Shown: positions 1 through 64,000 of the stretch, piece by piece | How the letters are laid out: every line of letters starts with the position of its first letter | Position numbering within the stretch: position 1 is the first letter of the stretch | Assembly (NCBI GenBank): GCA_044350895.1 | Contig: JBILGT010000003.1 | Span: 10,671-74,670, forward strand | Reading direction: 5' to 3' | Length of the DNA stretch: 64,000 nt | Source of the DNA: Limisphaerales bacterium | GTDB taxonomy: Bacteria > Patescibacteriota > Microgenomatia > UBA1400 > PJMF01 | Notes under the pieces: model-generated | The model's database searches: none | What the model was told of the DNA's origin: nothing | What the model saw: the letters and a program-made list of their open reading frames with translations, nothing else | Translations under genes and position numbers: made by a program

Positions 1-1255
1 ATTTTCTGTTTATAACATCCCACAATTCGCGTGAATCACCTTCATAACCCACTGCCCAAATAGCAATGCCACCCAAATCGAGCTGATTAACATAGTCAAG
101 TTTATATGAAATTGAACGGCTGTTTTCGTAATAAATCACATATGTTTTGCCGTCTTCAATATATGATAAGTATGGTGATAGCGCATCTTCATTCCATCGC
201 TCCTGAACTTTGAGCTCCTCTTTTCTGGTCAGCAGATCCGCAACACGAGACATGCTGGCGGTTGCTCCTGTATCTGGAAATGTGTGTGATTGTGCATCAC
301 GGCTAGTGGTTTCCCACTCGTACCCGTAAAAAGGAATTCCAAGTAGTAATTTATGTCGTGGTACTTGGGCTGCAAATTCTTGTAAGTGTTGATTGATGTC
401 ACTATCCCACAGATCTTTGCCACCAAACAGTGGGGCGACTGGTCCAGCAAGTGGTGAAGTGCGGCGGTGAAAGTCATAGGCCATTACTACAATGTAATCA
501 ACATATGGCTCGATTCCTTTGACATCCCAGAGACCTAAGTTATTTGAAGCTCCAGCATACATCGCAATTGAAAGATTGATTTTGTCATAGCGCTTGTCCA
601 TATGTTCCCGCAAGTTCTTCATAAACTTGGTGAGGTTGTTGCGCGTGGCTTCTGTGGGTGAGCCATTCAGTTCAATATCAATATTTATGCCATTTACTGG
701 ATAGGCAAGTATGATGTCATCAAGTGATTCAAAAAGTCTGTCCTGTGCCGTGGGTGAGTTAAGAAACGCAAAAATGTCATCACCATTAAATTGTGAAAGT
801 ACAATTTCCATTGCGCCATCTTGGTTTTTCATCTGGGTTGATAGATCAAGAAATTCATCTGACTTCAAACCAGAATAACCTGGCTCTCCACCCTCGTCAG
901 TACGAGTGATGAGGGTACCATCTCGAGCGATAGCGAGTGCAAAATACGAAAGATGAGTGAGTTCGGGTTGCAGTGTAACTTTTTTGAGATTCCAGTATGG
1001 TAGGTATCCATACACAATTTTTTTGTTCTGATTAAAAATCTCAGCTTCCTGTAAGAATTTGAATGTGGTGAGAGAGTTAATTGGTGAAGCGAGTGGAACA
1101 TCATGAAACCACCACAAGCTGATTGCAGTAGCTGCGACAAAAGTGGTCAGCAAAAGGAGGAAAAATTTTATGGCAAAAAAGGTCTTTTTGAGATTGACTG
1201 AAGGTTGTGTGTGCTGCGGTGGCTTAGAAAATGCGTGCAGAAATTTCTTGAGCAT
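1..1255 (-). CDS. GH18-family glycosyl hydrolase-like protein, N-terminal membrane anchor; partial (C-terminus runs off window start)
   Basis: My own translation of the minus strand from the ATG at 1255 is continuous to position 1. The ORF track omits it because no stop falls inside the window. Starts MLKKFLHAFSKPP..., then a hydrophobic anchor TFFAIKFFLLLLTTFVAATAISLWWF. Has GH18-like motifs: ..VNGINIDIELNG.. (a DxxDxDxE-type block, here N-G-I-N-I-D-I-E) and ..YIVVMAYDFH... The listed ORFs 229..477(-) and 865..1140(-) are out-of-frame internal ORFs. Confidence 0.6.
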   Translation of the reverse strand, partial: MLKKFLHAFSKPPQHTQPSVNLKKTFFAIKFFLLLLTTFVAATAISLWWFHDVPLASPINSLTTFKFLQEAEIFNQNKKIVYGYLPYWNLKKVTLQPELTHLSYFALAIARDGTLITRTDEGGEPGYSGLKSDEFLDLSTQMKNQDGAMEIVLSQFNGDDIFAFLNSPTAQDRLFESLDDIILAYPVNGINIDIELNGSPTEATRNNLTKFMKNLREHMDKRYDKINLSIAMYAGASNNLGLWDVKGIEPYVDYIVVMAYDFHRRTSPLAGPVAPLFGGKDLWDSDINQHLQEFAAQVPRHKLLLGIPFYGYEWETTSRDAQSHTFPDTGATASMSRVADLLTRKEELKVQERWNEDALSPYLSYIEDGKTYVIYYENSRSISYKLDYVNQLDLGGIAIWAVGYEGDSRELWDVINRK

Positions 1256-1263
1256 GGTAACAA

Positions 1264-3684
1264 TTATTCTTGCGTAAATGTTTCAGTTGATTGTGAAGAC
1301 TCATTTGTAATAGTTGTTTGTTCATAGACTGGCTTTCCCTCTTCGTTAACAGGTCGATTGCAGTCAAGACAGTAACTTTTGGTCAACGGATCTTCCAAAA
1401 TTGTGCGTGATTCTAGGACCAGTCCTTCAACTTGCTCACCAAATTTGGGTGGTAAACCAGTGGTGGGATCAATCCAAGTATTGGTTGTCTTTCTGACAGA
1501 TGCTGAAGGTCTGCTGCGCTGCCAGTATAGTTCTGTACCGCCAGCGGTGCACTCATCTTGTCCATTGCCTTTGGGAAAACCACTGGGACAGACAGGTGCT
1601 GAAGCAACATCAGGTGGTTTCTCTTGCCAGCGTGGTTCTTTATCTCTGAGCACATACCGCATGATGTCATTAAAGATAGGCGCAGCGCCCGTCACACCTG
1701 AAACAACTCCGCGGTTCATTGGTTCACTGCTGTTATTACCTACCCATGTTATGACCAAAAATTCTGGAGTGAAGCCCACTGTCCAGTTATCTTTGAGGTC
1801 GTTTGTGGTACCTGTTTTGACACTGACGACTTGGTTGGGGATAACGAGCTCAGACCGAGTGCCAAACGCTGCAGAGCGAGCTGAGTTGTCTTGCATAATA
1901 TGACTGACTAAGTAAGCAGGCGCTCGATCAAGAACACGCTCCAGTTCACCTTCAGCACTGGATTCATATTCAGTTAAATACTGCAAATCTTCTTTGCGCT
2001 GCTTAATATTTGTTTCTTTGAGGACTTTACCTTGATATGTTTCAATTTTTAAAATTGGAGTGACTGGCACTTTCACTCCTTGATTGGCCAGTACTGAGAA
2101 TGCTTGTGCAAGATCAATCATGCGCACTTCACCACCACCAAGACTGATTGAGAGGCCAAACTTTGATGGATCATCCCAGCCAGTAATACCCATTTTCTGT
2201 GCAGTGTCAATAAATGTTGTCAGTCCAACCAGTTTCAAGCTTTTGACGGCAGGAATATTAAATGAATTTCCGAGTGATTGGCGAATTGTCACTGCTCCGT
2301 GGAAACTTCCATCGTAGTTTTTGGGACAGTATGGTTTCTGACCAGCCACTTCAAAACAGGTAGGTGAGTCAATTAAAAGCGTGCCAGGATTGAGTAACTT
2401 TTCTTGAAATGCTGTGGCATATACTAATGGTTTGATCGAAGAACCTGGCTGGCGAGAACGAAGCGTTACATTCACTTGGCCGTCATGCTCAGTATCAAAG
2501 TAGTCACGCGAGCCAATCATCGTAAGAATTTCACCGGTATCTGGTTTAATAATTAAGCTCGCGCCATTTCCAACATTGGCGTTTTTGAGTTTATCAACTT
2601 CTGCAGAAAGTGATGCCTGAGCTGCTTTTTGCAAATCTAGATCAAGTGTTGTCGTGACGCGTAGTCCACCTTTCTCAACCACATCTTCACCAAATTCTTG
2701 ATAGAGCAGATCTCGCACATAAAATACAAAATGAGGTGCTTCAATATCTGTGCGTGAAAGAGCAAATTTTAGTACTTCGTTTTCTGCTTGTTCTTGTTGA
2801 AGCTTAGTAATGTAGCCATCTTCATACATGCGGCGGAGTACATCTTTCTGACGTGCTTTGGCTTGTTCTGGGGTAGACCCAAATGGTGAGTATCGGCTGG
2901 GTGCTTGAGGTAATCCGGCAAGTAGTGCTGCTTCACCAAGTGTCAAATCTTTGGCATGTTTATCAAAGTATGCTTTTGAAGCAGATTCGACGCCCACTGA
3001 CGTTCCACCATATGAAATATAGTTGAGGTACATTTCCAAAATATCTTCTTTGGAATACATAATTTCTGTAAAGACGGAGAGCAGTGCTTCTTTGATCTTA
3101 CGTTTGAGTGATCGCTCGTTGGTGAGGAGTGCGTTTTTGACGAGTTGTTGGGTAATTGTAGATCCACCCTCGAGGCGTTTCCCCGTGAGCGTAGAACGAG
3201 CTGCACGAGCTATTGCAACTACGTCAAACCCAAAATGTTTATAAAAATTCTGATCCTCAATTGAGATACTTGCTTGGTAGACGTAGGGAGGGAGATCTTT
3301 CAATGCAATTGGGACTCGGTTTTCATCAGCAAAAATTTCGTAGAGGAGCGTTCCGTTGCGGTCAAAAATCTGAGTACTGACAGGATAGTTCTCAGTGTTG
3401 GTGAGACGACGTGGTGATGGAAGATCTCGCATTAACAAAATAGTGGCGATTACCAAAGCGCCAAACAGTCCAATCAGAGCAAATCTGAAGAATTTATTAC
3501 GGATGGGAAACAGCAAAATATTTCTAATTTTTGTGCCCTTGTTACGAACATTTTGGAAGACACGACGACGCTTTGCACCAGGCGTGCTTCCACTCAAAAC
3601 TTGGAAAATTTTCTGTGGTGACTTTGGTTTTGTTGGTGTCTTGTTAAATGGTAAGTTATTCATGTATGATGATGCACAGTCCAC
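1264..3684 (-). CDS. ponA: Class A penicillin-binding protein (bifunctional transglycosylase/transpeptidase, PBP1A-type)
   Basis: 806 aa with an N-terminal TM helix. GT51 motifs EDQNFYKHFGFD and GGSTITQQLVKN; transpeptidase motifs SSIKP (SxxK) and KTGTTND (KTG). The C-terminal ~90 aa form a Cys-containing extension. Confidence 0.9.
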   Translation of the reverse strand: MDCASSYMNNLPFNKTPTKPKSPQKIFQVLSGSTPGAKRRRVFQNVRNKGTKIRNILLFPIRNKFFRFALIGLFGALVIATILLMRDLPSPRRLTNTENYPVSTQIFDRNGTLLYEIFADENRVPIALKDLPPYVYQASISIEDQNFYKHFGFDVVAIARAARSTLTGKRLEGGSTITQQLVKNALLTNERSLKRKIKEALLSVFTEIMYSKEDILEMYLNYISYGGTSVGVESASKAYFDKHAKDLTLGEAALLAGLPQAPSRYSPFGSTPEQAKARQKDVLRRMYEDGYITKLQQEQAENEVLKFALSRTDIEAPHFVFYVRDLLYQEFGEDVVEKGGLRVTTTLDLDLQKAAQASLSAEVDKLKNANVGNGASLIIKPDTGEILTMIGSRDYFDTEHDGQVNVTLRSRQPGSSIKPLVYATAFQEKLLNPGTLLIDSPTCFEVAGQKPYCPKNYDGSFHGAVTIRQSLGNSFNIPAVKSLKLVGLTTFIDTAQKMGITGWDDPSKFGLSISLGGGEVRMIDLAQAFSVLANQGVKVPVTPILKIETYQGKVLKETNIKQRKEDLQYLTEYESSAEGELERVLDRAPAYLVSHIMQDNSARSAAFGTRSELVIPNQVVSVKTGTTNDLKDNWTVGFTPEFLVITWVGNNSSEPMNRGVVSGVTGAAPIFNDIMRYVLRDKEPRWQEKPPDVASAPVCPSGFPKGNGQDECTAGGTELYWQRSRPSASVRKTTNTWIDPTTGLPPKFGEQVEGLVLESRTILEDPLTKSYCLDCNRPVNEEGKPVYEQTTITNESSQSTETFTQE

Positions 3685-3712
3685 TAGATGGAAACTACTA
3701 TAGTTTACCAGA

Positions 3713-4234
3713 TTGCTAGAGATTCGTATGCTACATGCCGCACAATTCCCCTGGTTTGAACAACTTGAACAAGATCAGCAAGATCTCATTAAACTCTCAG
3801 AATACTTGTACGAACGCGAAGGTATGTCCCAAGTTCAATTGAGTGATTATGGATTTGTTGTTTTTCCTATTGCAAAAGCATATGAGGGTTTTCTAAAACA
3901 ATATTTATTTGATCTGAGTTTAATTTCCCAACATACCTTTGAAAGCAATAGATTCCGTATTGGACGAGCAATGAATCCAGACATCCGTGAAAATCAACAA
4001 GATGAGTTTTGGCTCTATGATGATTTGGAGCAGATGTGTGGAGCCACAGTTGCAAAAGATTTATGGAATACATGGTTATTATGTCGAAATCGTGTTGTGC
4101 ACTTTTTCCCGCTTGAAACGCATCGCATACCTTTGAAAACTGCTGGTGAGAAAATTGAGATGGTTCTTAATACCATTGATATGGCCTATCAGTGCAAAGT
4201 TGAACTGAAACTTGAGCCTGCTTCTGTTGTGTAA
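3713..4234 (+). CDS. Hypothetical protein, possible HEPN-like fold (Rx4HxF motif)
   Basis: 173-aa ORF with no other recognisable domain. It contains CRNRVVHFF, which fits the HEPN Rx4-6H signature at the usual C-proximal position. No MNT partner gene is adjacent. Confidence 0.45.
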   Translation: MLEIRMLHAAQFPWFEQLEQDQQDLIKLSEYLYEREGMSQVQLSDYGFVVFPIAKAYEGFLKQYLFDLSLISQHTFESNRFRIGRAMNPDIRENQQDEFWLYDDLEQMCGATVAKDLWNTWLLCRNRVVHFFPLETHRIPLKTAGEKIEMVLNTIDMAYQCKVELKLEPASVV

Positions 4235-4249
4235 TTTATTTCAAATTTC

Positions 4250-7200
4250 TTATCTAAAGTTCACCGCGCCGCCGTTATAGAGGTCTTTGACCTGGGCGGG
4301 GGTGAGGGCGTAGTTGTAGATGCGGACGTCGTCGATCTGGCCTGAAGAATAGAAAGTTGATGAGGTAGAGGTCCCTAATCGACCAATTGAAAAGCCTGAA
4401 GCAGTACCAGAGTTTTGTACTGTTTGAGCAACAGTATTTATTAATCTTCCATCTTTATAGTATTTAATACTGCTACCATCTACAGTGGCAGTTATGTGTG
4501 TCCAATTAGTAGAAGGGAATCCTGTGGAGTTCCAATCTGAAGCGACAACAGCTTGTTGTCCACTTATTCCATCAGATGTCCATATTTCTACTGCATCACC
4601 ACTATCTCTAAAAATCATCCCCCAAATAGAAATATTTCCTCCATTACTTGCAGATTCTGCGATAGCGGAACTGCCCCAATTAGAGGGTTTAATCCAGAAT
4701 GACAATGAGTAATTACTAGGTTTACCTAAAAAAGTTCCTAAATTAAGATAGTCATCTGTATCATCAAACTCCAGACTACTATTAAACTTGCCACTTGCAC
4801 CATCTTTCCAGGCTTCACCCGTGCTACCTTTACAACTGCCAGCAGTAGTGTTGGATCCAGAAGCTCCGATAGTGATTGTGCCGTTATTGCCGGCTGCTTC
4901 GCCATTGCTGTTAAGTGCTGAGTTGTAGGCAGTAGTACCCTGACATTCATCAAGTTTGTAGTGGGCAACGGGACCACCTCGGTTGTACTCCCAAGCCACT
5001 TGGGCTGGAGTGCGGGCGTAGTTGTAAATTCTCATGTTGTCTACCATGCCGCCAAAGTAATTTGAGGCACTGGAGCCTTCTCGGCCGATAGCAAGGATGT
5101 TGGCTGTAGAGTTGAGTGAGCCAGTTACTGAGGAAGCTGTGCCGCGTAGAATGCCGTTTGTGTAGAATTTAAGGGTGTTGGCAGTGGCGTCACGGACTAC
5201 TGTGAGCTGGTCCCAGCGTGAAGTACTTGGGGTTGTGGTGGTATCGGTAACAGAATATGTAGTGCTACCACTATACACAAATGCTTGCCATTGATTTGCA
5301 GCACTCAAGCGCATGCCGTACTGGCGAGAGGTTGTCGCTGAGGTGTTACCTTTACCCATAATGAGGCGTGCTGTTGAGTCCACAGCATTTGGTTTTACCC
5401 AAGTACTAATGGTGAGGTCTCCGGTAATATTGAGCGAACTGCTGTCGGCAACACTGACATATGAGTTGGATGGTGAGAGATTTACTCCGCTACCAGTTTT
5501 ACCAGTGGTCCAAGTGGGGCCATTGGTCAGTGTGCCCGTGTTGTTATTGCCACTAGTGTCGTTTGCTGTTGTCCCGGTGTTTTCATCAAACTTCCATTCG
5601 GCAACCGGCGGATTGCAGGTTGCGGTATCGCCGGGCACACAATATTCTCGACTGGATGAGTTGTCAGGAGTAGTTCCATTGGAGGCGGTGGAAGTGGCTC
5701 CCAATTGCACAGCAGCACCGCGGTTGTATTCTAGGCGGATGTCGTCTTCAGTGAGGGCGTAGTTGTAGATTTTGACTTCGTCGATGAGGCCGTGCATATA
5801 ATATTCTGTGCCTACAGTAGTTGTGCCGATACGTGTTATATCGGTACTGGCAATACTACCGCTTACCAATGTTGAAGATACCAGTTTATTATTTATATAT
5901 AATCTTGCTGTTGAACCATCCCATGTTCCAACAATGTGATACCATGTGTCGGTTGTCAGATTATCAATGTTGTATATGGGTACATTCGACCATGCAGTCA
6001 TAGCATCGGGAAGCATAAATGCCAGCTGAGACCGATCATTTACATCACCATATACATATAGAAAATACCCACTATCATTTCTTACTAAAATTCGAGCAGT
6101 ATTCGTATTGTCCGATGGAAAAGAGCTAAACTTTGCCCACGTAGAAATGCTTATAGAACTTGCGGGTATGATGCTACTATTGTTTCCTACGCTCACATAA
6201 TCATTCGTTCCATCAAATGCCAGTGCCTTGCCAAACTTGCCAGCACTGCTCCAACCGCTGGTACTTGTGGCAGGGGCGGCCATGTTGGTCAGTGTCCCAT
6301 CGTTGTTTTGTGGACTAGAATCTTGAGCTGTTGTGCCATAACCATCATCAAATCCTAGATGCAGTACGGGATTTCCCACACTGCCACCCACCGCTGGTTC
6401 ATAGCCCTCGCGCCCATTCATCACATTTACGATTTGTTTTTGAGAGAGAGCGTAGTTATAGATGCGGACGTCGTCGATTGCACCATTAAGATACCAATTG
6501 TTATCACTTCTAGCTCCTAGACTTATGTTTGCACTAGATTCGTTTCCTAATGTGAGACTGCCACTGCCAACCTGTAAGCCATTAATAAATATTGTTACTG
6601 TACTACCTGTATAGGTAAACGCGACATGCGTCCATTGCCCAGTAGAGATTGTTTGATTGGAACAAATGCTACTAGTCCCGTTATATACATAGACCTTACC
6701 AGTTGAACCACTTCCGCAGACTTCTGCATCGGTGTAAGTACCATTTACTCCAAAAGCCCATCCAACTGTCCCAGTGTATTTTGATATCATGTAATTTACA
6801 AATTGGTGAGAATAACTAGTAGGGTTGACCCATAAACTCACAGTCTTTGTACTAAGATTATCAATATTAGTTTGACTACCTCCATTAATATAATCATCAC
6901 TCCCATCAAACTTCACACCACTACCAAACTTACCTGGTGCCCAAGTAGGGCCGTTGGTGAGAGTACCCGTATTGCTGTTACTACTGGCGTCAGCAGCAGA
7001 TGTTCCAGTGTTTTCGTCAAGTTTCCAGTGTGCCACAGGCCCTGGGGCATAGTTGTAGAGATCTTGAACTTCATCAGGAGAGAGAGCGCGGTTGTAGATG
7101 CGGACTTCGTCGAGGGAGCCAGCATAGGGGTTCAAGTTTGCTCCATAATCTCCTAAATAAAAGCTAGATGAAGTACCTATAGAGCCACTTGTACTTCCAA

Positions 7201-10200
7201 TTGTAGAGTCAAGTTGTCCATTGAGATATATTTTTTTGGTTGAGCCGTCATATACTGCAGTTACTAAATACCAATTCTGCGTAGTTAGTGCTGTGTTATT
7301 TTTAAGCAGGGAGCCCCCCCAGTTTTCGCCAGTTAAAAAGCGGATTTTACTATCGGTATCAATGTCAAGTTTGAAGATACTTTCATTGGCAATGAAGGCT
7401 TTACGTGTAGTTCCCAATGCACTCGGTTTTATCCAAGCTGCAATGGTGATTTTGTCCGAAAATGTGCCCAGACCGTTACTATCCACCACATAATCCCCAG
7501 TCCCATCCAAGCTCACGCCATTCCCAAACTTTCCACTGCCAGTTGTGGCATCACCATTCCAAGCTCCGTCGTTACCATTGCCTGACTTATCACAGGTATC
7601 GTTAGTGCCATTGGAGCAAGTATTGGCAGCAGCTTCATCCATTGGGTAGTAGGCCACCAGGCCTTGGTTTAGCTTTTCAAGTGTGCCATCGCCTAGCTGG
7701 GCACTCGCTCCTTCAGAAGTACCTTTTGCAGTGTAATCAAGCGTGATTTGTTGGGCAGTGCGCTCGTAGTTGTACAGCCTGACTTCATCAATAAAGCCGT
7801 GGAAGTTGGCGCTGCTAGAACCTCCCAGCAACCAGTCATTGCCATCGCTGGCAGGAGCGCCACTGCCGTTACTAGATGTACCGCGCAGTTTACCGTCTAT
7901 GTACACGGAGATCTCATCATCACTATCATCTGTGTATGCTAGTGCCACGTGGTGCCACTCATTGAGTGGCAAGCCATTGGTGATCGTGACCGTGGCATCA
8001 CTGCTGGCCAAATCAAGTGAGGCCTCCAAATCCACCAGCCGATCACTGCCTTCATTAGTGGTACGCAGATAGGTGCTATCTCCTTTAGATACAATCTGAC
8101 CAACGTTTGTTTCACCATCAGAGCTGACTTTTACCCAGCCAGCAAAACTGACTCCAGCTGCTAGACCTTGATCTAAATCAAGCGCAGTGGTGTTGGTGAT
8201 ACTGACACTATTATCTGAGCCATTGAACTCCAAACAGTTATTGGAGTAACAACTCTCACTGGTGCGGCGAGTGGGGGTGGAGGTGGGTGGTGAACCTGCT
8301 TGCACTATCAGATCAGCAGATGAAACAGTAGTAGTATTGGTACTAGAATTTTTAATTTGTGCATCGATGTTTTTGGCAGCCACTGGCATGGTGAGGGCAT
8401 TTGAACGTTGGCGAGAATAGGAAGCGCCTGTTGTACTGACTTCAGAACTCGAAACGGCTGTTACATCACTGCTGTTATAGAGCTGCGCGTAGCCAGTGCC
8501 GGCACTTGTCTTGATATCAGATTCAAAGTAGTAATTTGTCGAGCCAGAAAAAAGTGCCGGGTCAAAGTAGTTTAAGCCGTTTTGAGAGGTGTAGGCAGTG
8601 TCAACATCAGTCTGTGCGGTATTAACCAAGTTGTACACCAATTCAGTCCCATAAATCGTGCCACTTTGATCAAGCACAGCTCGAGCGTTGGCAATCTGCG
8701 CGGTGTTGGCTGTAGTCTTAATACAAACCATGTAGTCAGTATCATCATTCAAGGTAACGGCACTACTACGTACTCGAGTCCAGGTGGTACCTGTCACCGT
8801 CACTTCAGAACCACTAACCACAGTCGTGCAACTTGCGCCATCACTATAGAGTGCCACTGAAGTAGTCTGTCCTGCAGTGCTGTTTGAAATTGTAGCTTCA
8901 AAATAAGTAGTGGGGGTTGGAGTAAATTTGTTGGCATCATATCTATAGATTTTTTTATTGGTGAGTTGTGTATACGAAGTTGCGGTACTGGTTTCGTAGT
9001 TTCCCACTTCTACTTGGGTTTGGGTGGCACTGAGAGCACCACTTTGACTAACAATCATACGTGCTGCTCGGACATCTGCTGTAATGTTAAGAGAGTCAGT
9101 GGAAGCAAGCCGAATACCATAGGCGGTAGCAGTTGTGGGGGAGATAGCTGGGGTACGCAGCCTACTGTAACTACTGGATCGGGTAGTTATGATGCCATCA
9201 GGCACTGCTGCTCCAGAGGAAGAAACCAATTGCGCCCAGACTCGATCTGCCCCATCATCGGCTAGATTAGTAGTTCCGGAAGCGCAGGTGCCGTTATTAC
9301 AATCGGCAAAATAAATATCACCATTATCTGTTTCATGGTAGGCTACTTTGCAGTCATTGAGGCCAGCTTTGCAATCCAATGAAAAAACAATTTCAAAAGT
9401 ATTAGTAGTACTGCACCCAGTCAAAGCACAACCATTTGTGCCATCTAGGACAGTAGTGGTACCGCTGGTGCATGCTGCATTATCACAGTCAGCAAAACTA
9501 AAGTCATAGCTCCGGTAATACGCAACTTTACAGTTACTGCCATCACCACCACAGGCGATAGTAGGGCTGTCGGCAAAGACTGAGGTAGAACAGTTGGTCA
9601 GTGCACAACCCGCAGAACCCTCGAGCTGGCTTATAGTGCCGCTGGTACAGGTGGCATTGTTACAGTCCACAAAGTTGAGATCACCACCGGTACTATTGTA
9701 GTACGCAATTTTGCAATCACTGGCACCTGGGGAACAATCTATGGTAGTACCAGTACCACTACTCGTGGAAGTGCTACAGCCAGTGAGGAGGCAGCCAGTG
9801 TCACCTTCTAAAATACTAGCGGTACCACTGGTACAAGCTGCGTTATCGCAGTCAGCAAACCGGAGTGACGTGCGCGTGTTGTCATAATAGGCAATCTTAC
9901 AATCAGTGGCAGTAGGACAACTCAAAGCAGCATTAATACCAACATCATTGGTGGTGCTACAGCCAGTCAGGGCACAGCCAGTGGTGCCATCGACAACCGT
10001 CCTGGTCCCGGAACTACAGGTGGCAGTGTCACAGTCCGCAAATAATAGATCATCGGTAGTCTCATTTTTGTAGGCAATTTTGCAGTCCGCGGTCCCGGCT
10101 GAACAGTCAATATTAGGATGAGTCCCCACCGTTGCAGATGTCGTACAGCCAGTCAGTGGGCAACTAGCTCCACCGTCAATCATGCGCGTGGTGCCGACGT

Positions 10201-11413
10201 TACAGGTGGCACTATCACAATCTGCAAAGTACAAGTCGTCTGTACTGCCGTCCACATAGTAGGCTATTTTGCAGTCGTTGACTCCAGTAGAACAATCAAG
10301 GGCCACATAGCCACCAGCGTCGGCAGTAGTAACACAGCCAGTCAGTGTACAGCCATCTTTGCCATCTAAGTAGACAAGCGTCCCTGTGCTGCATGTTGCA
10401 TTATCACAATCATAAAAGACCAGTGCTGATTCAGTAGTGTCGTAGTAGGCGATTTTACAGTCACTTGATCCACCAGTACAGTCAACATCAGTGTAATAAC
10501 CCACAACACTTTTAAGTGCGCCATCGCCATCAATAGTTTGTTGCGTTCCACTATTGCAGGTGGCACTATCGCAGTCTGCAAAGGTTAAGTCTGCAAGATC
10601 ATCATTTTGATAAACAAATTTACAATCGGTAGCAGACAGACACTTCATCTCAGCATAGTGTCCAGTTGAAGCAGTTGTAGAACAGCCAGTCAAGCCACAG
10701 CCGGTATTACCGTCAACTAAGGTGATAGAACCACTGCTACAGGTGGCATTGCTGCAGTCTGCAAAACGCAGGTCATCGGTGGTGGTGCGGAAGAAGCCAA
10801 TTTTGCAGTCGGTACTGCCACCAATACAATCCACAATGATATATCCACCACTGCTGCCAGAAGTGATGCAACCAGTTAAGGCACAACCTGCGTTACCCTC
10901 TATGAGTGTGGTGGTCCCAGAGCTACAGGTGGCGGTATCACAATCAGCAAAGTATAGGTCGCTGTCTGTTGAGTTATAGTACCCAATTTTACAGTCATCA
11001 CTAGCAGTACAGTACAAGCTGGCATTTGCCCCTACCACATCAGTGGTACTGCAGCCGGTAAGCGGACAGCTGGCCGCTCCGTCTACGGTTGTTACACTTC
11101 CGCTAGTACAGGCAGCATTATTGCAGTCAGCAAAAATCAAGTCATCGGCAGTGTCGTTGAAGTACGCAAGTTTGCAGTCGGTGGCTGTGACACAAAAAAG
11201 ACTAGTATAGGAAGCAGTGCTAATCCCAGTATTACAGCCAGTCAGGACACAGCCAGAACCACCATCCAGTTGTGTCAATGTTCCAGAACTACAAGTGGCA
11301 GTATCACAGTCTACAAAAAATACATCTGGCGTTGATGCGATTGGTCGTAATCCACTCGCTAGTAAAGCAATTATTTTTAGCATCATGATGAATACAGTAC
11401 TCAGTATTGGCAT
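4250..11413 (-). CDS. Giant secreted/surface protein: signal peptide, ~11 tandem 6-Cys ~61-aa repeats, Ser/Thr-rich linker, 6 LamG (concanavalin A-like lectin, Laminin_G_3-type) domains
   Basis: 2387 aa. The N-terminus MMLKIIALLASGLRPIAS is signal-peptide like, so the true start is probably the ATG pair near 11386/11383. Aa ~33-712 hold repeats of the form FADCxxATCSSGTxTxxDGxxGCxLTGCxT...DCxxGxxDCKIAYYxxTxDDLxFADC. Six motifs of the IDEVRIYNYAL(T/S)xxQ(I/V)xxLYN type are typical of LamG / Laminin_G_3 domains. Confidence 0.85.
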   Translation of the reverse strand: MPILSTVFIMMLKIIALLASGLRPIASTPDVFFVDCDTATCSSGTLTQLDGGSGCVLTGCNTGISTASYTSLFCVTATDCKLAYFNDTADDLIFADCNNAACTSGSVTTVDGAASCPLTGCSTTDVVGANASLYCTASDDCKIGYYNSTDSDLYFADCDTATCSSGTTTLIEGNAGCALTGCITSGSSGGYIIVDCIGGSTDCKIGFFRTTTDDLRFADCSNATCSSGSITLVDGNTGCGLTGCSTTASTGHYAEMKCLSATDCKFVYQNDDLADLTFADCDSATCNSGTQQTIDGDGALKSVVGYYTDVDCTGGSSDCKIAYYDTTESALVFYDCDNATCSTGTLVYLDGKDGCTLTGCVTTADAGGYVALDCSTGVNDCKIAYYVDGSTDDLYFADCDSATCNVGTTRMIDGGASCPLTGCTTSATVGTHPNIDCSAGTADCKIAYKNETTDDLLFADCDTATCSSGTRTVVDGTTGCALTGCSTTNDVGINAALSCPTATDCKIAYYDNTRTSLRFADCDNAACTSGTASILEGDTGCLLTGCSTSTSSGTGTTIDCSPGASDCKIAYYNSTGGDLNFVDCNNATCTSGTISQLEGSAGCALTNCSTSVFADSPTIACGGDGSNCKVAYYRSYDFSFADCDNAACTSGTTTVLDGTNGCALTGCSTTNTFEIVFSLDCKAGLNDCKVAYHETDNGDIYFADCNNGTCASGTTNLADDGADRVWAQLVSSSGAAVPDGIITTRSSSYSRLRTPAISPTTATAYGIRLASTDSLNITADVRAARMIVSQSGALSATQTQVEVGNYETSTATSYTQLTNKKIYRYDANKFTPTPTTYFEATISNSTAGQTTSVALYSDGASCTTVVSGSEVTVTGTTWTRVRSSAVTLNDDTDYMVCIKTTANTAQIANARAVLDQSGTIYGTELVYNLVNTAQTDVDTAYTSQNGLNYFDPALFSGSTNYYFESDIKTSAGTGYAQLYNSSDVTAVSSSEVSTTGASYSRQRSNALTMPVAAKNIDAQIKNSSTNTTTVSSADLIVQAGSPPTSTPTRRTSESCYSNNCLEFNGSDNSVSITNTTALDLDQGLAAGVSFAGWVKVSSDGETNVGQIVSKGDSTYLRTTNEGSDRLVDLEASLDLASSDATVTITNGLPLNEWHHVALAYTDDSDDEISVYIDGKLRGTSSNGSGAPASDGNDWLLGGSSSANFHGFIDEVRLYNYERTAQQITLDYTAKGTSEGASAQLGDGTLEKLNQGLVAYYPMDEAAANTCSNGTNDTCDKSGNGNDGAWNGDATTGSGKFGNGVSLDGTGDYVVDSNGLGTFSDKITIAAWIKPSALGTTRKAFIANESIFKLDIDTDSKIRFLTGENWGGSLLKNNTALTTQNWYLVTAVYDGSTKKIYLNGQLDSTIGSTSGSIGTSSSFYLGDYGANLNPYAGSLDEVRIYNRALSPDEVQDLYNYAPGPVAHWKLDENTGTSAADASSNSNTGTLTNGPTWAPGKFGSGVKFDGSDDYINGGSQTNIDNLSTKTVSLWVNPTSYSHQFVNYMISKYTGTVGWAFGVNGTYTDAEVCGSGSTGKVYVYNGTSSICSNQTISTGQWTHVAFTYTGSTVTIFINGLQVGSGSLTLGNESSANISLGARSDNNWYLNGAIDDVRIYNYALSQKQIVNVMNGREGYEPAVGGSVGNPVLHLGFDDGYGTTAQDSSPQNNDGTLTNMAAPATSTSGWSSAGKFGKALAFDGTNDYVSVGNNSSIIPASSISISTWAKFSSFPSDNTNTARILVRNDSGYFLYVYGDVNDRSQLAFMLPDAMTAWSNVPIYNIDNLTTDTWYHIVGTWDGSTARLYINNKLVSSTLVSGSIASTDITRIGTTTVGTEYYMHGLIDEVKIYNYALTEDDIRLEYNRGAAVQLGATSTASNGTTPDNSSSREYCVPGDTATCNPPVAEWKFDENTGTTANDTSGNNNTGTLTNGPTWTTGKTGSGVNLSPSNSYVSVADSSSLNITGDLTISTWVKPNAVDSTARLIMGKGNTSATTSRQYGMRLSAANQWQAFVYSGSTTYSVTDTTTTPSTSRWDQLTVVRDATANTLKFYTNGILRGTASSVTGSLNSTANILAIGREGSSASNYFGGMVDNMRIYNYARTPAQVAWEYNRGGPVAHYKLDECQGTTAYNSALNSNGEAAGNNGTITIGASGSNTTAGSCKGSTGEAWKDGASGKFNSSLEFDDTDDYLNLGTFLGKPSNYSLSFWIKPSNWGSSAIAESASNGGNISIWGMIFRDSGDAVEIWTSDGISGQQAVVASDWNSTGFPSTNWTHITATVDGSSIKYYKDGRLINTVAQTVQNSGTASGFSIGRLGTSTSSTFYSSGQIDDVRIYNYALTPAQVKDLYNGGAVNFR
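9278..11317 (-). repeat. Coding tandem repeat array (~11-12 units of ~183 bp) encoding the 6-Cys repeat module of the giant protein
   Basis: The protein periodicity (FADC...DCKIAYY every ~61 aa) maps to these coordinates. Unit boundaries are approximate. Confidence 0.6.
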
Positions 11414-11473
11414 TGTGGGTATGGGCTTAGCAGCCGCCTACTTTATAAGTACTGTGTAACTTGAAAGGTACCT

Positions 11474-12025
11474 ATGGATACACACATTATTTTTTTGGTC
11501 ATGCTTGAAGCGATTGGATTAGTACTCGCGCTTATTGCGGTCTGGTCATATGTTTGGAGTAAAAAAAATGCTCCCAGTAAAAAAATTGAAGCAGCTCTTG
11601 AAAGTCATCTGCATGGAATGCTCACCGCCGAACTTGAAGTTGTCGAAAAAGAATTAAAGAAAGCTGTTCACGCTGCACACAAAGATGCGGCAGCAATTTT
11701 GGAAACAAACCATGAAGAACTCAGAGAAGAATCAAAAAAACTCCTGAATGACTTTGCCCAAAACTTCACTACGGAAATGACGACACTGCTCAAAGAAGAA
11801 CACACACAAATTTCTAGTATGTTTGCACAAAAAAGTACTGAGATTGTCCAAGAGCTCGCAGAATATCGTGCCCAAAAAATTGCTGAGCTTGATGCAAAAT
11901 CAGATGAACTCGTGGCAAAGTTAGTGCAACAAAAAGTCTGGCGTTCTGTCAAAGCTGCCGATTCTCATGAGATCGCAAAACAAGCTATTCAAACAATTAT
12001 TGCCAGTGGAGAACTTTCAGGATGA
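11474..12025 (+). CDS. atpF: F-type ATP synthase subunit b
   Basis: 183 aa with a single N-terminal TM helix followed by a long charged coiled-coil. It is first in the atpF-H-A-G-D order. Confidence 0.75.
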   Translation: MDTHIIFLVMLEAIGLVLALIAVWSYVWSKKNAPSKKIEAALESHLHGMLTAELEVVEKELKKAVHAAHKDAAAILETNHEELREESKKLLNDFAQNFTTEMTTLLKEEHTQISSMFAQKSTEIVQELAEYRAQKIAELDAKSDELVAKLVQQKVWRSVKAADSHEIAKQAIQTIIASGELSG

Positions 12026-12495
12026 CCACAGTAGTAACTGAAAAAACACTAGCTCAGATTACTCATGCTCTGCACACGCAAGAGCAGCTTACTGAAGTTA
12101 TAGCGCAGATTGAGACCTGTCAGAGCATGCTTTTTTCTACAAAGAAAGCTGCCCAAAAAACTCTAGAAAGTTTACCAAACCTTATTCACTCACTCGTTCC
12201 AGATGCAATTCAAGCCGATGAAAAAAGTTTGGATGGATGGTTGTCAGAACTCAGTGATCAGCTTCGAAAAATTCCGGTTGCTACAGTGACTGTTGCGTAT
12301 CTTCCTACTGCAGCACAAGCTGAAGAGTTGCGTTCACTCGTTGAAACTGGTTTTGGAAGACACGTCATTATTGCGCTGCAAACAGATCCAAAGTTACTAG
12401 CTGGAGTGCGGATTGAATTTGCCAACACCCGGACACAATATTCGCTGAGCCAAGATATGGAAGAGATACTTAAGGAAGCACATGTCCAATCATAG
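12022..12495 (+). CDS. atpH: F-type ATP synthase subunit delta (OSCP)
   Basis: 157 aa. The C-terminal LLAGVRIEFANTRTQYSLS is delta-like. It sits between atpF and atpA, with a 4-nt overlap onto atpF. Confidence 0.75.
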   Translation: MTTVVTEKTLAQITHALHTQEQLTEVIAQIETCQSMLFSTKKAAQKTLESLPNLIHSLVPDAIQADEKSLDGWLSELSDQLRKIPVATVTVAYLPTAAQAEELRSLVETGFGRHVIIALQTDPKLLAGVRIEFANTRTQYSLSQDMEEILKEAHVQS

Positions 12496-13936
12496 TGAAG
12501 AGTACGGCATCGTTGAGCTTGTGCGTCACCCGCTCGTGGCAGTGCGTGGTTTGCCTGGCGCTCAGGTGGGTGAGCTTGTTGAGTTTTCAAATGGTGTGTA
12601 CGGTCAGGTCTTCTCGCTCGGGGTCGAAACACTTGATGTTTTGGTTTTCTCACCCAAAGCACGAACTGTTGGTGAGTCAGTGACACGAACTGGACAACCA
12701 TTTTTGATTTCAGTTTCTGAAAAAATTAAAGGCGCAACTGTTTCACCACTCAGTAATCTGACAGCACAGCAGCAAGCATCCACAGCAATTGATGTTGCTC
12801 CTCAGCTACTTATCAAACGAAGAAGAATCACTCAGCCACTCAATACTGGTGTCTCAATTGTCGACTTGGTGTTACCACTGGGTAAAGGACAGCGGCAGTT
12901 GATTGTCGGTGATCGTAAAACTGGTAAGACATCATTTGCAATTCAGCTCTCAGAACTACAAGTACAAATGGGGTCGCTCGTTGTCTATGCGGTGATTGGA
13001 AAACTCCAAAGTGAGATTAAACGCATTCAAGAAACGTTTGCCCAAAAAGGCATTGCATCTGAAGTGACACTCGTTGCGGCAGCGGCTGACGATCCACCAT
13101 CTGTAATTTATCAAACACCATTTGTAGCAATGGCAATTGCAGAATATCTCAATAGTCTGGGCCGTGACGTTGTAGTGATTTTTGATGACCTCACAACGCA
13201 TGCCAAGTATTACCGAGAAGTTGCGCTCATTGCCAAACGATTCCCCGGTAGAGATTCATATCCTGGAGACATTTACTTTACTTATGCGCGTCTTTTGGAG
13301 CGTGGCGGTTGTTTTACCCACCCCACCAAACCAGACGTTGGGGTAGCAATTACGTGTCTCCCAATTGCAGAAACATCTGATGCGGATTTAACAGATTTTA
13401 TTGTTTCGAACCTGATCAGTATGACCGATGGACATCTCTTGTTTGACAATACAGTCTATGCACAAGGACATCGTCCTGCCATACATCCGGGCTTGTCGGT
13501 GACACGTGTGGGTAAGCAAACGCAGTTGCCAGTGCAGCGTGATCTCACACATTATTTAACTTCGTTTATCAACCAATACCAAAAGACCGTTGGACTCACA
13601 CATTTTGGTGCGGAACTGACTGGTGCAACCAAGTCCATCATCGCTCGTGGTGAGTCGCTTTTCTCTTTTCTTGATCAATCTAAAGAAAAAATATTTTCAC
13701 CAAATGTCATGCTCATTTTGTGTGGCGCTGTACTGCAAGACTGGTTTATTCAAACCACTCCGCAAGCAGTTCGCGATGCTCGGGATGCTTTGCAATCACA
13801 CTATATTTCAGATGAAAAAACTCGAAAAATACTTGATGAACTTGTGGCACAAACGAAAAATCTTTCTGAACTACAATCACAACTTGCAGCGCAACGTGCA
13901 GCGATTGAACCACTATGGGCAGCCTTAAAACAATAA
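12482..13936 (+). CDS. atpA: F-type ATP synthase subunit alpha
   Basis: 484 aa with the P-loop GDRKTGKTSFAIQ and overall alpha-subunit similarity. Confidence 0.95.
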   Translation: MSNHSEEYGIVELVRHPLVAVRGLPGAQVGELVEFSNGVYGQVFSLGVETLDVLVFSPKARTVGESVTRTGQPFLISVSEKIKGATVSPLSNLTAQQQASTAIDVAPQLLIKRRRITQPLNTGVSIVDLVLPLGKGQRQLIVGDRKTGKTSFAIQLSELQVQMGSLVVYAVIGKLQSEIKRIQETFAQKGIASEVTLVAAAADDPPSVIYQTPFVAMAIAEYLNSLGRDVVVIFDDLTTHAKYYREVALIAKRFPGRDSYPGDIYFTYARLLERGGCFTHPTKPDVGVAITCLPIAETSDADLTDFIVSNLISMTDGHLLFDNTVYAQGHRPAIHPGLSVTRVGKQTQLPVQRDLTHYLTSFINQYQKTVGLTHFGAELTGATKSIIARGESLFSFLDQSKEKIFSPNVMLILCGAVLQDWFIQTTPQAVRDARDALQSHYISDEKTRKILDELVAQTKNLSELQSQLAAQRAAIEPLWAALKQ

Positions 13937-14790
13937 AACACCAGCAACAATTTGCCGACCAGCTTTATGGTTTGGTAGATATTACCCAGAGCATTGCTGT
14001 GATGCGTATGCAGCAAGTCCGGCAATCAGTGCTCGTGACACGGACGTACATGGAAGGAATCATCGATATTTTCAAAGAGATTCGCCGCTCTCACAAAAAA
14101 GAAGTAGAAAAGATAATTGCAGCTCGTGGCAAAGTATCCCAAGTGGGTGTTACCAAAAAAAGAAGAGACTCAATCTGCATTTTACTGTCGCCATCGGGAA
14201 AATTTTCAGGTCAACTGATCCGAAAAGTCTTTAGTGACTTTGCAGCATATGTCAAAGAAACCAAATGCGACGTAGCAGTTGTGGGAAATACTGGCAAAGA
14301 ACTACTTGCTCAGAGTCTTGAACTTGATGTACAGCCACAGTATTACGCACTTGATTTGGAACACCCCACGCGTGAAGAAATTGCAGTGCTGCTATTTCAC
14401 GTCTTAGAGTATGAAAACATTACTGTTTTTACTGGAAAATTTCAAAGCTTAGTCACGCAAGTACCAACAGCATATAACGTCACTGGGTATGAAACGTTAT
14501 TTCAACAAGAAGCCAGCACAACACCTGAAGCACATGAATTTTTGTTTGAGCCAAAACTCACCGAAATCATTTCTTTTTTTGTGGCTCAGGTTACTGCAAC
14601 ACTCTTACGCGAAACTTTAGAAGAGTCAAAGCTTGCCAACTTAGGTTCTCGCATTATTACACTTGAATCCTCGCGAGGTGGAATTGGTCAGGAAATTAGC
14701 AAATTACAACGAGTTTCTCGCAGACTTAAACGTCGAGTAGATGGACGCAAACAGTCCAATCGATTGAGTAGTATGCGGTTTTGGAAGTAA
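13915..14790 (+). CDS. atpG: F-type ATP synthase subunit gamma
   Basis: 291 aa. The N-terminus LKTIKHQQQFADQ...SIAVMRMQQVRQSV is gamma-like. It lies between atpA and atpD. Confidence 0.75.
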   Translation: MGSLKTIKHQQQFADQLYGLVDITQSIAVMRMQQVRQSVLVTRTYMEGIIDIFKEIRRSHKKEVEKIIAARGKVSQVGVTKKRRDSICILLSPSGKFSGQLIRKVFSDFAAYVKETKCDVAVVGNTGKELLAQSLELDVQPQYYALDLEHPTREEIAVLLFHVLEYENITVFTGKFQSLVTQVPTAYNVTGYETLFQQEASTTPEAHEFLFEPKLTEIISFFVAQVTATLLRETLEESKLANLGSRIITLESSRGGIGQEISKLQRVSRRLKRRVDGRKQSNRLSSMRFWK

Positions 14791-14808
14791 CGAAGCAGTA
14801 AGGATAAT

Positions 14809-16224
14809 ATGGCAACAACAAACGGACGAATTATCAGTGTGACACAGCATGTTGCTGAAGTTGAATTTCTTGATGAACAACCACAGATTCATGAAAAACT
14901 TACTTTGGCAGAGGATGAGTGTGCAGTTTTGGAAGTCTATTCCAGTTCAAGAACTGGTAGCTTTTACTGTTTGGTTCTTCGCTCAAGTCAACACTTGATC
15001 CGTGGGGCGGTTGTCGTCACAACTGGCCAGATGCTACGAATTCCGGTGGGTGAGTCAGTTCTGGGAAGAGTATTCAATGTATTTGGTGAACCGTTGGATG
15101 AAAAGGGAAGCCTAGGTAAGAAAACGGTTCCTATTTTTGAATACACACCAGCCACCTTGGATGATGTGGCGATCCCCAAACAAATTCTCGAAACAGGCAT
15201 CAAAGCAGTCGATTTTTTTGCTCCGATTTTTCATGGCGGCAAGATGGGATTATTTGGAGGTGCGGGCTTGGGAAAAACAGTTATTTTGACTGAATTAATT
15301 AATAATATTGTTATCCGGCAGGGAAGTGAAAAAAATGATAAAAAATCTAAAACAGGGAAATCTGCAGAGCGCTACTCTGTTTTTGCTGCTGTTGGTGAGC
15401 GCTCTCGTGAAGTTCAAGAATTGATTGAAAATCTTGATCAAGCCAAAGCACTTGAAAAAACCAGTGTGATTGTAGGACAGATGGGTGAAAATCCAGCAGT
15501 ACGTTTTCAAACTGCTTTTGCAGCGGTGCGCGTTGCCGAATACTTACGCGATAGCATGAACTCTGACGTTCTCTTTTTTATGGATAATGTCTATCGTTTC
15601 AGTCAGGCTGGGTATGAACTTTCCACGCTGATGAATAATATTCCATCAGAAGACGGGTATCAGCCGAGTCTGCCTTCAGAAATTTCTCAGCTCCAATCAC
15701 GTCTGTATTCAAATACTCAAAACTCTATTACCAGTATTGAAACTGTGTATCTGCCATCAGATGACCTCACTGATTTGGCAGTACGGTCGCAGTTCCCATA
15801 TCTTGATGCAATGGTTGTGTTTTCTCGCGATATTTACCAGCAGGGTCGGTTGCCTGCTATTGATTTACTTGCATCAACATCAAATGCTCTGTCACCTGAT
15901 TTCGTCGGTGAAGAGCACTACACAGTGTACTTGGAAGCCAAAAAACTACTTGAACGTGCCATCAGTATTGAACGACTGGTGAGTATGGTGGGTCTTTCAG
16001 ATTTATCAGCAGCAGATCAAAAAATTTACAAGCGTTCACAGCTACTTAAAAATTATATGAGTCAAAGTTTCTTTGTGATTTCAGTTCAAACTGGTCGACC
16101 AGGGACATTTGTACCAAGAGCGACGTGTGTGCAAGATGTTGCGAAAATTCTCAGTGGTGCGTTTGACACGCTTAATGAAGAAAAGCTGCTTCATGGTGGA
16201 AGTCTGCAAGAGATGAACCTATGA
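14809..16224 (+). CDS. atpD: F-type ATP synthase subunit beta (with a ~15-aa insertion after the P-loop region)
   Basis: 471 aa with GGAGLGKTVILTELINNI. The canonical beta sequence continues directly to SVF(A/G)GVGER, but here VIRQGSEKNDKKSKTGKSAERY is inserted first. Confidence 0.95.
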   Translation: MATTNGRIISVTQHVAEVEFLDEQPQIHEKLTLAEDECAVLEVYSSSRTGSFYCLVLRSSQHLIRGAVVVTTGQMLRIPVGESVLGRVFNVFGEPLDEKGSLGKKTVPIFEYTPATLDDVAIPKQILETGIKAVDFFAPIFHGGKMGLFGGAGLGKTVILTELINNIVIRQGSEKNDKKSKTGKSAERYSVFAAVGERSREVQELIENLDQAKALEKTSVIVGQMGENPAVRFQTAFAAVRVAEYLRDSMNSDVLFFMDNVYRFSQAGYELSTLMNNIPSEDGYQPSLPSEISQLQSRLYSNTQNSITSIETVYLPSDDLTDLAVRSQFPYLDAMVVFSRDIYQQGRLPAIDLLASTSNALSPDFVGEEHYTVYLEAKKLLERAISIERLVSMVGLSDLSAADQKIYKRSQLLKNYMSQSFFVISVQTGRPGTFVPRATCVQDVAKILSGAFDTLNEEKLLHGGSLQEMNL

Positions 16225-16530
16225 GGGCTTGGTGGTTTTTACACCAAGATACACTTCAACTCGATATTGAAAACAGTGCAGTACACCACCATCAACCGCA
16301 AACTCTTTTTTTTCGCCACTTGCTAGATGTAGTATGATTTTTTCCTTGATAAGTGTTATGAAGTTGGTGTGTTCTGCCAAAATATCAAAAGGACCCTGAT
16401 CATTTACTGAGGAAAGTGATGCTGCAACATCATTAAAAATGATACCTTTTTCATCATGTATTAAAACATCAAATGAGGTTTGATCGGGTGTTATGTTTTT
16501 TATTGGCACGATGAAATTTGTATTTGGCAA
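16219..16530 (-). CDS. atpC: F-type ATP synthase subunit epsilon (N-terminal beta-sandwich domain only), encoded inverted relative to atpD
   Basis: 103 aa. It matches the epsilon pattern ..IVPIKNITPD..F..GPFDILAEHTNFITLIKEKIILHL..KEFAVDGGVLHCF.., and the C-terminal helical hairpin is absent. The start codon is TTG at 16530 or GTG at 16509. Its TAG stop (top 16219-16221, read as CTA) is the last sense codon of atpD. Confidence 0.65.
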   Translation of the reverse strand: MPNTNFIVPIKNITPDQTSFDVLIHDEKGIIFNDVAASLSSVNDQGPFDILAEHTNFITLIKEKIILHLASGEKKEFAVDGGVLHCFQYRVEVYLGVKTTKPS

Positions 16531-16628
16531 GTATCCCTTGGTGACATGTAGTTGATGCTTACTTACATAAGTATTACAGCTTGTTAGTCACAATTTGACA
16601 AGATAGTATAGAATATAGATATAGTATT

Positions 16629-16907
16629 ATGGCAAAAAAACAACCAGAAGAAGCAGAAATAAAAATAGTGCCTTTTAGACAAAATGGTTTAAATAGGGTC
16701 TATTCTAATCACGTAGAAATAAATGTCTCTGAGATAGATCTAAACATAAAGTTTTGTGATGTTAGACCGCCAGAGAATGCTGAAAATATGGAAATGACAA
16801 TATCAAAAGGAACATTTGGAGTTCCTATTGTTGCAGAAGTAGTAATTCCATTAGTAGTAGCAAAAGCACTTAAACGTATATTAAATGAAAGAATAAAGGA
16901 GGATTAA
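16629..16907 (+). CDS. DUF3467-like small protein
   Basis: 92 aa with VYSNHVEINVSEIDLNIKFCDV...VAEVVIPLVVAKALKRILNERIKE, which resembles the DUF3467 pattern (YaN..v..s..ef.ldF ... a.vv.Rv.msp..AK.L...L). The region is AT-rich, and a TTGACA-17-GATATA promoter-like element lies at 16595-16623. Confidence 0.5.
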   Translation: MAKKQPEEAEIKIVPFRQNGLNRVYSNHVEINVSEIDLNIKFCDVRPPENAENMEMTISKGTFGVPIVAEVVIPLVVAKALKRILNERIKED

Positions 16908-17183
16908 ATGTCAACTCAATTTATGCCTCTAGATCAAATTTTAGACACTAATTCTGTATCAACTAATAATTTACCTATTGTTAAGAAATTTAGTGATTTT
17001 TTTACTACAGCTTTTCCTTTTTCAAGTTATATTGAGCCACAAGATGAAATAGCCAGTATCAAGAAGTTTGCATTTCCTCCTCTTGATGAACTGAGAGCTT
17101 CATTAGTTGAAGCTGGTTATTCCAAGGAAGAAATTGATGTCGAAATCAAAGCCTTCGCCAATATGCCAGAATATAGAGGTTGA
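16908..17183 (+). CDS. Hypothetical small protein; candidate antitoxin partner of the downstream RelE/ParE-like toxin
   Basis: 91 aa with an acidic C-terminus. It sits immediately upstream of the toxin-like ORF and overlaps it. No recognisable RHH/Phd/ParD motif. Confidence 0.35.
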   Translation: MSTQFMPLDQILDTNSVSTNNLPIVKKFSDFFTTAFPFSSYIEPQDEIASIKKFAFPPLDELRASLVEAGYSKEEIDVEIKAFANMPEYRG

Positions 17184-17439
17184 AGTAACTCAAGAAGCAG
17201 AAGAACAAGCTAAAAATCAAAACCTTACTAAAAAACTTGAAAAAGCTATCAGGTTATATAAGGCCAATCCGTGGCACCCATCTTTGCATAATGAATTATT
17301 GAAACCAGAAAGTATGGGTCGTCACTCCATAATGTTAAACGACCAATACCGTGCTAAATACATCAAAATTGACGCTAATAAGATTAGAATATACTATGTA
17401 GGTGACTACCATGGAAAAAAACACAAAAAATCCAAGTAA
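17137..17439 (+). CDS. RelE/ParE-superfamily (YoeB/Txe-like) type II toxin
   Basis: LTKKLEKAIRLYKANPWHPSLHNELLKPESMGRHSIMLNDQYRAKYIKIDANKIRIYYVGDYHG fits the ParE_toxin / RelE pattern (L.k.l.k.i..l..nP..p.L....Lkg.l.g.ys.ri...yRivY.id.....i.il.ighH). The ATG start is at 17137; an alternative TTG start is at 17107. Confidence 0.55.
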   Translation: MSKSKPSPICQNIEVEVTQEAEEQAKNQNLTKKLEKAIRLYKANPWHPSLHNELLKPESMGRHSIMLNDQYRAKYIKIDANKIRIYYVGDYHGKKHKKSK

Positions 17440-18420
17440 GAATGATTTTTTAAATCTTCTAAAAAAAGCTGTTATGCCCGTGATAGTAAAACCTGAAACA
17501 TCGGCAACTCCGAGTTCCGATAATTATAACGGAAAACAAATTCGTTCAAGTAAAACTGCAAATACTTCTTTGAAACAGCGTGGTGAGTCCCAGAAATAGA
17601 ACGCTTAACCTGACTCCAAAATCCCTCAATTGTGTTTGTGTGTACATTTCCACGCACGTATTCTTTGATTCCATGCTGGATAACTTCATGTAAGTAACCG
17701 TCTTTTTCTACACGGTTATAGACTGGAAATTCATCTGTCATAACTGCACTACCTAAAGTAACATTCTCTCTCAAAATTGGAATAACAGTGGCAGACTTAA
17801 CATTGTCTACATGTTTAGCACGAACACTGCCACCACGTTGTACTACTCCAACTACTGCTGCTTTATCAGTACCACGACCTCTTTTACCGCCTCTACGTGA
17901 GCCGCCTATATATGTTTCGTCTGCCTCAACAGTACCACTTAAAGGATCTTTACCTTGTGTCATTAAACTTCTGATCTGATGTGTCATACGCCATGCACAT
18001 TTATAAGTAACACCTAATTGGCGTTGCACTTCTTTAGCACTTACACCATTACGAGCAGATGCAAATAAAAACAGTGCATGAAACCATAGAGTGAGTGGTG
18101 TACTACTCTTATGAAAGATCGTTCCTGCTGTAGGGTGTAATTGAAAACCACAATGTGAACAGGAATAACACTTACGTGTACTTACTCTGTAAAAACTATT
18201 CTCAGCCTTACATTCTGGACAAATAGGATCAGGAAAACGCATAGCAAAGATATACGCAATACACGCATCATCGTTAGGAAAATCTTTGAGTAAATCAGCT
18301 ATGGTATACTTAGCTTGCTTGGCTTTCATGACCATTATTATAGCATTTATTTACATGTTGTAAAGGGATACTTGCCTTGTATTTTTACTAGTACTACTAT
18401 ACCTGAGATACAACATGCTC
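17440..18420. mobile_element. IS1595-family insertion sequence (boundaries approximate; terminal inverted repeats not resolved by eye)
   Basis: A transposase gene flanked by short non-coding stretches. It lies within or adjacent to an AT-rich island (16531-18520). I could not confidently identify the IRs or target-site duplication. Confidence 0.4.
17472..18335 (-). CDS. IS1595-family (ISXO2-like) transposase with N-terminal zinc-ribbon
   Basis: 287 aa. Cys cluster CPECKAENSFYRV...CYSCSHCGFQ, then an ISXO2-like DDE region ..VEADETYIGG.. and ..HTNTIEGFWSQVKRSISGTHHAVSKKYLQFYLNEFVFRYNYR. Confidence 0.85.
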   Translation of the reverse strand: MVMKAKQAKYTIADLLKDFPNDDACIAYIFAMRFPDPICPECKAENSFYRVSTRKCYSCSHCGFQLHPTAGTIFHKSSTPLTLWFHALFLFASARNGVSAKEVQRQLGVTYKCAWRMTHQIRSLMTQGKDPLSGTVEADETYIGGSRRGGKRGRGTDKAAVVGVVQRGGSVRAKHVDNVKSATVIPILRENVTLGSAVMTDEFPVYNRVEKDGYLHEVIQHGIKEYVRGNVHTNTIEGFWSQVKRSISGTHHAVSKKYLQFYLNEFVFRYNYRNSELPMFQVLLSRA

Positions 18421-18461
18421 CACAATGCAAACGCATGAATATTTGTTGTGTCTTTGTGCCT

Positions 18462-18490
18462 TTGCACTCCTGAGAGAGTATGCATATAAT
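18462..18490 (+). promoter_or_regulatory. Sigma70-like promoter TTGCAC-17-TATAAT upstream of the P-loop kinase gene
   Basis: -35 at 18462-18467, 17-nt spacer, -10 TATAAT at 18485-18490; the ATG is at 18520. Confidence 0.4.
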
Positions 18491-18519
18491 ACCTATTTAT
18501 AACTTCAAAGGTTTTTCGT

Positions 18520-19173
18520 ATGTCACAAACAACTGATGGTCACTTTGTGTATAAGAATATTACTGTTTCTGGTTTGCCTGGATCAGGATCAACAACGTTG
18601 TTAAATAAATTACGTGACCATTCTGAATTGAAGTTTCATGGTTGGACTGGATTTAGTGGTGGTGAGTTCATGCGCTCCTATGCAGCTGAGAAAGGTTTGC
18701 TTGATCAGAACGGCAAATTGCATCATACAGCTGAGGCATATGGGGAAGACTTTGATCGTGAAGTTGATTATGGAATGAGAACTCGACTTTCCCAAGAGAA
18801 GCACTGGATTCTTGAATCATGGCTCTCAGGATTTATGGCACAAGGTGTGCCAGGTACATTTAAGATTTTAATGATTTGTAGCAATATGGCGGTAAAGGTG
18901 GATCGTATTGTCAACCGCGATCACGTTACTCCAGATCTCGCACTTGAACATATGAATCATCGATATAAGGCGAATGTGGCGAAATGGCGTCGTATGTACA
19001 AACAAGAATGGCACGATTGGGTGGTCAAAACGGGAAAAGCGGATGAGAGTGATCCAATTGATTTTTGGCAGCCAAATTTATACGATATAGTCATAGACAC
19101 ATATTCCACCAACCAGACTGAGTCCCTGGAACAAGTATTACATGCCATCACTTCAAAAAACACAAACCAATGA
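18520..19173 (+). CDS. P-loop NTPase, nucleoside/nucleotide kinase-like (cytidylate kinase-like family)
   Basis: 217 aa. Walker A ITVSGLPGSGSTTLLNKL sits near the N-terminus. The size and layout match small nucleotide kinases. Confidence 0.55.
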   Translation: MSQTTDGHFVYKNITVSGLPGSGSTTLLNKLRDHSELKFHGWTGFSGGEFMRSYAAEKGLLDQNGKLHHTAEAYGEDFDREVDYGMRTRLSQEKHWILESWLSGFMAQGVPGTFKILMICSNMAVKVDRIVNRDHVTPDLALEHMNHRYKANVAKWRRMYKQEWHDWVVKTGKADESDPIDFWQPNLYDIVIDTYSTNQTESLEQVLHAITSKNTNQ

Positions 19174-19840
19174 TCGAGTGGTAGCCCTTGCAAAGCAGTC
19201 ACATGTTGTATTCTATCCGTTACTTTGCTTGACATTAATACTGTGGATTTTATATAGATCGTTATTTACCTTTCCCGTTTGGTTTGATGAAATTATTGGA
19301 AAAGCACTCTTCTTTGGGCTTCCGGTGTGGTTATACATCACCGTAGCTGGGTCCAAGAAAATCACTGAAACACTTTCCATGCGTAAGCTCCAACCAGGAG
19401 TTTTACTGGGTTTAGCAATGGGTGGTATCTTTGGATTCATAACTACACTGCTGGCACTCCTTGCCAAGGATTCCCAAATTGAAGCGGTGGCACTGTTTAA
19501 CTCATCACGCTTTTGGGGTGAATTTATTCTGGCACTGTTCACTGCTTTTTGGGAAACTTTGTTATTTTTTAGTTTTGCTCTGACCGTGATTCAAGAAAAA
19601 TATGAAAACTGGTCTGAAAGTTCTCAAGCACTGCTTACCGCAGGAATTTTCCTTATTTTTCACATTCCCAACATTATCATTCGATTCCATGGCTCAGTTG
19701 AGACGATGGTGTTGCAAGCACTGTTGTTATTTCTTTTTGCATTAGGTCAATCATTTGTGTTTATTGGGCGGCGAAATACATATGCCCTTATTCTTTCCCA
19801 TGCTATCTGGGGAATGGTCTTACTCGTTCATAGCTGGTAA
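19142..19840 (+). CDS. CPBP/Abi-family intramembrane protease-like protein (degenerate motifs)
   Basis: 232 aa, polytopic. FWETLLFF is EExxFRG-like with the Arg missing. IFLIFHIP matches FxxxH. HAIWG is HxxxN-like without the Asn. Confidence 0.4.
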   Translation: MPSLQKTQTNDRVVALAKQSHVVFYPLLCLTLILWILYRSLFTFPVWFDEIIGKALFFGLPVWLYITVAGSKKITETLSMRKLQPGVLLGLAMGGIFGFITTLLALLAKDSQIEAVALFNSSRFWGEFILALFTAFWETLLFFSFALTVIQEKYENWSESSQALLTAGIFLIFHIPNIIIRFHGSVETMVLQALLLFLFALGQSFVFIGRRNTYALILSHAIWGMVLLVHSW

Positions 19841-20422
19841 ATGCGTGTACAATACGGTCTTCGTGATCTATTATTTATGACAAATTTTGCGCAGAAAAGT
19901 TTATCTTTTGGACTCTTTGCCTTCGGCACATTGATCCTCGCTACCTCATTAATTGCAGCCAATAAAGCCTCAACAGGTGATACCAGTCGGTTAATGGGCC
20001 AAAAAGTCTACATGGGCAGAACCATACTGCCTGATCACTTATTGTATCCAGCTGTAATGATTGGTGATCGCATCAAGCTACAAATGGCACCTCACGAAGA
20101 GTCAATTCTTCTCCAAGTAGAATACTCAGACCGCCGCTATCGATATGCTGCTGAGTTACTGCATAAAGGACAGCCACAGTTGGCATTTACTACCCTTACA
20201 AAGTCTCAAAAGTACTTATTGATGGCAAGCAATGAAGTTTTAGTTGACCCTTCCAAAGTTGATAAAAAAACAATCATGACTGTTCGTGATGCCTTAGATC
20301 ACTCAATTTATAGACTCGAAAAATTTAAGTCAGATGAAGCCAATGCAGATGCTTCCGCGATTGATCAGCTTATTTTAGAAAGCAAAGTTTTACTCCAAAA
20401 TATTACTGCCGCACTTGAATAG
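19841..20422 (+). CDS. Hypothetical membrane-anchored protein
   Basis: 193 aa with one N-proximal TM (LSFGLFAFGTLILATSLIAA). Its start abuts the stop of the upstream gene. No recognisable domain. Confidence 0.5.
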   Translation: MRVQYGLRDLLFMTNFAQKSLSFGLFAFGTLILATSLIAANKASTGDTSRLMGQKVYMGRTILPDHLLYPAVMIGDRIKLQMAPHEESILLQVEYSDRRYRYAAELLHKGQPQLAFTTLTKSQKYLLMASNEVLVDPSKVDKKTIMTVRDALDHSIYRLEKFKSDEANADASAIDQLILESKVLLQNITAALE

Positions 20423-20493
20423 AAATGTGCTAGTTTGATTGGTTGACAGTATGCCCTCCCGCGTGAGATTCTTTATATCCTCCGTTACATAAA

Positions 20494-20541
20494 ACACAAC
20501 ATTTTGTGTCTTACACAACGGATAAGCACAATTTACTGTGG
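20494..20541 (+). promoter_or_regulatory. Two candidate NrdR boxes upstream of nrdR-RNR operon
   Basis: Box 1 is ACACAACATTTTGTGT (20494-20509), a near-perfect palindrome matching the NrdR-box consensus acaCwAtATaTwGtgt. Box 2 is the weaker GCACAATTTACTGTGG (20526-20541). Their centres are 32 bp apart, about three helical turns. Confidence 0.45.
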
Positions 20542-20555
20542 TTTAGAAAAATTCT

Positions 20556-21017
20556 ATGAAGTGTCCGTATTGCGGTAAGACTGAGACGTCTGTCGTTGAC
20601 TCACGCGAAGCCGAAGATGTCACTAGTATCCGTCGACGGCGCCACTGCACAGAATGTGGCAAACGATTTACTACGTATGAACGGGTGGAAGGCATTGACC
20701 TTAAAGTCATTAAAAAAAATGGCACTAAGGAAGCTTTTAGCCGCGAAAAACTACGCCGAGGAATTGTTAAAGCCACTTGGAAGCGCCCTGTCTCAATGAG
20801 TCTTGTTGAGGCACTACTTGATGAAGTAGAGCGCAAGTTGCGACAAAAAGAAGTTTGCGAAGTGAAGAGTTGGGAAATTGGTAACTTGGTCATTAACCGC
20901 CTTAAGCGAATTGATCCACTTTCCTATCTTTTATTTGCCAGCGTGTACCGCGATTTTGAAAGTATTGAAGACTTTGAAGTAGAAATTACACGGCTTAAAG
21001 ATCCGATAGCTGAATAG
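20556..21017 (+). CDS. nrdR: Transcriptional repressor NrdR (zinc ribbon + ATP-cone)
   Basis: MKCPYCGKTETSVVDSREAEDVTSIRRRRHCTECGKRFTTYERVE matches the canonical NrdR N-terminus. 153 aa. Confidence 0.9.
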   Translation: MKCPYCGKTETSVVDSREAEDVTSIRRRRHCTECGKRFTTYERVEGIDLKVIKKNGTKEAFSREKLRRGIVKATWKRPVSMSLVEALLDEVERKLRQKEVCEVKSWEIGNLVINRLKRIDPLSYLLFASVYRDFESIEDFEVEITRLKDPIAE

Positions 21018-21033
21018 AAAAGGAGAATACAGT

Positions 21034-23238
21034 ATGTCACCAGCACTGCCAAAGAAAAAAATGCACTTCACCAACAGAAAATTGGATGGGGGAATGGGAA
21101 TGGCAGTGGCTCGCCGCACCTATTTGCGCCGTGTTATTGATGCCAAAACAGGCTATGAGCGTTGGGAAACATGGGAAGAAGTGGCAGAGCGTGTGGCATT
21201 GGGAAATACTAGTTTGCTGGGATACAGCAAAGATAAAAAATGGGACAAACACAGAAAAGAAGACTACTCCATTTTAAAAAAGCACATTAGTAATGGTTCA
21301 ATCTTGATGTCAGGTAGACATCTCCAACACGGTGATCTCACTCAGTCAGAGCGCAATATGGAAGTTTTCACCAATTGTTCTACAGCTACCAGTTCATATA
21401 TTTTGTTTTACCTCTTAATGAATGGATCTGGAGTAGGTCGTCCATATGATGATGATTTGTGTGTGGTCAACTGGGATAATGTTCCTAATGTACGGTGTGT
21501 GATTGATGATTCTCATGCTGACTTTGTCTGGGGATTTGACGAAAGTGTCCGCGACGCCAAGCACAAATATGGCGACAGTGACAGTGTGCACTGGTTTGAA
21601 GTGCCTGATAGTCGTGAAGGCTGGTCTCAAGCCATTGAGATGATGGAAGTCATGGCATTTGAAAAGAAGTTCAAAGATGACATCTTAATTTTAGACTTTT
21701 CTAAAGTTCGTCCAAAAGGTGCCCCAATTAAAGGTATGCAAGATCGTCCTTCTTCTGGTCCAAAGCCATTGATGAACGGTATTGAAAAAGTGGCCACCAT
21801 CAAAGGTGCTGGCATGTCTCCATGGAAACAAGCGATGTTTGTTGATCACTATCTGGCAGAATGTGTGCTCGTGGGTGGTGCACGCCGCAGTGCTCGTATT
21901 GCTACCAAAGCCTGGAACGATCCTGAAATTTTTGACTTCATCAACATCAAACGTGGTGGCTTCTTATGGAGTGCCAATAACTCAGTGGCAGTGGATGATA
22001 AATTCTGGAAGCAACGCACCAATCATGCGCGCAAAGTGCTGAGCACAATTTTGAAAGCTGCGTATGAAGATGGCACTGGTGAGCCAGGCTTTGTGAATCA
22101 ACACCGTCTTGTTCAGAATGATGATGGTTTTGATGACTATGCAGACGGCAAATATGCTGAAAGCAAAAAATACAAACCACTCGCTCGCACAGAAAAAATG
22201 CTCTCTCGCATTGCTCGCAATGCCAGTGCAAAGGTGTACACCCAGATTCCCAACCCATGTGGTGAAATTTCACTCAACATGCTTGGTGGCTACTGTGTCA
22301 TCTCAGATGTGGTGCCGTACTATGCCCCTACAATTGACGATGCTGAAGAGGCATTCAGAGCAACCACCCGCGCACTGATTCGCGTTAACAGTTTCATGGA
22401 TAGTTTGTACAACCGTGAAGTCAAACGAACCAACCGTATTGGTGTTGGTATGACTGGTATTCATGAATTTGCTTGGAACATGTTCGGCTATGCATTTAGA
22501 GATTTGATTGATGAAGAGAAGACCAAAGACTTTTGGTTGACACTATCTCGTTTCAAACGTGCTGTCGTGGAAGAAGCTGAGAGCTATTCAAAACTGCTCA
22601 AGGTCAATGTGCCACACACCAATACAACGATCAAGCCGTCTGGTACGATCTCCAAGCTCTTTGCTTTGACTGAAGGTGCGCATCTTCCGTCAATGCGTGA
22701 GTACATTCGCTGGGTACAGTATCGATCAGATGACCCACAGGTCGAGAAGTACAAGAAAAAAGGCTATCCAGTTAAAGAACTGAAAAGCTATCAAGGTTCC
22801 ACTGTGGTTGGCTTCCCAACTCAGCCGCTCATCTGCCGCCTTGGCATGAATGGCCAGCTCGTTACTGCTGGAGAAGCTACTCCAGAAGAACAGTACAAGT
22901 GGTTGATGCTGCTTGAGAAATACTGGATTGTGGGTGTTGATGAACAAGGAAATCCAATGGAAGACACTGGTAACCAAGTTTCGTACACACTCAAGTACGA
23001 TCCTAAAAAAGTCAGCTTCAAAGAGTTCAACACCATGGTTAACAAATACCAAGGTTTGATCAAATGCTGCTCTGTGATGCCACAACAAGACAGTACCGCG
23101 TATGAGTATCAGCCTGAACAACCAGTCACTATCAGTGAGTTCATGAAAGTTCTTGATGAAATTGAGAGTGATGAATCATTGCTTGAAGACATCGATTACG
23201 AACATCTCAAATGTGAGAGTGGTGCCTGTCCTATTTAA
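21034..23238 (+). CDS. nrdJ: Class II adenosylcobalamin-dependent ribonucleoside-triphosphate reductase, monomeric Lactobacillus leichmannii RTPR type
   Basis: 734 aa. Blocks are colinear with L. leichmannii RTPR (739 aa): VPDSREGW, DFSKVRPKGAPIKG..SGPKPL, RRSARIA, WSANNSVAVD, GEPGFVN, the active-site NPCGEISL, NRIGVGMTG, TTIKPSGTISKL, and the C-terminal redox pair CESGACPI. Confidence 0.9.
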   Translation: MSPALPKKKMHFTNRKLDGGMGMAVARRTYLRRVIDAKTGYERWETWEEVAERVALGNTSLLGYSKDKKWDKHRKEDYSILKKHISNGSILMSGRHLQHGDLTQSERNMEVFTNCSTATSSYILFYLLMNGSGVGRPYDDDLCVVNWDNVPNVRCVIDDSHADFVWGFDESVRDAKHKYGDSDSVHWFEVPDSREGWSQAIEMMEVMAFEKKFKDDILILDFSKVRPKGAPIKGMQDRPSSGPKPLMNGIEKVATIKGAGMSPWKQAMFVDHYLAECVLVGGARRSARIATKAWNDPEIFDFINIKRGGFLWSANNSVAVDDKFWKQRTNHARKVLSTILKAAYEDGTGEPGFVNQHRLVQNDDGFDDYADGKYAESKKYKPLARTEKMLSRIARNASAKVYTQIPNPCGEISLNMLGGYCVISDVVPYYAPTIDDAEEAFRATTRALIRVNSFMDSLYNREVKRTNRIGVGMTGIHEFAWNMFGYAFRDLIDEEKTKDFWLTLSRFKRAVVEEAESYSKLLKVNVPHTNTTIKPSGTISKLFALTEGAHLPSMREYIRWVQYRSDDPQVEKYKKKGYPVKELKSYQGSTVVGFPTQPLICRLGMNGQLVTAGEATPEEQYKWLMLLEKYWIVGVDEQGNPMEDTGNQVSYTLKYDPKKVSFKEFNTMVNKYQGLIKCCSVMPQQDSTAYEYQPEQPVTISEFMKVLDEIESDESLLEDIDYEHLKCESGACPI

Positions 23239-23405
23239 TGCAACGTGTGCATGGTAGTACAATAAAAGTGAAATAATTATCTGTGATAAATGAACTTTTA
23301 TTACAGTTACAACAGTGATGAATCTGTACATCTCAGAAAGATACAGTTTATCACTGTTGTGTTTTGTATCAATTTCTTACACACTAAGTAAGGAAGCAGA
23401 AGCAT

Positions 23406-26111
23406 ATGTCAGAAACACCACAACCACAGCAAGAAGCATTACCTCAACAAGAAAGTAAGTCATTGGAAGAAGCTCGAAAACTGATGGCTCATGTTGCAAG
23501 TGAATTAAGTCAAGCCAATGCTGAAGTAGAAGCAGGAAAATTTGCAGAAGCAAAAGCTCGTTTAGAGAAAGTAGATAAACATTATACTGAAGAAGATAAA
23601 AAACTAGAGCCTGGAGTGATGGATACTCAGGAGATGAAAGCTGCCTACGACGCAAATGTTAGATTATTTAGAGCCCTAAACGGTAGAGTCAATAAAGGCT
23701 TGGCAGCAGCTACTGAACAAGCTCCACAACAACCTATAGCTAATGAAGCCCCTAGTCCAGATGCAACTATTGCCACCGAAACAGTAAACACTGACGCTCC
23801 CGCTACTGATGGCGAGGTAATTGAGGGAGTAGTAACAGGTGCAGAGCCAGCTAATTCAGTTACCACTGATCAAGTTGCTACTCAAAATGGAACGACAGGT
23901 GATAGGCCAGGAGGCTCTACATTAGACGAGATCAGAGCAGACAATGATGTGATATTCGGAGATGGAGCGGGCGATAAAATGGTCGCCGAATTGCAAGCTC
24001 AAATTAATGCGGATCAAGCCCAAGGTGATGGAGCAGCTTCACAAACTACTGAGGCCCCAGTCGCCGATGTTATTACAGAATCACCGGTAGCTGATGCGAT
24101 CCCAGCTGCACCAACAACAGATACGACACAACCTGCGGAATCAGCAACTCCTGGAGCTGTTGCTAACGCCGCTGAAGCCCCAGCCGTAAACCCAGAACGA
24201 GCAGCATTGCAAGCTCGCGTGACTGAAAGAGTCCAAGGCACTTTAAATAGAATCAACGACAGATTTAATAACTTACCAGCGGATCAACGCGCAACTTTAG
24301 AGCAAGTAATGGTAACCGACATGATGCTCCGTATGGACAGGCTTCACGCAACTGGTCGTCCTGTAACCACAGGTGACGAGCGCATGAATATCATGGCAGC
24401 AATAATGGGTACATTGCATGATAGGAACTTGATTCCTGGTCAACAGTTAAATTGGCTGGGTAACGATGCCTTTAGTAGTTTGATGGATCAGACCATGAAT
24501 GGATATTATGGTAGAAATACCTTCAATACAGGAGATGTATATACAGATGGTAGAATGCAATATAGGGGTGGACGTATGATAGAACGCGCAGGAGCACAAC
24601 ACACGCCAACAACTCAACCAACAGAATCGGCGACTCCGGCGTCGAATCAAGAACAACGGCCAGCAGGACAGGTAGTAGAACAAACAACTGCACAACCTGA
24701 ACGGAATGGTCGTATAAGAGGATTTGTTCGAGGAATTCAAGACTGGTGGGCAAGAACAGGCAATGGCGCTCCAGCAGCTGAAGTACTACCTGCAATTGCA
24801 CCTACTACAGCAAGAACAGCTGAAGCTCCCTCTGTTGCTCCAGCAGCCGCAGAAGCAGGCGCTACAACAACCCCAGCGCCTACTGAAGCCGCCACAGCTA
24901 CTGCAGCACCTGTAGCAACAGAATCAAACCCAGCTACTGATGTAGCTGAAACAAATATAGGTGAACTCACCGCAGAACAAATTGCAGAAGCCATTGCTAA
25001 AAACTCTGCAAATCGTACGGGTGAAAATGATGAACGAAAAGATGATGGAACACCACCACCTCCAGAAGCCCCAGCTCCAGCAGCAATGCTGGCTCGGTTG
25101 CATGAAGTTGAAGGTGCTATAAAAGAAATGCCAGCAGATACTATTGAAGGCATTTCTGATGAACAGCTGGAACAGCTGGCTGAAGCAGCTGACATCCTAT
25201 TTACTCTAGATCATGATGAAGCGTTTCAAGCAGATGCAACTCAAGAGAATTTTGCATTGATGGATGCAATTACTCAGTTGATTCGTCAAGCATATGAACA
25301 TCAAATGGATTATTTAGCTCAAGAACAAGATCATACATATGATCAGAGATGTGAAAGGATTGCTCTCTTAGTTGAAATGACAGCACCTGCAATGCAACCT
25401 GAATTGGCAGATAGCGGTGATGCTGATCAAATGGATAGATTCATCCAACAAATTATTAATGAAAAAATTGGTCCGCGCCCACGTGCCGCGCGGCAGAACA
25501 AAGATCGTGCAGAGTGGCGTGAAAAAGTACGGGAAGTCAGAGTACGACGACTTGATTCTCAACAAGCACAACGTGAAGGAGAATTAAAAGGAAAAACCAA
25601 AGAATATATAATTCGTAAAGCAATGGAAGCTGTTGATGCAATTGATAATGCAGCTGTAATTGTTCGCACACTCGATATCCGAACACAAAGAGTTCTTGAA
25701 AATCTTGAGGCTCGACTTGAGACGCGTCTTGATGAATTAGCCGCTAGTGGTATTGAGTTTACCAATCAGCTTGCAGGAGCAGGAGATCAGCTTACTGAAG
25801 GGCTACTCGTTCTAGGTGCAGATGTGAGCACAGTAGTAGAACAATTCATATTTGTTGATGCAGGAGAAATCTGGGACAAAAAGTGGGATCAAAGCAAGCG
25901 TTGGTTGGGAACTCCAGTACGTTTTGCAGCAGAGAAAGTTAAGGAATTCAGAGCAAACAGACGCCAAAAATTAGAAAAAGCAGAACAAAAGAAAGCTGAA
26001 AACAGAGCTGTAGCACGATCTAATTACCAGACTATAAATACCGAACGCCGCCGCAGAGCTGAAACACCAGGAGCAGTAAGAACACAATTACAAAGATTGC
26101 GTGATCAATAA
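23406..26111 (+). CDS. Large low-complexity (Ala/Thr/Pro/Gln/Glu-rich) hypothetical protein
   Basis: 901 aa with no signal peptide or TM. There are extensive compositionally biased stretches and no recognisable catalytic motif. Confidence 0.6.
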   Translation: MSETPQPQQEALPQQESKSLEEARKLMAHVASELSQANAEVEAGKFAEAKARLEKVDKHYTEEDKKLEPGVMDTQEMKAAYDANVRLFRALNGRVNKGLAAATEQAPQQPIANEAPSPDATIATETVNTDAPATDGEVIEGVVTGAEPANSVTTDQVATQNGTTGDRPGGSTLDEIRADNDVIFGDGAGDKMVAELQAQINADQAQGDGAASQTTEAPVADVITESPVADAIPAAPTTDTTQPAESATPGAVANAAEAPAVNPERAALQARVTERVQGTLNRINDRFNNLPADQRATLEQVMVTDMMLRMDRLHATGRPVTTGDERMNIMAAIMGTLHDRNLIPGQQLNWLGNDAFSSLMDQTMNGYYGRNTFNTGDVYTDGRMQYRGGRMIERAGAQHTPTTQPTESATPASNQEQRPAGQVVEQTTAQPERNGRIRGFVRGIQDWWARTGNGAPAAEVLPAIAPTTARTAEAPSVAPAAAEAGATTTPAPTEAATATAAPVATESNPATDVAETNIGELTAEQIAEAIAKNSANRTGENDERKDDGTPPPPEAPAPAAMLARLHEVEGAIKEMPADTIEGISDEQLEQLAEAADILFTLDHDEAFQADATQENFALMDAITQLIRQAYEHQMDYLAQEQDHTYDQRCERIALLVEMTAPAMQPELADSGDADQMDRFIQQIINEKIGPRPRAARQNKDRAEWREKVREVRVRRLDSQQAQREGELKGKTKEYIIRKAMEAVDAIDNAAVIVRTLDIRTQRVLENLEARLETRLDELAASGIEFTNQLAGAGDQLTEGLLVLGADVSTVVEQFIFVDAGEIWDKKWDQSKRWLGTPVRFAAEKVKEFRANRRQKLEKAEQKKAENRAVARSNYQTINTERRRRAETPGAVRTQLQRLRDQ

Positions 26112-26430
26112 AGGAGTAAGTATGCCCAATAAGCAAGCGATTAAGGATCAATTCCAATCACTGAATATTATTCCTGAAGTTAAAGAACAAATTTTTAAAC
26201 GGTTAGAAATATATTCTGAGGAGCTGACAGAAGCACAGCTGGTTGATTTTGAGACATTCTTAGATGACGTTGCAGTCCGTGAAGAAAAAGTGCTGGGACT
26301 TCTTGATGATTATCTTGAAAAAGTTGAGAATATAGTAAAGGAAGATGACCTCAAAATGGAACAAACTCTTGACGCAATCAATGCCAAAGCAGAAGCTCTT
26401 AAAGCCAAAGCTCAAGCACTCGCTCAATAA
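26101..26430 (+). CDS. Small coiled-coil hypothetical protein
   Basis: 109 aa. The likely real start is MPNKQ at ~26122. It is charged and helical, and sits between two large unknown proteins. Confidence 0.45.
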   Translation: MINKGVSMPNKQAIKDQFQSLNIIPEVKEQIFKRLEIYSEELTEAQLVDFETFLDDVAVREEKVLGLLDDYLEKVENIVKEDDLKMEQTLDAINAKAEALKAKAQALAQ

Positions 26431-26491
26431 GTCACTGCAAAAAACAGGATATCAGTTCCAGCCAGTTTATCTGTATACTGATATGTAGTGT

Positions 26492-29400
26492 ATGGCAAAA
26501 CCAGAAACTCCAGTAACTCAAGAATCACAAAATTTACCTACTATTGATCAATCAGTAAAAACTTTGTTGGATCAAAACGTAGCTGCCAGTAGAGAATATA
26601 AGCGATCTCAAGGTAAAGAAATCTCTACTGAAGCACTAGCCCGCACACGCGCGGCAGTCAATATTTTATTGATTGAAGCAGCTGAAACTTTTGGGGAAGT
26701 ACCACCTGAACAACAACAGCAGATTATAAAAAATATCTTTGATACCGTCATACTGCATTTTAGAACCAGAACTCCTGTCCACTTTGAGTTGGAAGCAAAT
26801 GAGTCTAACTGGCAACAGATGCAGCAAGCAACTGTAGATGTGATAAATGGTTGGCTGCAAAACTTTGTAGATAACGTATCCCAACTCCAGGGCATGGATA
26901 AACAGTTAATTCTCACATACCTCAACTCTGCAAGCGCAGTCTTTCGGGTAAATCTCGCAGAACTCCTCAGACTTGGAAATAGACTGCAGCTTGAGGGCGG
27001 TGCAGCTGCTCAACCACTTCGCGAAGAAGAGCAGGCCGAGCAAATGCAACCAGTACCCTTTGTTGAAACTGAAAAAAACCAAGAAATACAGAGAGTGAAA
27101 ATCGAAGATTCACATCCTTTTTATAAAGGTGGCGTTCTTTGGCTCAGTATTAATAATTTGCACTATGTGCCATATGCTGATTTTATTGCAGCTCTCACCA
27201 ATGCCTCAGCTGCTCAAACTAACATGCCAACGCTGTGGGTCGAGTTACCTGATACAGTGCCGCAGGCAGCCAAATGTGCCTTTGGCGTAGATGAAGATCT
27301 TTTTTTGGAACTGATGATGATTTCGTATGCTGACGAAGTAAAATCGATTACTGAAGCGAACGAGACAACTGTCATAATCAATGGCAAGAAAGTGCAGTGG
27401 GATGCTGTAATTTCTGGGATTGGCTCAGCAGATTTGGATGAAGATCTCGTTAAATTAAGCATCCCCATTGATGAACCAGGCAACAAAAATTACCTCATCG
27501 TTCGTCTGACTCCGCAAACAATGCGTCAGTTACTGTTATTACGAAACAAAACACTGCCAACAGGCTGGGGATCCTCAACTGAACCAAGAACTTATACTCT
27601 ACCAACTACAGTTGGAACACCTGGAGTCCCGAATCTAGATGCTTTTGCACCCCTTCCTCAAGTAAATGAACAAACTCCACCTCCAGCGCCAGTTAGGCCT
27701 GAGCCTGCCACACAGCCAGTTCGTCCCGTCGCAGCTCCAGCACAACCTGCCCGAGTAGCACCAACGCCTGCTACTCCAGCACCTACCAAAGTTGATGGTG
27801 CCAAATCGCCTGCAACACCTGTTCCAAATCGAGCAGAACCTGCCCGACCTGCTGCAGTTACTCAAAATATAAAAACTGAAGTAGTTCAACCCGTAGTACA
27901 AACACAAGAACCAAGACAAACTGCTGAAAGAACACAGCAAGAACAATTACCAGTAACTAAAATAGAATTTTTACCTGATGGTAAAACGGTTCGATTAAAC
28001 GATGATCCTAGCCAAACTTTTGGTATTAATTATTTGAATCAAAGAACTAATGTCCGTGAATTATTCGATCAACAGGTTCTAACGGTACCCGTTGAGAAAC
28101 GTGGACAACAAGGTGCTATATTCTTATTGGTCGTTACTTATCCTGTGTGGCGTGAGTTTAAAGACGAAGTGCGAAGAAGAGCAACAGAAAGTGGTGCTCA
28201 AAGTAAAGAAAAACAACAAGTTCCAATAATAAATATTCCCCGAATCGAAATACCATGGAGTAAAAATGCAAAACAAATTGCTCTTTTTACAGAACAAAAT
28301 AATCCTCTTCCGTTTTCAACTGAGGCTTTAATTGGGTGTGTGTTTACTCCAGACGCTTCTGATCCAAACCAAGGATTTGTTGAACTTATACCAAATGCAA
28401 TTAACAACTTCCCACAACATGAACGACTCAGAATAGTGCGTAGTGAGTGGGAAAGAATTGATGCAATCATTCCTCAACCATTAATTGTTGAGGAAAAACA
28501 AGTGCGTATGGATGACACCTATGTGACACTTAATGCTATTCGTTTTAGAAGAATTCGTCTGACGGAAGCCGAACGTGATCCATTGGTGAGAAATAGAATA
28601 GAAATAACTGTTCGTTCAGATCAAAACCCTAAGCCATTTAGAATTGAAATATCGCAACGTACTTGGATGAAAATCGTAGAGCCATTTATGACTCCAACGG
28701 ATACTGCAAAAACTCAAGAAGCTCCACCAATAATTAATCGAATTGGTGCTCATGAATTTATCGGAAGGCGTCCGTACATGGAGGATAGAACTCTTGTTGA
28801 GTCTGATGTTTTAAATAATGGGGATGTATTGGTGGGAGTGTTTGATGGTCATGGAGGAAGCAAAGTAGCTGAAATAGCTCAACGGCAATTTGCTTCTGAA
28901 ATGAAGAAAATTTCCGCAACAAACCCAAAGAATATACAAGAACTATTGCGACTTTCATTCTTAGAAGTTAACAAAATAATTGCTCAAGATAAAAAACTCA
29001 ATAATACAGGTGCTACAGCGGCAGTATTGTATAGAACTAATGGTACGCTCTATAGCGCAAACTTAGGAGACTCACGTACTGTTATGGATGGTGGTAACAA
29101 TATGGCTATAAGAATCTCAAAAGATCATAAAGCCGATGATCCTGCAGAAATTGCACGTATCGAAGCAGCAGGTGGATTTGTTGAGCTAGCTATCCCAGGA
29201 GCAGATGTAGCCAGAGTAATGGGCAGTTTAGCTATTGCAAGAGCGTTAGGAGATCTAGCATTTGGTAAGTTCATTAGTGCAGAAGCATATGTTGCTGCAG
29301 TAAAACTGGAAACAAAAAATTCGGTTGCAGTTACTGCCTGTGATGGTATATGGGATGTGATTACTGATGATGAGGCTATTGCAACAATTACTGATTTGAA

Positions 29401-29506
29401 GAGAAAGGGTAAATCTGAAAAGGAAGCAGCTCAAAAATTAGTACAAATGGCATATGATCGTGGAAGTGGTGACAATCTTACGGCTGTTGTTGTTTATCTG
29501 AATTAA
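26492..29506 (+). CDS. Large multidomain protein with C-terminal PP2C-family (PPM) Ser/Thr phosphatase domain
   Basis: 1004 aa. The C-terminal ~260 aa carry PP2C motifs: RPYMEDR, VFDGHGGSKVA, TGATAAV, LGDSRTV, ARALGD, GSGDNLTAVVV. The N-terminal ~740 aa are unrecognised and include a Pro-rich linker. Confidence 0.8.
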   Translation: MAKPETPVTQESQNLPTIDQSVKTLLDQNVAASREYKRSQGKEISTEALARTRAAVNILLIEAAETFGEVPPEQQQQIIKNIFDTVILHFRTRTPVHFELEANESNWQQMQQATVDVINGWLQNFVDNVSQLQGMDKQLILTYLNSASAVFRVNLAELLRLGNRLQLEGGAAAQPLREEEQAEQMQPVPFVETEKNQEIQRVKIEDSHPFYKGGVLWLSINNLHYVPYADFIAALTNASAAQTNMPTLWVELPDTVPQAAKCAFGVDEDLFLELMMISYADEVKSITEANETTVIINGKKVQWDAVISGIGSADLDEDLVKLSIPIDEPGNKNYLIVRLTPQTMRQLLLLRNKTLPTGWGSSTEPRTYTLPTTVGTPGVPNLDAFAPLPQVNEQTPPPAPVRPEPATQPVRPVAAPAQPARVAPTPATPAPTKVDGAKSPATPVPNRAEPARPAAVTQNIKTEVVQPVVQTQEPRQTAERTQQEQLPVTKIEFLPDGKTVRLNDDPSQTFGINYLNQRTNVRELFDQQVLTVPVEKRGQQGAIFLLVVTYPVWREFKDEVRRRATESGAQSKEKQQVPIINIPRIEIPWSKNAKQIALFTEQNNPLPFSTEALIGCVFTPDASDPNQGFVELIPNAINNFPQHERLRIVRSEWERIDAIIPQPLIVEEKQVRMDDTYVTLNAIRFRRIRLTEAERDPLVRNRIEITVRSDQNPKPFRIEISQRTWMKIVEPFMTPTDTAKTQEAPPIINRIGAHEFIGRRPYMEDRTLVESDVLNNGDVLVGVFDGHGGSKVAEIAQRQFASEMKKISATNPKNIQELLRLSFLEVNKIIAQDKKLNNTGATAAVLYRTNGTLYSANLGDSRTVMDGGNNMAIRISKDHKADDPAEIARIEAAGGFVELAIPGADVARVMGSLAIARALGDLAFGKFISAEAYVAAVKLETKNSVAVTACDGIWDVITDDEAIATITDLKRKGKSEKEAAQKLVQMAYDRGSGDNLTAVVVYLN

Positions 29507-29508
29507 GA

Positions 29509-30576
29509 TTAAAGTCTCAATCTTGGCACTCGCTCAATTTTTTCAATCTCTGTACCAGTTATTCCAGTTTTAAACCCCGCCACAACCCCAATCATTGCTG
29601 CATTATCTGCACAGAGTTTTTTTGTATATGGGACACGAAGTCGGAGCGTTGGTTGTTTCTGAGTCTTTGCGATATTTTTAAGTGTTTCGCGTATCATTCG
29701 CCGTAACTCTTTATTGGCTGCGACTCCACCGCCAAGCCATACCTCTTTCACATCATGTTTTTCTAAAACTTTGTTCAATTTATAGCAAATATGTTTAAAT
29801 ACCCCTTGTTGAGCGCTGGCACACAAATCAAAGATTTGGGTTTTGGTGAGTGTATTTTCTGCTTGCAGTTTTTCGACTAAGTTTCGGGCGAATGTTTTCA
29901 TTCCTGAAAAACTGATGTCAAAAGTTTTGACAGTTGTAAGAGGCAGTGGAAATGGAAATGCCTCTTTGTTTCCGAGTTTTGCAAATTCTTCGATGATGGG
30001 CCCGGCTGGGTAACCGAGGTTCAGCATTCTGCCAATTTTATCCAGACACTCACCAGCTGCATCATCCAAGGTGGCACCCAGGATTTGATACTCTCCAATC
30101 GCTGTGACGAGGACAAACTCTGTATGTCCACCAGAAACAATGATCGAAAGAACTGGAAGTTTTTGTTCTTTGTTTTTTGATGCCGAATCATTTTTTACGG
30201 CAGGATGTGCTAACACAGAAAGTACATGACCTTCAATATGATTGACTGGGATAAGTGGTTTGTTGAGTTCTGTTGCAAGCTCTTTGGCAGCAGTAATGCC
30301 TACTTCAAGTGCCGGTGCGAGTCCGGGTCCGACAGTTACAGCTACGGCATCCAGTTGCGTTCTGGAGATTCGAGCGCGCTTGAGTGCAACTGCAATTGTA
30401 GGTTGAATATTTTCTCGATGTGCCAATTTTGCCACCGTTGGAAATACACCACCATATGGTTTATGGAGTTCAGTTTGAGAAGCAATGACATTGGAAAGAA
30501 TTGTTGTCCCACAGGTGATTGCCACACTCGTGTCATCACAGGATGTATCAATCGCTAAAATTATTGGGGCACTCAT
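29509..30576 (-). CDS. tsaD: tRNA N6-adenosine threonylcarbamoyltransferase TsaD (Kae1/Gcp family)
   Basis: 355 aa. MSAPIILAIDTSCDDTSVAI...; metal site PLIPVNHIEGHVLS; overall TsaD colinearity. Confidence 0.9.
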   Translation of the reverse strand: MSAPIILAIDTSCDDTSVAITCGTTILSNVIASQTELHKPYGGVFPTVAKLAHRENIQPTIAVALKRARISRTQLDAVAVTVGPGLAPALEVGITAAKELATELNKPLIPVNHIEGHVLSVLAHPAVKNDSASKNKEQKLPVLSIIVSGGHTEFVLVTAIGEYQILGATLDDAAGECLDKIGRMLNLGYPAGPIIEEFAKLGNKEAFPFPLPLTTVKTFDISFSGMKTFARNLVEKLQAENTLTKTQIFDLCASAQQGVFKHICYKLNKVLEKHDVKEVWLGGGVAANKELRRMIRETLKNIAKTQKQPTLRLRVPYTKKLCADNAAMIGVVAGFKTGITGTEIEKIERVPRLRL

Positions 30577-31688
30577 ATATTTTCTTGAATTGCTAGAATT
30601 CGTGCCCGTTCGTTTTTGTCAGGGCTTACTGGTTCTTCCATAAGTGACACTGTCATACACGGAATGTGCTTTTGAGATAGAGTGGGAAGAAAATATTGTG
30701 CAACTTGACTCCACCATTCAATCACCATGATTGTATTAGGTTTGAGTAACGTTTCTAGTTCAAGACGTTCAAATACTTCTGGTGAATCTACTTTCCACAT
30801 GTCGAGGTGATAGAGCGTTCCTTCGGTACTGTGTCGTTTGAAATCATATTCTTCAATATAGGTATACGTGGGTGAAGCAATATTTTCTGTGATCTGCAAA
30901 AACTCAGCAACACCTTTTGTAAAAACAGTTTTCCCCGCACCGAGTGGTCCATCCAACCCAATCACTATCCCAGTTTTGCCAACGTCATCCCAATGCTTGA
31001 GTAGTAGTCGTCCAGCAATACTTTTGGTTTCTACTTCACTTTGGGTAGTGAGATGGTGTGTTGTTGTGGAAGCTTCAGCAATGGTTATGTCCCCAGCACG
31101 CAGCGTCACTGGAGTAGAGAGTGTCGTATCAATAACAGTGGAAGGTGGATTGGGCGGCAGTGTTCCTGCATCAAGCACCAAATCAATAAGGCTTTTTTGT
31201 TTATCTGAAATATTGTCAAAAATGTCTTGAATGGCATATGGACGTTTCTGACCCGAGCCGTTAGCAGAAGTGGCAGTAATTGGTTTGCCGTATGCACGCA
31301 GTAGCTCAAGTAATGGCTCATAGGCAGGGATGCGTACACCTACAGTCCCGAATTCTGAAGCAACTCCCGGAGCAACAGTATCTTTGCTTTTGGAAACGAC
31401 AGTTACAGGGCCAGGCAGAAATTGTTTATACAACGTCCGGGCTTGTTCATTGAGTTCTACATACTTTTCTGCCATTTCTTCAGAAGTGACAGCAATAGAA
31501 AGTGGTTTACCTTCACGTCGCGATTTGTACGCAAGAAGTTTTTCAACTGCAGCAGGATTGGTAGCATCAACACCAGCCCCATAGGTTGTCTCAGTAGGAA
31601 AAATTACTAAACCACCTTTTTCAAGAACAGAAATGGTAGCAACAATCAATTTTTGTATTGGTGTATCGGATAGTCGTAGAATTTCCAT
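30573..31688 (-). CDS. Fusion protein: threonylcarbamoyl-AMP synthase (TsaC/YrdC domain) + TsaE (P-loop, YjeE family)
   Basis: N-terminal half has the YrdC signature LVIFPTETTYGAGVDATNPAAVEKLLAYKSRREGKPLSI. C-terminal half has TsaE motifs GLDGPLGAGKTVFTKG, IASPTYTYIEEYDF, LYHLDMWKV and IMVIEWW. Confidence 0.8.
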   Translation of the reverse strand: MEILRLSDTPIQKLIVATISVLEKGGLVIFPTETTYGAGVDATNPAAVEKLLAYKSRREGKPLSIAVTSEEMAEKYVELNEQARTLYKQFLPGPVTVVSKSKDTVAPGVASEFGTVGVRIPAYEPLLELLRAYGKPITATSANGSGQKRPYAIQDIFDNISDKQKSLIDLVLDAGTLPPNPPSTVIDTTLSTPVTLRAGDITIAEASTTTHHLTTQSEVETKSIAGRLLLKHWDDVGKTGIVIGLDGPLGAGKTVFTKGVAEFLQITENIASPTYTYIEEYDFKRHSTEGTLYHLDMWKVDSPEVFERLELETLLKPNTIMVIEWWSQVAQYFLPTLSQKHIPCMTVSLMEEPVSPDKNERARILAIQENI

Positions 31689-32097
31689 GATTCGGTATTA
31701 TACCCTGTACAGTTCTCTTACGCACTTTAAAAAAAATCTATGGTATATAATAAGACGAGATATGGAAGAAAACTCTCTCAAGTTTATATCCAGCGCACCC
31801 ACAAGCTCTGTTAAGTTCACCTTGTATCTGAAAACTCACGAGCTGCGAGAAATTGCCAAAGTTCTTGAGAATGTCATTCTATTGCCTGAAGCAGAGCGAA
31901 GAGCCTGGGCAAAAGAGCACGGTGAAATTATCAACAAGGCAATTGACTCATTCGTTCAAGAATCCAATGCCACGCTTTCTGAGCTGACATTTGATGATGA
32001 GACACTTGCACTATCAAAAGATTTAATTATTTCATTACGAGATACTGTGGATATGATCCACGGCATCTTATTTGAAGGTCCAAAATTATCAAGTTAA
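31633..32097 (+). CDS. Hypothetical protein (start uncertain, possibly MEENSL at ~31765)
   Basis: 154-aa ORF. It overlaps the divergent tsaC-tsaE start, so the annotated N-terminus is probably too long. No domain recognised. Confidence 0.35.
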   Translation: MVATINFCIGVSDSRRISMIRYYTLYSSLTHFKKNLWYIIRRDMEENSLKFISSAPTSSVKFTLYLKTHELREIAKVLENVILLPEAERRAWAKEHGEIINKAIDSFVQESNATLSELTFDDETLALSKDLIISLRDTVDMIHGILFEGPKLSS

Positions 32098-32108
32098 CAT
32101 AGCCCAAC

Positions 32109-32882
32109 ATGTTTCACTACTTTACGGTTTTTATCTATCAGCCATTTTTTAATCTGCTCGTTTTTTTCTACTGGGCACTCGATTTTATCACTCGAGGTAA
32201 TGGTGATATGGGTATTGCTGTTATTTTATTAACAATCGTCATTCGAGTAATCTTATATCCTTTATCAGTTGCTCAAGATAAGTCAGAAAATGATCGTAAA
32301 AATATTTCCGATAAGATACGCCAAATTGAAGTTGAACACAGAACAGATCCAATAGCATTTGATGCCGCTAAAAAACAAGTTTTGCATACTAATAAAGGTG
32401 TACTAATCGCAGAAATTATTAATCTCACAATCCAAGTAATTGTAGCTCTCATGCTTTGGAGAATTTTTAGTAAAGGCTTGAGTGGAGAAGACGTTCATTT
32501 GCTCTATGGATTTATGCCAAATGTTGAACAGCCGTTCAATTTAGTTTTCCTCGGTAAATATGATTTAACACATCCTAGTCTTCAACTTAATTTGATTCAA
32601 ACAGGACTCATCTTTATCCTCGAGACAATTATGATGTTGGGCGCAACATCACCTGTATCAAAGCAACAGTTTGTACGTCTGCAGTTCCTACTGCCAATCG
32701 TTTCTTTCTTTATATTTTTAGGACTTCCAGCAGGCAAAAAATTATTTGTTATTACTACATTAATTATCAGTATTATTTTGAGTTCAATTAGAACTGTGCA
32801 ACGTCGGTTTGCTGCATACAAGGAAAAAGTCGAAGCACAGGAAGCAAAAAAGGACGAACAGCTAGTCGTTGATATCAAGTAA
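32109..32882 (+). CDS. yidC: Membrane protein insertase YidC/Oxa1 family (short form)
   Basis: 257 aa. GIAVILLTIVIRVILYPLSVAQ followed by charged loops and further TM helices matches the YidC core. Confidence 0.7.
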   Translation: MFHYFTVFIYQPFFNLLVFFYWALDFITRGNGDMGIAVILLTIVIRVILYPLSVAQDKSENDRKNISDKIRQIEVEHRTDPIAFDAAKKQVLHTNKGVLIAEIINLTIQVIVALMLWRIFSKGLSGEDVHLLYGFMPNVEQPFNLVFLGKYDLTHPSLQLNLIQTGLIFILETIMMLGATSPVSKQQFVRLQFLLPIVSFFIFLGLPAGKKLFVITTLIISIILSSIRTVQRRFAAYKEKVEAQEAKKDEQLVVDIK

Positions 32883-32945
32883 TGGACGGCTCACTTACTT
32901 TTTTACTCACTCTGGGGTACAATAATACTTGCTTTTGGAACGTAT

Positions 32946-33590
32946 ATGGAATTTGATAAACTAGTTGTTTCGTTTCTAGTTGATGAGGTCGTGGGTGGCT
33001 TCTTTATTTCCGTGCCACCTGGTCACGTCGCTTGTGTCTATGATCGTGGTCGAGGTGTTCTTAATAAAGTCTGGGGACCTGGACTACATTTCAAAATCCC
33101 TTTCTGGCAAGTTGCCAAACTTTTTAATGCGCAAATTCTTGAATATTCTATCCGTGATGGTTTTGATAATTCTCAAAACAAAGAAGCACTTGGTGATGAG
33201 CCAATTATGACAACCACACATGATGGTGAGGATATTGAAGTTGAAGCATCCATTCTTTTTAGAATTGATAAAGCAAATGCTCCTGAAATGTGGGAAAACT
33301 TAGGCGAAAACATGGTTTCCAAGGTTGTTCGTCCTATTTCTCGTAGTCGTATTGCGAGTGTCTTTGCAGACCTCACACTTGACCAAATCAAACAAAACCG
33401 CAGCAAAGTTGAAGCACTTGTTCAAGAAGAAATGAACCAATATTTTGCCAATCGTGGTCTTAATTGTGAAGGCTTTTTGTTATCCACTATCAGACGTCAA
33501 AGAGATGGTGCAACTGAACTCGTCGTTGAACATCCACCGGTTGCTGAGACGTATTCAATTCCAGTAATGCCACCACACGCATCCTCATAA
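32946..33590 (+). CDS. SPFH/Band 7 domain protein
   Basis: 214 aa. ..PPGHVACVYDRGRGVLNKVWGPGLHFKIPFWQVAK... and the downstream pattern are typical of the SPFH (stomatin/prohibitin/HflKC) domain. Confidence 0.65.
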   Translation: MEFDKLVVSFLVDEVVGGFFISVPPGHVACVYDRGRGVLNKVWGPGLHFKIPFWQVAKLFNAQILEYSIRDGFDNSQNKEALGDEPIMTTTHDGEDIEVEASILFRIDKANAPEMWENLGENMVSKVVRPISRSRIASVFADLTLDQIKQNRSKVEALVQEEMNQYFANRGLNCEGFLLSTIRRQRDGATELVVEHPPVAETYSIPVMPPHASS

Positions 33591-33603
33591 CTGCAACTTA
33601 ATC

Positions 33604-33632
33604 TTGACAGGCAGCAAGCACTCTTCTACACT
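33604..33632 (+). promoter_or_regulatory. Sigma70-like promoter TTGACA-17-TACACT upstream of groES
   Basis: -35 at 33604-33609, -10 at 33627-33632. No convincing CIRCE element here. Confidence 0.4.
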
Positions 33633-33709
33633 ATCTGCTGATAGCAGTTAATATATTTGACTGCTAAATACAATTACACATACATTTTTACCAAAATAAA
33701 AGGAGTTCT

Positions 33710-34015
33710 ATGTTTCAATCTTTTCCTGTATCAAAAGTACAGCCATTACCAGGTTATGTCTTGGTAGAACCAGCACAACAACAGAAACAAACAGCTTCTG
33801 GTATCTATCTTCCAGATTCTGACAATGAAAAACCACAACATGGCACAGTTCTTGCTTGCGGAGACGCAGTCATGGATGATGGTGCAAAAGTCGAGTGCCC
33901 AGTCAAAAAAGGCGCACAAGTTATCTACAAAAAATGGGGTGGTAACGAATTTAAGATTTCAGATGTTGAATATCAATTCTTAAAGTTTGAAGATTTATTA
34001 GCAGTAGTCAAATAA
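33710..34015 (+). CDS. groES: Co-chaperonin GroES
   Basis: 101 aa. PLPGYVLVEPAQQQKQTASGIYLPDS...VLACGD. Confidence 0.9.
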   Translation: MFQSFPVSKVQPLPGYVLVEPAQQQKQTASGIYLPDSDNEKPQHGTVLACGDAVMDDGAKVECPVKKGAQVIYKKWGGNEFKISDVEYQFLKFEDLLAVVK

Positions 34016-34056
34016 TTACATAAAAAAATTAGTACAAAGTTCTTTGAAAGGAAAAT

Positions 34057-35676
34057 ATGGCAGCTAAACAATTAGCATTTAGTGATGACGCACGACAAAA
34101 GATGCTTGCAGGTATCAACAAACTTGCAGCAGCAGTAACAACCACACTTGGTCCAAAGGGACGCAATGTGGCAATCGATAAGGCATGGGGTTCCCCAACA
34201 GTCTTACATGACGGTGTCAGTGTCGCAAAAGAAATTACATTAGAAGATAAGTTTGAAAATATGGGTGCTCAGCTTGTTAAAGAAGCAGCCAACAAAACCA
34301 ACGATGCAGCTGGAGACGGTACAACTACCGCAACACTACTTGCACAACAAATTGCTAATAAAGGTATGAAGTATGTCACTGCAGGAGTCAATCCAATGCT
34401 CATGAAGCGTGGTATGGATAAAGCAGTTGAAGCAGTTGTGGCAGAAATCCGCCGCCTTGCCAAACCAGTCAAAGAATCTGATTGGGAAAAGGTAGCAACA
34501 ATTTCAGCACAGAACGAAGTTATTGGTAAAAAAGTGGCTGAAGCGCTCAAACTCGTCGGTAAAGACGGTGTCTTGGAAGTTGAAGAAGGTAAAACCATGG
34601 ACATTACCATCGACCACAAAAAAGGAATGGTTTTGGACAAAGGCTACGCCTCTCCATACTTCGTCACCAATTCTGATGCTATGGAATCTGAAATCAAGAA
34701 TCCATATATCTTAGTAACTGATCAAAAAATCTCTACCATTCAAGATCTGTTACCACTTCTTGAGGGGTTCATGAAGATCAGTAAAGATCTTGTTATCATC
34801 GCTGATGATATTGATGGTGAAGCACTGACCACACTCGTAGTTAACAAACTGCGTGGTGCATTCAATGTTTTAGCTGTCAAAGCTCCAGGCTTTGGTGATC
34901 GCAAAAAAGAGATGCTCCAAGATATTGCTATTTTGACAGGTGCCAACCTCGTTTCAAATGAAACAGGTCGCACACTCAAAGAAGCATCCGTGGAGGACTT
35001 AGGACGTGCTGATATGGTTCGTTCTACCAAAGATGAGACAGTTATAGTGGGTGGCAAAGGTAGCCAAGCTGACATTGATGGCCGCATTGCACAAATTGAG
35101 GCACAAGAAGACAAAGTCACTTCAGACTTTGATCGCGAAAAATTGACTGAGCGCCGCGCCAAATTAACTGGTGGTGTCGCAGTCATTCAAGTTGGTGCAG
35201 CCAGTGAAATGGAGATGAAGAACCTCCAAGAGCGCGTCAAAGATGCTAAAGAAGCATTAAAGGCAGCAATTGATGAAGGTATCATCCCAGGCGGCGGTGT
35301 CACATACATCCAAGGTGGCAAGGTTTTAGATACTGTTACTACAGTGGGCTATGACGAAGAAGTCGGTGTGAAGCTCATCAAGGAAATCCTTGAACAGCCA
35401 CTCCGTATGCTTGCTCGTAACTCTGGTGTCGATGAAGGTGAAGTTGTCTACCAAATCAAACAAAAAAATGAACCAACATTTGGTTTTGATGTGATCACCA
35501 ATACCTATGGTGACATGATTAAAGCTGGTGTGATTGAGCCTGCTAAGGTTGCTACTTCAGCACTCAGAAACGCTGCATCCGTCGGTTCAATGATCTTAAC
35601 CACAGATTGTTTGATCACTGATGCTCCAGAGGACAAAAAGGCAATGCCATCCCCTGATATGGGCGGCATGATGTAG
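34057..35676 (+). CDS. groEL: Chaperonin GroEL
   Basis: 539 aa. AAKQLAFSDDARQKML...GPKGRNV...DGTTTATLLAQ, with a C-terminal GGMM tail. Confidence 0.97.
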   Translation: MAAKQLAFSDDARQKMLAGINKLAAAVTTTLGPKGRNVAIDKAWGSPTVLHDGVSVAKEITLEDKFENMGAQLVKEAANKTNDAAGDGTTTATLLAQQIANKGMKYVTAGVNPMLMKRGMDKAVEAVVAEIRRLAKPVKESDWEKVATISAQNEVIGKKVAEALKLVGKDGVLEVEEGKTMDITIDHKKGMVLDKGYASPYFVTNSDAMESEIKNPYILVTDQKISTIQDLLPLLEGFMKISKDLVIIADDIDGEALTTLVVNKLRGAFNVLAVKAPGFGDRKKEMLQDIAILTGANLVSNETGRTLKEASVEDLGRADMVRSTKDETVIVGGKGSQADIDGRIAQIEAQEDKVTSDFDREKLTERRAKLTGGVAVIQVGAASEMEMKNLQERVKDAKEALKAAIDEGIIPGGGVTYIQGGKVLDTVTTVGYDEEVGVKLIKEILEQPLRMLARNSGVDEGEVVYQIKQKNEPTFGFDVITNTYGDMIKAGVIEPAKVATSALRNAASVGSMILTTDCLITDAPEDKKAMPSPDMGGMM

Positions 35677-35700
35677 TCTCTGCAATAGATTGTAATTAAG

Positions 35701-35729
35701 AAAAGGCTCCCCGTTGGGGAGCCTTTTTG
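35701..35729 (+). terminator. Rho-independent terminator after groEL
   Basis: AAAAGGCTCCCC-GTTG-GGGGAGCC-TTTTT: an 8-bp GC-rich stem, 4-nt loop and T-tract. Confidence 0.8.
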
Positions 35730-35789
35730 CTTTCTAAAGCTGAATAAATAGGCTTTACGAAGTACCTACTTTTTTGATACAGTACACTC

Positions 35790-37211
35790 ATGAATGAAAC
35801 CATCGGTCTTTCAGAAAAAGATTTAGGACAAACAGCAGCAGCTGCCACTGAATCAGTGGCTCCACAGCGATCGCTTATTGATATTCCATTCGGTTCACAA
35901 CCTACTCCAGCACCATCAGGGGAGCGAGCCACAGGCGGTGAATTCGTGATGCCTCAAGGTGTCGTAACTGAAATGGAACAGTACGATATTGAGACAACTG
36001 GGAGTTTGCAGAATAAACTTTGGACAGCAAAGATTAGGTTGGGTTCAGCAGCCACTCCAGAAGCAAGAACTATAGAAGCTACCAGAATTAAAGCACTTGA
36101 AGCCGTTCTGAAAGTTCGTAATCAAGAAGTAGCAGTGGAACGACGACAGCGCAGAACAAAATTGTTGGTGAATGTTAGGGATTTCTTCAGAGCCAATCCC
36201 GCAAATTTCCAATATCCACTCTGGTCTGGTCCTGAAAAACGAGCCCAGATGGATGCATTAAAAGCTGATCTCGCGGCAGCTACAGACTGGATGGGAAACG
36301 CACGCAATCCACGCCACACTGAGGGTGAACAAACCGCTGCTGACCAAACTGTTTCAGATACCGAATCACCACAAGGATTTGTTGGAGAAGTAACAGAGGA
36401 GACGAATAGTGAACCAGCTGAATTAACTTCGCATGAAAGAATGAGACAGCAGAAAGCAAGTGCTGAAGCCAGATTGGCTGCTACAGCAGCAGAGTCTGCA
36501 GAAGCCCAAGAACGGGCAGCAGAGGCTCGGCAACAAGCAGCTCTAGCAGAACAACAGCGTGGTGAAGCAATCAGGGACATGAGAATTGCTGATCATACCG
36601 CAGAGATTACCGCACAACTGGTTGCAGATCATCCTGATTCGCTGACTGGTTCAAATGCTAAATTGGTCTATGAAACAGTAGCATCTGACCCGGGTACAGC
36701 TCACCTTGAAATGGGTATGCGCCTGCGAATTGTTGAAGGTGTACTAAATAACTTAGCCGATCGACGCGCTGAACGTCGTGCTGCTCCTCCACGAGCACAA
36801 GTTTTAGCGACAATTGAACGTGCGGTTGAGCGAGTTATACAGAACTATCAGGGTGATCAGAACGCACTGCCTCAATTGGTTGATGAACAGGTCGAGCGTG
36901 CGACAGCATTTATGAGTGAAGACGTACGAATAGAAGATTCGCAATATGAGCAAAAACTTGCTGCATACAATGCGCAAGATACTCAAAATCGTGGTGAAGC
37001 TCCAGAGAAGTACATGACGATACCTGGATATAACTTTACTCAAGATGAAGTGGCTGCTGTTCACGTAAAGGTAACTGAGCAGATTGCCAAGAGACAGCTT
37101 CCCACTGCACCAGAAACTGCATCTGCACCAGCGGAAGTTGTGGCAACTGCTACTCCAGCTGAAGCTCCACAAAAAAAACGGAGCCTCTGGAATCGTTTAA
37201 CAGGCAGATAA
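35790..37211 (+). CDS. Hypothetical protein (Ala/Glu/Gln-rich, predicted cytoplasmic)
   Basis: 473 aa with no TM or signal peptide and no recognised motif. Confidence 0.6.
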   Translation: MNETIGLSEKDLGQTAAAATESVAPQRSLIDIPFGSQPTPAPSGERATGGEFVMPQGVVTEMEQYDIETTGSLQNKLWTAKIRLGSAATPEARTIEATRIKALEAVLKVRNQEVAVERRQRRTKLLVNVRDFFRANPANFQYPLWSGPEKRAQMDALKADLAAATDWMGNARNPRHTEGEQTAADQTVSDTESPQGFVGEVTEETNSEPAELTSHERMRQQKASAEARLAATAAESAEAQERAAEARQQAALAEQQRGEAIRDMRIADHTAEITAQLVADHPDSLTGSNAKLVYETVASDPGTAHLEMGMRLRIVEGVLNNLADRRAERRAAPPRAQVLATIERAVERVIQNYQGDQNALPQLVDEQVERATAFMSEDVRIEDSQYEQKLAAYNAQDTQNRGEAPEKYMTIPGYNFTQDEVAAVHVKVTEQIAKRQLPTAPETASAPAEVVATATPAEAPQKKRSLWNRLTGR

Positions 37212-37274
37212 ACTTCATACTTTTTCATCAACACCATCTTGTTTTTTTTATAAAAAATTTCATACTGCTGATAT

Positions 37275-37889
37275 ATGGTGATATCCAAAGAGCCAATGTA
37301 CGGTCGTAGACACTATGCAAATTCAGCGCCTGCCACGTCTGAGGTAAACTTAGCGACGGAAGAGTATCCGTTTGAATTGAATCAAGAACAAGTGACTGAA
37401 TTAGTAGATGATGTGATTCGAGCAGTTACAGCCAAAATACACAACACAGTTGACGGGAGTCTCCCACCACAGCTAAATTTTGTGTGTGGTCCAGACATTA
37501 AAATTACCTATCAACGAGATAAAACTATGCCTGGTGCTGTGGCATACACAATATACGAGTCAAATCTCAATCAAGTTGGGGAAGCTCCTGAAGCACTCGT
37601 TGTCATTACAAACCATAATGATAAAAGCAACGCACACTTCCAAGTTGAGTCTAGTTCAGGAACATATTACGTCCACTTTTGGACAACTGATACCAAACAA
37701 CTGCAAAAGATAAGTAATGCTGTACAAGCATTTATGTTTGATTCTGTCTCAGGATTGCGTGAAACGCTACAAGGTTTTGGAACAGTAAGCCAGAATACTC
37801 AGGAACTGAGAGAAGAGGAAACGGGAATTCGCGTTTTTGCACAGAATATCTTGAAAAAACTATCGAGTGTATTTAGAGGGAAAAAATAG
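37275..37889 (+). CDS. Hypothetical protein
   Basis: 204 aa, no recognised motif. Confidence 0.5.
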   Translation: MVISKEPMYGRRHYANSAPATSEVNLATEEYPFELNQEQVTELVDDVIRAVTAKIHNTVDGSLPPQLNFVCGPDIKITYQRDKTMPGAVAYTIYESNLNQVGEAPEALVVITNHNDKSNAHFQVESSSGTYYVHFWTTDTKQLQKISNAVQAFMFDSVSGLRETLQGFGTVSQNTQELREEETGIRVFAQNILKKLSSVFRGKK

Positions 37890-39443
37890 TTACTTTCCTT
37901 CACCGCGCGCAAACACACCTTCAATTTCACGCTCAGCACCACCTAGTTCACTAGCAAGTACCGGGGAAAGGCGAAGCTCTTTGACGTATATGTGACCATC
38001 TTCACCCTGAGTTAGTCCGCCAAAGTGCATAAATGAAGAAAAATACATGCCAATTACACTTTTTACTGTATGGATCAGCTCTTTTGGCTTAATCCGATCA
38101 ATCAAAAATGTGGCGTAGGCAGGTACTAATGGTTCTGGAATTTCTGTGATTCGTTTTAAAAATATAACAAATTCTTCAAATTTTTCCTGCATTTCCAATT
38201 CAACTTGTTTGGGAGATTTGCCTTCAACACTCGGAATAAATCTTTTTTGAATATACTCCATCTGTTTGAGCAACTTCGCGATTTCAGCTCGACTTGCATC
38301 ATCAGTAGATAGAGCGTACGCATCCTGGAGCGCTAAATAGGTAGGTTGGAGTTCTTGAGAAAAGTGAAGCAGGGACTCAGTGTGTTTTTGAGATAAGCTA
38401 AAGCGATCCCTAAATAGCTTAACTGTTTCATCATGCATAAAATCTTGAAGATGTTCATTTCCAGTGTGCGAAAGTCTTGTCATATATGCTGCACTAATTT
38501 CTTGTGTAGCAGCTTCCAAATCTTCATAGAGTGGGATAAGGAGTCTGAATGCTTCCTCAACGGAAATCGGTTTTGGAAACTCTATGATGATCTCCTCAGT
38601 TGTGGAGAGATTTTTTAACTCTCTGTTTGCTTCATGCGTCCGTACTTGTTTAATTCGTACGCTTTTATAGCCAATTTTGGTCAAGCTTGCATGTATCAAC
38701 GAGCGAATAGCAGATCCGCATCGTTCCATTAAAATGGTATTTAGCGGTGAAAGTTGTTTAACAAGCTCATATCCTGTTACTTCCACATCTTTTTTCATCT
38801 CAGTAATTTCATCAATATCGAAGTATGCGACGTTAACGTGTAAGTCTGCAGCACTTTGTGTTCCTCGGCCATTACCTCTGTGTAATCGCTTTATAAGCGC
38901 TGTGTATCCAGATAAGTAATAAATTCTCAGACGACTTAAAAGTAACTCAGCAACTGCAAGATTTTTTCCTTCTGCAATAATCTGAACAGCAGTTTCAACA
39001 CCTTGAGCTAATACTTCTGCAGCAGCTTCAGGAGTCAGACGATCGAGCATTTCGCCCCAACGTACTGGGTTATCGTTAAATAAATCAAACAACCAAATAA
39101 TGCAGTGGGCGTTCATTGTGTGGCCATTAGCTTCAATTTTATGGGTAGTATGTGTTGAAGCGGCATCAGTAAGCACAGCTTGACACGAAACATTCTCATC
39201 AAGAAAAATTGTTTTCTTACCGATTTGATCTGAAAAAGTATTGCCCTCAGTGAAAATTTGGTTGAGAAATTCAACCCGTCCTTTAACATCAAACCTAGGT
39301 CTTCCTCCCTCCATAACAAGTTTTGGTGCCTCAGGGTTAACCTGGCCTTCTGTCATGAAAGAACCATAGTTCTTTTCAAGAACTTCTGGCAGTTGGAAAT
39401 GGGTAGATGCGCGGTATGCGGCATTTTCGGCAAGGTTAGGCAT
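37890..39443 (-). CDS. Hypothetical protein
   Basis: 517 aa with no TM or signal peptide and no recognised motif. It is convergent with the two preceding unknown genes; its stop abuts the stop of 37275..37889. Confidence 0.6.
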   Translation of the reverse strand: MPNLAENAAYRASTHFQLPEVLEKNYGSFMTEGQVNPEAPKLVMEGGRPRFDVKGRVEFLNQIFTEGNTFSDQIGKKTIFLDENVSCQAVLTDAASTHTTHKIEANGHTMNAHCIIWLFDLFNDNPVRWGEMLDRLTPEAAAEVLAQGVETAVQIIAEGKNLAVAELLLSRLRIYYLSGYTALIKRLHRGNGRGTQSAADLHVNVAYFDIDEITEMKKDVEVTGYELVKQLSPLNTILMERCGSAIRSLIHASLTKIGYKSVRIKQVRTHEANRELKNLSTTEEIIIEFPKPISVEEAFRLLIPLYEDLEAATQEISAAYMTRLSHTGNEHLQDFMHDETVKLFRDRFSLSQKHTESLLHFSQELQPTYLALQDAYALSTDDASRAEIAKLLKQMEYIQKRFIPSVEGKSPKQVELEMQEKFEEFVIFLKRITEIPEPLVPAYATFLIDRIKPKELIHTVKSVIGMYFSSFMHFGGLTQGEDGHIYVKELRLSPVLASELGGAEREIEGVFARGEGK

Positions 39444-39500
39444 ACTGAATATATAGGAAATTATCCTATAGTAGTATTATACACCTTGTCGTATCAAATA

Positions 39501-40115
39501 TTACTTGAGAGAAATAACACTCCAGTTCATCGGGACGCCTGGTCCTTCAGAACGATATGAGTAGAAGCAGTTTGTATCATGGACAGTACACTGGGGAGAA
39601 ACGGTGATGAGCAGGTCATCCTGAGGAAAGATCGATTCTGCTTGCAAACGATTCTCGCGTTGCAAGTCATAATTAAGAGTTTTTGCTTCATTAGTAGTGT
39701 GGCAACTGGTACAAATTGCCGGTCCAAACCAGACATATAGTGGTCCACTGAGTGTAAAGTGTGTTCGCAGGTGTTTCAGAACTTTTTTTGTAATCTGCTG
39801 CTGCGTGCTGCGTCTTCCTGCATGAATAGCTGCAATCACTCCACGAGGGTGATAGATCAAAATGGGTAAGCAGTCGGCATGTTTAACAGCAAGGGTGAGG
39901 TCGGGGACAGTGGTAATGAGTGCGTCTACATCAGGGTGATGGGTAGTTTGGTTATCAGAAACAATAGCAAAATTGGATTGGTGTACTTGTTCCATGGTTA
40001 CAAAAAATGTGTTTTCCAGATCTGGAAGAGTTTTGAGAGTATCAAAACTCTCATCACGTGTGGTGCTAAACGAGTGAACGCTAGTATGTGGTATACAGTG
40101 TGTAAGCATGGGCAA
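39501..40115 (-). CDS. pgeF: YfiH/PgeF-family protein (laccase-domain purine nucleoside phosphorylase / peptidoglycan editing factor)
   Basis: 204 aa. QVHQSN...DALITTVPDLTLAVKHADCLPILIY...AAIHAGRRS, FGPAICTSCH and C-terminal FYSYRSEGPG match DUF152/YfiH conserved blocks. Confidence 0.75.
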   Translation of the reverse strand: MPMLTHCIPHTSVHSFSTTRDESFDTLKTLPDLENTFFVTMEQVHQSNFAIVSDNQTTHHPDVDALITTVPDLTLAVKHADCLPILIYHPRGVIAAIHAGRRSTQQQITKKVLKHLRTHFTLSGPLYVWFGPAICTSCHTTNEAKTLNYDLQRENRLQAESIFPQDDLLITVSPQCTVHDTNCFYSYRSEGPGVPMNWSVISLK

Positions 40116-40124
40116 TAAAAAGAG

Positions 40125-40198
40125 TAGCAGGACTGAGATTCGAACTCAGGACCTTCGGTTTATGAATCCGATGCTCTAACCAACTGAGCTATCCTGCC
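40125..40198 (-). tRNA. tRNA-Met (anticodon CAT; elongator-type; tRNA-Ile2/lysidine cannot be excluded)
   Basis: Minus-strand sequence GGCAGGATAGCTCAGTTGGTTAGAGCATCGGATTCATAAACCGAAGGTCCTGAGTTCGAATCTCAGTCCTGCTA. It folds into a standard cloverleaf with a TTCGAAT T-loop and anticodon loop TTCATAA. CCA is not encoded. Confidence 0.8.
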
Positions 40199-40253
40199 TT
40201 GATGTGCTTTCGGTACAGTATACCTGTGCAACGATGGCAAATTATATCAGGTT

Positions 40254-40283
40254 TTGACGGATTGGTTAAGGATGAGGTATAAT
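40254..40283 (+). promoter_or_regulatory. Sigma70-like promoter TTGACG-(17/18)-TATAAT for the initiator tRNA
   Basis: -35 at 40254-40259, -10 TATAAT at 40278-40283. The tRNA starts at 40338. Confidence 0.4.
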
Positions 40284-40337
40284 CAGAATTTCTCAAGACT
40301 TTATCTTGCAAGAGTAAAGCCACGAATTTGAGATTCG

Positions 40338-40406
40338 CGCGGGGTAGTGTACGGTGCACGTGAGGCTCATAATCTCACAGGCCGGGTTCGACTCCCGGCC
40401 CCGCAA
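40338..40406 (+). tRNA. Initiator-like tRNA-fMet (anticodon CAT), unusually compact (69 nt)
   Basis: CGCGGGGTAGTGTACGGTGCACGTGAGGCTCATAATCTCACAGGCCGGGTTCGACTCCCGGCCCCGCAA. The acceptor stem is identical to E. coli tRNA-fMet, including the C1xA72 mismatch. Anticodon loop CTCATAA; T-arm CCGGG-TTCGACT-CCCGG. It has a short D-arm and a 4-nt variable loop. The anticodon stem lacks the three consecutive G-C pairs. Confidence 0.6.
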
Positions 40407-40415
40407 CATTAAATA

Positions 40416-40970
40416 TTATTGTAATTTTTTGATTGCTGTTCTTGAGATTTTTAAGTGCCCTTGTAGTAATTTAGGCTTACCTTCTAAAAGTCGTTGTGTA
40501 TTTATCCATTTAGTACCTGAACTGTTTGGTTTAACTAAGAGAGTTGGTTTTTCTGGAAGTATACAGGCATAGCTATAGGTAGTCCAACCAGCTCTATTAG
40601 TGGAAAAATCTACAAATTGCAACATTCCAGCTGCCAATGTGACACCCAATTCTTCCAATACTTCTCGTTCTGCAGCTCGTAGTCCAGCAAAAATCATCTG
40701 CTCCAATGTTAAAATCAAATGAGGGTCTTGTTGCGAACCTTCATCAATAACACCAGTGAAATCACCATTGTCTATTTCTATTTTTCCTCCAGGTAAGGCA
40801 GCTACATATTTATTAATATTTGACCAGCCAGGACGTATAGTAAAAACTACCTCTTGAGTATATTCTTGACCAGTTTTAGGGTTAATGTCTGGAGCAATTA
40901 TAACTGCTCGAGCAATTTGAGTTTTGAGTTCTGCTGAAGTGATTGATTCTTTTGAACGCGACATAGACAT
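40416..40970 (-). CDS. NUDIX hydrolase
   Basis: 184 aa. Nudix box GLRAAEREVLEELGV (Gx5Ex7REuxEExGu). Confidence 0.75.
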   Translation of the reverse strand: MSMSRSKESITSAELKTQIARAVIIAPDINPKTGQEYTQEVVFTIRPGWSNINKYVAALPGGKIEIDNGDFTGVIDEGSQQDPHLILTLEQMIFAGLRAAEREVLEELGVTLAAGMLQFVDFSTNRAGWTTYSYACILPEKPTLLVKPNSSGTKWINTQRLLEGKPKLLQGHLKISRTAIKKLQ

Positions 40971-41030
40971 GAATATAAAGTTGAAAAAACTAATGTCAAT
41001 ATTCTAAAACAACCAAGATATAATCAGGCC

Positions 41031-41492
41031 ATGTCGAGTGATGAATTATTCATGACTGAAGCCATTAAAGAAGCAGAAAGTGCTGTGCAAAGTGGTGACT
41101 TTCCAATTGGTTGTGTTTTGGTTATAAATGGTAAAGTAGTTGCTAGATCACATAATACAGGCTATTCAGACAAAAATAGGTTGGCTCATGCAGAACTAAA
41201 AGTTCTGATGGAATCAAGAGAACTATTAGAACAGCATAAGGGAGAAGCAACTCTATACTCCACATATGAGCCATGCCCTATGTGTTTTGGCGCGCTTATT
41301 CTGATGAAGATCAGTCGAGTTGTTTGTGGAATAGATATTGATCACAGTGGCTGCTTAGACATGAAAGCTCATTTACCTGCTTTTTGGAAGCAATCGAAAT
41401 TTAATTTTCAAATTAAGAGGGGTGTTTTGGAAGAAGAATGCAAAGAAGTTTTCAAAAAAGGGAAAATGGCAAGTGAATATAATTTTGAGTGA
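41031..41492 (+). CDS. CMP/dCMP-type zinc deaminase, tRNA adenosine deaminase TadA-like
   Basis: 153 aa. HAE...PCPMC zinc-binding signature (HAELKVL, YEPCPMCFGAL). Confidence 0.75.
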   Translation: MSSDELFMTEAIKEAESAVQSGDFPIGCVLVINGKVVARSHNTGYSDKNRLAHAELKVLMESRELLEQHKGEATLYSTYEPCPMCFGALILMKISRVVCGIDIDHSGCLDMKAHLPAFWKQSKFNFQIKRGVLEEECKEVFKKGKMASEYNFE

Positions 41493-42770
41493 GTGTATAA
41501 CTACTTACCTATGTCCGACCGTTCCATTGATTTGCATAACGATGTGATTGAGCAGTTGCTTGCTTCACCCACCAAAACCTATTTACCACACACAACAACT
41601 GAAAAGTTTGATCTTTCGCAGGATCAAGCAGAAGTTTTTGCAGCCTGTATCGACTGGTTGAACAATCCCACAGGCACTCATTTAAGCATCGGTGGGTACG
41701 CAGGAACGGGTAAAACAACACTTATTGGGGTACTTCGTAAGTATATTGCCAAACATGACCCAAAGAAGCGAATTGCCTTTGCTAGTTTCACCGGGCGCGC
41801 TAGCCAAAACTTAGGCAATAAACTCCTAGAGCAGAACGCTTTTTTTGAAGGAAAAGATACAAACGGTACGATTCACAAGCTTATTTATAACGCGCTTTTG
41901 GATAATGAAGGGCGGATTGTCACTTGGCAGCGCAATGAAAAACTCGAATATGACTTGATTATCGTTGATGAAGCCTCAATGATTACCGAAGATATTTGGG
42001 ATGATTTATGCCGCTACAAAATGCCAATTCTGGCATTTGGGGATCATGGACAGCTGCCGCCAATTGGGAGTAGTTTCAATCTCATGGAAAAACCTGATCT
42101 CCGCCTAGAAAAAATTCACCGTCAGGCAGATGGCAATCCGATTATTCATTTGGCTACGCTCGCGCGAACTGGTGCAGAAATTCCTTTCGAAAACTTTAGC
42201 AGCAAAATTCGCAAAATTTCTCGACAATCTGAAGAAGCAGGAGAGCTCATGGAGCGATTTTTTACGCAGTTCACCAGCGACACCCTGATTTTGTGTGGTA
42301 GTAATAAAACTCGTGTCAATCTTAATCAACAAGTTCGTCATGCCATGGGTTCTGAACAACTCTTGCCACATGTTGGTGACCGAGTGGTGTGTCTTAAAAA
42401 TAACTACGAAAACAAGGACGGCCATATTTATAACGGTATGATTGGCACAATCACTGAGCTCACAGCAGAGGATGAACATTGGTATAAAGCCACTGTAGAT
42501 TTTCCAGATGATGGCAAAGTCTATCGAGGGCGAATCAGTAAACATCAATTTAATAGCCTAAAAGCAGTTGAAAATATACCAGGTTTGCACTTTAGTAAAA
42601 TTGGAGATCGTTTTGATTTTGGTTATGCTTTGACAGTGCACAAAGCACAAGGCTCTCAAGCTAAACGAGCATTAGTATTTGATGAATCATATTTATTCCG
42701 TGAGCATGCCCACCGCTGGTTGTATACCGCTATCACTCGTGCAGAAGAAGAGTTGTATATTCTGCGCTAG
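41493..42770 (+). CDS. SF1 RecD-like/PIF1-like ATP-dependent DNA helicase
   Basis: 425 aa. Walker A GYAGTGKTT, Walker B IIVDEASM, and the GDHGQLPPI, LTVHKAQGSQ and TAITRA motifs. Confidence 0.8.
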   Translation: MYNYLPMSDRSIDLHNDVIEQLLASPTKTYLPHTTTEKFDLSQDQAEVFAACIDWLNNPTGTHLSIGGYAGTGKTTLIGVLRKYIAKHDPKKRIAFASFTGRASQNLGNKLLEQNAFFEGKDTNGTIHKLIYNALLDNEGRIVTWQRNEKLEYDLIIVDEASMITEDIWDDLCRYKMPILAFGDHGQLPPIGSSFNLMEKPDLRLEKIHRQADGNPIIHLATLARTGAEIPFENFSSKIRKISRQSEEAGELMERFFTQFTSDTLILCGSNKTRVNLNQQVRHAMGSEQLLPHVGDRVVCLKNNYENKDGHIYNGMIGTITELTAEDEHWYKATVDFPDDGKVYRGRISKHQFNSLKAVENIPGLHFSKIGDRFDFGYALTVHKAQGSQAKRALVFDESYLFREHAHRWLYTAITRAEEELYILR

Positions 42771-43417
42771 TTAAAAACTGATTCACTAATCCAGTACGAG
42801 TGTCGCATCTGCGCTGTTTCTGGCTCAGTATAACTATAAAATCCATTGGTTCGCATCATTTCTGAGCCTGGTTTGGCAAAAACCAGATGGTACGTTCCAT
42901 TAGTTTCTTGGTAAAAGAGTGTCGTTTCATTCTTTAAAATTACCCTATCACTAGGATTGAGGCGTACTGCCAGATACTGTTGCCAATCATGTTCACTAAC
43001 AATGCTTTCTTGACTGACCATGTTGGCAGAGTAGTAGTAGAGAATTGGAGTTTTGAATGTACAGCGCGGTGCATTTTTTAAAATGAGGCCAGCTGCTAGA
43101 TCAGCCGTTTGTGCGGGGTACGTAAAACTTCCTGGAGCATAAAACTCTCTAAATTGCCAGAATCCCCGTGCATCAATCGCGTTTTCAGTTTTGAGTTTTG
43201 TTATGAATGCAGCAAGTTGTTGTTGACGTATTTGTGGTTGGATGCGCACAGCAATTTTAGGAACAAGTGAAAAAAGAGTGATCACTGGAATAGCGAGAAG
43301 TAGAAAGTAGTAGGGAACTGCAGCAAACTTTTTATTGTATAACTTTTGGAACACCACTAGTATCATAAGTACAACTATACTGCAAATATCTAAGGATATA
43401 CATTTGAAAAAAGACAT
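42767..43417 (-). CDS. Hypothetical membrane-anchored protein (start probably internal, ~43366)
   Basis: 216-aa ORF. Its annotated N-terminus overlaps the divergent gene at 43335. A TM helix sits near the N-terminus. No domain recognised. Confidence 0.45.
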   Translation of the reverse strand: MSFFKCISLDICSIVVLMILVVFQKLYNKKFAAVPYYFLLLAIPVITLFSLVPKIAVRIQPQIRQQQLAAFITKLKTENAIDARGFWQFREFYAPGSFTYPAQTADLAAGLILKNAPRCTFKTPILYYYSANMVSQESIVSEHDWQQYLAVRLNPSDRVILKNETTLFYQETNGTYHLVFAKPGSEMMRTNGFYSYTEPETAQMRHSYWISESVFN

Positions 43418-45071
43418 TTTCTACTGCGTGATACTTATACTTGCTGCAGCAGCCTTAGTTTCTGATTTTTTCATCAATAAGGGGCGGCTGTTAACCTTTG
43501 ATGGGGTTATTCATATTTCCACAATTGGTCAATTTAGCCAGGCGCTTGCAGATGGAGACCATTTGGTGCGGTGGAGTGACAAGTTTGCCAACTATGGATC
43601 GCCACTGCCAATTTTCGCACATCAAGTCACTTCGTATGGGGGTGCGCTTCTCACACTCCTCACCGGTAACGTCTTATTTTCCTATAACTTTTTGTACTTT
43701 TTGGGTGCAGCTCTCTCTGTCATTTTTTTCTACATTTTTCTGCGCCAGTATGTTGCGGGAGAAGCGGCATTTGTAGGTGCTTTTTTGTTTAATTTTGCTC
43801 CCTATAGAATGCTCAATATCTATGCTCGAGCAGCGTTGCCAGAATTTTTCTCGAGTATTTGGCTGCCCATTTCACTTCTAGCTGTGGTTGCTTTTTTTCA
43901 AAAAAAACAGTGGTGGGGTGCACCCTTATTTATACTTTCCATCACGTTTTTAGCTTTGACACATCCGATGATGTTGCTCGTTAACATGGTTATTATTGTG
44001 CCATTTTTTGCGTATACATGGTGGAAGCATACTCAAAAAAAAGTTTATTCATTAATCTTTTTTTCAATTTTTTTGGGAATAAGTTTTGTACTTTCAGCAT
44101 ACTATTTGGTGCCACTACTTATTGAAAGTAAATATATCTACCTAGGCCTGAACGATTCGTACTTTGTCGCTGAGAGCTTTCTCACATTCAAAAACTTCTT
44201 TACTCTCGAGTTGTGGCCATACTTTTATCAAAACCAAACTGGCATGCGTGGGCAGTTCTTCCAACTAGGTAGTATTGAAACTGTAATTATGCTGGCAGGC
44301 ATGGTCTATGCAGTCATGAGATTCTATAAAACCCGGACACTAGATCATATTCATCTCTGGATTGCTGTAGGCATTGTCAGTGTCTTGTTCACTACCAAAG
44401 TTGCGCATATTTTGTACACAAACATTTCATTCCTGGGAAATATGCAGTTTGCATGGAGGTTTTTATCAGCATTTATTTTTGTACCACCGGTACTAATGGC
44501 GCTTTTACTAGATAAAGTTCCACAGAAAAAATTGTTTGTACTCATTATTGTAAGCATGGTCTGTATGCTTCGCTTTCCTCAAATTTATGGCAAAAACTAC
44601 TTTTTGTATCCGCAATCAGAATTTTTCTTTACAAAGTACAACCTCCATAGTGCAAATATGAATTCGATTTGGACGGGAAGAACAGAAGAGTATCCAGTCA
44701 AAGAAACTAAGCCCGAGATTATTGAGGGAGAAGGGGTCATTACAGATGCTCAAGTGCATAACTCCTGGCGGAGCTACCAAATTTCGGCAAATACACCGCT
44801 GCGAATGGTGGACAACACCTTTTATTTTCCTGGTTGGACGGTAGAAATTGATGGAGTTTCAACACCAATTGAGTTTCAGGATCCAGTATTTAGAGGGATT
44901 ATTACTTACAAAATTCCTCAAGGAGACCATACAGTACGTGTATCTTTTAAAGATACAAAAGTAAGAATGCTCAGCACTCTCCTGAGTTTGATGGGGCTTT
45001 TTGGATTGGGCGTAATCACTTGTCTGCTTTACTATCCAAAATCTCGTAAAAAACTACTACAATACCTCTAA
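43335..45071 (+). CDS. Polytopic integral membrane protein, possibly GT-C-type/YfhO-like glycosyltransferase
   Basis: 578 aa with ~11 predicted TM helices in the first ~430 aa and a soluble C-terminal domain. It lies in a neighbourhood of GT and methyltransferase genes. The assignment is by architecture only. Confidence 0.5.
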   Translation: MYNFWNTTSIISTTILQISKDIHLKKDIFYCVILILAAAALVSDFFINKGRLLTFDGVIHISTIGQFSQALADGDHLVRWSDKFANYGSPLPIFAHQVTSYGGALLTLLTGNVLFSYNFLYFLGAALSVIFFYIFLRQYVAGEAAFVGAFLFNFAPYRMLNIYARAALPEFFSSIWLPISLLAVVAFFQKKQWWGAPLFILSITFLALTHPMMLLVNMVIIVPFFAYTWWKHTQKKVYSLIFFSIFLGISFVLSAYYLVPLLIESKYIYLGLNDSYFVAESFLTFKNFFTLELWPYFYQNQTGMRGQFFQLGSIETVIMLAGMVYAVMRFYKTRTLDHIHLWIAVGIVSVLFTTKVAHILYTNISFLGNMQFAWRFLSAFIFVPPVLMALLLDKVPQKKLFVLIIVSMVCMLRFPQIYGKNYFLYPQSEFFFTKYNLHSANMNSIWTGRTEEYPVKETKPEIIEGEGVITDAQVHNSWRSYQISANTPLRMVDNTFYFPGWTVEIDGVSTPIEFQDPVFRGIITYKIPQGDHTVRVSFKDTKVRMLSTLLSLMGLFGLGVITCLLYYPKSRKKLLQYL

Positions 45072-45072
45072 T

Positions 45073-45810
45073 ATGAGCACCACTCGTCTATTTGATAGTC
45101 CACAAGAAAAAGAATACTGGGATATTCATCAGTATCGCTTTGAGTTTTTGGAACAGCACATTCAATCGCTGCAACTTCCGCAAGGTGCATCAGTTCTGGA
45201 TGTGGGGTGCTATCCACCCATCCTTTTCAGCTTTCTCAAACAACAGGGATATACAACTTATGGGATTGCCTCAACCCACGAACAAATGGAGAGTGAAACA
45301 GTAAAAGTGCTCAATATTGAAAAAGAGAAGTTTCCTTGGAAAAATAGTAGTTTCAATCTGGTAGTCTTTACAGAAGTTATTGAACATTTACCGCACAACC
45401 CAGTTATTCCACTCAAGGAAATGTATCGAGTACTTGCACCAGGTGGCGTTTTGATGATTACTACCCCAAATGCAGTAAAACTGCATCACAGACTGAATCT
45501 TCTATCTGGTAAATCAACATCTTTCCCAGTAGAACAACTCATGACTGTACAACCTGATGATGGGTCGCTGTATCACCTCCATAACCGTGAATACACACTT
45601 GATGAACTGGTGGAATTATTGCGATTAGTTGGGTTTGAAATTGCTGCTCAGGAACATGTGTGTTTATACCCACCTACTCGAGAAAAAGTCAAACAAGAAA
45701 GTCCAATCTCGCAAGGCATAAAATGGGCTGGCTACCTAGCACAGCAAACAGTTGATTCTTTCAAAGACTCACTGTATATTTTGGCTCGTAAACCTGAGTT
45801 TTCAAAGTAA
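45073..45810 (+). CDS. Class I SAM-dependent methyltransferase
   Basis: 245 aa. VLDVGCYPPILFSFL (motif I variant), LVVFTEVIEHLP, MYRVLAPGGVLMITTPN. Confidence 0.75.
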   Translation: MSTTRLFDSPQEKEYWDIHQYRFEFLEQHIQSLQLPQGASVLDVGCYPPILFSFLKQQGYTTYGIASTHEQMESETVKVLNIEKEKFPWKNSSFNLVVFTEVIEHLPHNPVIPLKEMYRVLAPGGVLMITTPNAVKLHHRLNLLSGKSTSFPVEQLMTVQPDDGSLYHLHNREYTLDELVELLRLVGFEIAAQEHVCLYPPTREKVKQESPISQGIKWAGYLAQQTVDSFKDSLYILARKPEFSK

Positions 45811-46155
45811 AATATCTTGCCAATCTTCCCAAGGGGTTGGTGTCGCAGGTGGTTGTGTGGGTACTACTTCAGTATGATCTACATCTGGTATCTGGATTGC
45901 ATACTCTCCAGGTTTTTGCATGAGTAGTTCATCTCTGACAATTTTTTCTTTTGCTACCGTATTTTGTGAGTCTGTGAGTTTTCCCTCAAGTTGTTGAACT
46001 TCTTGATTGAGTTTTTCAGTATCTTGTTGTAACTTTTGAAGTGTCACAACAGAAGTTTCAGCTGTACCAGCACTTTTTTCAAGCGAAAAATAGAAAATTA
46101 CTGCTATAACAGTGAAAAAAATGACAGTGATTGGATGGAAAAGCAATTTTTGCAT
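45802..46155 (-). CDS. FtsB/DivIC-like septum formation protein (TM + coiled coil)
   Basis: 117 aa with an N-terminal TM and a leucine-heptad coiled coil (LNQEVQQLEGKLTDSQNTVAKEKIVRDEL). Confidence 0.4.
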   Translation of the reverse strand: MQKLLFHPITVIFFTVIAVIFYFSLEKSAGTAETSVVTLQKLQQDTEKLNQEVQQLEGKLTDSQNTVAKEKIVRDELLMQKPGEYAIQIPDVDHTEVVPTQPPATPTPWEDWQDILL

Positions 46156-46243
46156 TGCAGAAAATCCTATCTTATGATATTATAAGTCCTGCAAATTAGT
46201 AAAGACTTACTGAACATTGTACGAGAAATAAGAGTTTTGTACA

Positions 46244-47149
46244 TTGTGTTGCTGTTTAGAAAGCATAAAAGGTATGAATACGTCAGTTACATTACAAGAA
46301 GCACATGCACAATTTGTTGATGCATTAAAGCAGGCCTCCAAGGCTCATGCTACGGTTATTGCGTATAGCAAAGATATTGAGCAATTGATCGATTTTGTGG
46401 CGCGTGAAAAAAATAAACACGCTGCACAAGAAGTTGCTGACAGTGATATTGAAGATTTTAAAGAGTTACTCAAAAAACAGAGATATACCGGAAAATCTAT
46501 TTCCCGAAAAATTAACTCAATCAAAGCTTTTTTCCGTTATTTACAGAACCAGGGCAGTATTGAAAGTAATCCAGCAGATGTCATCAGTCATCCAAAATAT
46601 GACCAGACACCTCCTCGTGTTCTTTCAAAAACAGAGTATCGCGCACTTCGCGACGCTTGCCGTGGAGATGCTCGTATGGCTGCAGTTGTAGAACTGCTCC
46701 TCCAGACAGGTATGCGTATCAGTGAACTCGCTGCTCTCCAAGTGCAAGATCTTGACTTAGATCGCAATGTAATTACGATTCAGCCTCAAGAAGCTCGCGG
46801 TGCACGCCGTGTTCCATTAAATGCAGCAGCAAAACAATCTGTTATGGATTACCTTGCTGTCAGACCACGTGCTCGAGAAAAAACACTTTTCTTAACAAAA
46901 ACTTGTCGTCCATTTTTGGTTCGTAACATTCGTACAGCACTTGACCGCTACTTTAGATTGGCTGGCATCAAAGATGCTAAGGTTAACGACTTACGCCACA
47001 CCTTTATCATTGAACAACTCAAGGCTGGTACACCGTTGGTGTACATCTCTCAATTGGTAGGCCACAAACGCATTACGACAACTGAGAAATATCTTAAATT
47101 GATTGAGGCTCCAGATATGCAGCCTAATATTCAAATTGAAGAGCTGTAA
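46244..47149 (+). CDS. Tyrosine site-specific recombinase, XerC/XerD family
   Basis: 301 aa. The probable start is MNTSV at 46274. Catalytic region LLQTGMRISELAALQV...RHTFIIEQLKAGTPLVYISQLVGHKRITTTEKYLKL (R..H-R-H..Y). Confidence 0.85.
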   Translation: MCCCLESIKGMNTSVTLQEAHAQFVDALKQASKAHATVIAYSKDIEQLIDFVAREKNKHAAQEVADSDIEDFKELLKKQRYTGKSISRKINSIKAFFRYLQNQGSIESNPADVISHPKYDQTPPRVLSKTEYRALRDACRGDARMAAVVELLLQTGMRISELAALQVQDLDLDRNVITIQPQEARGARRVPLNAAAKQSVMDYLAVRPRAREKTLFLTKTCRPFLVRNIRTALDRYFRLAGIKDAKVNDLRHTFIIEQLKAGTPLVYISQLVGHKRITTTEKYLKLIEAPDMQPNIQIEEL

Positions 47150-47192
47150 ACGTAACCACTCCTGTAATTGCATATGTTTTTAGAATAGCTCC

Positions 47193-47328
47193 TTGGCGAG
47201 TTCAGGCTTTAGCGTATAATTGTGTATCTATGATACAGACATCAGCAATCCAATTTTCTTGGTGGCAACTCTCAGAGTAAGGCGAGGGTGTGTTCTGTGT
47301 CATAACTCCCGCCATCGCGGGTTTTTTT
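47193..47328 (+). promoter_or_regulatory. Candidate ribosome-mediated attenuator of trpS: promoter + 16-codon leader ORF with tandem Trp codons + intrinsic terminator
   Basis: Promoter TTGGCG-16-TATAAT (47193-47220). Leader ORF ATG ATA CAG ACA TCA GCA ATC CAA TTT TCT TGG TGG CAA CTC TCA GAG TAA (47230-47280) encodes MIQTSAIQFSWWQLSE. The terminator hairpin CCCGC-CATC-GCGGG plus T7 lies at 47308-47328. The trpS ATG is at 47404. Confidence 0.5.
47308..47328 (+). terminator. Rho-independent terminator in trpS leader
   Basis: CCCGC CATC GCGGG TTTTTTT. Confidence 0.7.
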
Positions 47329-47403
47329 GTAATTACTCGCGATTGCTGCAAAACACAGGTGAAATAAGTACAATCAATTAATTGAATTAATAAGGAAATA
47401 ACT

Positions 47404-48462
47404 ATGACAACAACACAATCAAGTGAAACACAACAAAAACGAGTCCTCTCAGGTATCAGAGCCACAGGAAGACTACATTTAGGTAACTACTTAGGTGCTG
47501 TGAAAGGCATGCTTGAGCTGCAAAAAGATTCGAGCATCGAGACTTTGTACATGGTGGCAGATATTCATACCATTACAACTCCATATAAAGTTGCTGAGTT
47601 GCGCGATAATCGCCGTCAAGTAATCATGGACTATTTGGCAGCTGGTCTTGATCCTGAAAAATCAATATTGTTCTTGCAATCAATGGTGCCACAGCACACT
47701 GAACTTTCTTTTTACTTTTCTTCAGTCATGAGTATTGCTCGTATGCAGCATCTCCCCACGTTTAAAGATAAAGTGAAGCAGTATCCAGATTTTGCTACTA
47801 TGGCGCTGCTTAACTATCCTATTTTAATGAGTGCAGATATTTTGGTCTACAAAGCTGGCCTTGTACCTGTAGGTATTGATCAGGAACCACATCTGGAAAT
47901 TGCCCGAGAGGTTGCTCGAAAAATGAATGAGCAGTATGGATTGGATTTCCCTGAACCACAACGATTTGCTACAAAAGCAGAATATGTCCCATCCCTCAAA
48001 GGCGAAGGAAAGATGAGTAAAAGTGTGGAAGGCAGTTTCATTAACTTAACAGATGACGAAGCGACTATTCTCAAAAGACTTTCAGCTGCCCCAACCGATT
48101 CTGGCAAGGGCAAAATTGTTAAGGCCGAAGGCAAATTTGAAAAGAGTTATGTTGATCAAGCTGGCACAGTATCAAGTGGTGGAGTCCAGAGTTTGCTAGA
48201 ATTTGTAGAACTCTTCCAAGGGATGGACAAACGCAGTGAGTACGAAGCAGCGTATCAAAGTTCTGGCATTCGCTACGGTGACCTTAAAAAAGAACTTGCA
48301 CAAGCAATTTACAAGGAGCTTCAACCAATTCAAGAAAAACGTGAACAACTTGAAGCAGATACTGACTATGTCGATTCAGTGATAGAATCTGGTGCAGCAC
48401 GTGCACAAGCAATTGCGCAAAAAACAGTGATGCAAGTACGTGAAGCAATGGGACTTGGATAA
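47404..48462 (+). CDS. trpS: Tryptophan--tRNA ligase
   Basis: 352 aa. HIGH-type motif SGIRATGRLHLGNYLG, KMSKS motif GEGKMSKSVEGS, and a size typical of TrpRS. Confidence 0.9.
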   Translation: MTTTQSSETQQKRVLSGIRATGRLHLGNYLGAVKGMLELQKDSSIETLYMVADIHTITTPYKVAELRDNRRQVIMDYLAAGLDPEKSILFLQSMVPQHTELSFYFSSVMSIARMQHLPTFKDKVKQYPDFATMALLNYPILMSADILVYKAGLVPVGIDQEPHLEIAREVARKMNEQYGLDFPEPQRFATKAEYVPSLKGEGKMSKSVEGSFINLTDDEATILKRLSAAPTDSGKGKIVKAEGKFEKSYVDQAGTVSSGGVQSLLEFVELFQGMDKRSEYEAAYQSSGIRYGDLKKELAQAIYKELQPIQEKREQLEADTDYVDSVIESGAARAQAIAQKTVMQVREAMGLG

Positions 48463-48486
48463 TCAGTTGATAGAATTAAGGAGCAT

Positions 48487-48822
48487 ATGACACAAAAACC
48501 ATCAATTCAGTATGACGACTTTGCCAAGCTCGATATTCGAGTTGTAACTATTATTGAAGCCACAGAGATTGAGGGTGCAGATAAACTGCTCAAGCTCGTT
48601 TTAGATGCTGGAGAGCTCGGTAGCAGAACAGTTGCATCTGGTATTAAGCCTTGGTATAAACCAGAAGACTTGGTGGGCAAACAAATTTTATACTTAGCCA
48701 ATCTGGAGCCAAGAATGTTGCGTGGCGTTGAGAGCCAAGGAATGATCATTGCCGCAGGTGGAGTTGATGCTGTGTTGGTACAGCCAGACAAGCAGATTGA
48801 AAATGGATCGATAGTTAGATAA
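48487..48822 (+). CDS. tRNA-binding protein CsaA/Trbp111-like (EMAP/MetRS C-terminal-like tRNA-binding domain)
   Basis: 111 aa. FAKLDIRVVTIIEATEIEGADKLLKLVLDAGE...SGIKPWYKPEDLVGKQILYLANLEPRMLRGVESQGMII. Confidence 0.75.
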   Translation: MTQKPSIQYDDFAKLDIRVVTIIEATEIEGADKLLKLVLDAGELGSRTVASGIKPWYKPEDLVGKQILYLANLEPRMLRGVESQGMIIAAGGVDAVLVQPDKQIENGSIVR

Positions 48823-48926
48823 TTTTCTCTGCTAGAGTCATTCTGTTCTTGCAAAATCCTTGCTACACTCTTACAGTACTTTTCGTGTCGATGCATGAAA
48901 AATCATGATAAAATAGGCGAACATCT

Positions 48927-50852
48927 ATGGTTAAACAAACTCAAGTCCCTCCAACAAATAGCACTCCAACTCCCCGAAATGGGCATGCAGAAAATCAGTC
49001 AAATGCTCCAAAAAACAAGCAGTCAGGTATGAATTTTCTTCCATTCAATATGAATGGGATGTGGAATAAGGGCCTCTTATACGTCTTTATTGGTTTGCTC
49101 TTTTTGCCATTTATTTTTTCCTACTTTGGTGGTGAGACAAACAAACGCATTTCTTTAAGTCAATTAATTCAAGATGTCCGTCAACAACAAGTTGAAAAAA
49201 TTCAAGTTACCGGTAACAATCTTGCAGTCTTTTACAAAGATAACTCCCAGCGCGTTACCAGAATGGAAGATGCTCAAGATTTGGTGTCAGTATTTGAGGC
49301 TGCTGATATTGACCTCAACGCTACCAATATTGAAGTGACGAGTGTCTCTGTCTGGAATGTTTTATGGGATCTACTCTTGACCATTTTGCCTATCATTCTG
49401 ATGGTAGTTGTATTTTTCTTTATCTTCCGCCAAGCACGTGGTGCTCAAGATGGCATTATGGGAATTGGGCGCAGTAAAGCAAAGCTTTTTGTTCGTGGCA
49501 AACAAAATATTTCTTTCAAAGACGTTGGTGGTATGGAAGAAGCCAAACAAGAACTTGAGGAAATTGTTGATTTCTTAAAAGATCCTCGAAAATATAAAAA
49601 AGTTGGTGCACGCACACCAAAAGGTGTATTGCTTGTTGGTCCATCTGGAACTGGAAAAACGTTATTAGCACGAGCGGTGGCTGGTGAAGCAAACACACAG
49701 TTCCTTTCAATTGCTGGTAGTGAATTTATGGAAATGTTGGTGGGTGTGGGTGCATCACGCGTGCGTGATTTATTTGCCACTGCCAAAAAACTCTCTCCAG
49801 CCATTATTTTTATTGATGAGATTGATGCAATTGGTCGTGTACGTGGCCATGGCAGTATGGGTGGACATGATGAGCGTGAACAAACCCTCAACCAAATTCT
49901 TGTTGAGATGGATGGATTCACTCCAAATGATAACGTGATAGTGATGGCTGCTACCAATCGTGGCGATATGCTTGATCCAGCGTTGGTGCGTCCAGGCCGT
50001 TTTGACCGCCGTGTCACTGTTAACCTTCCTGATTTAGAAGAGCGTAAATTTATTCTTTCCATTCATGCTAAAGGCAAACCTTTCTCCAAAACAGTAAATT
50101 GGGAGAAGATTGCTCGACGCACTGTGGGCTTTTCTGGAGCTGATATTGAAAACATGCTCAATGAATCTGCAATCGCAATTGCTCGAGAAAACAGAGAAGA
50201 AATTACTTCAGATGATCTTGAAGAAGCATCACTCAAAGTTAAGATGGGACCAAGTAAAAAGCGATTACACAATGAACTCGAGCGCAAAATGACTGCCTAT
50301 CATGAAGCAGGTCACGCTATTGTGGCTCACGTTTCACGACATTCTGATCCAGTGCACAGAATTTCGATAGTCTCACGAGGTCAAGCACTTGGCTTTACAT
50401 TGACTCCTCCAGAACGCGATAAAGTCCAAACAACTCAGTCAGAACTGCAAGATGAACTAGCTGTTCTACTTGGTGGACGTGCCGCTGAAATTGCTATATT
50501 TAAAGAACTCACAGCAGGTGCCAGTAGCGACATTGAGCGTGCCACACGTATTGCTCGCGCTATGGTTATGGATTATGGTATGAGTCCACTGGGACCAATG
50601 AACTTTAATCCTCAATACGATATGAGTTATGCTCGAGCTGGTGGTGAACCACAAAAAATCTCTGAAGCATTACAAGAAAAGGTTGATAAAGAAGTTTCAA
50701 AATTGATTGATGAAGGTCAAAAAGCAGCAATAGAAATACTTAAAAAATACAGCAAGAAGTTGGATGAAGTGTCTATTAAACTGCTTGAAGTTGAAACACT
50801 TGATGGTGATGAGTTTACGGCACTCATGGGTGAGGCAAAAGCTAAAGTTTAA
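48927..50852 (+). CDS. ftsH: ATP-dependent zinc metalloprotease FtsH
   Basis: 641 aa with an N-terminal TM pair, AAA motif [18 protein letters not shown], an SRH region, and the HEAGHAIV zinc site. Confidence 0.95.
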
Positions 50853-50870
50853 TGTGGTAAACTTTTTGAC

Positions 50871-51821
50871 ATGCAAGAACAAATCCCTCGCTTTATGATT
50901 GTTGATGGGCACGGTTTGATTTACCGTGCGTATCATGCATTTCCGCCCCTTACAGCTCCTGATGGTTTGATGGTGAATGCAGTTTATGGCTTTGCCAGAA
51001 TTCTTTTAACCGCCATAGATGAGTATGATCCCACCTACATCGCTGTGGCGTTTGATCACAAAAAACCAACACTTCGCTCTCAAGAATATGCGGAGTACAA
51101 GGCTCATCGACCTAAAATGCCAGATGATTTGCGCGCTCAAATTGACCTCGTAAAAGAAGTTGTTACGACATTAAATATTCCCCAATTTGAACTTGAAGGG
51201 TATGAAGCTGATGACTTGATCGGGACAGTGACTCGACTGGTTGCTACAGATCCTGCACTAGAAGTGATGAACTTGGTTGTGACGGGTGACAAAGATCTGC
51301 TCCAACTTGTAGACGAAGGTACTCATGTATGGATTCCTGCTCGTGGTAAGTTTGGCGGCAATGTTGAGTATGGTGCTGCTGAAGTTGTTACAAAAATGGG
51401 TGTCAAACCTCTCCAGATCCCAGATTTAAAAGCACTAATGGGAGATTCATCAGATAATATTCCAGGTGTCAAAGGCGTCGGTCCCAAAACGGCTGCCACA
51501 CTCATTACCAAGTACGAAACGTTAGAGAAGGTATACGATCGAGTGAGTTATTTACAAGTAAATCCCACAGAAAAAGATCCACAAATAAAAGGCGCGCTCT
51601 TTGAAAATTTGGTTGGAGATAAAGAAAATGCTTTTCTGAGTAAACGACTTGCCACTATTGATAGGAACGTGCCAATTGAATTTACATTAGAACCTTGCCG
51701 CGTTTGCGACTATGATAAGTCTAAGGCAGTAGAACTTTTTGAGCGTATGGATTTTAAATCGCTCATTCCACTACTTCCTGATGACAATTTTGATGCAGGC
51801 ATCCAGGATGCACTGTTTTAA
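50871..51821 (+). CDS. Standalone 5'-3' exonuclease (Pol I N-terminal domain-like, FEN family)
   Basis: 316 aa. FMIVDGHGLIYRAYHA..., acidic clusters YEADDLIG and VTGDKDLLQL, and the H3TH motif GDSSDNIPGVKGVGPKTAATL. No polymerase domain follows. Confidence 0.8.
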   Translation: MQEQIPRFMIVDGHGLIYRAYHAFPPLTAPDGLMVNAVYGFARILLTAIDEYDPTYIAVAFDHKKPTLRSQEYAEYKAHRPKMPDDLRAQIDLVKEVVTTLNIPQFELEGYEADDLIGTVTRLVATDPALEVMNLVVTGDKDLLQLVDEGTHVWIPARGKFGGNVEYGAAEVVTKMGVKPLQIPDLKALMGDSSDNIPGVKGVGPKTAATLITKYETLEKVYDRVSYLQVNPTEKDPQIKGALFENLVGDKENAFLSKRLATIDRNVPIEFTLEPCRVCDYDKSKAVELFERMDFKSLIPLLPDDNFDAGIQDALF

Positions 51822-51824
51822 AAA

Positions 51825-52931
51825 ATGAAAAAACAACCACGCATAGCACTCATTCATGACTACTTGATTGAGTATGGTGGTGCAGAGCGGGTGCTTGAGG
51901 CACTCCACGAGTTATATCCTGATGCACCTGTCTACACATCTTTCATAAACAAGGAATCTCTGGGAATTCATTGGCAGCGGTTTGCAGACTGGGATATAAC
52001 TGAAACCTGGATTTCAAAGTTACCTTTTTATAAAAAATTGCACTCTCCATACAGATTATTTGCTCCAGCAGCCTTTAAATCGCTCGATCTGTCAGATTTT
52101 GATGTAGTGATTTCATCATCCAATGCGTACTATGCCAAGGCTGTACACGTCCCAAATGGTGTGCATATCTGCTACTGTCACACGCCACCACGCTCACTCT
52201 ATGGCTATGCAACAATGACTGACTGGCAACAAAATCCAGTAACTCATTTTTTTGGTTCACTCATCAATCATTATTTGCGAATTATTGATTTTAAAATTTC
52301 TCAAGAAGTCACCCAGTTCCTCACCAATTCTCAAGAAACAGCACGACGAATTGCCAAGTTTTACAAGCGTGAAGCAACTGTTATTTATCCACCAGTGGAA
52401 GTGCCAGACTCTCTCCCTACAAGTACCAAAAAAACAGGTGATTCATATTTTTTGTATGTTAATCGATTGGCATTTGCCAAGCACCCAGAGATTGCCATTG
52501 CCGCATGTGCAGAGTTACAAGTACCACTTAAAGTGGTGGGGACTGGTAAATTACTTCCTGAACTGAAAAAAATGGCTCATGAAAATATAGAATTTCTTGG
52601 GGCAGTGGATGATGAAACGCTTCATACGTTGTATACCAATGCAACAGCACTACTGTATCCTGTGGAAGATGAAGATTTTGGCATCGTCCCGATTGAAGCA
52701 ATGGGATATGGCGTGCCGGTGATTGCGCATAATTCTGGAGGTCCACGCGAGACAATTATTGATGGTAAAACTGGAGTGCTCTTTGATAATCTCTCAGTTG
52801 CAGGATTGGTGCGTGCCATTGAAAAGAGTAGAACCATACAATTCACTAGTGAAATAATTCACAAACATGCGCTACAATTCAGAAAAGAAGTTTTTCTTAA
52901 AAGAATTGCAGAGTTTGTAAAAAACTGCTGA
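51825..52931 (+). CDS. Glycosyltransferase family 4
   Basis: 368 aa. The C-terminal GT4 signature EDEDFGIVPIEAMGYGVPVIAHNSGGPRETIIDGKTGVLFD. Confidence 0.8.
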   Translation: MKKQPRIALIHDYLIEYGGAERVLEALHELYPDAPVYTSFINKESLGIHWQRFADWDITETWISKLPFYKKLHSPYRLFAPAAFKSLDLSDFDVVISSSNAYYAKAVHVPNGVHICYCHTPPRSLYGYATMTDWQQNPVTHFFGSLINHYLRIIDFKISQEVTQFLTNSQETARRIAKFYKREATVIYPPVEVPDSLPTSTKKTGDSYFLYVNRLAFAKHPEIAIAACAELQVPLKVVGTGKLLPELKKMAHENIEFLGAVDDETLHTLYTNATALLYPVEDEDFGIVPIEAMGYGVPVIAHNSGGPRETIIDGKTGVLFDNLSVAGLVRAIEKSRTIQFTSEIIHKHALQFRKEVFLKRIAEFVKNC

Positions 52932-52944
52932 GGTACTTGAACCT

Positions 52945-53361
52945 ATGACTCCAAACGCAGGTGAAGTAGAACAAAGATTTGCACTTCAAGCTCCACTAAA
53001 TGTTTTCGAGCTCAAATTATTACTTCATATAACGGGTTTATACCCCAAAGAACCATTTCTGTATCCTGGTGATTGTTCACATAATTATCAAGAATTATTT
53101 GCCAAGGGACTACGATTTCACCCAAATGTGCATTGTTTAGTGGTTCCCGTTGGCTGTGATTTGCAACAATATACAGTAAAGACCAAGGGTTTTGATCCAG
53201 GTACTTACCAACTTGCGATTTTCTGTCAGGTTACTGGCAAGCGCTTTGAACCATTTGATCGACCGCACGTGCTTAAAAATGATGACACCGGCGAAATACT
53301 TCGAGTATGTCACGAAGGCATGGATTGGCTGATTGCCCAAGGTTGGAAAAAAGTGAGCTAG
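52945..53361 (+). CDS. Hypothetical protein
   Basis: 138 aa, no recognised motif. Confidence 0.45.
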   Translation: MTPNAGEVEQRFALQAPLNVFELKLLLHITGLYPKEPFLYPGDCSHNYQELFAKGLRFHPNVHCLVVPVGCDLQQYTVKTKGFDPGTYQLAIFCQVTGKRFEPFDRPHVLKNDDTGEILRVCHEGMDWLIAQGWKKVS

Positions 53362-53374
53362 AGTCTCAGAAATT

Positions 53375-54901
53375 TTACTGTTTATCAATTTGAATTAAAG
53401 CGACTTCAGATGGACCCATTGGAATTGTAAGTTGAAGATTTGTTTCAACAGTAGATGCCGTTGTTGTCTCACGTTGTTTATTTAAAAAGATTTTAGTAAC
53501 CTGATAATTGCCTGGTACCAAATTCTGAAAAGTAACTGGAACAGCTTCTACATTTCTTGCTTGTGGATCATAGTTGGCAAGCAAAACCTGGAAAGACTGA
53601 TCATTTACCTTTGTCCCAATTGCTTTGACATACGTTCCTTTACCAAGCGTTTGCAATCGTTCTGGCCCGAGCAGTTCAAGCATGGTGAGAGCTTTATACC
53701 GTGGTTTTGGTTGTGAACCAAAGTCTCCATGCGTGAACAGCCCCCAGCGGCCCCATTGAGCTTTTCCAGCAGGGTCTTTTCCGTCCTGAATTTCAAAAGC
53801 AAAAGCGCGGTCAATAACTCCAATCATCTCAATTGAAGCTGCTGCAGTGTGGGCGGCACCAAAGCTGTTGTCATAGCCAGCATTATTTTTGCTGTCATGA
53901 CCCCATTCAGTGATATGAAATTCTACAGTTGGTTTAAGCTGTGGGTATGCCTCAATCCAACTTTGAACTTCAAACATGTCTTGTTTGTACCGGTTGATGT
54001 CGGTGTCATACCGATGCCATGAGAAAAAATCGAATCGCAAGTTATTGGCAATTACATGTTTTGCCAATGCATCAAACCAGTTTTTATATAATGCTGTAAT
54101 CGCTGGTCCACCAATTTTAAATGGCTGAGAAACACGTGCATTTTGAGCTCCTTTGGCAGCGAATTCATATAAGGTCAGATAGTTGCGCTCGCCATAATAC
54201 TTCCAGCCACCAAAAAGATCTGGTTCATTCCAAACTTCATAGTAAACATCTGGAGTATTGCGTGCACCGCTGATATGTTCGATTGTTTTTTGAACTGTTA
54301 GTTGCCAGTCTTCATACCGCTGTGGTGGAGCGACAATATCACCGCTACTAATAACCGGCGGCATATATGAAAGAGAAATGTATGGTTTGGCTCCAGTTGC
54401 TTTAATATCATCAAGTAGTCCATCAAGCTTTGTGAAATTAAAACTCAGATTGCCAGGGACACCTTGGACGATGTCATAAAAGTCATAGAGATGGTCAATA
54501 CGGATATATTCAGGATGAATAGCTTTAACTTGAGCGACAAGTGGCTGTAAACGCCAGCCGTGATCTTCCCCACCTTGCGCGAGATTCCGCCAAGGTCGTG
54601 GAAGTGGACCGATCACGCCTTGTGTATCAATGACAATATTGGCTGGTTCTGAATTGGCTCGTGAAATGTATTCTCGAACTACATCAAAGCCGCGGACGCC
54701 AAAAATCAAAGCAAGCGAAATGACAACCAAGCCCACTGCTTTCCAGATATAGACTGACTTTGTAACTTTTTTGCCATTTCGATGTGACATTTGTAACTGT
54801 AATAGTGCCATATTTCTAATTCTCAGAGTAGTAGTGGAATATGTAATTTGACTTTTTAGCAAACAAGATATATTATTGCTAATAACCAAGCTTTTTTTCA
54901 T
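53375..54901 (-). CDS. Membrane-anchored glycoside hydrolase, clan GH-A TIM-barrel (GH39/GH5-like)
   Basis: 508-aa ORF. The probable start is at M31 (~54811), followed by a signal-anchor helix. The acid/base motif is YYEVWNEPD and the nucleophile motif is EFHITEWG. Confidence 0.55.
   Translation of the reverse strand: MKKSLVISNNISCLLKSQITYSTTTLRIRNMALLQLQMSHRNGKKVTKSVYIWKAVGLVVISLALIFGVRGFDVVREYISRANSEPANIVIDTQGVIGPLPRPWRNLAQGGEDHGWRLQPLVAQVKAIHPEYIRIDHLYDFYDIVQGVPGNLSFNFTKLDGLLDDIKATGAKPYISLSYMPPVISSGDIVAPPQRYEDWQLTVQKTIEHISGARNTPDVYYEVWNEPDLFGGWKYYGERNYLTLYEFAAKGAQNARVSQPFKIGGPAITALYKNWFDALAKHVIANNLRFDFFSWHRYDTDINRYKQDMFEVQSWIEAYPQLKPTVEFHITEWGHDSKNNAGYDNSFGAAHTAAASIEMIGVIDRAFAFEIQDGKDPAGKAQWGRWGLFTHGDFGSQPKPRYKALTMLELLGPERLQTLGKGTYVKAIGTKVNDQSFQVLLANYDPQARNVEAVPVTFQNLVPGNYQVTKIFLNKQRETTTASTVETNLQLTIPMGPSEVALIQIDKQ
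54848..54882 (+). promoter_or_regulatory. hrcA promoter (TTGACT-17-TATTAT) overlapping a degenerate CIRCE-like inverted repeat TTAGCAAAC-N9-TATTGCTAA
   Basis: -35 at 54848-54853 and -10 at 54871-54876. The inverted repeat at 54856-54882 matches the CIRCE consensus TTAGCACTC-N9-GAGTGCTAA at the outer TTAGCA/TGCTAA positions with a 9-nt spacer. Confidence 0.45.
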
Positions 54902-55662
54902 TGCTTGATTGTAAAAACGTAATTGCGTATAACAAAGATATGATTGATCTTACAGCCAGACAAATCCAGATTTTACGCGCCATTATTCAAGAATTTATCG
55001 AAACTGCCGAACCAGTTGGCTCTGATACGATCGATAAAAAGTATTCTATTGGTGTTTCCCCAGCCACTATCCGCAATGAGATGGTGCAACTTACCAATCA
55101 AGGCTACCTCAACAAACATCACAGTAGTGCTGGCCGTATCCCTACCTCTGTCGCTCTAAAGTTGTATGTCAACGAGCTCATGAAAGAAAAAGAACTTTCA
55201 GTGGCAGATGAAGTTTCTGCAAAAGAAAAAATCTGGCATACCAAAAATGAACTGGATGACTTACTTGGTGAACTTACAAAAGTTCTCGCAGATAAATCTA
55301 AAGCATTGGGTTTAACATTGATTAACGATAAACGGATTATCCATTCTGGATATGCAAATTTACTTGATATGCCAGAATTTTATGATATCAATGTTATGCG
55401 CCAAGTGTTGCGTTTGATTGAAGAAGTTAAAATTCTTGAAGAAATCTTTTCGCACAGCAACAGTGATAACCAAGTCCAAGTTGTATATGGTCAAGAGCTG
55501 GGTAATAAAGTTCTAGAACCAATTGGTTTAATCCATATGACATTTGTAGTGCGTGGCTCACGGTGCAGAGTCGGCGTGCTTGGCTCAAGTCGTTTTGACT
55601 ATGCGTACATTATTCCAATGATGAAGTATGTGCGAACACTCGTAAAAGAAATGGTCGAGTAA
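54901..55662 (+). CDS. hrcA: Heat-inducible transcription repressor HrcA (short form; probable start at 54940)
   Basis: DLTARQIQILRAIIQEFIETAEPVGSDTIDKKYSIGVSPATIRNEMVQLTNQGYLNKHHSSAGRIPT matches the HrcA N-terminal winged-helix region. The protein is ~240 aa, versus ~340 typical. Confidence 0.75.
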   Translation: MLDCKNVIAYNKDMIDLTARQIQILRAIIQEFIETAEPVGSDTIDKKYSIGVSPATIRNEMVQLTNQGYLNKHHSSAGRIPTSVALKLYVNELMKEKELSVADEVSAKEKIWHTKNELDDLLGELTKVLADKSKALGLTLINDKRIIHSGYANLLDMPEFYDINVMRQVLRLIEEVKILEEIFSHSNSDNQVQVVYGQELGNKVLEPIGLIHMTFVVRGSRCRVGVLGSSRFDYAYIIPMMKYVRTLVKEMVE

Positions 55663-55712
55663 TTCCTCACCAAAAATTGTAGCAACTTGCCCAACTGTAA
55701 AAATAGAAAGTA

Positions 55713-56222
55713 GTGAGCGGTATGAACGAACCTAAAAAAACTTCCCCAACACCAAATGATGATCTACAACTAGATCCTGCAGTTGCGCAGCTGAGCGATA
55801 AAATTGCAGAACTTGAAGCGCAAATCGCCCAAGCCAAAGATAGTGCGTTACGTGCCCAAGCAGATTACCAAAACCTCCAACGTCGTTCTCGAGAAGAAAA
55901 AGCCCACGTGACTAAATTCGCTACCAAGGCATTGGTTGAAGACATGCTTGAGCCACTCGAACATTTGAGCATGACTGCGGAACAACTCAAAAATCCAATT
56001 CTGGATATGGTCTTACAAAAGTTATGGAGTGTTCTTGAAGACCATGGTTTGCAAGAGCTCAAAGTTTTGGGAAAGCCGTATGATGTACTAGAGATGGAAG
56101 TGGTTGATTTGGTGGATGGTGCAACGGAATCAGATGGTGTTGTGGTTAAAATTGTGAAGCGCGGCTACTCGATCAACGGTGCAATAATCCAGCACGCAAA
56201 AGTAGTAATTGGGAAAAAATAG
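55713..56222 (+). CDS. grpE: Nucleotide exchange factor GrpE
   Basis: 169 aa. Coiled-coil N-terminus, then ..RAQADYQNLQRRSREEK.. and a C-terminal beta domain. Confidence 0.85.
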   Translation: MSGMNEPKKTSPTPNDDLQLDPAVAQLSDKIAELEAQIAQAKDSALRAQADYQNLQRRSREEKAHVTKFATKALVEDMLEPLEHLSMTAEQLKNPILDMVLQKLWSVLEDHGLQELKVLGKPYDVLEMEVVDLVDGATESDGVVVKIVKRGYSINGAIIQHAKVVIGKK

Positions 56223-56243
56223 AGTTTTAGAAGGAAACTTTGT

Positions 56244-56909
56244 ATGCAACCTCCAGAAAATATTAAGTATCCAAGTGCCGAAGAAGAGAATATAGACTTT
56301 CAAAGACTCTTCGCAGATATGAGCCGAGATGAAATTAGAGTGTTGTACGCACTTCTGGTAGGCGACTCACACTCCGAAGATATTGACCATGTGTATGAAA
56401 TTTTGAATTATGAATCTGAGATTGAAGTTTTTTCAAGAGAACAAATTGAGGAAATTCTGAAAAAGCTTGCTTCATCAGCAATCGGAGTTATCTCTCTAAA
56501 TAATGGTCAGATATATCGTAACACCGCATTTTTTACATTTCTTGATGGAGTAGTCAGAGCTGGGAAAACGCCACAAACTATCCATGAGGACTTGAAATCA
56601 AGCCAGCAAGTATTTCCCTGGTTAGCTGAGAGATTTAGCGTCCACCAGCAACATGTTTTAGCTGCTGTGATGCTACTTTCATTAACCCAGATGGAAAAGC
56701 AACAAATACTAGACTATATAGCTAGCGCAAGTGAAGTCGCTCATGATGTTACACCATTTGCAATGACTATGGCAGAAGTTGATGTTGCTCTAGCAGAGCT
56801 TGCTGAACAAGGTGTGATTAGTGTTGATGGGTCAATAGTACAGCGGATAGATACTCAATTTTTCGAAGAACTCGAACGAGATGTTTTAGGTAATTTTAGT
56901 GATACATAG
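56244..56909 (+). CDS. Hypothetical protein inserted between grpE and dnaK
   Basis: 221 aa, acidic, no recognised motif. Confidence 0.5.
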   Translation: MQPPENIKYPSAEEENIDFQRLFADMSRDEIRVLYALLVGDSHSEDIDHVYEILNYESEIEVFSREQIEEILKKLASSAIGVISLNNGQIYRNTAFFTFLDGVVRAGKTPQTIHEDLKSSQQVFPWLAERFSVHQQHVLAAVMLLSLTQMEKQQILDYIASASEVAHDVTPFAMTMAEVDVALAELAEQGVISVDGSIVQRIDTQFFEELERDVLGNFSDT

Positions 56910-56997
56910 GTTGCTAGCAGTGTATTGACTTAACTGCTAAGTTTGTGTATATTTAGTTTTTAGAAATTTAAAACAATAGAGTAATAAAAGGAGCTAT

Positions 56998-58947
56998 ATG
57001 GCAGATGCACAAGCACAAGGAAAAATTATTGGTATCGATCTTGGTACCACCAACTCTGCAGTTGCAGTGATGGAAGGTGGCACACCAAAGATCATCCCAA
57101 CGAGTGAAGGAAGAAATACTTTCCCCTCAATTGTTGCCTTTAAAGGCAGTGAAATTATTGTTGGTGATCCTGCCAAACGTCAGATGGTTCTCAATCCAAA
57201 AAAGACTGTCAATTCAGTCAAACGGTTTATGGGTCGCAAATTTGCCGACACTGCAGTTAAAGAAGCTATCAAACACGTTGCATACACAATTACCACTGGT
57301 AAAGATGGTATGGCTGTCGTTGATATTGATAGTAAAAACTACTCACCACAAGAAATTTCCGCTCAAATTTTGGCAAAAGCGAAACGCGATGCTGAAAGTT
57401 ATTTAGGAACAACAGTAACCCGAGCAGTGATCACTGTACCTGCGTACTTTGATGACTCACAGCGTCAAGCCACCAAACAAGCTGGTGAGATTGCTGGTCT
57501 GACTGTTGAGCGCATCGTTAACGAGCCAACAGCCGCGGCACTCGCATATGGTCTCGATAAAAAAGGCAATCGCACCATTGCTGTCTACGACCTTGGTGGA
57601 GGAACTTTTGACATTTCAATTTTAGATATTGGCGATGGTGTCTTTGAAGTTAAAGCTACCAACGGTGATACATTCCTTGGTGGAGACGACTTTGATAACG
57701 TCATCATTGACTGGATTTTAGCTGAGTTCAAAAAGGAGACTGGCAAAGATCTCTCAAAAGATCCACAAGCTTTGCAACGTATTAAAGATGCCGCTGAAAA
57801 AGCAAAAATCGAGTTATCAAGTGCTCAAAATTCAGAAATCAATCAACCATTTATTACCCAAGGTGATGAAGGTCCTCTACACTTAACAATGAGTCTTACT
57901 CGTGCCAAACTTGAAGAGTTGGTAGATAGTCTTATCAGACGCTCATTTGAACCAGTCAAGAAAGCACTGGCAGATGCCAAGATTGAAGCCAAAGATGTTG
58001 CTGATGTCGTGATGGTGGGTGGTATGACTCGCATGCCAAAAGTTGTTGAAGAAGTTAAAAAATTCTTTGGCAAACAACCTCATCAAGGTGTTAACCCAGA
58101 TGAAGTTGTCGCTATTGGAGCAGCTGTGCAAGCTGGCGTGATCGGTGGAGATGTCAAAGATGTTGTGTTGCTCGACGTAACACCACTGACACTCGGTCTT
58201 GAAACACTGGGTGGTGTCAGAACCGCTTTGATTGAGCGCAACACGACAATCCCAACCAGTAAGTCACAAGTCTTTTCAACCGCAGCCGACAACCAGACTC
58301 AGGTGGAAATTAATGTTCTGCAAGGTGAGCGTGAAATGGCCGCAGACAACCGCTCACTGGGACGATTTGTACTTGATGGAATCCCACCTGCACAACGTGG
58401 TATGCCACAAGTTGAAGTGACTTTTGATATTGACTCAAATGGTATCTTGCACGTTACTGCCAAAGAGAAAAACACTGGTAAGGAACAGAAGATCACTATT
58501 CAGAATTCTACCAATCTCTCTGAAGAGGAAGTAGAAAAAATGAAGGCTGATGCTGAAAAACATGCAGATGAAGACAAGCGCAAAAAAGAGCTAATCGAAG
58601 CGCGCAATCATGCTAACAGTGTTTCATTTGAGATTGAAAAACAACTCAAAGACTACGGTGACAAGCTCGATCCAAAAGACAAAGAAGAGATTGAAACCAA
58701 TGTCAAAAAGCTTAAAGAACTGGCAGCACAAGACAGTGCCACCAAAGAAGATTTAGACAAAGCTACTGAAGAGATGTTTAAGTCTGCCCAAAAAATTGGT
58801 GAAGCAATGCAAAAAGCTGGAGCCACACCTGGTGGTCAACCTGGCGCTGATGCAGCTGGAGAAGCAGAAACCGCAAATGATGACAAAAAGAAGTCCGAAG
58901 ACAAAGAAAAAGGTTCTGCTGAAGAAGGCGAAGTCGTTAAAGAGTAA
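56998..58947 (+). CDS. dnaK: Chaperone DnaK (Hsp70)
   Basis: 649 aa. [25 protein letters not shown], and a C-terminal EEVD-like acidic tail. Confidence 0.97.
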
Positions 58948-58970
58948 CCAGCAATTATTTGTTAGAAACT

Positions 58971-59001
58971 AAAAAAGCCTCGCATAACTGCGAGGCTTTT
59001 T
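58971..59001. terminator. Bidirectional rho-independent terminator between dnaK and the convergent membrane-protein gene
   Basis: AAAAAA-GCCTCGCA-TAAC-TGCGAGGC-TTTTT: a perfect 8-bp stem flanked by an A-tract and a T-tract. Confidence 0.85.
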
Positions 59002-59015
59002 GATTGTTCAAAATA

Positions 59016-61973
59016 CTACTGCGGTAGCGTTTTTTTCTTTCTCAGTTTTTTATAGACAATAAAGCCACCAGCTCCAACAATGAGTAGTATCAGTACCAAA
59101 GTATTTGTAGCAGAAGGGTTACCCGTTGAACCTGGAATACTTTCAAGGCTTCCAAGTTCGTTTGATGCTGCAGAGAATGGAGCAGCCCCCATGCTATTTA
59201 GAGAACTGCGTGAATCAAGTGCAGCTCCAAAACCACCTCCAGAAGCCCAGCCAATACCTGGATTAATACCTCCAGTCATTGGTTGTCCTCTAAATTCAGT
59301 GTTCCAGTCAGCATAGCGGTCATCAGCTTGGCTATTTTGTTCAAGCCTATCTACTTGTGTTTCATTGACCAGTGCCACCATAGAAGTGAGTGGAGTTACA
59401 ACATGGAGGTTCTGAGCGCGTTTGGTCAGGCCATCCAGAATTTGTAATGTTTCATCAGTTGGGCTTCTCAGATTTACACCTCGAGCAGTTGTAGTCATTT
59501 GTTTAAAGAGATCACTATATTCACGGTATAGCTCAGGAAAATCACTTGCAATAGTAGAGCTGGTATAACTATTGGTGTTGGGGAGTAGTTCACCAAGTTT
59601 AGTTCCGCTCGTGGTAATCGGTACAACTTGCCAGTAAGGATTAATAGCTATTTCGTGTTCAGGTGAATTTTCCAGTGCCGCAAATCGAACCCAGGCTTCA
59701 GCAAGTGAGCGATTGGCAGAAACTTCTCTGCCAAATAATGCATCTGCTACGACTGGATTCCAGTTTGGAGCTTCAAGATAATCGGGATAAATTAAGTACA
59801 ATGGTGGTGCGTTAGTGTCCGTGTTGATGTTTTGAGGTGGTGTATTGGAAGAGAACTCATTACTTGAGATATAAAATACTGCATCAGCATCTTGGGGCAC
59901 GTTGGCAAGTATTGTGTCAAAGTTGCCTGATCCAAACCACACGATATCTTGTAAAACTCGTGCATAATTTTCCGTAGTCAACTGAATTGGTTCCGCAGTA
60001 AGCGTATTGGCTTGTTCCAAAAATACTGTATTACTGCCCAAAATCTGTGGGTTCTCTTGCAAGAACATCGAAAGTCTAGTGGCAGCATCTGATTTCTGGT
60101 TTTGGACGGAAACATCAAGTAGAAAAGTGATTTTTTTACCCACAATATCTGTTAGTGGGGTTGTTTTACCGGGTTGAGTACAGTAGAAGGTACTTGCTGC
60201 TACGCTACTAATAATAAAAGATTGCTGCGAGCTACCTACTGAACCATTCTGAGCATCACAGAAAGGTACATTTGATGCCATAAAATTATTGTCAGGTTGT
60301 GCGGCATTTCCGTCCAGAATAGTTGTCTGAGTAAAAGTAGCTGATTCTTTAAAGCCAGTTCTTTGCACATAGGTGGGTAATCCAAAGCCATCTGGTGTGA
60401 GCGTTGTGATGTAGCTATACTGCACTTTTTGCTGCCCATTACTTGGAACAGGAAATACATTCAATCTATATTGGTCGGGTCCAATTTCTTGTAGTAGTGC
60501 TGGATCTCTGCGGCGCCGTACTTCTGCTTCATAGGTTTTTTTTGCAGCACCTCTTGGAGCTACTAATCCTGGGAATTCTAAGTTCATTCCCAACTTTAGA
60601 TCAGCCACAACCGAGCCCGTAGGTAGCAAAAATTCTGTGGTTGTTTCTCGATCGGTAAAGTCCAAGTTCATGAAGGTGTCAGTGACTGTAACCAGTGCGA
60701 GTTTACCTTCCTGTTGAGTTGTAATGGAGATAGCTCGGTCTAGTAGAGTAACTTGTGTAGAACGTGTTTGCCAATCTTCTTGAATTGTAACTGGTTCACC
60801 TGAGTAGACGTCATAGTTGAAAATTTCGCGAACAGTAGCCGAGAGAGAACCATAATCTGAATTAAAACTATATTTGTAAATGTATGGAGATGCTATCCAT
60901 CTGAATGAAGTATCGATGATTGTAGCTATTACTTTTGGGATAATAAAAGAACTGTAAACACTTTCACTCAGTGAATAATCAGAATCAAAGAAGTATCGAT
61001 TGTCAGCTGTACTAAGATATTCTGCCTCAGTCAGAGCGGCGGAACGATTCTGTTGTAATTCGCGGGCAAGCAATTGCTTTTCTTCAAAAGTGTGTGATTG
61101 AGCATACTGTTGGAGTTTTTCCAAATATCTTCTAGATGGTTGGATAGTTCCAACAATTCCAATTATGAGCAATAGTATAAATGTGGCAATAGAAATATAC
61201 TGAGTTTTCTTCATTCCAAACTGGGTAGTGAGTAGTGTAAAGAAATTTTTCCAACGAATTGTATTCCAGCTAACTAAAATATAAGGAACTACGGTAGTCA
61301 GCAATAAAATGATGATGGAGTAGAAACAGAGCACTAAAAGATACATGACACCATTACCTGTTCTCCCAGAAAATATCATAACTATTGATTCAATAAATGA
61401 ACTAATAAATGAAGCAAACATTGGAAACACAAAAAAGCTATAGAGGAGTGCAAAGTACATAATAAGTGAAGTCACTAGGCTTTGGAGAACAAAAATAATT
61501 GGAGTAAGCACTGGAATGTAACGCTTGGGATGGAGCGAAAGCAAATAGGTGATGATAGGACTGATGCTGATGATCAATACTGTCAAAATATACGGTGAAT
61601 CAGAATCAGAGTAACCTGCAATATACGGAAATATAAGATTTAGTACTACTGCTACAAATGGTATTTCGAAGGCAAAAAAATACTGAGCCAAGTTTTTTGT
61701 TGTCCTCAGTTTTTTGATAAAAAGTGGCAATACTAAAGAGATAAAAGGCAGTAACAAAATAATAGGCAATATAATTTTCGCTTCGGCTGGTCCATTTTCT
61801 AGTTCCCGTTGAAACTGGGTAAAAGTCGTGTCGCCAAAGTACTCAATTGCCCAGTAAATTACTAGATAAATCACGTACCCATTTGCAAGAATATAAAGTA
61901 GTTTAAAAAGAATAGACCCAATGAAGTCTCGGACGTGTGTTAACGATGTCATGGAAAATTCCAGTACTGACAT
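59016..61973 (-). CDS. Large membrane protein: N-terminal polytopic domain (~270 aa), large extracytoplasmic region, C-terminal TM + basic tail
   Basis: 985 aa. The C-terminus ...GSTGNPSATNTLVLILLIVGAGGFIVYKKLRKKKTLPQ resembles a sorting/anchor signal: a TM helix plus a positively charged tail with no LPxTG. No catalytic motif recognised. Confidence 0.6.
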   Translation of the reverse strand: MSVLEFSMTSLTHVRDFIGSILFKLLYILANGYVIYLVIYWAIEYFGDTTFTQFQRELENGPAEAKIILPIILLLPFISLVLPLFIKKLRTTKNLAQYFFAFEIPFVAVVLNLIFPYIAGYSDSDSPYILTVLIISISPIITYLLSLHPKRYIPVLTPIIFVLQSLVTSLIMYFALLYSFFVFPMFASFISSFIESIVMIFSGRTGNGVMYLLVLCFYSIIILLLTTVVPYILVSWNTIRWKNFFTLLTTQFGMKKTQYISIATFILLLIIGIVGTIQPSRRYLEKLQQYAQSHTFEEKQLLARELQQNRSAALTEAEYLSTADNRYFFDSDYSLSESVYSSFIIPKVIATIIDTSFRWIASPYIYKYSFNSDYGSLSATVREIFNYDVYSGEPVTIQEDWQTRSTQVTLLDRAISITTQQEGKLALVTVTDTFMNLDFTDRETTTEFLLPTGSVVADLKLGMNLEFPGLVAPRGAAKKTYEAEVRRRRDPALLQEIGPDQYRLNVFPVPSNGQQKVQYSYITTLTPDGFGLPTYVQRTGFKESATFTQTTILDGNAAQPDNNFMASNVPFCDAQNGSVGSSQQSFIISSVAASTFYCTQPGKTTPLTDIVGKKITFLLDVSVQNQKSDAATRLSMFLQENPQILGSNTVFLEQANTLTAEPIQLTTENYARVLQDIVWFGSGNFDTILANVPQDADAVFYISSNEFSSNTPPQNINTDTNAPPLYLIYPDYLEAPNWNPVVADALFGREVSANRSLAEAWVRFAALENSPEHEIAINPYWQVVPITTSGTKLGELLPNTNSYTSSTIASDFPELYREYSDLFKQMTTTARGVNLRSPTDETLQILDGLTKRAQNLHVVTPLTSMVALVNETQVDRLEQNSQADDRYADWNTEFRGQPMTGGINPGIGWASGGGFGAALDSRSSLNSMGAAPFSAASNELGSLESIPGSTGNPSATNTLVLILLIVGAGGFIVYKKLRKKKTLPQ

Positions 61974-62031
61974 TGTACCAGAACTGAACCACCTATAGTA
62001 TCTATCAAAAAAATTGTTATGATGTATTGCA

Positions 62032-62715
62032 ATGTCAAAAGTTACTCTCTCTGTCGTTATTCCTGTCTACAATGAAGCTAAAACCATTGGCCAAGTTTTG
62101 CAAAAACTTTCCAAAGAAAGTGTTGTTTCAGAAATAGTAATTGTTGACGATGGTTCCCAGGATGGAACTGCAAGTATCGTCAAAAAATCAAAGGATAAAA
62201 AAATTAAATATTTCTATAAAGATAACGGCGGCAAGGGCAGTGCGGTGCGGTTTGGTCTAGCGAAAGTAACAGGTGAATATGTGCTGATTCAAGATGCTGA
62301 TCTTGAATATGATCCAGAAGATATTGGTGGGCTCATCGATCCTATTCAAAAGCAAAAAGCTACAGTGGTGTATGGTTCTCGCTTTTTAGGACCACATTTA
62401 AACTTGCTGTTTTGGCATCTTGTTGGCAACCACTTCTTAAATTTTGCCATCAACATTTTATACAACACAACCCTTTCTGACATGGAAACTTGTTACAAAG
62501 TTATCCCTACAAAAGTTTTCAGAGAACTGAAACTGGAGTCAAATAATTTTGATATTGAACCTGAAATTACCTGCAAGCTTTTGAAGCGAGGCATTAAGAT
62601 TTATGAAGTGCCGATCAGTTATGTGGGAAGAGATTTTAGTGAAGGCAAAAAAATTACTTGGCGTGATGGCTTTTCCGCATTACATACCATACTGAAACTA
62701 CGTTTCTTTGCGTAA
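62032..62715 (+). CDS. Glycosyltransferase family 2 (polyprenol-phosphate sugar transferase, DPM1/GtrB-like)
   Basis: 227 aa. LSVVIPVYNEAKTI, IVDDGSQDGT, LIQDADLEYDP (DxD). Confidence 0.85.
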   Translation: MSKVTLSVVIPVYNEAKTIGQVLQKLSKESVVSEIVIVDDGSQDGTASIVKKSKDKKIKYFYKDNGGKGSAVRFGLAKVTGEYVLIQDADLEYDPEDIGGLIDPIQKQKATVVYGSRFLGPHLNLLFWHLVGNHFLNFAINILYNTTLSDMETCYKVIPTKVFRELKLESNNFDIEPEITCKLLKRGIKIYEVPISYVGRDFSEGKKITWRDGFSALHTILKLRFFA

Positions 62716-62721
62716 TGATAT

Positions 62722-64000
62722 ATGTCTATAAGCTGGAAAAAATTGAGTACATTCCCTGATAAACATCCTGTTGCCTGGGCTTTGATACTATTTGTGCTGC
62801 TAGCAGCAGTTCGCTTCTTTCCATTTTTCTTAGGAAAAACGCTCTATTTTGGTGATAACTATTCACTGATGGTGCCGGGAAAAATTTTTACCGCACAGTG
62901 GTTACAGCAGGGCGTTTTGCCCTTTTGGAATCCGTACATTTTTGCTGGTGTAAATTGGATTGGTGATGTCAACCAATCTGCACTGTACTTCACCACTTTA
63001 TTTTTTATCTGGTTTCCACCAGCCACTGCACTCAACATTTCTATCTTTTTGCATACAGTCCTCACCGGGCTTGGAATGTATCTTTTCTCAAAAAAATTAT
63101 TTAAAACAGAGTGGCAAGCAATTCTCTCTGGAATCCTCTGGATGTTTTCCACCCATGTATCAGGAAGCAGCAATAATTTGAGCACTATCCAGTCTATTGC
63201 TTGGATACCTTGGTTGTTGTGGGCAAGTGTGTTTGTAACAAAAAAATCGGGAGCACGGATTGGATTTGCGCTACTCGTACTGGGACAGTTTTTGGCAGGA
63301 TATCCACAGCATGTGGTCTACAGCATTCTTATGGCAGTTATTGTGTCCTGGTGGTATGAGCGATCATCACTACAATTTTTTAAATGGCTGAGAGCTTGGG
63401 CTATAACAGGCATACTGACGATACTCATAAGCGCAATTGTGTGGTTACCATTTGCTGAAAGTTTACTGCTTTCAACACGAGTAAACCAGTCAAGTGGGCA
63501 AGCCCAAGTTGGCTCACTTGATCCTGCAATGTTGCCAAAAATGATTTTGACGTATATTTTTGATCATCCGAGCCGTGGTGTTAAGTGGGGACCAGCCTGG
63601 AGTGGGCAACCCAATGTGGTTTTTTATGTGGGGTGGATTTCGCTGATGGCGGTTGGTTACTCACTGAAAAACTGGAAAAAATCGAGAACATCACTTGCTA
63701 TCTTTTCTGCACTTGTTGTGGGACTGACACTCTTCTTTTCGTTTGGAAAGTTTTTACCATTTTATGAACAGATACAAGCACTCATTCCATTCTTGAGAGT
63801 GGGACGGTATCCCAGTATGGTATTGATGTTCACCAATTTATTTTTGATCATCTGGGCAGTTGAAGCACTTAAAAATCTTAAATTTGAGAAAACATTTCTA
63901 TATACTGTGTTTGGTTTTTTGAGCTTGTTAGTTTTGGGATCGGGTGGGGTACTGTATGCGATAACCTACCATGCTGATCAGGTCTGGCAACTGCTCAATG
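62722..64000 (+). CDS. Polytopic membrane protein, YfhO/GT-C-like; partial (continues beyond window end)
   Basis: My own translation from the ATG at 62722 (MSISWKKLSTFPDKHPVAWALILFVLLAAVRFF...) is open to position 64000 with no stop, so it is absent from the ORF track. It has ~10 hydrophobic helices and sits directly downstream of the GT2 gene. Confidence 0.55.
   Translation, partial: MSISWKKLSTFPDKHPVAWALILFVLLAAVRFFPFFLGKTLYFGDNYSLMVPGKIFTAQWLQQGVLPFWNPYIFAGVNWIGDVNQSALYFTTLFFIWFPPATALNISIFLHTVLTGLGMYLFSKKLFKTEWQAILSGILWMFSTHVSGSSNNLSTIQSIAWIPWLLWASVFVTKKSGARIGFALLVLGQFLAGYPQHVVYSILMAVIVSWWYERSSLQFFKWLRAWAITGILTILISAIVWLPFAESLLLSTRVNQSSGQAQVGSLDPAMLPKMILTYIFDHPSRGVKWGPAWSGQPNVVFYVGWISLMAVGYSLKNWKKSRTSLAIFSALVVGLTLFFSFGKFLPFYEQIQALIPFLRVGRYPSMVLMFTNLFLIIWAVEALKNLKFEKTFLYTVFGFLSLLVLGSGGVLYAITYHADQVWQLLN

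Follow-up and report, generated by a model that had tools for sequence, protein, structure and literature searches.

For host attachment by the ultra-small CPR bacteria, giant surface proteins are the foremost candidates, yet large parts of them are without annotation. Among the described proteins considered for comparison, the lectins PLL, BP39L and CV39L are stand-alone proteins, sialidase-type propellers have six blades, and CylK, which has an N-terminal domain of its own, is an enzyme of Friedel-Crafts alkylation. In DPANN episymbionts (nanohaloarchaea), strain-specific multi-LamG surface proteins with a predicted role in carbohydrate or host recognition were described (PMC10266531).

The 64-kb stretch of DNA analyzed here (the window) carries a giant gene (Table 1), and translation confirmed the 2387-aa product proposed in a previous sequence-only reading. 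We interpret this product as a multi-domain binding protein of Microgenomates/Woesebacteria-like CPR that is large and probably extracellular, a reading that we favour as a whole with moderate confidence. Residues 296-722 are predicted to form a complete seven-bladed propeller, and residues 33-295 correspond to 4.5 blades of a second, N-terminal one. Propeller and sandwiches would probably provide a rigid, oxidation-stabilised scaffold or an auxiliary carbohydrate-binding platform, while six divergent LamG domains would probably be the ligand-recognition elements. An extracellular binding role is plausible, and binding to a glycan or to the host is probable. The extracellular-type fusion partners of the family suggest export. 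An LPXTG-like motif and a C-terminal anchor were absent, the C-terminus reading ...DLYNGGAVNFR.

Table 1. Features of the giant gene and its upstream neighbour, with positions in the window.
Feature	Position	Strand	Remarks
Giant ORF	4250..11413	minus	2387 aa + stop
Hydrophobic N-terminus, aa 1-32 (hydrophobic aa 2-21)	11318..11413	minus	Signal peptide/anchor or fortuitous reading
54-aa ORF in the expected atpE slot	11295..11459	plus	Antisense overlap with codons 1-40 of the giant ORF
Incomplete first propeller, aa 33-295	10529..11317	minus	Predicted leading C-D hairpin + 4 blades; compared with 7+7 relatives
Complete 7-bladed Cys-stapled beta-propeller (predicted), aa 296-722	9248..10528	minus	Junction unit 5 to partial unit 12
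Orphan C-terminal half of beta-sandwich domain A, aa 723-796	9026..9247	minus	Like second half of B (z=5.4); pLDDT 76-82
Beta-sandwich domain B, aa 797-922	8648..9025	minus	All-beta, pLDDT 85-96; homologous to C (z=8.0)
Beta-sandwich domain C, aa 923-1040	8294..8647	minus	Homology to domain B + AF2
LamG1 + LamG2, aa 1041-1457	7043..8293	minus	Pfam Laminin_G_3; conserved in the ortholog, 96-97% identical to P0039
LamG3 to LamG6, aa 1458-2387	4250..7042	minus	Pfam; variable cores between conserved linkers

The repeat array consisted of 11 full units and a partial 12th, in agreement with the about 11 units of about 61 aa read previously. The full units are 55-63 aa long and begin at aa 33, 94, 155, 217, 278, 333, 396, 458, 519, 581 and 640; the partial unit begins at aa 702. 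The unit consensus was FADCDNATCxSGTxTxxDGxxGCxLTGCSTxxxxGxxxxxDCxxGxxDCKIAYYxxTxxDLx. The six Cys claimed for every unit were present in ten of them; unit 5 has four Cys and is devoid of the GCxLTGC loop. The description of the units as near-identical was wrong, since pairwise comparison gave only 35-57% protein identity (mean 49%) and a mean DNA identity of 56% (maximum 63%). The units are too diverged for Tandem Repeats Finder, which reported nothing on the array.

Neither Pfam nor NCBIfam gave a credible match to aa 1-720 or aa 721-1040. No Pfam family reached E<=10 on aa 1-720, and on the full protein only families of the LamG region reached E<=1. The unit did not match Kelch, WD40, BNR, NHL, PQQ, FG-GAP, RCC1 or the other propeller repeats of Pfam, and a Pfam search of 22 relatives yielded no match over the repeat in any of them. 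A two-unit test peptide gave only far sub-threshold matches to Pfam (Peptidase_M76, E=0.019, 15 bits, cutoff 25). Sequence and profile searches of the PDB found no credible match to the repeat or the mid region, and no account of the six-Cys repeat was found in the literature. Since neither Pfam nor NCBIfam has a model for it and the PDB offers no relative by sequence, the repeat was rightly left unassigned before, and it matched no described family at the sequence level.

At the structural level, the six-Cys unit is predicted to be one four-stranded blade (A-B-C-D) of the known beta-propeller fold and not the disulfide-rich mini-fold considered before. AlphaFold2 model 2 (aa 296-1045) contained seven groups of four strands with a mean pLDDT of 86.6 and a pTM of 0.73, and model 1 reached pLDDT >90 across aa ~65-260, both predictions resting on shallow alignments of 20-22 sequences. 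The predicted structure thus has the seven four-stranded antiparallel sheets in a ring that define a seven-bladed beta-propeller. The incomplete first propeller is composed of units 1-4 and the C-D strands of unit 5. Model 1 (aa 26-730) displayed a single ring mixing blades of both propellers, with low confidence in units 5 and 9-11; we attribute this ring to the incomplete first propeller and regard it as artefactual, and model 1 was superseded by model 2. A Foldseek search against the PDB returned generic propeller-plus-sandwich matches only (E~1e-8, sialidases at the top), and identity to all structural matches was 6-15%.

Each unit contains three Cys pairs with CX4-6C spacing. C1-C2 brackets the C-D hairpin loop, C3-C4 the D-to-next-A connection and C5-C6 the A-B hairpin loop. 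Among 463 near-full units from 105 family proteins, four Cys were counted in 279, six in 175 and an odd number in seven, the count being even in the other 456. Unit 5 and the 4-Cys relatives lack both C3 and C4, and the 2-Cys relatives retain C1-C2 only. The giant protein has 78 Cys in total, of which 66 lie within aa 33-722; the 12 outside the repeats are likewise arranged as six pairs of neighbours along the sequence. The three CX4-6C pairs of each blade are most likely local disulfide staples.

The Cys-propeller family (90 clusters among 1.84 billion representatives) is rare, found mostly in giant surface proteins of CPR bacteria and always in extracellular-type architectures. Its members were seen in Curtissbacteria, Woesebacteria and Spechtbacterales, with Cys-poorer forms in Anaerolineales and Caldilinea and on archaeal-type pilins. 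Contrary to the earlier proposal, the array is not diagnostic of one lineage. Fusions to pilin N-termini were found in P0012 (N_methyl) and in P0046, which is named a type II secretion system protein. Other fusions involved the outside-facing end of GT2 synthases and arrays of CBM96, FN3, PKD and LamG domains. The number of stretches per family protein peaked at 7-8 and 14-15, counted with HMMs since regular-expression counts needed manual merging and were dropped. The family norm is seven blades, or 7+7 blades split by a 4-Cys junction unit.

The region between propeller and LamG domains (aa 723-1040) had been read as a Ser/Thr-rich, probably glycosylated stalk. That reading was wrong, and the region is not of low complexity. 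Its S+T content is barely raised (30% vs 23-25% in the rest of the protein), and it is predicted to consist of 2.5 folded beta-sandwich domains, being built of internal homologous domains of ~120 aa that were all-beta by AlphaFold2 (pLDDT 85-96). Domain B had no Pfam match. The six LamG domains were borne out by six Laminin_G_3 (PF13385) stretches across aa ~1041-2383 (E=3.3e-149, 492 bits vs a cutoff of 27.6).

The closest relatives have the beta-sandwich mid region in common with the window protein, and in them a single or double propeller is inserted in a loop of the first of three beta-sandwich domains; in the window protein only the C-terminal half of this domain is left. The split of sandwich A in the relatives was recovered in a collinear alignment (z=4.4-4.8) with the N-terminal half preceding the propellers; in some relatives the sandwich is intact and the propeller absent. 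The N-terminal propeller is complete, with seven blades, in the double-propeller relatives. P0036 (3031 aa, metagenome) has Cys-propellers, three beta-sandwich domains and a LamG array with conserved linkers in the same order as the window protein, and P0037 (2371 aa, metagenome) likewise has Cys-propellers, 7+7 in its case, and LamG arrays, its LamG domains flanking the propellers on either side. Unlike the window protein, both have an N-terminal TM segment and DUF2341, 7+7 blades and tandem arrays of giant genes, and P0036 retains the N-terminal half of the first sandwich. The window protein has none of these N-terminal parts. Their loci displayed no synteny with the window, and a metagenome scan found only relatives of 35-58%.

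The window protein has the blades and the junction unit, but with no more than 4.5+7 blades and without the N-terminal sandwich half it is a truncated family member. For the same reasons the giant gene looks 5'-truncated and its 'signal peptide' doubtful. Part of the protein may be unfolded, because 2.5 blades and half a sandwich that are present in all close relatives are absent. The hydrophobic segment reaches a Kyte-Doolittle 11-aa mean of 2.7, has an h-region (aa 2-21) and a possible cleavage site (IAS|T) but no basic n-region from M1, and is antisense to the plus-strand 54-aa ORF. No promoter-like site was found upstream of the giant gene on the minus strand, the counts of the promoter and terminator scan being at chance level. 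A Shine-Dalgarno-like motif was absent as well, which is uninformative because only 12 of 37 genes have one.

These features may have arisen by a recent event, although we regard this as rather doubtful. A single deletion would have removed the native start and anchor, the N-terminal half of sandwich A, 2.5 blades, atpB, the 5' half of atpE and the intergenic region, leaving a 5'-truncated relic. Its 'signal peptide' would be the fortuitous antisense of an atpE remnant, and its protein would be poorly or not expressed, or not exported. The departure from 7 or 7+7 blades in a complete sandwich agrees with such a deletion, as does the atp operon, which begins with atpF, no atpB signature being found in the 64-kb window. 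The 54-aa ORF lies where atpE belongs and stops 14 nt ahead of atpF; among 672 six-frame segments it scored highest on a crude c-subunit HMM, and its alignment with spinach c was collinear (z=3.3). Repeat homology (from ~11326) and c-like homology (from ~11334) abut at their starts, the JGI gene caller called the 54-aa gene and placed the start of the giant gene at V194, and an IS1595 transposase is located at 17472-18335. However, the c-subunit likeness was at noise level (9.5 bits, with unrelated loci up to 10 bits), Pfam ATP-synt_C gave no match, and among 5.8 billion proteins searched no homologue of the ORF was found besides the query. The ORF lacks helix 1 and an acidic residue in helix 2, and its identity as an atpE remnant is kept as a lead only. 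The 7.2-kb giant ORF is intact in three assemblies, the synonymous excess against the ortholog L016 extends to aa 169-256, although most of this divergence could be older than a recent deletion, and P0001 and P0041 show that a signal peptide directly before the propeller occurs in the family.

Comparison with L016 revealed mosaic conservation. The propeller DNA was 98.4-100% identical, while the flanking genes were ~73% identical and the LamG3-6 cores were replaced. The repeat array is therefore not the fast-evolving part that it had been proposed to be; the LamG3-6 cores differ instead. Against P0039, these cores showed 19-39% aa identity and the linkers 98-100%. Window and L016 differed by 101 synonymous and 19 nonsynonymous codons, and the gene is under purifying selection. 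The L016 contig (Ga0453941_0000217) stops inside the array within the identical region, and the L016 mosaic could therefore be in part a chimeric metagenome assembly. No silent LamG cassettes were found elsewhere in the 64-kb window. The distal four LamG cores have probably moved as cassettes among related genomes, recombination taking place at the conserved linkers, with a probable role in recognition. These cassettes are the variable and probably specificity-determining part, which shifts the focus away from the repeat.

A further reading of this pattern is tentative and on the whole unlikely. An episymbiotic CPR bacterium would have here a host-recognition gene under active recombination, which keeps a near-invariant propeller and in which LamG swaps set the host range. 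The Cys-stapled scaffold would be shared or recently transferred between species with ~73% identical housekeeping flanks, and the distal LamG cores would be swapped at conserved linkers as phage receptor-binding proteins exchange theirs. If this is true, the Cys-propeller nested in a beta-sandwich would represent an extracellular module that has not been described before and that is typical of the giant proteins of CPR.

Returning to the binding protein, its propeller might alternatively be catalytic (a glycoside hydrolase, lyase or CylK-like enzyme) and act on envelope polysaccharide instead of serving as a binding scaffold. The Foldseek matches include GH and PL propellers (5mum, 7esk, 5uam) besides sialidases, fusions to GT2 polysaccharide synthases or Peptidase_M23 are seen in many relatives, and Pfam BNR_4 matches the 2-Cys relative P0029 (39 bits vs a cutoff of 27.3). 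We consider catalysis improbable in view of the low identity to all structural matches and the absence of the Asp-box (S-x-D-x-G-x-x-W), which a regular expression did not find in aa 1-1040. The blades are near-equivalent repeats with, besides Cys, invariant F, D, A, G and K in each, a pattern typical of structural residues and not of a single active site.

Still less probable is that the CX4-6C pairs are ligands of Zn or Fe and the array metal-binding or redox-active. Six Cys per unit in CX4C-type spacings and weak zinc-finger Pfam matches in some relatives would fit, the strongest case being P0014 (zf-C3HC4_IRF-2BP1_2, 29.4 bits vs a cutoff of 26), in which no single stretch passes alone. 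However, the pairs are gained and lost independently, giving 2-, 4- and 6-Cys forms, while tetrahedral sites require three to four ligands at once. Every pair brackets its own loop of the beta-blade, no His or Asp co-ligands are conserved in the units, and the fusion contexts are all extracellular.

Assembly errors that collapse or expand a shorter gene are common in repeat arrays and the L016 contig breaks within its array, but such an artefact is extremely improbable here given the low DNA identity between units (<=63%), the blank Tandem Repeats Finder result and the concordance of three assemblies over the covered parts. JGI metagenome contig L001 spans the whole gene without gaps, its lone mismatch to the window lying outside the gene; Logan contig L002 is 100% identical from window position 6297 onward, including the entire repeat array, and L003 is 100% identical over the covered part. 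These assemblies were made from different read sets, and the misassembly raised as a concern before is excluded as far as the available data reach.

The blade assignment provides a usable profile (alignment A2) for ~90 clusters, pilin and GT2 synthase fusions included, and a beta-sandwich domain without a model is now recognisable in these and further relatives. The probable N-terminal truncation matters before the window copy is expressed or used as a lineage marker.

Compared with known systems, the LamG region matched the TafC family fimbrial protein (NCBIfam NF052521, E=2.9e-63), with 214 bits against a curated cutoff of 410, and the match came from the six LamG stretches only. The DPANN multi-LamG proteins are archaeal and without Cys-propeller, and show no evidence of homology with the window protein beyond the LamG superfamily. 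Sialidases, with propeller and beta-sandwich, were the top Foldseek matches of the window model. P0029 scored above the cutoff of BNR_4 (PF15892) and matched the window N-terminus at E=3.6e-5; the window protein itself has seven blades, no BNR match and no Asp-box, and its link to BNR is transitive only. The C-terminal beta-propeller of CylK (PDB 7ron) showed 10% identity, and no sign of a common active site was found. The seven-bladed PLL, BP39L and CV39L lectins (PDB 5c9o, 6gxr, 6gxs) showed similarity in fold, with identities of 7-12%. Unlike these lectins, the window propeller is embedded in a 2387-aa multi-domain protein. The three CX4-6C pairs per blade are not known from them. The predicted six-Cys propeller represents a known fold in a new sequence variant.

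The giant protein of the window was encoded by a single ORF without interruption. It contained 78 Cys, 66 of them within aa 33-722, where splitting at the recurring F-x-D-C motif gave 11 full repeat units (55-63 aa) and a partial twelfth. Six Cys in a fixed register were found in 10 units, and unit 5 had four Cys and lacked the GCxLTGC loop. The units had been described as near-identical in the sequence-only reading, but their pairwise identity was 35-57% at the protein level and at most 63% at the DNA level, and Tandem Repeats Finder gave no output on the array. Collapse or expansion of the array by misassembly, raised in the same reading, is very unlikely because contigs from JGI 3300044974 and Logan SRR27425440 matched the window at 100% across the gene parts each covers and jointly cover the entire gene, array included; their sole mismatch was outside the gene. 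The JGI gene caller placed the gene start at V194, and in-frame repeats extend upstream of it.

No credible match was obtained for aa 1-720 in Pfam and NCBIfam or for the repeat in sequence and profile searches of PDB, and none of 22 relatives had a Pfam match over the repeat, so that it indeed belongs to no family in these libraries. In a second structure model of aa 296-1045 (mean pLDDT 86.6), aa 304-719 formed exactly seven groups of four strands (pLDDT 85-96). Each unit is therefore predicted to be one β-propeller blade, a known fold, rather than a disulfide-rich fold of its own. In the model, C1 was located at the end of strand C and C2 ahead of strand D, C5 at the end of strand A and C6 ahead of strand B, and C3 and C4 within the connection from strand D to strand A of the next blade. 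Among 463 near-full units from 105 family proteins, 279 had four Cys, 175 had six and only seven had an odd number; relatives carried C1-C2 alone, C1-C2 with C5-C6, or all three pairs. This is the pattern that local disulfide staples C1-C2, C3-C4 and C5-C6 would give. Metal binding by the Cys pairs and a catalytic propeller would be rival readings.

The unit profile had only 90 matches at E<=0.001 among 1.84 billion representative proteins. The number of repeat stretches per family protein peaked at 7-8 and 14-15, which corresponds to one 7-bladed propeller or to two split by a shorter 4-Cys junction unit. Named sources were Curtissbacteria, Woesebacteria and Spechtbacterales, with Cys-poorer forms in Anaerolineales and Caldilinea; some MAGs with family members were labeled Gammaproteobacteria. 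The ribonucleotide reductase encoded in the window fell into a cluster of at least 90% identity with a Woesebacteria protein, so the host is probably a Microgenomates-group CPR bacterium. The fusion partners (pilin N-termini, GT2 polysaccharide synthases, LamG arrays, DUF2341, CBM96, FN3, PKD, MG2 and Peptidase_M23) are all extracellular-type contexts. The relatives P0043, P0045, P0047, P0049, P0050, P0052, P0058, P0059 and others joined several modules in one polypeptide: N-terminal transposase-like HTH domains, a membrane domain of the GT2 cellulose-synthase-like kind, a BNR-like region, a 4-Cys propeller and, at the C-terminal end, a 'PE...hydrophobic...KRRR' segment resembling a sorting or anchor signal.

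The region aa 723-1040, earlier taken as a Ser/Thr-rich stalk, had a Ser plus Thr content of 30% versus 23-25% in the rest of the protein. In it, a half-copy (z=5.4) lay ahead of two ~120-aa domains that were homologous to each other (z=8.0), and AF2 predicted all-β domains (pLDDT 85-96); the stalk was therefore not retained. The N-terminal half of the first sandwich (motif IEQQINIxDQ...YFEA), absent here, was located ahead of the propellers in the relatives P0032-P0038, and when joined to the C-terminal half it aligned collinearly with the full domain (z=4.4-4.8). Propeller-free relatives with an intact sandwich domain also exist. Therefore, in the sandwich-bearing sub-family, the single or double propeller is a nested insertion within a β-sandwich domain. 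This domain forms a family of its own, for which none of the scanned proteins gave a Pfam match. Its first copy was uninterrupted in other metagenomic proteins (loci L020, L021, L025, L026 and L027). The full-length relatives P0036 and P0037 (loci L031 and L032) lay inside tandem arrays of 2000-3400-aa DUF2341/LamG genes, and these arrays may be paralogous giant gene clusters. Although the propeller fold is known, the sequence family, the triple staples and the nested architecture were without description in the libraries and literature searched.

The six LamG domains were confirmed as six Laminin_G_3 stretches (Pfam, E=3.3e-149), which shared just 21-35% identity with each other; TafC (NCBIfam) matched this region at 214 bits, far under its cutoff of 410. 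An ortholog was identified on the syntenic contig L016 (JGI 3300043099) of a different species, with only ~73% DNA identity in the PBP1A flank. Comparing L016 1-6645 with window 4250-10909, DNA identity was 98.4-100% in the propeller region and 87-92% in the sandwich region. LamG1-2 showed 96-97% protein identity; the cores of LamG3-6 were replaced (19-39% identity) and the linkers between them were 98-100% identical. Conservation was thus highest in the repeat array, which had been proposed as a candidate rapidly evolving factor, and the variation lay in the LamG cores. Partial chimerism of L016 is possible, as the contig end lies inside the identical region. A nucleotidyltransferase/HepT toxin-antitoxin pair was inserted beside the giant gene in L016.

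Exactly seven blades followed the junction unit 5, as in relatives, and only 4.5 preceded it; the N-terminal sandwich half, DUF2341 and TM region were not found ahead of the blades. The ORF started with a hydrophobic stretch (aa 2-21) antisense to a 54-aa ORF. The latter ended 14 nt before atpF, the first gene of the atp operon, in the slot expected for atpE, and no atpB signature was found within the 64-kb window. The 54-aa ORF showed only a weak, noise-level likeness to the ATPase c subunit, with an RNP loop and one hydrophobic helix without acidic residue. One deletion truncating both divergent units is thus an attractive but unproven explanation, and a recently truncated relic would be a rival reading of the gene. 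The intact ORF and 101 synonymous versus 19 nonsynonymous codon differences from L016 speak against a long-dead gene. Local rearrangement could have arisen from the nearby IS1595-family transposase.

Features of the window discussed in the text
Position	Strand	Feature	Remarks
4250-11413	-	Giant ORF	2387 codons
11295-11459	+	54-aa ORF	JGI-called gene; antisense to first 40 codons of giant ORF
16219-16509	-	ATP synthase epsilon subunit (ATP-synt_DE_N)	JGI contig L001 13356-13646; strand opposite atpFHAGD, unusual operon layout
17472-18335	-	IS1595-family transposase	DDE_Tnp_IS1595, E=3.7e-44; just downstream of ATP synthase operon
23406-26111	+	901-aa acidic protein	Low-complexity, Ala/Thr/Glu/Gln-rich; no Pfam match; within the stretch of highest AT skew in window (0.24)
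26492-29506	+	1004-aa protein	Sole domain C-terminal PP2C phosphatase; large N-terminal part unannotated
59016-61973	-	985-aa protein	VIT domain; large N-terminal part unannotated

Taken together, the giant protein is most likely a multi-domain protein with a binding function that is exported or located at the cell surface. Its sandwiches and Cys-stapled propeller would serve as a stable scaffold or as an auxiliary platform for glycan binding, and exchangeable specificity would come from the LamG domains. This reading is analogous to that of DPANN episymbionts, in which strain-specific multi-LamG proteins have been proposed for host recognition (PMC10266531).

Follow-up and report, generated by a model that had tools for sequence, protein, structure and literature searches.

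Within the window, as we call the whole 64-kb stretch of DNA analysed here, we identified a unit of 1851 bp (16526-18376) which is very probably a single IS1595-family transporter insertion sequence (tIS), enclosing several small genes together with its transposase gene (tnp). Its borders are marked by terminal inverted repeats (IRs) of 25 nt, 84% complementary (GGCAAGTATCCCTT....ACATGTA), which were detected by an inverted-repeat search, and by two copies of an 8-bp target-site duplication (TSD):

16518..16525, no strand: left copy of the 8-bp target-site duplication, TTGTATTT, abutting IRL directly
16526..16550, plus strand: IRL, GGCAAGTATCCCTTGGTGACATGTA, from the inverted-repeat search; the same GGnnnnTATCCCTT ends are found in relatives
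18352..18376, minus strand: IRR, GGCAAGTATCCCTTTACAACATGTA, from the inverted-repeat search and the ends of relatives
18377..18384, no strand: right copy of the 8-bp target-site duplication, TTGTATTT, identical to the left copy and abutting IRR

When the IR pattern was searched for over the 64-kb window, just two matches were obtained, and 100 shuffles gave none. Four passenger ORFs are situated between IRL and the tnp stop, an arrangement that defines a tIS, a class known from both IS1595 and IS66 (bioRxiv 10.1101/2021.05.26.445724, the basis of the class definition). The 8-bp TSD, a zinc finger and DDE are traits of the IS1595 family (PMC8101967). The unit is a clear but fairly ordinary mobile element, and the only Rfam matches over the window are two tRNAs, both far from it.

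The right half of the element is occupied by tnp, preceded by the best promoter-like site of the region:

17472..18335, minus strand: tnp, IS1595-family DDE transposase of 287 aa, with Zn-ribbon and DDE domain (Pfam, NCBIfam)
18337..18364, minus strand: tnp promoter-like site TTTACA-16-(TG)TATAAT, 11/12 matches, its -35 inside IRR

A convergent IS1595 transposase had been recognized in an earlier note on this DNA, and the profile matches agree: Pfam DDE_Tnp_IS1595 (PF12762) is matched over the full model (3.7e-44), NCBIfam NF033547 above its cutoff (9.7e-68), and the N-terminal zinc ribbon corresponds to Zn_ribbon_IS1595 (PF12760, 2.3e-10, residues 20-63). Residues D139, D201, E237 and K244 are conserved in at least 95% of 102 relatives; judged by its sequence, the transposase ORF is intact and its catalytic residues are conserved. 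The predicted promoter site, whose position is kept in the related loci L015 and L016, would leave tnp with a very short leader or none. Among 185,579 species genomes the closest transposase is 84% identical, and by this measure of sequence the element is new. In ISfinder the ISNwi1-type subgroup is marked by GGnnnnTAT ends and a DDE-K signature; the element has GGCAAGTATCCC at its ends and keeps D, D, E and K, which is compatible with this, and it may belong there. The IS1595 family, its ISNwi1-type subgroup and tIS were reportedly treated by Siguier, Gagnevin and Chandler in 2009. We know of no experiment that has established the chemistry of IS1595-family transposition.

Related elements with GGnnnnTATCCC ends and perfect 8-bp duplications are numerous (47 were found), and the clade sharing these ends ranges from Patescibacteria to Proteobacteria, Bacteroidota and Chloroflexota. 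Sister elements are built in the same order (IR, tnp, convergent cargo, IR), each with an 8-bp duplication of its own. Among the close relatives, three (L015, L017 and L149, transposases 75-84% identical) have both termini on their contig, and they share ends and layout with the window element and carry different cargo. A census of the cargo of relatives yielded mostly RM (restriction-modification), TA (toxin-antitoxin) and other defence-type domains; the closest relatives carry Panacea antitoxins, and PemK and HicA also occur in sister elements. Evidently, this IS1595 branch rarely travels empty.

Next to the element lies atpC, toward which a promoter-like site in the left part of the element is directed:

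16219..16509, minus strand: atpC (F1 epsilon, 96 aa, GTG start; PF02823, 2.6e-08)
16573..16601, minus strand: hypothetical outward promoter-like site TTGTCA-17-TGTAAT, 10/12, a consensus match only

The distance between the element and the atpC start codon is 16 nt. The insertion had been placed at the end of a core operon, which calls for adjustment: it is found in the 5' region of atpC, a gene on the strand opposite to atpD and the rest of the atp operon (atpFHAGD). In locus L178 of a sister lineage, atpC and the kinase gene are divergently adjacent, separated by a 148-nt spacer which lacks the whole 1851 bp, and the alignment runs uninterrupted across the insertion point. This orthologous empty site, found through the kinase homologue, belongs to a relative with 91% kinase identity and not to the same strain; an exact 24-mer across the reconstructed empty site had no match in JGI metagenome contigs. 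Three further loci (L175, L177 and L179, 82-83% kinase identity) were rejected as empty sites, their kinase block adjoining PBP/GH18 genes and not the atp operon. Conservation of the island in all relatives with identical flanks had been named as an argument against recent acquisition; L178 shares the flanks and has no element, which favours mobility.

It had been supposed that a TA island and a separate IS, with limits at 17.44-18.42 kb, are neighbours here. On that view a simple IS, about 1 kb long, would have come to lie by chance beside a horizontally acquired islet with the TA and DUF3467 genes. Tnp together with IRR (about 0.95 kb) indeed matches a minimal IS1595 element in size, similarity to the closest relatives at the DNA level is confined to 17443-18376, and base composition differs between the two parts. 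The expected GC dip is real: GC over the cargo (16551-17471) is 0.317, compared with a window mean of 0.419 and with 0.396 in tnp, and this is the lowest-GC 921-nt stretch in the 64 kb (equally low windows make up 0.08%). However, the inverted repeats and target duplications that were to be sought around the IS exist at the outer ends, 16526 and 18376: the sole partner of IRR is 16526-16550, no IR copy occurs near 17.44 kb even with up to three mismatches, and the 8-bp duplication flanks the outer pair. Moreover, the varied cargo sets of relatives are each contained within the same IR type with their own TSD, and the L178 empty site lacks the full 1851 bp and not the tnp part alone. A chance neighbourhood is thus hardly credible, since one IR pair and one duplication enclose everything. 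The more general proposal of horizontal acquisition holds up, and the GC contrast, like the empty site, speaks for mobility.

A precisely bounded unit (IRs, TSD, empty site) explains why assemblies break at this point. The same element, 99.8-100% identical, is present in contigs from six samples. Unitigs end 29 nt inside each of its ends, and locus L002 has a different flank on the tnp side, which is suggestive only and could be an assembly chimera. Because of this second flank and of the unitigs stopping inside the ends, we infer that in assemblies the element acts like a repeat. Could it nevertheless be a fixed, immobile relic, possibly domesticated, which supplies expression signals to atpC and a chromosomal TA module? 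All long contigs of the organism have it at one site (in at least five samples), no same-strain empty site was found in JGI metagenomes, and its position between atpC and the old promoter means that the host may rely on read-out transcription. Such a relic is nevertheless quite improbable, given an intact transposase with conserved catalytic residues, IRs still matched at 84%, a perfect TSD, the second flank in L002 and assemblies breaking as they do at a repeat. As a mobile unit, the element is usable as a strain marker.

The -10-like TATAGT is common to the window locus and L178; in the window locus the IS now splits it from atpC. The -10 of the outward promoter-like site comes to an end 66 nt before the GTG of atpC. 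Because the element lies between atpC and its former promoter, atpC expression in this reduced-genome Patescibacteria bacterium may now depend on IS signals. The old atpC promoter points in the same direction as that of tnp.

The cargo is read convergently to tnp. Three co-directional small ORFs had been described, and all three are present (16629-16907, 16908-17183 and 17137-17439), to which we add a fourth:

16585..16628, plus strand: cargo operon promoter-like region (TTGACA at 16595-16600; GTCACA-16-TAGAAT), weakly indicated by 9/12 matches
16629..16907, plus strand: cargo gene 1, DUF3467 protein of 92 aa (Pfam PF11950)
16908..17183, plus strand: cargo gene 2, partner protein of 91 aa, candidate antitoxin (SD AAGGAGG; linkage to the toxin)
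17137..17439, plus strand: cargo gene 3, YoeB/HigB-like toxin of 100 aa, RelE/ParE superfamily (homologue profile)
17411..17599, plus strand: ORF4, 62 aa, unannotated (SD AGGTGA; clade-wide motif)

The strong promoter that had been read in front of this operon is not confirmed. TTGACA is there, yet the region has only 9 of 12 matches and promoter-like sites (consensus matches only) are not enriched, 10 being counted in the region against 9.6 in shuffles. A leaderless start of cargo gene 1, also put forward earlier, is plausible because no Shine-Dalgarno sequence precedes the ATG at 16629.

Identification of the first gene as DUF3467-like is confirmed by a PF11950 match above the Pfam cutoff (E 4.2e-07). 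Five homologues, 58-71% identical, were found, and the homologue in L181, at 72%, heads the same three-gene module without any IS. Conservation of the trio of DUF3467, partner and toxin provides a first functional context for DUF3467, on which the searchable literature holds nothing relevant. No plasmid match was obtained with this protein, and its AF2 model (pLDDT 77) has no fold match in the PDB at E<=0.001 (Foldseek). A SecB-like chaperone, by analogy with TAC, is not supported: hhalign against E. coli SecB gave a probability of 0.3%, with no PDB match.

The RelE/ParE-like toxin reported earlier belongs to that superfamily at profile level only. An exhaustive HMMER search collected 21 distant homologues, the profile of which matches YoeB (7v5y, E 1e-7) and HigB chains, and Pfam HigB-like_toxin is recognized in 14 of them. 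On its own the window toxin reaches TIGR02116 at 4e-4, below cutoff, and the PHROG 'toxin of TA system' at 3.5e-4; its JGI name is 'plasmid maintenance system killer protein'. A word-indexed homologue search returned only the toxin itself, and the single-sequence AlphaFold model (pLDDT 52) is too poor to use. The LEPK of the homologues, at the position of the YoeB catalytic Glu, is LKPE in the window toxin, where Lys56 stands in place of the Glu and Glu58 is nearby; R72 and the C-terminal Y91-H92 are retained. Glu, Arg and C-terminal His/Tyr are the catalytic residues of E. coli YoeB. Toxin activity is uncertain from sequence, because the protein falls below the curated family cutoffs and LKPE replaces LEPK.

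The partner protein (ORF2) has no match in Pfam, NCBIfam, PADLOC or PHROG, and no DNA-binding or antitoxin domain of the Phd/YefM, RHH or HTH kinds was recognizable in it. What is conserved is its C-terminal motif, PPLDELR..EEID.EIKA...PEY. This type of C-terminus is encoded upstream of toxin homologues, with overlapping genes, in L095, L096, L097-L100 and L181; they overlap by 47 nt both here and in L095, by 41 nt in L096 and by 35 nt in L181. The TA idea is therefore upheld by the homologue profile and by the conserved linkage, and the partner/toxin pair is most likely a type II addiction or defence module. A three- or four-gene module of a different kind, for example a small regulatory or anti-phage one, with a RelE-fold protein that does not arrest growth as a toxin, seems rather unlikely to us. 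It would accord with the subcutoff scores and altered Glu position of the window toxin, with an ORF2 devoid of any antitoxin-type domain, with the linkage of DUF3467 in two loci and with PADLOC, which has no match for any cargo protein. Against it are the YoeB and HigB matches of the homologue profile, the tight upstream partner with overlapping genes, which is typical of type II TA, and the bona fide TA domains (Panacea, PemK, HicA) held by sister elements.

ORF4 lies across the final 128 nt of tnp, on the other strand, and contains the motif K..DFLNLLKKA..P. Among 102 non-redundant relatives, 63 have [KR]xxFxx[LIVAT][LIVF]xx[AVM] opposite tnp in one frame, and the other frames have it in at most two; synonymous codon changes occur at the F, L, A and P of the motif. 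ORF4-type peptides match nothing in Pfam or NCBIfam, and in related IS on annotated plasmids the small ORF was left unannotated. A broader reading, which we regard as possible and stop just short of favouring, is that this IS clade has a conserved second coding element and a systematic role as a shuttle of addiction and defence genes, neither of which appears in the literature searched. The second element, with the motif K-x-x-F-x-x-L-L-x-x-A-x-x-P, would be either an ORF of 40-80 aa or the C-terminal end of the final cargo protein; it would always run convergently into the 3' end of tnp and could be a dedicated regulator or cofactor of transposition. The shuttled genes would comprise TA pairs (of at least four toxin/antitoxin types), RM methylases, GmrSD and Schlafen-like genes, a list that the element of the window would extend by a new tripartite module of DUF3467, partner and YoeB-HigB-like toxin.

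We propose the following scenario for the single tIS. The transposase would bind the IRs and move all that lies between them, inserting by an 8-bp staggered cut, the target in this family probably being AT-rich DNA as a rule. Tnp would be read from the promoter whose -35 is inside IRR, and the transposase, when bound there, would therefore repress its own production. The convergent four-gene operon (DUF3467, partner, toxin, ORF4) would be read from the IRL side. Its toxin would act as a YoeB/HigB-like mRNA interferase with the partner as candidate antitoxin, and with this pair loss of the element would carry a penalty, a role already proposed for Tn3-family TA pairs; DUF3467 would be a third component linked to this pair. 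Transcribed and translated in antisense direction into the tnp 3' end, ORF4 would probably either dampen transposition or assist it. As for atpC, it would need upstream read-through or the outward promoter-like site near IRL for its transcription, because the insertion is only 16 nt upstream.

The element resembles IS1595 tIS of the ISNwi1 type in its Zn-ribbon and DDE(K) transposase, short IRs starting with GG, 8-bp duplication and passengers downstream of tnp. It differs from the known ones in its Patescibacteria host and in its cargo trio, homologues of which are absent from 154 related-IS loci (80 from genomes, 74 from metagenomes).

Tripartite TA systems include TAC with its SecB-like chaperone, omega-epsilon-zeta and paaR-paaA-parE. 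The window module is similar in having a third small gene, predicted to be co-transcribed, with an antitoxin/toxin pair, a linkage kept in two unrelated loci. Unlike the TAC chaperone, DUF3467 has no similarity to SecB, and it has no recognisable DNA-binding domain. Furthermore, the partner/toxin pairs of L097-L100 have no DUF3467 C-terminal coding sequence within about 60-100 nt upstream of the partner.

With YefM-YoeB and HigBA the module shares a toxin of about 85-100 aa, whose profile aligns with YoeB over the LEPK...SxRI..YR...HY core, and a partner gene upstream that overlaps the toxin gene. In contrast to these systems, the partner lacks any domain of the YefM/Phd, HigA-HTH or RHH type, LKPE and a C-terminal DYH take the place of LEPK and HY in the window toxin, and DUF3467 heads the operon.

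Tn3-family transposons carry type II TA pairs, for which stabilisation of the element or of its carrier has been put forward (Lima-Mendez et al. 2020, PMC7157771). Here too a TA-type module is located inside a transposable unit, beside the transposition gene. Whereas Tn3-family elements have a transposase of about 1000 aa and a resolvase, the present one has a 287-aa DDE enzyme in 1.85 kb with no res site, and its cargo runs convergently toward tnp, overlapping the tnp 3' end. Finally, ORF4 sets the element apart from the IS1595 family, which PMC8101967 characterises by a single transposase gene. If ORF4 is functional, this description needs amending, and the ORF offers a handle on IS regulation.

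In a repeat search of the window, a single inverted repeat stood out, with arms at 16526-16550 and 18352-18376 (25 nt, 84% complementary). The pattern GGCAAGTATCCCTTNNNNACATGTA occurs twice in the window, both times as an arm of this repeat, and was absent from 100 shuffles. TTGTATTT abuts both arms externally (16518-16525 and 18377-18384), forming a perfect 8-bp target-site duplication, a length typical for the IS1595 family (PMC8101967). The 1851-bp unit bounded by these terminal inverted repeats (IRs; the right one is termed IRR) encloses a transposase gene (tnp) together with all the small genes, and the placement of IRs and duplication therefore puts them within a single unit. An earlier note had drawn a toxin-antitoxin (TA) island beside a separate IS with one end near 17.44 kb, where no copy of the IR is present. 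Its gene identities were supported by ORF listing and family scans, and the drop in GC that it described was confirmed on calculation: the cargo has a GC content of 0.317 versus a window mean of 0.419, and no segment of equal length elsewhere in the 64 kb is as low. The unit contains the following genes.

16629-16907, plus strand: DUF3467 protein gene (ORF listing, family scans)
16908-17183, plus strand: 91-aa orphan ORF, cargo ORF2 (ORF listing)
17137 (ATG) to 17439, plus strand: third small ORF, 100 aa, in its best reading, with the start used by gene callers
17411-17599, plus strand: ORF4, unannotated, starting inside the end of the third (toxin-like) gene and preceded by AGGTGA
17472-18335, minus strand: IS1595-family transposase with Zn-ribbon and DDE domains (PF12762, 3.7e-44; NF033547, 9.7e-68)

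A 44-aa ORF on the minus strand (18351-18485), which begins in what used to be the upstream region of atpC and reads into IRR, is an insertion by-product and no gene.

When the empty site was reconstructed and searched for as an exact sequence, there was no match. Homologues of the kinase next to the element were then searched, which led to the sister contig L178 (kinase 91% identical), where atpC (minus) and the kinase gene (plus) are divergent neighbours 148 nt apart. The alignment of window and L178 is unbroken across the insertion point and the element is absent from L178. This speaks for mobility of the unit, as do its occurrence across samples and the survey of relatives given below. Contigs of six metagenome samples contain the element itself at 99.8-100% identity, as does NCBI assembly GCA_041447075.1. 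Several assemblies break inside it, and short-read unitigs end 29 nt within each of its ends, from which we infer that it behaves as a repeat. In another contig (L002), the tnp end is joined to a different gene than in the window; this junction reflects a second copy of the element or else a chimera that spans two copies.

Only 16 nt separate the element from the GTG start of atpC (16509), upstream of which it is inserted. On its other side it closely follows a -10-like TATAGT shared by window and L178, so that atpC is now separated from that site by 1.85 kb. The lost site could be replaced by read-through in the same direction or, alternatively, by the outward-facing site TTGTCA-17-TGTAAT (16601-16573). 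All promoter sites considered here are consensus matches only. The best of the region, TTTACA-16-TATAAT on the minus strand (18364-18337), has its -35 box in IRR and leaves a very short leader before tnp. Cargo-side sites are weaker than this one, and the strong cargo promoter of the earlier note was not upheld. No SD sequence precedes the first cargo ATG, and SD-like sequences are found at the three downstream ORFs.

The host gene atpC (F1 epsilon, 16219-16509, minus) and the genes atpF-H-A-G-D are on opposite strands. It converges on atpD (14809-16224, plus), the gene ends overlapping by 6 nt; its 96-aa product comprises the N-terminal beta-sandwich domain only. In L178, atpC and the kinase gene are oriented to each other as they are in the window, and the inversion of atpC therefore predates the IS. 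When window 16219-23238 was compared with contigs of sister species (L175, L177, L179; kinases 82-83% identical), the kinase-Rce1-DUF5667-NrdR-RNR block was found conserved. There it is preceded by PBP and GH18 genes and not by the atp operon; synteny is therefore broken, in a lineage-specific manner, at the atp/kinase junction into which the IS is inserted. A 2387-aa ORF (4250-11413, minus) directly precedes the atp genes. Pfam matches to Laminin_G_3 and further lectin-like domains in its counterpart on contig L012 suggest a giant surface protein.

A transposase scan of 185,579 species genomes, combined with a metagenome scan for the IR pattern, yielded 154 related loci. The closest relatives (transposase 75-88%) have near-identical ends, GGTAACTATCCCTTTACAACATGTA. 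Perfect 8-bp duplications bound 47 elements with GGnnnnTATCCC ends, the smallest being MITE-like derivatives of 142 bp and the largest reaching 4.9 kb, and transposase residues D139, D201, E237 and K244 are conserved across 102 relatives. Named kinase homologues come from Patescibacteria (Pacebacteria, Woesebacteria). According to the transposase scan, Patescibacteria MAGs hold many relatives of the IS; such elements are therefore no rarity in these bacteria. The GGnnnnTATCCC ends are also found on elements of about 140-320 bp without transposase (L130, 6206-6347; L170, 7590-7731; further IR pairs in L143, L104, L101 and L106), which are MITE-like derivatives of the clade. In several of them the 8-bp duplications are perfect or nearly so, and sometimes one contig contains several copies.

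The layout of the relatives is constant: cargo is located downstream of tnp, inside the IRs and mostly convergent with tnp. The cargo of the window is absent from all 154 related loci. Of the relatives that are complete, the nearest three, L015, L017 and L149, each have a gene with a Panacea/SocA antitoxin domain adjoining a small partner ORF. A Pfam census of 72 cargo ORFs from 40 elements bounded by target-site duplications revealed N6 methylases and other restriction-modification parts, GmrSD, PemK/MazF, HicA, Schlafen/AlbA_2, DUF3800 and HNH domains, along with a few nested IS. We conclude that the clade carries mostly addiction and defence genes. In a sister IS (84-88% identical) on L113, a 243-aa cargo protein (2369-3100) matches the proteasome-subunit (Ntn hydrolase) family PF00227 (3.7e-09).

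Relatives of the third ORF, 21 proteins 33-47% identical, were found only by exhaustive HMMER search. Their profile matches YoeB structures (7v5y, 1e-7) and HigB, and 14 of the 21 have a Pfam HigB-like_toxin match. The window protein keeps R72 and the C-terminal Tyr-His; its activity is uncertain because Lys takes the position of the homologues' Glu in LEPK. The C-terminal motif of ORF2, PPLDELR..EEID.EIKA...PEY, occurs directly upstream of toxin homologues in four other contexts, with partner/toxin gene overlaps of 47 nt (as in the window), 41 nt and 35 nt. We regard ORF2, which has no known antitoxin domain, as the cognate partner and most likely the antitoxin. In contig L181, from another genome, a 72% identical DUF3467 homologue heads the same three-gene module, and no IS or IRs were seen near it; the trio is therefore a module captured by the IS. 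The L181 trio (4001-4798) forms an AT-rich islet (GC 0.28 versus 0.37) between gap and tig. DUF3467 was also tested as a SecB-like (TAC) component, which found no support. Matches at superfamily level and conserved gene linkage support, short of proof, the TA reading of the cargo. TA pairs within transposons are documented in the Tn3 family (PMC7157771); for transporter IS (tIS, with passenger genes inside the IRs) the literature searched gave no report, which does not prove their absence.

ORF4 is antisense to the last 128 nt of tnp, and nearly all relatives have an ORF4-like ORF, or the C-terminal tail of a cargo protein, in the same place. A motif, [KR]xxFxx[LIVAT][LIVF]xx[AVM], in many cases with xxP after it, lies just outside the tnp stop codon at a distance of 1 to 58 nt. 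A single, fixed frame of the opposite strand contains it in 63 of 102 non-redundant elements; none of the remaining five frames shows it in more than two. Codon use for the conserved residues is free (TTT 30, TTC 30; six Leu, four Ala and four Pro codons). Fixed frame, varied distance and free synonymous codons together point to conservation of a peptide rather than of a DNA site. ORF4 probably takes part in transposition as a regulator or accessory factor. No covering model for this type of peptide exists in Pfam or NCBIfam, and the ORF is unlisted in annotated plasmid copies of related IS. In L036 (1472-3925), the motif, as ..EDF..LL..A..P, is the C-terminal tail of an 817-aa cargo protein, and in L066, L071, L087 and L090 that of cargo proteins of 350-410 aa; these tails likewise read into the tnp 3' end. 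The IS1595 family has been described with a single transposase gene (PMC8101967).

The element has every feature by which an IS1595-family tIS can be recognized from sequence. Its subgroup, judged by the end sequences, is presumably the ISNwi1 type. Two leads go further: the conserved micro-ORF (ORF4) and the tripartite DUF3467 module.

Follow-up and report, generated by a model that had tools for sequence, protein, structure and literature searches.

A lineage-restricted three-gene block between nrdJ and tsaD in a Patescibacteria chromosome encodes a candidate modular protein with a eukaryote-like PP2C domain

Organization of the locus

The window, by which we mean the whole 64,000-nucleotide stretch of DNA that was analysed, belongs to a Patescibacteria (Microgenomates-type) chromosome. 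Three genes, here termed A, B, and C, lie on its + strand between nrdR-nrdJ and tsaD; a Pfam scan of the window ORFs identified the neighbours of this block as nrdR, nrdJ, tsaD, and sua5-tsaE. An AT-rich spacer of 167 bp (23239–23405, no strand) separates nrdJ from gene A and marks the upstream edge of a variable slot. Gene A (23406–26111, +) encodes an acidic, largely low-complexity protein of 901 aa (Ala/Glu/Thr/Pro/Gln-rich), gene B (26122–26430, +) a small acidic protein of 102 aa (pI 4.4), and gene C (26492–29506, +) a protein of 1004 aa.

The initial annotation described these genes as co-directional, with overlapping or short junctions. The shared + strand and the short gaps are borne out, but the overlap is not. 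The mechanically delimited ORF of B occupies 26101–26430 (109 aa, from a GTG codon at 26101). Its best start is the ATG at 26122, which has AAGGAG 6 nt upstream and agrees with the public gene call, likewise of 102 aa. Translation of B most likely begins at this ATG and not at the GTG, so that there is no overlap between A and B. The A-B gap is 10 nt and the B-C gap 61 nt in the window. Across four independent loci, the corresponding ranges are 10–14 nt and 48–73 nt, and the order is always A-B-C. The stop codon of C falls 2 nt from that of the convergent tsaD, as it also does in the related loci L001, L004, and L086. Farther afield in the window, the sole surface-type gene encodes a 2387-aa TafC-like protein 12 kb from the block, and the sole integrase-family gene, which appears XerC/D-like, is located ~17 kb off; no integrase flanks the slot.

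Evidence that the ORFs are genes

Could these ORFs be decaying or spurious, i.e. functionless open frames in a low-complexity region? A large share of both large proteins is of low complexity, their homologues are confined to a tiny clade, and the copy in L086 appears frame-shifted. Against this, the dN/dS values between two orthologous loci were 0.24 for A, 0.05 for B, and 0.18 for C, and most folded segments had values of 0.05–0.10. In gene A, the ratio was 0.05–0.07 over aa 501–800 of the L001 orthologue and 0.5–1 in linkers; in the linker of C, it was about 0.7 in the orthologue pair. No test of this pair by dN/dS showed positive selection. ORF lengths of 837–1004 aa have been kept in at least four lineages, and the catalytic residues of C are all invariant even though the orthologues are 40% identical overall. 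Judged by these signatures, A, B, and C are real genes, not chance ORFs; the spurious-frame explanation is very improbable and is effectively ruled out by the selection and conservation data.

Genes A and B

The product of gene A (pI 4.7, with abundant Ala, Glu, and Thr) has conserved islands at aa 1–100, about 265–400, and about 548–901, the last of which terminates in RRRRAETPG.VR..LQ.LRD. Neither a family match (Pfam, NCBIfam, PADLOC, PHROGs) nor a match to PDB sequences was found for it. Orthologues occur in L001/L003 and L004 (42% identity) and, in partial form, in L086 (29%). Gene B is the best conserved of the three: among 5.8e9 proteins it has only three relatives, at 57–66% identity, and it has no PDB match. 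Residues 33–75 of its product resemble DUF5663 (PF18908) at a sub-threshold level (21.0 bits vs. the gathering cut-off of 23.7; E = 5e-4), and three of six B-family members match this model weakly. As DUF5663 comprises small proteins of unknown function, membership of B in it, even if real, would explain nothing.

Head, linker, and beta-rich domains of gene C

The initial annotation credited C with an N-terminus of ~740 aa having no recognisable domains and with a Pro-rich linker, and both descriptions hold. Residues 1–745 matched nothing in Pfam, NCBIfam, PADLOC, or the PDB sequences, and the only PHROGs match of C falls within its PP2C domain. Both this N-terminus and the 901-aa protein are true orphans in the homology searches.

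The head (26492–27589, +; aa 1–366) consists of a helical region (about aa 15–170), with an invariant L159-x-L-G-x3-Q-L-x2-G170 motif, and an alpha/beta region (about aa 195–365), whose C-terminal end is YLIVRLTPQTMRQLLLL. It is common to L001, L004, and a 461-aa ORF of L086. HMMs of its sub-blocks matched only those loci, except that the HMM of the helical region also detected L088, in which the head fragment adjoins an IS256-like transposase. The AF2 model of the head was poor, with pLDDT below 50 for most of its length. The Pro/Ala/Thr-rich linker (27590–27967, +; aa about 367–492) is disordered as judged by composition (Pro/Ala/Thr-rich over aa 373–492) and pLDDT (21–29), and its length and sequence differ among orthologues.

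Three small, beta-rich domains follow (27968–28726, +): D2 (aa 493–582), D3 (583–664), and D4 (665–745). They are conserved in the window, L001, L004, and L005 (54–36% identity), and D3-D4, immediately before the catalytic domain, is the best-conserved N-terminal part of C. The AF2 model of aa 575–745 (pLDDT 80, pTM 0.66) has two domains, each a beta-sandwich with a C-terminal helix. A PH-like assignment of D3 or D4 would call for a beta-sandwich of seven strands with a C-terminal helix as its cap, together with a significant structural match; Foldseek with this model returned no significant match, tandem PH domains heading the list (E at least 0.02, TM about 0.25). D3 and D4 weakly resemble each other (hhalign 46%).

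The PP2C domain

The remainder of C (28727–29506, +; aa 746–1004) is a PPM/PP2C catalytic domain. Residues 751–995 matched PF00481 (E = 3.4e-50; 171.5 bits vs. a cut-off of 20.3) over profile positions 3–254 of 255 and the active-site residues are intact, so the complete domain reported in the initial annotation is indeed present. The motifs RRPYMEDR, FDGHGG, GDSR, CDGIWD, and GSGDN are invariant in the four orthologues, as are R760, E764, D765, D785, G786, D860, D951, D955, D994, and N995. The PPM1A-numbered ligands to which these correspond are R33, E37, D38, D60, G61, D146, D239, D243, and D282; equivalents of all the PPM1A metal and phosphate ligands are invariant across the C orthologues. 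The tail of C is predicted to end in a catalytically competent, metal-dependent PP2C Ser/Thr phosphatase.

All 51 PDB sequence matches of C are eukaryotic PPMs (plant ABI1/HAB1, PPM1K, PPM1A); no bacterial PP2C structure was among the matches at E up to 0.01. By this measure, the domain is of a eukaryote-like subtype. It has the same catalytic domain and ligands as the eukaryote-type PPM/PP2Cs (PF00481; human PPM1A and PPM1K, plant ABI1/HAB1), but identity is only 30–40%, and C carries a 745-aa orphan N-terminus, comes from a CPR bacterium, and has no eukaryotic regulatory partner. The best database relatives of the domain are only 36–40% identical, and among the nearest are those of a giant-virus-like contig and of a bacterial contig that encodes PP2Cs in tandem and an LRR protein. 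The GC3 of gene A (0.248) is below that of all 24 other genes measured, and A, the C linker, and the C tail (0.14–0.25) all fall below these genes; the C head, at 0.350, is typical for the genome. The low GC3, the likeness to eukaryotic PPMs, the relatives of the domain, and the IS256-like neighbour in L088 make a foreign origin of the tail possible.

With the bacterial Stp1/PstP/PrpC and RsbU/RsbP/SpoIIE phosphatases, which are cytoplasmic and, like C, lack signal peptides, C has a superfamily in common and presumably the same metal-dependent chemistry. In contrast to Stp1/IreP/PstP-type eSTPs, C scores only 60.5 on NF033484 (cut-off 230) with partial coverage (aa 762–879), and its PP2C_2 score of 17 bits is below the cut-off of that model; no Hanks-type kinase was found linked to it within the window or the related loci. 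Unlike RsbU/RsbP/SpoIIE, it has no PF07228 match, no TM anchor, and no STAS, anti-sigma, or kinase neighbours. The lack of a significant SpoIIE or PP2C_2 match, along with the low Stp1 score, agrees with the earlier claim that this architecture differs from known PP2C systems.

Searches for partners, export, and defence functions

A search of limited sensitivity, by phmmer (queries PknB, GarA, and a kinase domain) and motif regex, detected no Hanks kinase or FHA domain in the window or the 85 related loci covered. The Pfam-scanned window ORFs include no partner of the kinase, STAS, or anti-sigma type. Nowhere in A, B, or C is a hydrophobic stretch conserved that would suggest a TM helix or signal peptide. 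No partner kinase or anti-sigma module was thus found in the window, and no TM segment in the three proteins, in line with the initial annotation. Its suggestion of an effector fared less well: there is no secretion signal, residues 1–745 of C harbour no recognised trafficking or pre-toxin domain (Pfam, NCBIfam, PADLOC), the scanned window genes include no pilus or secretion machinery, and no T4SS or pilus genes adjoin the block. PADLOC models matched neither the module proteins nor the L086 tail, and Pfam and NCBIfam revealed none of the usual defence domains, such as NTPase, nuclease, TIR, or Sir2. No immunity-like gene lies downstream of C in the window, L001, L004, or L086, because tsaD abuts C.

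Distribution and turnover

An exhaustive search of 1.84 billion (1.84e9) representative proteins with the N-terminal 745 aa of C returned only four matches including itself, i.e. three relatives. All relatives for which sufficient sequence exists (L001/L003, L004, and L086) show the order A-B-C, and the genes occur together and in order in all relatives that have them. What was found, then, is an orphan N-terminus with conserved linkage, not the known sensor family or the scattered genes that would have spoken against the novelty proposed in the initial annotation.

The block was absent from all 80 related species-representative genomes. In those loci, the nrdJ-tsaD slot is empty or filled by unrelated ORFans, sometimes by other PP2C proteins. 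In L006, L009, L017, and L031, tsaD follows nrdJ after only 7–156 bp. The PP2C proteins in the slot include one of 600 aa in L033 (PP2C_2 at 1.6e-12), one of 789 aa in L026 (PstP/PppA-like at 7e-17, with matches to bacterial PDB PP2Cs), and a weak match in L025/L012; phmmer found no match between the window PP2C and the PP2Cs of these other-lineage slots. Carriers bracket non-carriers by TsaD identity: L005 (61%) has C, whereas L006 (66%) and L042 (62%) do not.

In sequence terms, divergence of the block far outpaces that of its flanks. Compared with L086, identity is 81–93% for the flanks but 29% for A, 57% for B, and 40% for the C head; compared with L001, it is 70–95% for the flanks but 42% for A, 62% for B, and 42% for C. 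This divergence is due in part to disordered linkers with dN/dS near 1.

L086, the closest relative, has A, B, and the C head, but its tail is unrelated and it has no PP2C. Its 461-aa ORF is 40% identical to C aa 15–364 (E = 7e-71), and its 570-aa tail resembles neither D2-D4 nor PP2C and belongs to no known family. In L086, the reading frame changes between head and tail, with the junction at an A4T5 run; this copy may thus be a pseudogene, or its head and tail may be separate genes. The comparison indicates that the head and tail of C are separable and the tail exchangeable, subject to the frame change at the L086 junction. With its head on an unrelated tail there, C can be regarded as a modular head-linker-tail protein.

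Possible roles of the block

We tentatively favour the view that A, B, and C form an accessory module with an exchangeable payload, probably employed in dealings with other cells. The block would be an accessory operon restricted to one lineage, a narrow group of Microgenomates-type CPR bacteria, and located at a site of high turnover between nrdJ and tsaD. Within C, a conserved head (aa 15–365) would be joined by a disordered, Pro-rich tether to an exchangeable tail, which in this genome comprises the three small beta-rich domains and the eukaryote-type PP2C Ser/Thr phosphatase. The head, B, and the scaffold-like A could constitute a constant “address” or docking part; from synteny alone, we infer that they may interact physically. 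The tail would be the payload, D2-D4 perhaps positioning or gating the phosphatase on a phospho-Ser/Thr substrate. Such a module might serve rapidly changing relations with other cells (host, competitor, or phage), not core housekeeping signalling. Opposing this is the lack of a signal peptide, TM segment, or recognised trafficking domain in the three proteins, of a secretion apparatus among the scanned window genes, and of an immunity-like gene after C.

Most bacterial PP2Cs are cytoplasmic regulators, and it is nearly as likely that C is an ordinary cytoplasmic eSTP-type PP2C opposing Ser/Thr kinases whose genes lie elsewhere. The long N-terminus of C would then sense or localise, and A and B would be merely neighbouring, lineage-specific structural proteins. 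The missing export signals, the purifying selection on the folded parts, and the purely housekeeping flanks fit this well. Moreover, PP2Cs with other N-termini occupy the slot in L033, L026, and L025/L012, such that a resident signalling phosphatase beside tsaD could be the ancestral state. However, the window PP2C is of another subtype than those slot PP2Cs and matches eukaryotic, not bacterial, structures; L086 retains A, B, and the head yet has no PP2C; most close relatives lack gene C; and no kinase or FHA partner was found within the 64 kb. The hypervariable slot with its lineage-specific, unrelated large ORFans, the swappable tail, and the atypical GC3 would also suit an anti-phage or conflict island, i.e. 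a hot spot that gathers defence cargo, with PP2C as effector or regulator. We consider this improbable: no protein, the L086 tail included, has a PADLOC match, the usual defence domains (NTPase, nuclease, TIR, Sir2) are missing, and no integrase flanks the slot, the only integrase-family gene of the window being ~17 kb away.

A bolder version of the exchangeable-payload view, which we regard as unlikely, is that the block is the first polymorphic effector system in CPR/Patescibacteria: the head and its partners would load tails (PP2C here, 570 aa in L086) for delivery into a host or rival cell by a hitherto unrecognised route, with the nrdJ-tsaD slot as the cassette-exchange site. T7SSs are not known from CPR bacteria, and PP2C is not a typical toxin. 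The LXG toxins of T7SSb are polymorphic effectors that have small helical partner proteins, the Lap targeting factors (PMC10801868, PMC9600955). By analogy, C would combine a conserved, largely helical N-terminal domain with a variable C-terminal enzymatic domain, and B would be the small, acidic protein of about 100 aa whose gene lies directly upstream. The constant N-terminus and variable tail of polymorphic toxins (LXG, Rhs, CDI) are seen between the window and L086, with the frame change at the L086 junction. Unlike LXG systems, the module has no LXG, WXG100, or other trafficking domain (Pfam), the window encodes no EssC-type or other secretion ATPase, and C is not followed by an immunity gene.

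The prevailing view is that CPR bacteria live attached to other cells, yet the proteins that they use on these partners are almost entirely uncharacterised. The locus offers a concrete, testable candidate for such proteins, with an intact eukaryote-type phosphatase that is open to biochemical assay. Should C be an internal regulator, the finding would simply amount to a bacterial PP2C whose N-terminal architecture is new. As a defined chromosomal hot spot with contents that vary between near-identical backbones, the nrdJ-tsaD slot should help in the study of gene turnover in streamlined genomes.

The beta-sandwich and helix domains predicted directly N-terminal to the PP2C of C are reminiscent of PHLPP (PH + LRR + PP2C). 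In contrast to PHLPP, C has no LRRs and no sequence relationship to it, and the best Foldseek E was 0.02 (TM about 0.25); the likeness is at most one of convergent architecture.

Organization of the three-gene block

The window is a housekeeping part of a bacterial chromosome (~42% G+C), carrying ATP synthase genes, PBPs, nrdR, the class II ribonucleotide reductase gene nrdJ, tsaD, a sua5-tsaE fusion, yidC, an SPFH/Band 7 gene, groES/EL, ftsH, hrcA-grpE-dnaK, a class I W/Y-type tRNA synthetase gene (PF00579) and a recD-like gene. Proteins identical to those of the window are known from a JGI metagenome contig (sample 3300059473) and from an NCBI assembly. The nrdJ product (RNR) groups with a 'Candidatus Woesebacteria' protein, and the 80 closest RNR loci among GTDB species representatives bear mostly the titles Patescibacteria, Pacebacteria, Woesebacteria or Microgenomates, which makes the organism a CPR bacterium of Microgenomates type. 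Three genes, here called A, B and C, occupy the space between nrdJ and tsaD (the slot). The initial annotation had described them as a co-directional block with overlapping or short junctions. Indeed, A (23406–26111, 901 aa) and C (26492–29506, 1004 aa) are ORFs on the same, forward strand. The start of B is placed at ATG 26122, preceded by AAGGAG and in agreement with the public gene call, giving a protein of 102 aa; with this start, the junctions measure 10 nt and 61 nt, so that they are short as described but do not overlap. The stop codons of C and the convergent tsaD are 2 nt apart (29504–29511), which leaves no space for a terminator; thus, transcription of C and tsaD would run antisense into one another. 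This spacing is 3 nt in the related loci L001, L004 and L086 and 33 nt in L005. No tandem DNA repeats were detected in the block (TRF), and promoter and terminator scans of it were uninformative, the signal being no greater than shuffle expectation.

Conservation and divergence of A, B and C

The three genes are kept together in relatives: gene order and flanks are unchanged in L001, a 1.37-Mb contig from ENA, in its duplicate L003, in L004, in the identical strain L002 and in the partial locus L086. In L005 (GCA_018000505.1), a contig-truncated C orthologue adjoins tsaD. The possibility that the ORFs are spurious is ruled out by the selection data: between L001 and L004, dN/dS is 0.24 for A, 0.05 for B and 0.18 for C (flanks, 0.01–0.09). 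The low-complexity linkers reach values near 1, and the interval of C from aa 605 to 704 gives 0.78 at low dS. Orthologues with an overall identity of only ~41% share every one of the PPM catalytic residues. On these alignments, we regard A, B and C as real and linked genes.

Their divergence is pronounced. The flanks are 70–95% identical between the window and L001; the values for A, B and C are 42%, 62% and 42%. The contrast is stronger still with L086, the closest genome as judged by the flanks (TsaD 83%, YidC 91%): identity is 29% for the C-terminus of A, 57% for B and 40% for the C head (aa 15–365). Third-codon-position G+C is 0.25 in A, 0.14 in the C linker and 0.22 in the C tail, lower in each case than in any of the 24 other genes measured (0.27–0.43); in the C head it has a typical value (0.35). 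An exhaustive HMMER search of 1.84 billion representatives yielded only three relatives of C aa 1–745 (P0028, P0029 and the fragment P0030), and B had three relatives in 5.8 billion clusters. The family is thus very small and very fast-evolving.

Domain content and phosphatase subtype

C comprises a helical region (aa ~15–170), an alpha/beta region (~195–365), a Pro-rich linker (~367–492), the three small beta-rich domains D2–D4 (493–745) and a PP2C domain. The last of these, proposed earlier to be complete, is indeed so and spans aa 751–995 (PF00481, 3.4e-50). A, B and C aa 1–745 found no match in Pfam, NCBIfam, PADLOC or PDB sequences; the only PHROGs match of the block lies inside the PP2C domain, and the sole family match beyond PP2C is a sub-threshold one to DUF5663 in B. 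Two absences reported in the initial annotation, of a TM segment and of a Ser/Thr kinase, hold up: Kyte-Doolittle profiles of A, B and C display no conserved TM or signal segment, and searches of the window and the related loci turned up neither a Hanks kinase nor an FHA domain.

All 51 PDB sequence matches of the C phosphatase are eukaryotic PPMs, with no bacterial structure among them, and it scores 60.5 on the Stp1 equivalog model, whose cut-off is 230, in keeping with the claim that it is not of the Stp1 type. Its best database relatives (36–40% identical) are oomycete, plant and fungal PP2Cs and short unnamed metagenome proteins; two of the best matches come from a giant-virus-like contig and from a bacterial contig encoding tandem PP2Cs plus an LRR protein. 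The domain is of the eukaryote-like PP2C subtype, a pattern compatible with horizontal acquisition. A limited word-index search with full-length C gave three matches, because low-complexity words filled the candidate list, and was redone with sub-regions. One of the two non-self matches (31% identity, PP2C region only) was P0002, a giant protein of 1637 aa from Margulisiibacteriota in which an orphan N-terminus is combined with a PP2C domain, linkers of low complexity and, at the C-terminus, a protein kinase domain.

Separable head and tail of C

The third gene of L086 encodes the same head, in which the YLIVRLTPQTMRQLLLLRNKTL stretch is nearly identical, plus a Pro-rich linker; past a frame change at an A4T5 run (GAAAATTTTTGG), a 570-aa sequence follows that has no similarity to D2–D4 or PP2C or to any known family. 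Because the head is joined here to an unrelated tail, the head and tail of C are separable, while A, B and the head remain together. The head and tail ORFs (L086:1108–4160) overlap by 46 nt; a frameshift, a pseudogene and two separate genes are all conceivable readings. Assignment of the L086 tail to HopA1 or a lyase-type effector was unsupported by Pfam, PDB, PADLOC, PHROGs and plasmid tblastn.

Within the head, the motif L-x-L-G-x3-Q-L-x2-G (26966–27001, C aa 159–170) is invariant in all four head sequences and marks the end of the helical region. On a 1-kb contig (L088:3–982), an ORF for an IS256-like transposase is followed after 53 nt by the head fragment P0030. The idea that the C N-terminus is a repeat protein was rejected, as the one internal similarity, between D3 and D4, was weak (46% probability). 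AF2 modelling of C aa 1–750 gave a pLDDT of 41 and was usable for aa 580–733 only; D3–D4 alone was modelled confidently (pLDDT 80) as two beta-sandwich domains with C-terminal helices. Foldseek against PDB and BFVD returned nothing significant, PH-like folds heading the D3–D4 list without significance.

Contig pattern scans, which register exact pattern matches only, gave no match for the D3–D4 alignment in genome contigs, for the head and B alignments in metagenome and viral contigs, or for the L086 tail in viral contigs. To the extent that exact matching allows, these negatives argue against a phage origin.

A hypervariable slot between nrdJ and tsaD

The slot was compared across 80 species-representative GTDB loci fetched by the conserved RNR; none of them encodes anything recognizably related to A, B, the N-terminus of C or its PP2C. 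The space from nrdJ (+) to tsaD (-) is 7–156 bp in L006 (10977–11133), L009, L017 and L031. Elsewhere it is filled by unrelated large ORFans (L042:12236–16432, L085:12854–15861, L020:12239–20561, L015, L024, L029 and others), for which neither Pfam matches nor profile similarity to A or B were found. The nrdJ–tsaD junction is a hypervariable slot across 80 related CPR genomes. Slot ORFans range from 250 to 1450 aa across lineages. Pairs of a large and a ~100-aa gene recur (903+93 aa in L085, 914+101 in L020, 1288+106 in L042); as A/B homologues they were rejected (hhalign probability <1%). TsaD of the C carrier L005 is 61% identical to that of the window, and those of the non-carriers L006 and L042 are 66% and 62% identical. 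Since the carrier is the more distant, the block has been repeatedly lost or replaced, or has moved between lineages.

PP2C proteins with unrelated N-termini occupy the slot in several other lineages: L033 (12188–13990, +; 600 aa, PP2C_2 at 1.6e-12), L026 (12229–14598, -; PstP/PppA-like at 7e-17, as in L022), and L025 (4764–5960, +) and L012 (12274–13899, +), both weak matches. They are of the bacterial PP2C_2 or PstP-like subtype, and HMMs of the D0–D4 and H blocks found no match among them. A PP2C may be either an ancestral resident of the slot or a repeated recruit. The L026 protein may also contain an FHA-like segment.

Possible roles of the module

These comparisons establish a real, ordered three-gene module whose phosphatase is intact, whose tail is exchangeable and which turns over rapidly within a defined slot. 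The constant docking part might consist of A, B and the head, with the tail as a payload, and the module could serve a fast-changing interaction with other cells; we put this forward tentatively, as a reading with somewhat less than an even chance. Nearly as likely, though still on the doubtful side, is that C is an ordinary cytoplasmic signalling phosphatase, for no export signal was found in it and bacterial-type PP2Cs hold the same slot in other lineages. A defence island is improbable, having no PADLOC support.

The proposed docking-and-payload arrangement resembles LXG toxins with their Lap partner proteins as an architectural analogy only (PMC10801868, PMC9600955); the defining domain, secretion system and immunity gene of those toxins were all not found here. 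A literature search on PP2C or effectors in CPR gave nothing relevant. CPR genomes commonly encode large orphan proteins and novel PP2C fusions. The case presented here is a PP2C phosphatase whose modular architecture had not been described before and which has two orphan proteins as dedicated partners, encoded at a genomic hot spot of a CPR bacterium; concrete, testable leads come from the head/tail swap and from the variable slot, which is well defined.

Other features of the window and related loci

An IS1595-family transposase gene (17472–18335, -) lies 5 kb upstream of the block, also in the identical strain L002; L001 and L004 have two PBPs and a GH18 gene instead, upstream of a syntenic kinase-like/CAAX/DUF5667/nrdR run. 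A 371-aa Sua5/YrdC-TsaE fusion (30573–31688, -) adjoins tsaD and is kept in L001, L004, L005 and L086. Just downstream of groEL, an orphan ORF cluster (35790–39443; 473 aa +, 204 aa +, 517 aa -) has no Pfam or NCBIfam match. The nrdJ match extends over ~3.1 kb, not 2.2 kb, in L050 (10001–13072) and L085 (9722–12805), which suggests an insertion, possibly an intein. Among GTDB representatives that have this typical CPR locus, many go under the titles 'uncultured Pseudomonadales', 'Vitreimonas sp.', 'Methylococcaceae' or 'TM6' (e.g. L008, L010, L013, L042, L077); these contigs are probably mislabelled or mis-binned. Finally, six stretches of a 2387-aa protein (4250–11413, -) match the NCBIfam model of the fimbrial protein TafC (2.9e-61, under the equivalog cut-off); it is probably a giant surface or fimbrial protein.

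Follow-up and report, generated by a model that had tools for sequence, protein, structure and literature searches.

A conserved tryptophan-codon leader upstream of trpS in Patescibacteria, a probable ribosome-mediated transcription attenuator

Described attenuators and the architecture of the trpS leader

Attenuators upstream of trpS were predicted in Streptomyces in 2005, in a paper that also drew the analogy between the trpS and pheST attenuators (PMC1262725). In S. lividans TK24, RNA-seq data place the leaderless trpL2 ahead of trpS, and trpL1, also leaderless, lies before trpE (PMC8079986). In addition, PMC4787780 cites a study (its reference 57) of S. coelicolor trpRS1 and its ribosome-mediated attenuation. 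The first-pass annotation of this DNA had regarded such a mechanism as unexpected for trpS; in view of the Streptomyces attenuators, this was only partly right. The S. coelicolor gene under this control is reportedly an auxiliary, antibiotic-resistant copy. The mechanism itself is a textbook one and is not new, and the value of the present case therefore lies in extension and annotation use, not in a new concept. What appears new is its probable occurrence in Patescibacteria (CPR bacteria), for which the papers searched do not describe it. The literature search found no paper joining CPR with transcription attenuation, and among its top matches there was none on Patescibacteria together with a leader peptide or attenuator.

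The window analysed here is a 64-kb stretch of DNA. The features of the trpS locus are the following.

47193..47220, + strand: sigma-70-type promoter; -35 TTGGCG (47193-47198), 16-nt spacer, -10 TATAAT (47215-47220)
47230..47280, + strand: leader-peptide ORF; 16 codons, MIQTSAIQFSWWQLSE, TAA stop
47260..47265, + strand: tandem Trp codons TGG TGG, codons 11-12 of the leader ORF; proposed sensing site
47268..47289, + strand: hairpin 1:2 (anti-antiterminator); ACUCUC (47268-47273) pairs with GAGGGU (47284-47289)
47281..47313, + strand: antiterminator 2:3; GGCG-A-GGGUGUG (47281-47292) with CAU-A-ACUC-C-CGCC (47301-47313)
47308..47328, + strand: intrinsic terminator 3:4; CCCGC (47308-47312), CAUC loop, GCGGG (47317-47321), U7 (47322-47328)
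47229..47304, + strand: long-range helix of the AUG-containing 5' end (~47229-47242) with the pre-terminator spacer (~47289-47304)
47404..48462, + strand: trpS, tryptophan--tRNA ligase, 352 aa; TIGR00233, 278.6 bits (cutoff 176.75)
48487..48822, + strand: stand-alone tRNA-binding domain protein (MetRS C-terminal / Trbp111 / CsaA-like, PF01588), 111 aa

The leader was confirmed as a real feature with the elements as described. The promoter, the WW mini-ORF, the GGCGAGGG segment (47281-47288), which is part of the antiterminator, and the GC hairpin with its U7 tract all lie where the first-pass annotation had placed them. In hairpin 1:2, codons 13-15 of the ORF supply the ACUCUC strand and the stop codon is in the loop. 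The 3' strand of the antiterminator takes in the 5' arm of the terminator.

The Streptomyces trpL leaders have the same arrangement, a short leaderless Trp-codon ORF directly before the TrpRS gene and then hairpins, and they follow the logic proposed here, in which a low level of charged tRNA-Trp leads to more TrpRS. They differ in belonging to Actinobacteria. The peptide sequence of S. lividans trpL2, MMTRTCTQLWRAA, shows no evident relationship to MIQTSAIQFSWWQLSE as far as the peptides themselves can be compared, so that the likeness is architectural. Furthermore, trpL2 carries a single Trp codon and lacks a U-tract, whereas in the present leader two Trp codons stand in tandem and a canonical hairpin-U7 terminator follows.

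In E. coli trpL, the tandem Trp codons are at codons 10-11 of 14. The present leader resembles it in having the Trp pair close to the end of its short ORF (codons 11-12 of 16), a stop three to four codons after that pair, and the 1:2 / 2:3 / 3:4 scheme ending in an intrinsic terminator. However, trpL controls biosynthetic genes, whereas this leader precedes an aminoacyl-tRNA synthetase (aaRS) gene, and its ORF, which lacks a Shine-Dalgarno sequence, would be leaderless. In the E. coli pheST attenuator (pheM), an aaRS operon is under a leader peptide rich in codons for the cognate amino acid, followed by a terminator; the amino acid, the sequence and the phylum are different. pheM is translated from a Shine-Dalgarno sequence.

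The T-box riboswitch (RF00230) also senses tRNA charging and controls aaRS genes through a terminator/antiterminator switch. It senses uncharged tRNA directly and without an ORF, via Stem I, a specifier loop and a T-box bulge, none of which is present here. The only Rfam matches were tRNAs, both in the whole window and 20 related loci at gathering thresholds and in the leader region (47000-47600) at E values up to 10. Membership in the T-box family was rejected on this ground and because the leader is only about 100 nt long; the absence of a covariance-model match in the same searches likewise rejected membership in Rfam Trp_leader (RF00513). Bacillus TRAP sites consist of nine to eleven (G/U)AG triplets spaced 2-3 nt apart. 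The segment 47227-47330 contains two GAG triplets and no UAG, and attenuation of the TRAP type was also rejected.

Conservation of the leader and translation of its ORF

In a scan of 12 kb, the promoter was the best match to the consensus (10 of 12 positions, TTGGCG-16-TATAAT), and the CCCGC/GCGGG hairpin was the top terminator-like site. The totals of promoter-like and terminator-like sites in the same scan were no higher than in shuffled sequence; therefore, a match in a single sequence proves nothing by itself. These totals would agree with a chance arrangement, in which the promoter and WW mini-ORF are fortuitous and the hairpin-U7 element serves only to end transcription of the xerC-like gene upstream. 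The xerC-like gene ends at 47149 and has no other terminator after it.

Comparison with relatives argues against this. The same layout was found in nine other TrpRS lineages that are 72-83% identical, and the shared order is -35/-10 promoter, ATG, 16-codon ORF, anti-antiterminator hairpin, more stable antiterminator and hairpin-U7 terminator. The first-pass annotation had made its case depend on conservation of the mini-ORF and its tandem TGG, and both are kept in 10 of 11 TrpRS lineages (at least 72% identical, with xerC-like/trpS synteny). The exception is one close relative, L088/L089 (TrpRS 78% identical), from which the leader element is absent. All ten copies have a leader ORF of 16 codons, in which WW invariantly occupies codons 11-12 and the distance from ATG to TGGTGG is 30 nt. 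Across the copies the ORF reads M-x-x-…-F-S-W-W-Q/R-L-S-x-stop, and codons 2-9 vary freely. CTTGG and TATAAT/TATAGT are also kept in 10/10 copies; the promoter spacer varies in sequence. The intergenic sequence around the leader diverges while the leader parts stay conserved together. Moreover, three loci (L087, L092 and L094) have an additional gene separating the xerC-like gene from trpS, and there the leader stays with trpS.

This conservation takes the leader beyond chance. The enrichment of WW, which is very strong, points in the same direction. Among 111 distinct combinations of an ATG mini-ORF and a terminator, collected from the window and 174 trpS loci, WW occurs in 22, all on the trpS strand. 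WW is the commonest residue doublet in mini-ORFs preceding terminators at these loci; tryptophan makes up 1.02% of residues on the genome average. The comparative data thus effectively refute a chance arrangement. It should be mentioned that a metagenome scan with the pattern TTGGTGGCRACTCTCNNNNTARNNCG gave no matches, and that the loci returned by a TrpRS-based metagenome search were mostly more distant.

The leader ATG is 9 nt after the -10 element in the window and 6-10 nt after it across all ten copies. This distance from a conserved -10 suggests that the ORF is leaderless, with a predicted 5' UTR of 0-4 nt. As the ORF has no Shine-Dalgarno sequence, its translation would depend on a transcription start at the AUG or within about 4 nt of it. 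Stop codons across the copies number zero in frame 0, and two and seven in the other two frames. This conservation of the frame favours translation of the leader ORF.

The lack of a Shine-Dalgarno sequence would also suit an untranslated riboregulator, in which UUCUUGGUGGCAACUCUC and the hairpins bind uncharged tRNA-Trp in a T-box-like manner, or TrpRS, and switch without a ribosome. aaRS genes are commonly under T-box or autoregulatory control. UGGC in the leader could pair with the GCCA 3' end of tRNA, and a block of 20 nt surrounding TGGTGG shows nucleotide-level conservation that includes some synonymous positions. We regard such a sensor as very unlikely, since an element of about 100 nt without Stem I or specifier architecture gave no T-box or other match in the Rfam searches described above, and a sensor made of RNA alone needs neither a promoter-adjacent ATG nor a stop-free frame of 16 codons over a variable region nor a conserved stop. 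In addition, the diverged leaders described below have the Trp codons of their ORFs in common, not a nucleotide motif.

Proposed attenuation and the folding of the leader RNA

The most probable reading, in which we have considerable confidence, is that the element works as a ribosome-mediated (leader-peptide) transcription attenuator, with charged tRNA-Trp as its signal and with trpS and, probably, the tRNA-binding gene under its control. It is the reading of the first-pass annotation, and comparison with related sequences supports it. The leader has a Trp-codon ORF, a terminator before trpS, a mutually exclusive and more stable antiterminator, and a geometry in which the ribosome can mask the relevant strands.

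In this model, transcription would begin at the AUG or a few nucleotides before it, and a ribosome would initiate on the leaderless 5' end. When Trp-tRNA-Trp is plentiful, the ribosome would reach the UAA and cover region 2 (47281-47289), so that the terminator at 47308-47328 forms and transcription stops. Without translation, hairpin 1:2 would form, which again would allow the terminator to form. When Trp-tRNA-Trp is scarce, the ribosome is expected to stall while codon 11 or 12 occupies its A site, and its footprint would extend to about 47272-47275. It would then cover region 1 (47268-47273) and leave region 2 free. Pairing of free region 2 with the 5' arm of the terminator would give the more stable antiterminator, and RNA polymerase would read into trpS. 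Four parts of this model are inferred: where transcription starts, that the ORF is translated, that ribosomes stall at its Trp codons, and what this does to trpS expression. The elements themselves and their conservation are shown by the sequences, as are the covariation of the terminator stem, the order of the calculated hairpin stabilities and the occurrence of related W-leaders at trp genes.

The calculated positions of the ribosome agree with this scheme. If the ribosome covers about 12 nt on the 3' side of its A site, its footprint extends to about 47275, past region 1, when the second Trp codon occupies that site, and to about 47290, past region 2, when the stop codon does.

The calculated energies in the window are -5.9 kcal/mol for hairpin 1:2, -12.9 kcal/mol for the antiterminator and -8.0 kcal/mol for the terminator. 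Over all ten copies they range from -5.0 to -9.6, from -10.6 to -13.9 and from -5.9 to -8.8 kcal/mol, respectively. The antiterminator is more stable than both hairpin 1:2 and the terminator, and it is mutually exclusive with the latter. An alternative pairing of GGCGAGGG with the terminator stem had been claimed from the window; it was found in 10/10 copies.

The terminator stems covary among relatives: CCCGC/GCGGG, CUCUC/GAGAG and CCUCG/CGAGG all occur. MAFFT alignments misregistered three of the ten terminators because of their unequal loop lengths, and a covariance model was therefore built and the sequences realigned. In this alignment, which is fitted to the covariance model and is therefore biased towards the structure, 95.1% of cells are paired, compared with 81.6% in shuffles (a level that none of 500 shuffles reached the real alignment in), both sides change in 7 of 11 pairs, and helix 1 is 94.8% paired. 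Controls in which the partner was slid sideways gave 35-65% paired. Regions 1 and 2 are almost invariant, so that hairpin 1:2 and the antiterminator are backed by conservation and energy, not by covariation among close relatives. The register of the antiterminator varies between the terminator subtypes.

Folding with a ribosome mask gave the terminator in 10/10 copies when the ribosome was placed at the stop codon. With the ribosome stalled at codon 12, the terminator stem was wholly lost in five of the ten copies. In two others (L086 and L090) the antiterminator formed and a terminator-like stem of 3-4 bp remained, and in L001 the 5' arm of the terminator paired with region 2 and its 3' arm paired elsewhere. 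In the window and L087, the full-length minimum-energy fold with the stalled ribosome retained the terminator and showed no switch. The long-range helix that joins the 5' end to the spacer (z = -2.6) occurs in these two copies only; it crosses the antiterminator and competes with it. This extra helix complicates the simple attenuation model for the window's copy. Antitermination in the window and L087 would need kinetic trapping or a second ribosome at the 5' end. When the window RNA was cut off before the 3' arm of the terminator, as in a transcript still being made, and the ribosome was placed at the second Trp codon, the minimum-energy fold was the antiterminator (-13.7 kcal/mol).

The terminated leader RNA is well structured (z = -2.7), as would also be expected of an independent small unit. 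Such a unit would act in trans, as a 16-aa micropeptide or an sRNA of about 100 nt; trpS would be transcribed from the -10-like GTACAAT at 47368-47374, between the terminator and trpS, and no Trp control in cis would exist. The peptide is conserved past WW (MSQT…FSWWQLS), and the -10-like TACAAT is present in 10/10 copies. Accounts in the literature describe Sinorhizobium attenuator-derived sRNAs and peptides that act in trans. However, no acceptable -35 accompanies TACAAT in the window. In the short copies, only some 13 nt separate it from the trpS ATG downstream, too few to accommodate a Shine-Dalgarno sequence if TACAAT were the promoter. A unit of this kind also leaves unexplained the conserved and more stable antiterminator overlapping the terminator, the placement of WW and the stop with respect to regions 1 and 2, and the recurrence of diverged W-leaders before trpB, trpBA-trpS and trpS. 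We therefore consider it unlikely; a function in trans could coexist with attenuation, not replace it. Should GTACAAT act as a promoter, some of the expression of trpS could escape attenuation.

Downstream genes and tryptophan leaders in other Patescibacteria

The trpS gene, the only one seen in the window, is preceded by the Shine-Dalgarno sequence AAGGA at 47392-47396, and its TrpRS product contains no Trp residues, against the genome average of 1.02% given above. The downstream gene had been described as tRNA-binding and CsaA-like. A stand-alone tRNA-binding domain protein is the better description: the product matches TIGR00399 metG_C_term (119.1 bits; cutoff 116.65), and the CsaA models stayed below their cutoffs. 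The gap between trpS and this gene is 24 nt and the order trpS, tRNA_bind, ftsH is kept in relatives; on these grounds co-transcription of the two genes is plausible. No trp genes were found in the 64-kb window, and the organism, as judged from this window, probably has no de novo Trp synthesis.

A conserved Trp attenuator would imply that these bacteria, which have reduced genomes and are probably auxotrophic, keep track of charged tRNA-Trp and set their TrpRS level to match. It would also imply transcription-translation coupling and leaderless initiation in such bacteria. CPR regulatory RNA elements are almost unexplored, and the leader represents a new cis-regulatory family that could join Rfam.

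Diverged leaders with W or WW and a terminator precede trpB-trpA-trpS (L063), trpB (L161) and TrpB-like genes (L115 and L138), as well as other operons ending in trpS (L016, L074, L151, L068 and L064). Most trpB-trpS clusters of other Patescibacteria have no obvious W-leader, and the element is recurrent, not universal. We suggest only tentatively, and with less than even confidence, that Trp-codon leader attenuators are a recurrent device across Patescibacteria that defines a small tryptophan regulon. If this is true, the attenuators would be sequence-level evidence of tight transcription-translation coupling in CPR bacteria and of a regulatory use of leaderless initiation. The leaders would also provide a handle for function prediction: the uncharacterised genes behind them would be candidates for tryptophan acquisition, that is, for tryptophan-salvage functions in organisms without de novo Trp synthesis. 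These genes encode an Asp/Glu-racemase-family protein (L074), an M28-like peptidase (L124/L134/L135), a DUF3182 protein together with an AstE/AspA-like deacylase (L151/L045) and a second AstE/AspA-like deacylase (L016).

A conserved Trp leader in front of trpS

The promoter, the 16-codon ORF with its tandem Trp codons, the hairpin with its U7 tract and the start codon of trpS were all found where the first-pass annotation had placed them. Regions 1 (47268-47273) and 2 (47281-47289) can form the anti-antiterminator (1:2), and regions 2:3 and 3:4 the antiterminator and the terminator. The features in the window are as follows.

47193-47198, + strand: -35 sequence TTGGCG, by sequence reading; 16-nt spacer to the -10
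47215-47220, + strand: -10 sequence TATAAT, by sequence reading
47230 (ATG) to 47278-47280 (TAA), + strand: leader ORF of 16 codons, MIQTSAIQFSWWQLSE; ATG 9 nt after the -10
47260-47265, + strand: tandem Trp codons TGG TGG, within the leader ORF
47268-47273 with 47284-47289, + strand: hairpin 1:2, -5.9 kcal/mol
47281-47288, + strand: segment GGCGAGGG, by sequence reading
47281-47313, + strand: antiterminator 2:3, -12.9 kcal/mol
47308-47321, + strand: terminator hairpin 3:4, CCCGC-CAUC-GCGGG, -8.0 kcal/mol, then U7 at 47322-47328
47404-48462, + strand: trpS (ATG at 47404), encoding a 352-aa TrpRS; TIGR00233 match above the cutoff

In a 12-kb scan, the leader promoter was the top consensus match and the leader hairpin was the highest terminator-like site. 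The totals of promoter-like and terminator-like sites were not above those of shuffled sequence, so the window sequence by itself is only suggestive. Trp is absent from the 352 residues of TrpRS, where about 3.6 would be predicted from its share (1.02%) in 43 long window ORFs; such a composition suits an enzyme that needs to be produced during Trp shortage. Neither trpB nor trpA was found within the 64-kb window. The 111-aa product encoded downstream of trpS is a stand-alone tRNA-binding domain protein (metG_C_term match above the cutoff). It had been described as tRNA-binding and CsaA-like: the former holds, whereas the CsaA models score below their own cutoffs. Elsewhere, the window contains a divergent pair of tRNA-Met (CAT) genes 140 nt apart (40124-40407) and a 2387-aa ORF on the minus strand (4250-11413).

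The closest named TrpRS proteins are from Patescibacteria or Candidatus Woesebacteria. The trpS loci compared with the window (L numbers) comprise 80 from a TrpRS-based scan of species-representative genomes, 14 from a look-up of the closest metagenomic TrpRS proteins, and another 80 from a metagenome scan. The gene order in close relatives is divIC-like (minus strand), xerC-like, gap, trpS, tRNA_bind, and ftsH. A comparative search for mini-ORFs with tandem Trp (WW) upstream of trpS, as the annotation had proposed, revealed the same architecture in 10 distinct copies: the window, L001-L003, L085-L087, L090, L092, and L094 (identical copies merged: L081-L084 with L002, L091 with L090, L093 with L092). 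The TrpRS of the other nine is 72-83% identical to the window protein. L088/L089 do not have the element, although their TrpRS is 78% identical; a 329-aa gene without a Pfam hit lies between the xerC-like gene and trpS (1446-2500), leaving a gap of 65 nt. Among L001-L080, many contigs that share the synteny and encode a Patescibacteria-type TrpRS bear the record titles "uncultured Pseudomonadales", "uncultured Gammaproteobacteria" or "Methylococcaceae bacterium"; the metagenome-assembled genomes were probably given the wrong taxonomic label.

In all 10 copies the -35 region contains CTTGG and the -10 is TATAAT or TATAGT, with the ATG 6-10 nt further on. The leader ORF has exactly 16 codons and the distance from ATG to TGGTGG is exactly 30 nt in every copy. 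The peptide follows the pattern M-[SIT]-[QH]-x(5)-[FT]-[SC]-W-W-[QR]-L-S-x-stop. Across the freely varying codons 2-9 there are no stops in frame 0, versus 2 and 7 in the other frames. If the leader were instead an untranslated RNA that sensed tRNA or TrpRS by binding, fewer of the conserved features would be explained. No Shine-Dalgarno sequence was found for the leader ORF. Because the -10 is so near the ATG, the ORF seems to be leaderless, with at most about 4 nt between the transcript 5' end and its start.

Extra genes are inserted in L087, L092, and L094, yet the element still adjoins trpS. This means that it belongs to trpS, not to the upstream gene. A chance arrangement, in which the hairpin is the terminator of the xerC-like gene, likewise accounts for fewer conserved features. 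It should be mentioned that TrpRS in L092 (2501-4051) and L094 (2501-4009) carries an extra N-terminal YbaK-like tRNA_edit domain (PF04073).

Alternative hairpins and ribosome position

RNA folding indicated that three hairpins are possible in all 10 copies. Hairpin 1:2 (-5.0 to -9.6 kcal/mol) joins ACUCUC to GAGAG(U) and holds the stop codon in its loop. The extended antiterminator 2:3 (-10.6 to -13.9 kcal/mol) and the terminator 3:4 (-5.9 to -8.8 kcal/mol) are mutually exclusive, as the annotation had supposed. Compensatory changes distinguish the three forms of the terminator stem, CCCGC/GCGGG, CUCUC/GAGAG, and CCUCG/CGAGG. A covariance model was built from hairpin 1:2 and the terminator, and 100 sources were searched with it. 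In the alignment, which was fitted to this model itself, 95.1% of cells were paired versus 81.6% in shuffles (0 of 500 as high), and 7 of 11 pairs showed changes on both sides; sideways-slid partner controls gave 35-65% pairing. Regions 1 and 2 hardly vary; the support for the antiterminator therefore comes from conservation and energy, not from covariation. In the window (47314-47343), the terminator 3' arm (AUCGCGGGU) can alternatively pair with downstream ACUCGCGAU at 47335-47343; a similar CUCGC also lies 3' of the terminator in L002 and L087.

Classical ribosome-mediated attenuation of trpS is the best-supported explanation and probably the correct one: sequence anatomy, conservation, energetics, and gene association support the attenuator interpretation of the annotation. 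When Trp-tRNA-Trp is scarce, the ribosome would stall at codons 11-12, the antiterminator would form, and transcription would read through into trpS and probably also into the tRNA-binding gene. When it is abundant, translation would continue to the stop codon, allowing the terminator to form. For the geometry, ribosome protection was taken to run about 12 nt past the first nucleotide of the A site. A ribosome holding the second Trp codon in that site then covers the RNA to about 47275, so that region 1 is masked and region 2 stays free; one holding the stop codon covers it to about 47290 and masks region 2.

In constrained folding with the ribosome at the stop codon, the terminator was present in 10 of 10 copies. 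A ribosome positioned with codon 12 in its A site left no terminator stem at all in five copies (L002, L003, L085, L092, L094). In L086 and L090 the antiterminator formed and a shortened stem of 3-4 bp persisted at the terminator; in L001 the terminator 5' arm paired with region 2 and the 3' arm paired elsewhere. The terminator stayed intact at full length in the window and L087. These two fail to switch because the AUG-containing 5' end pairs with the pre-terminator spacer, in a long-range helix predicted by folding (window 47229-47304; L087 2342-2420). This helix, found in these two copies only, crosses the antiterminator, and together with the terminator it gives the minimum-energy fold at full length even with a stalled ribosome. 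The other eight copies have a local U-run/A-run hairpin at this position, extending the antiterminator. For window RNA ending just before the terminator 3' arm, with the ribosome at the second Trp codon, the antiterminator was the minimum-energy fold (-13.7 kcal/mol). With a second ribosome on the AUG, it won at full length too; in L087 the two states were equal in energy. This subfamily-specific helix is a complication for the switching model.

Between the terminator and the start codon of trpS, the same 10 copies conserve a -10-like GTACAAT (or GCTACAAT, or GTATAGAAT; window 47368-47374). If trpS were transcribed from this motif, the leader might be a small gene in its own right, encoding a micropeptide or an sRNA; this explains fewer conserved features than attenuation. 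The motif could instead be a weak second promoter bypassing the attenuator, or an RNA element, given that its UACAA is the complement of UUGUA where the U-tract ends.

Known systems and diverged Trp leaders

The feature is real, and no Rfam family, Trp_leader and T-box included, matches it. Attenuation of trpS had been called unexpected, which does not hold for Actinobacteria. Classical attenuators were predicted before trpS and leuS in Streptomyces (PMC1262725), and in S. lividans RNA-seq mapped two leaderless ORFs, trpL1 upstream of trpE and trpL2 upstream of trpS (PMC8079986); the window element is predicted to be leaderless too. PMC4787780 cites work on S. coelicolor trpRS1 and its ribosome-mediated attenuation. 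Our literature search found no paper joining the Candidate Phyla Radiation (CPR) with transcription attenuation, nor, among the top-ranked matches, one linking Patescibacteria to leader peptides or attenuators. The element is a previously undescribed family, with a textbook mechanism in a new phylum. In CPR bacteria it would indicate control by tRNA charging, coupled transcription and translation, and leaderless initiation.

Profile and covariance-model searches, and a generic scan for ATG mini-ORFs with a terminator behind them, found diverged leaders at further Patescibacteria loci.

Diverged Trp leaders at other trpS loci
L063 (769-3981): MQSRIILSSWWSSLSETGVF, after a xerC-like gene; then trpB (TIGR00263, 584 bits), trpA (PF00290), trpS
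L161 (337-3496): MKMIPIVTIYFTWRHSV; then trpB and a B3_4-TrpRS fusion
L064: MRCIPIVTIYFAWRGSI; then trpS
L115 (3478-4873): MKPTWWQTLFLRRARK, between trpS and a TrpB-like gene (NF009057, 662 bits)
L138: MRNNELPIHRLISNWWQGDFWWSSG, placed as in L115; a similar ORF begins shortly before the contig ends
L016 (511-2991), L068, L074 (2111-3987), L151 (388-3330)/L045: WW leaders of operons ending in trpS
L124, L134 (3487-4366), L135: WW leaders after trpS, before an M28-like gene
L100: WW leader after trpS; nearest listed ORF about 440 nt past the terminator

WW was the commonest residue doublet, present in 22 of 111 distinct combinations of mini-ORF and terminator. All 22 were on the trpS strand, and Trp makes up 1.02% of residues in this genome. 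In ribosome-mask folding, seven variant leaders switched: six of the 12 tested (L016, L068, L074, L134, L135, L151), plus L063. A W-leader was not obvious at most of the trpB-trpS clusters surveyed; the element is recurrent, not universal. The genes behind the W/WW leaders may form a Trp-salvage regulon, and such leaders offer a way of flagging candidate Trp-salvage genes. These genes include Asp/Glu-racemase-family, M28-like peptidase, DUF3182, and AstE/AspA-like genes. In L161 (1808-3496), TrpRS is fused to an N-terminal B3_4 domain (PF03483).
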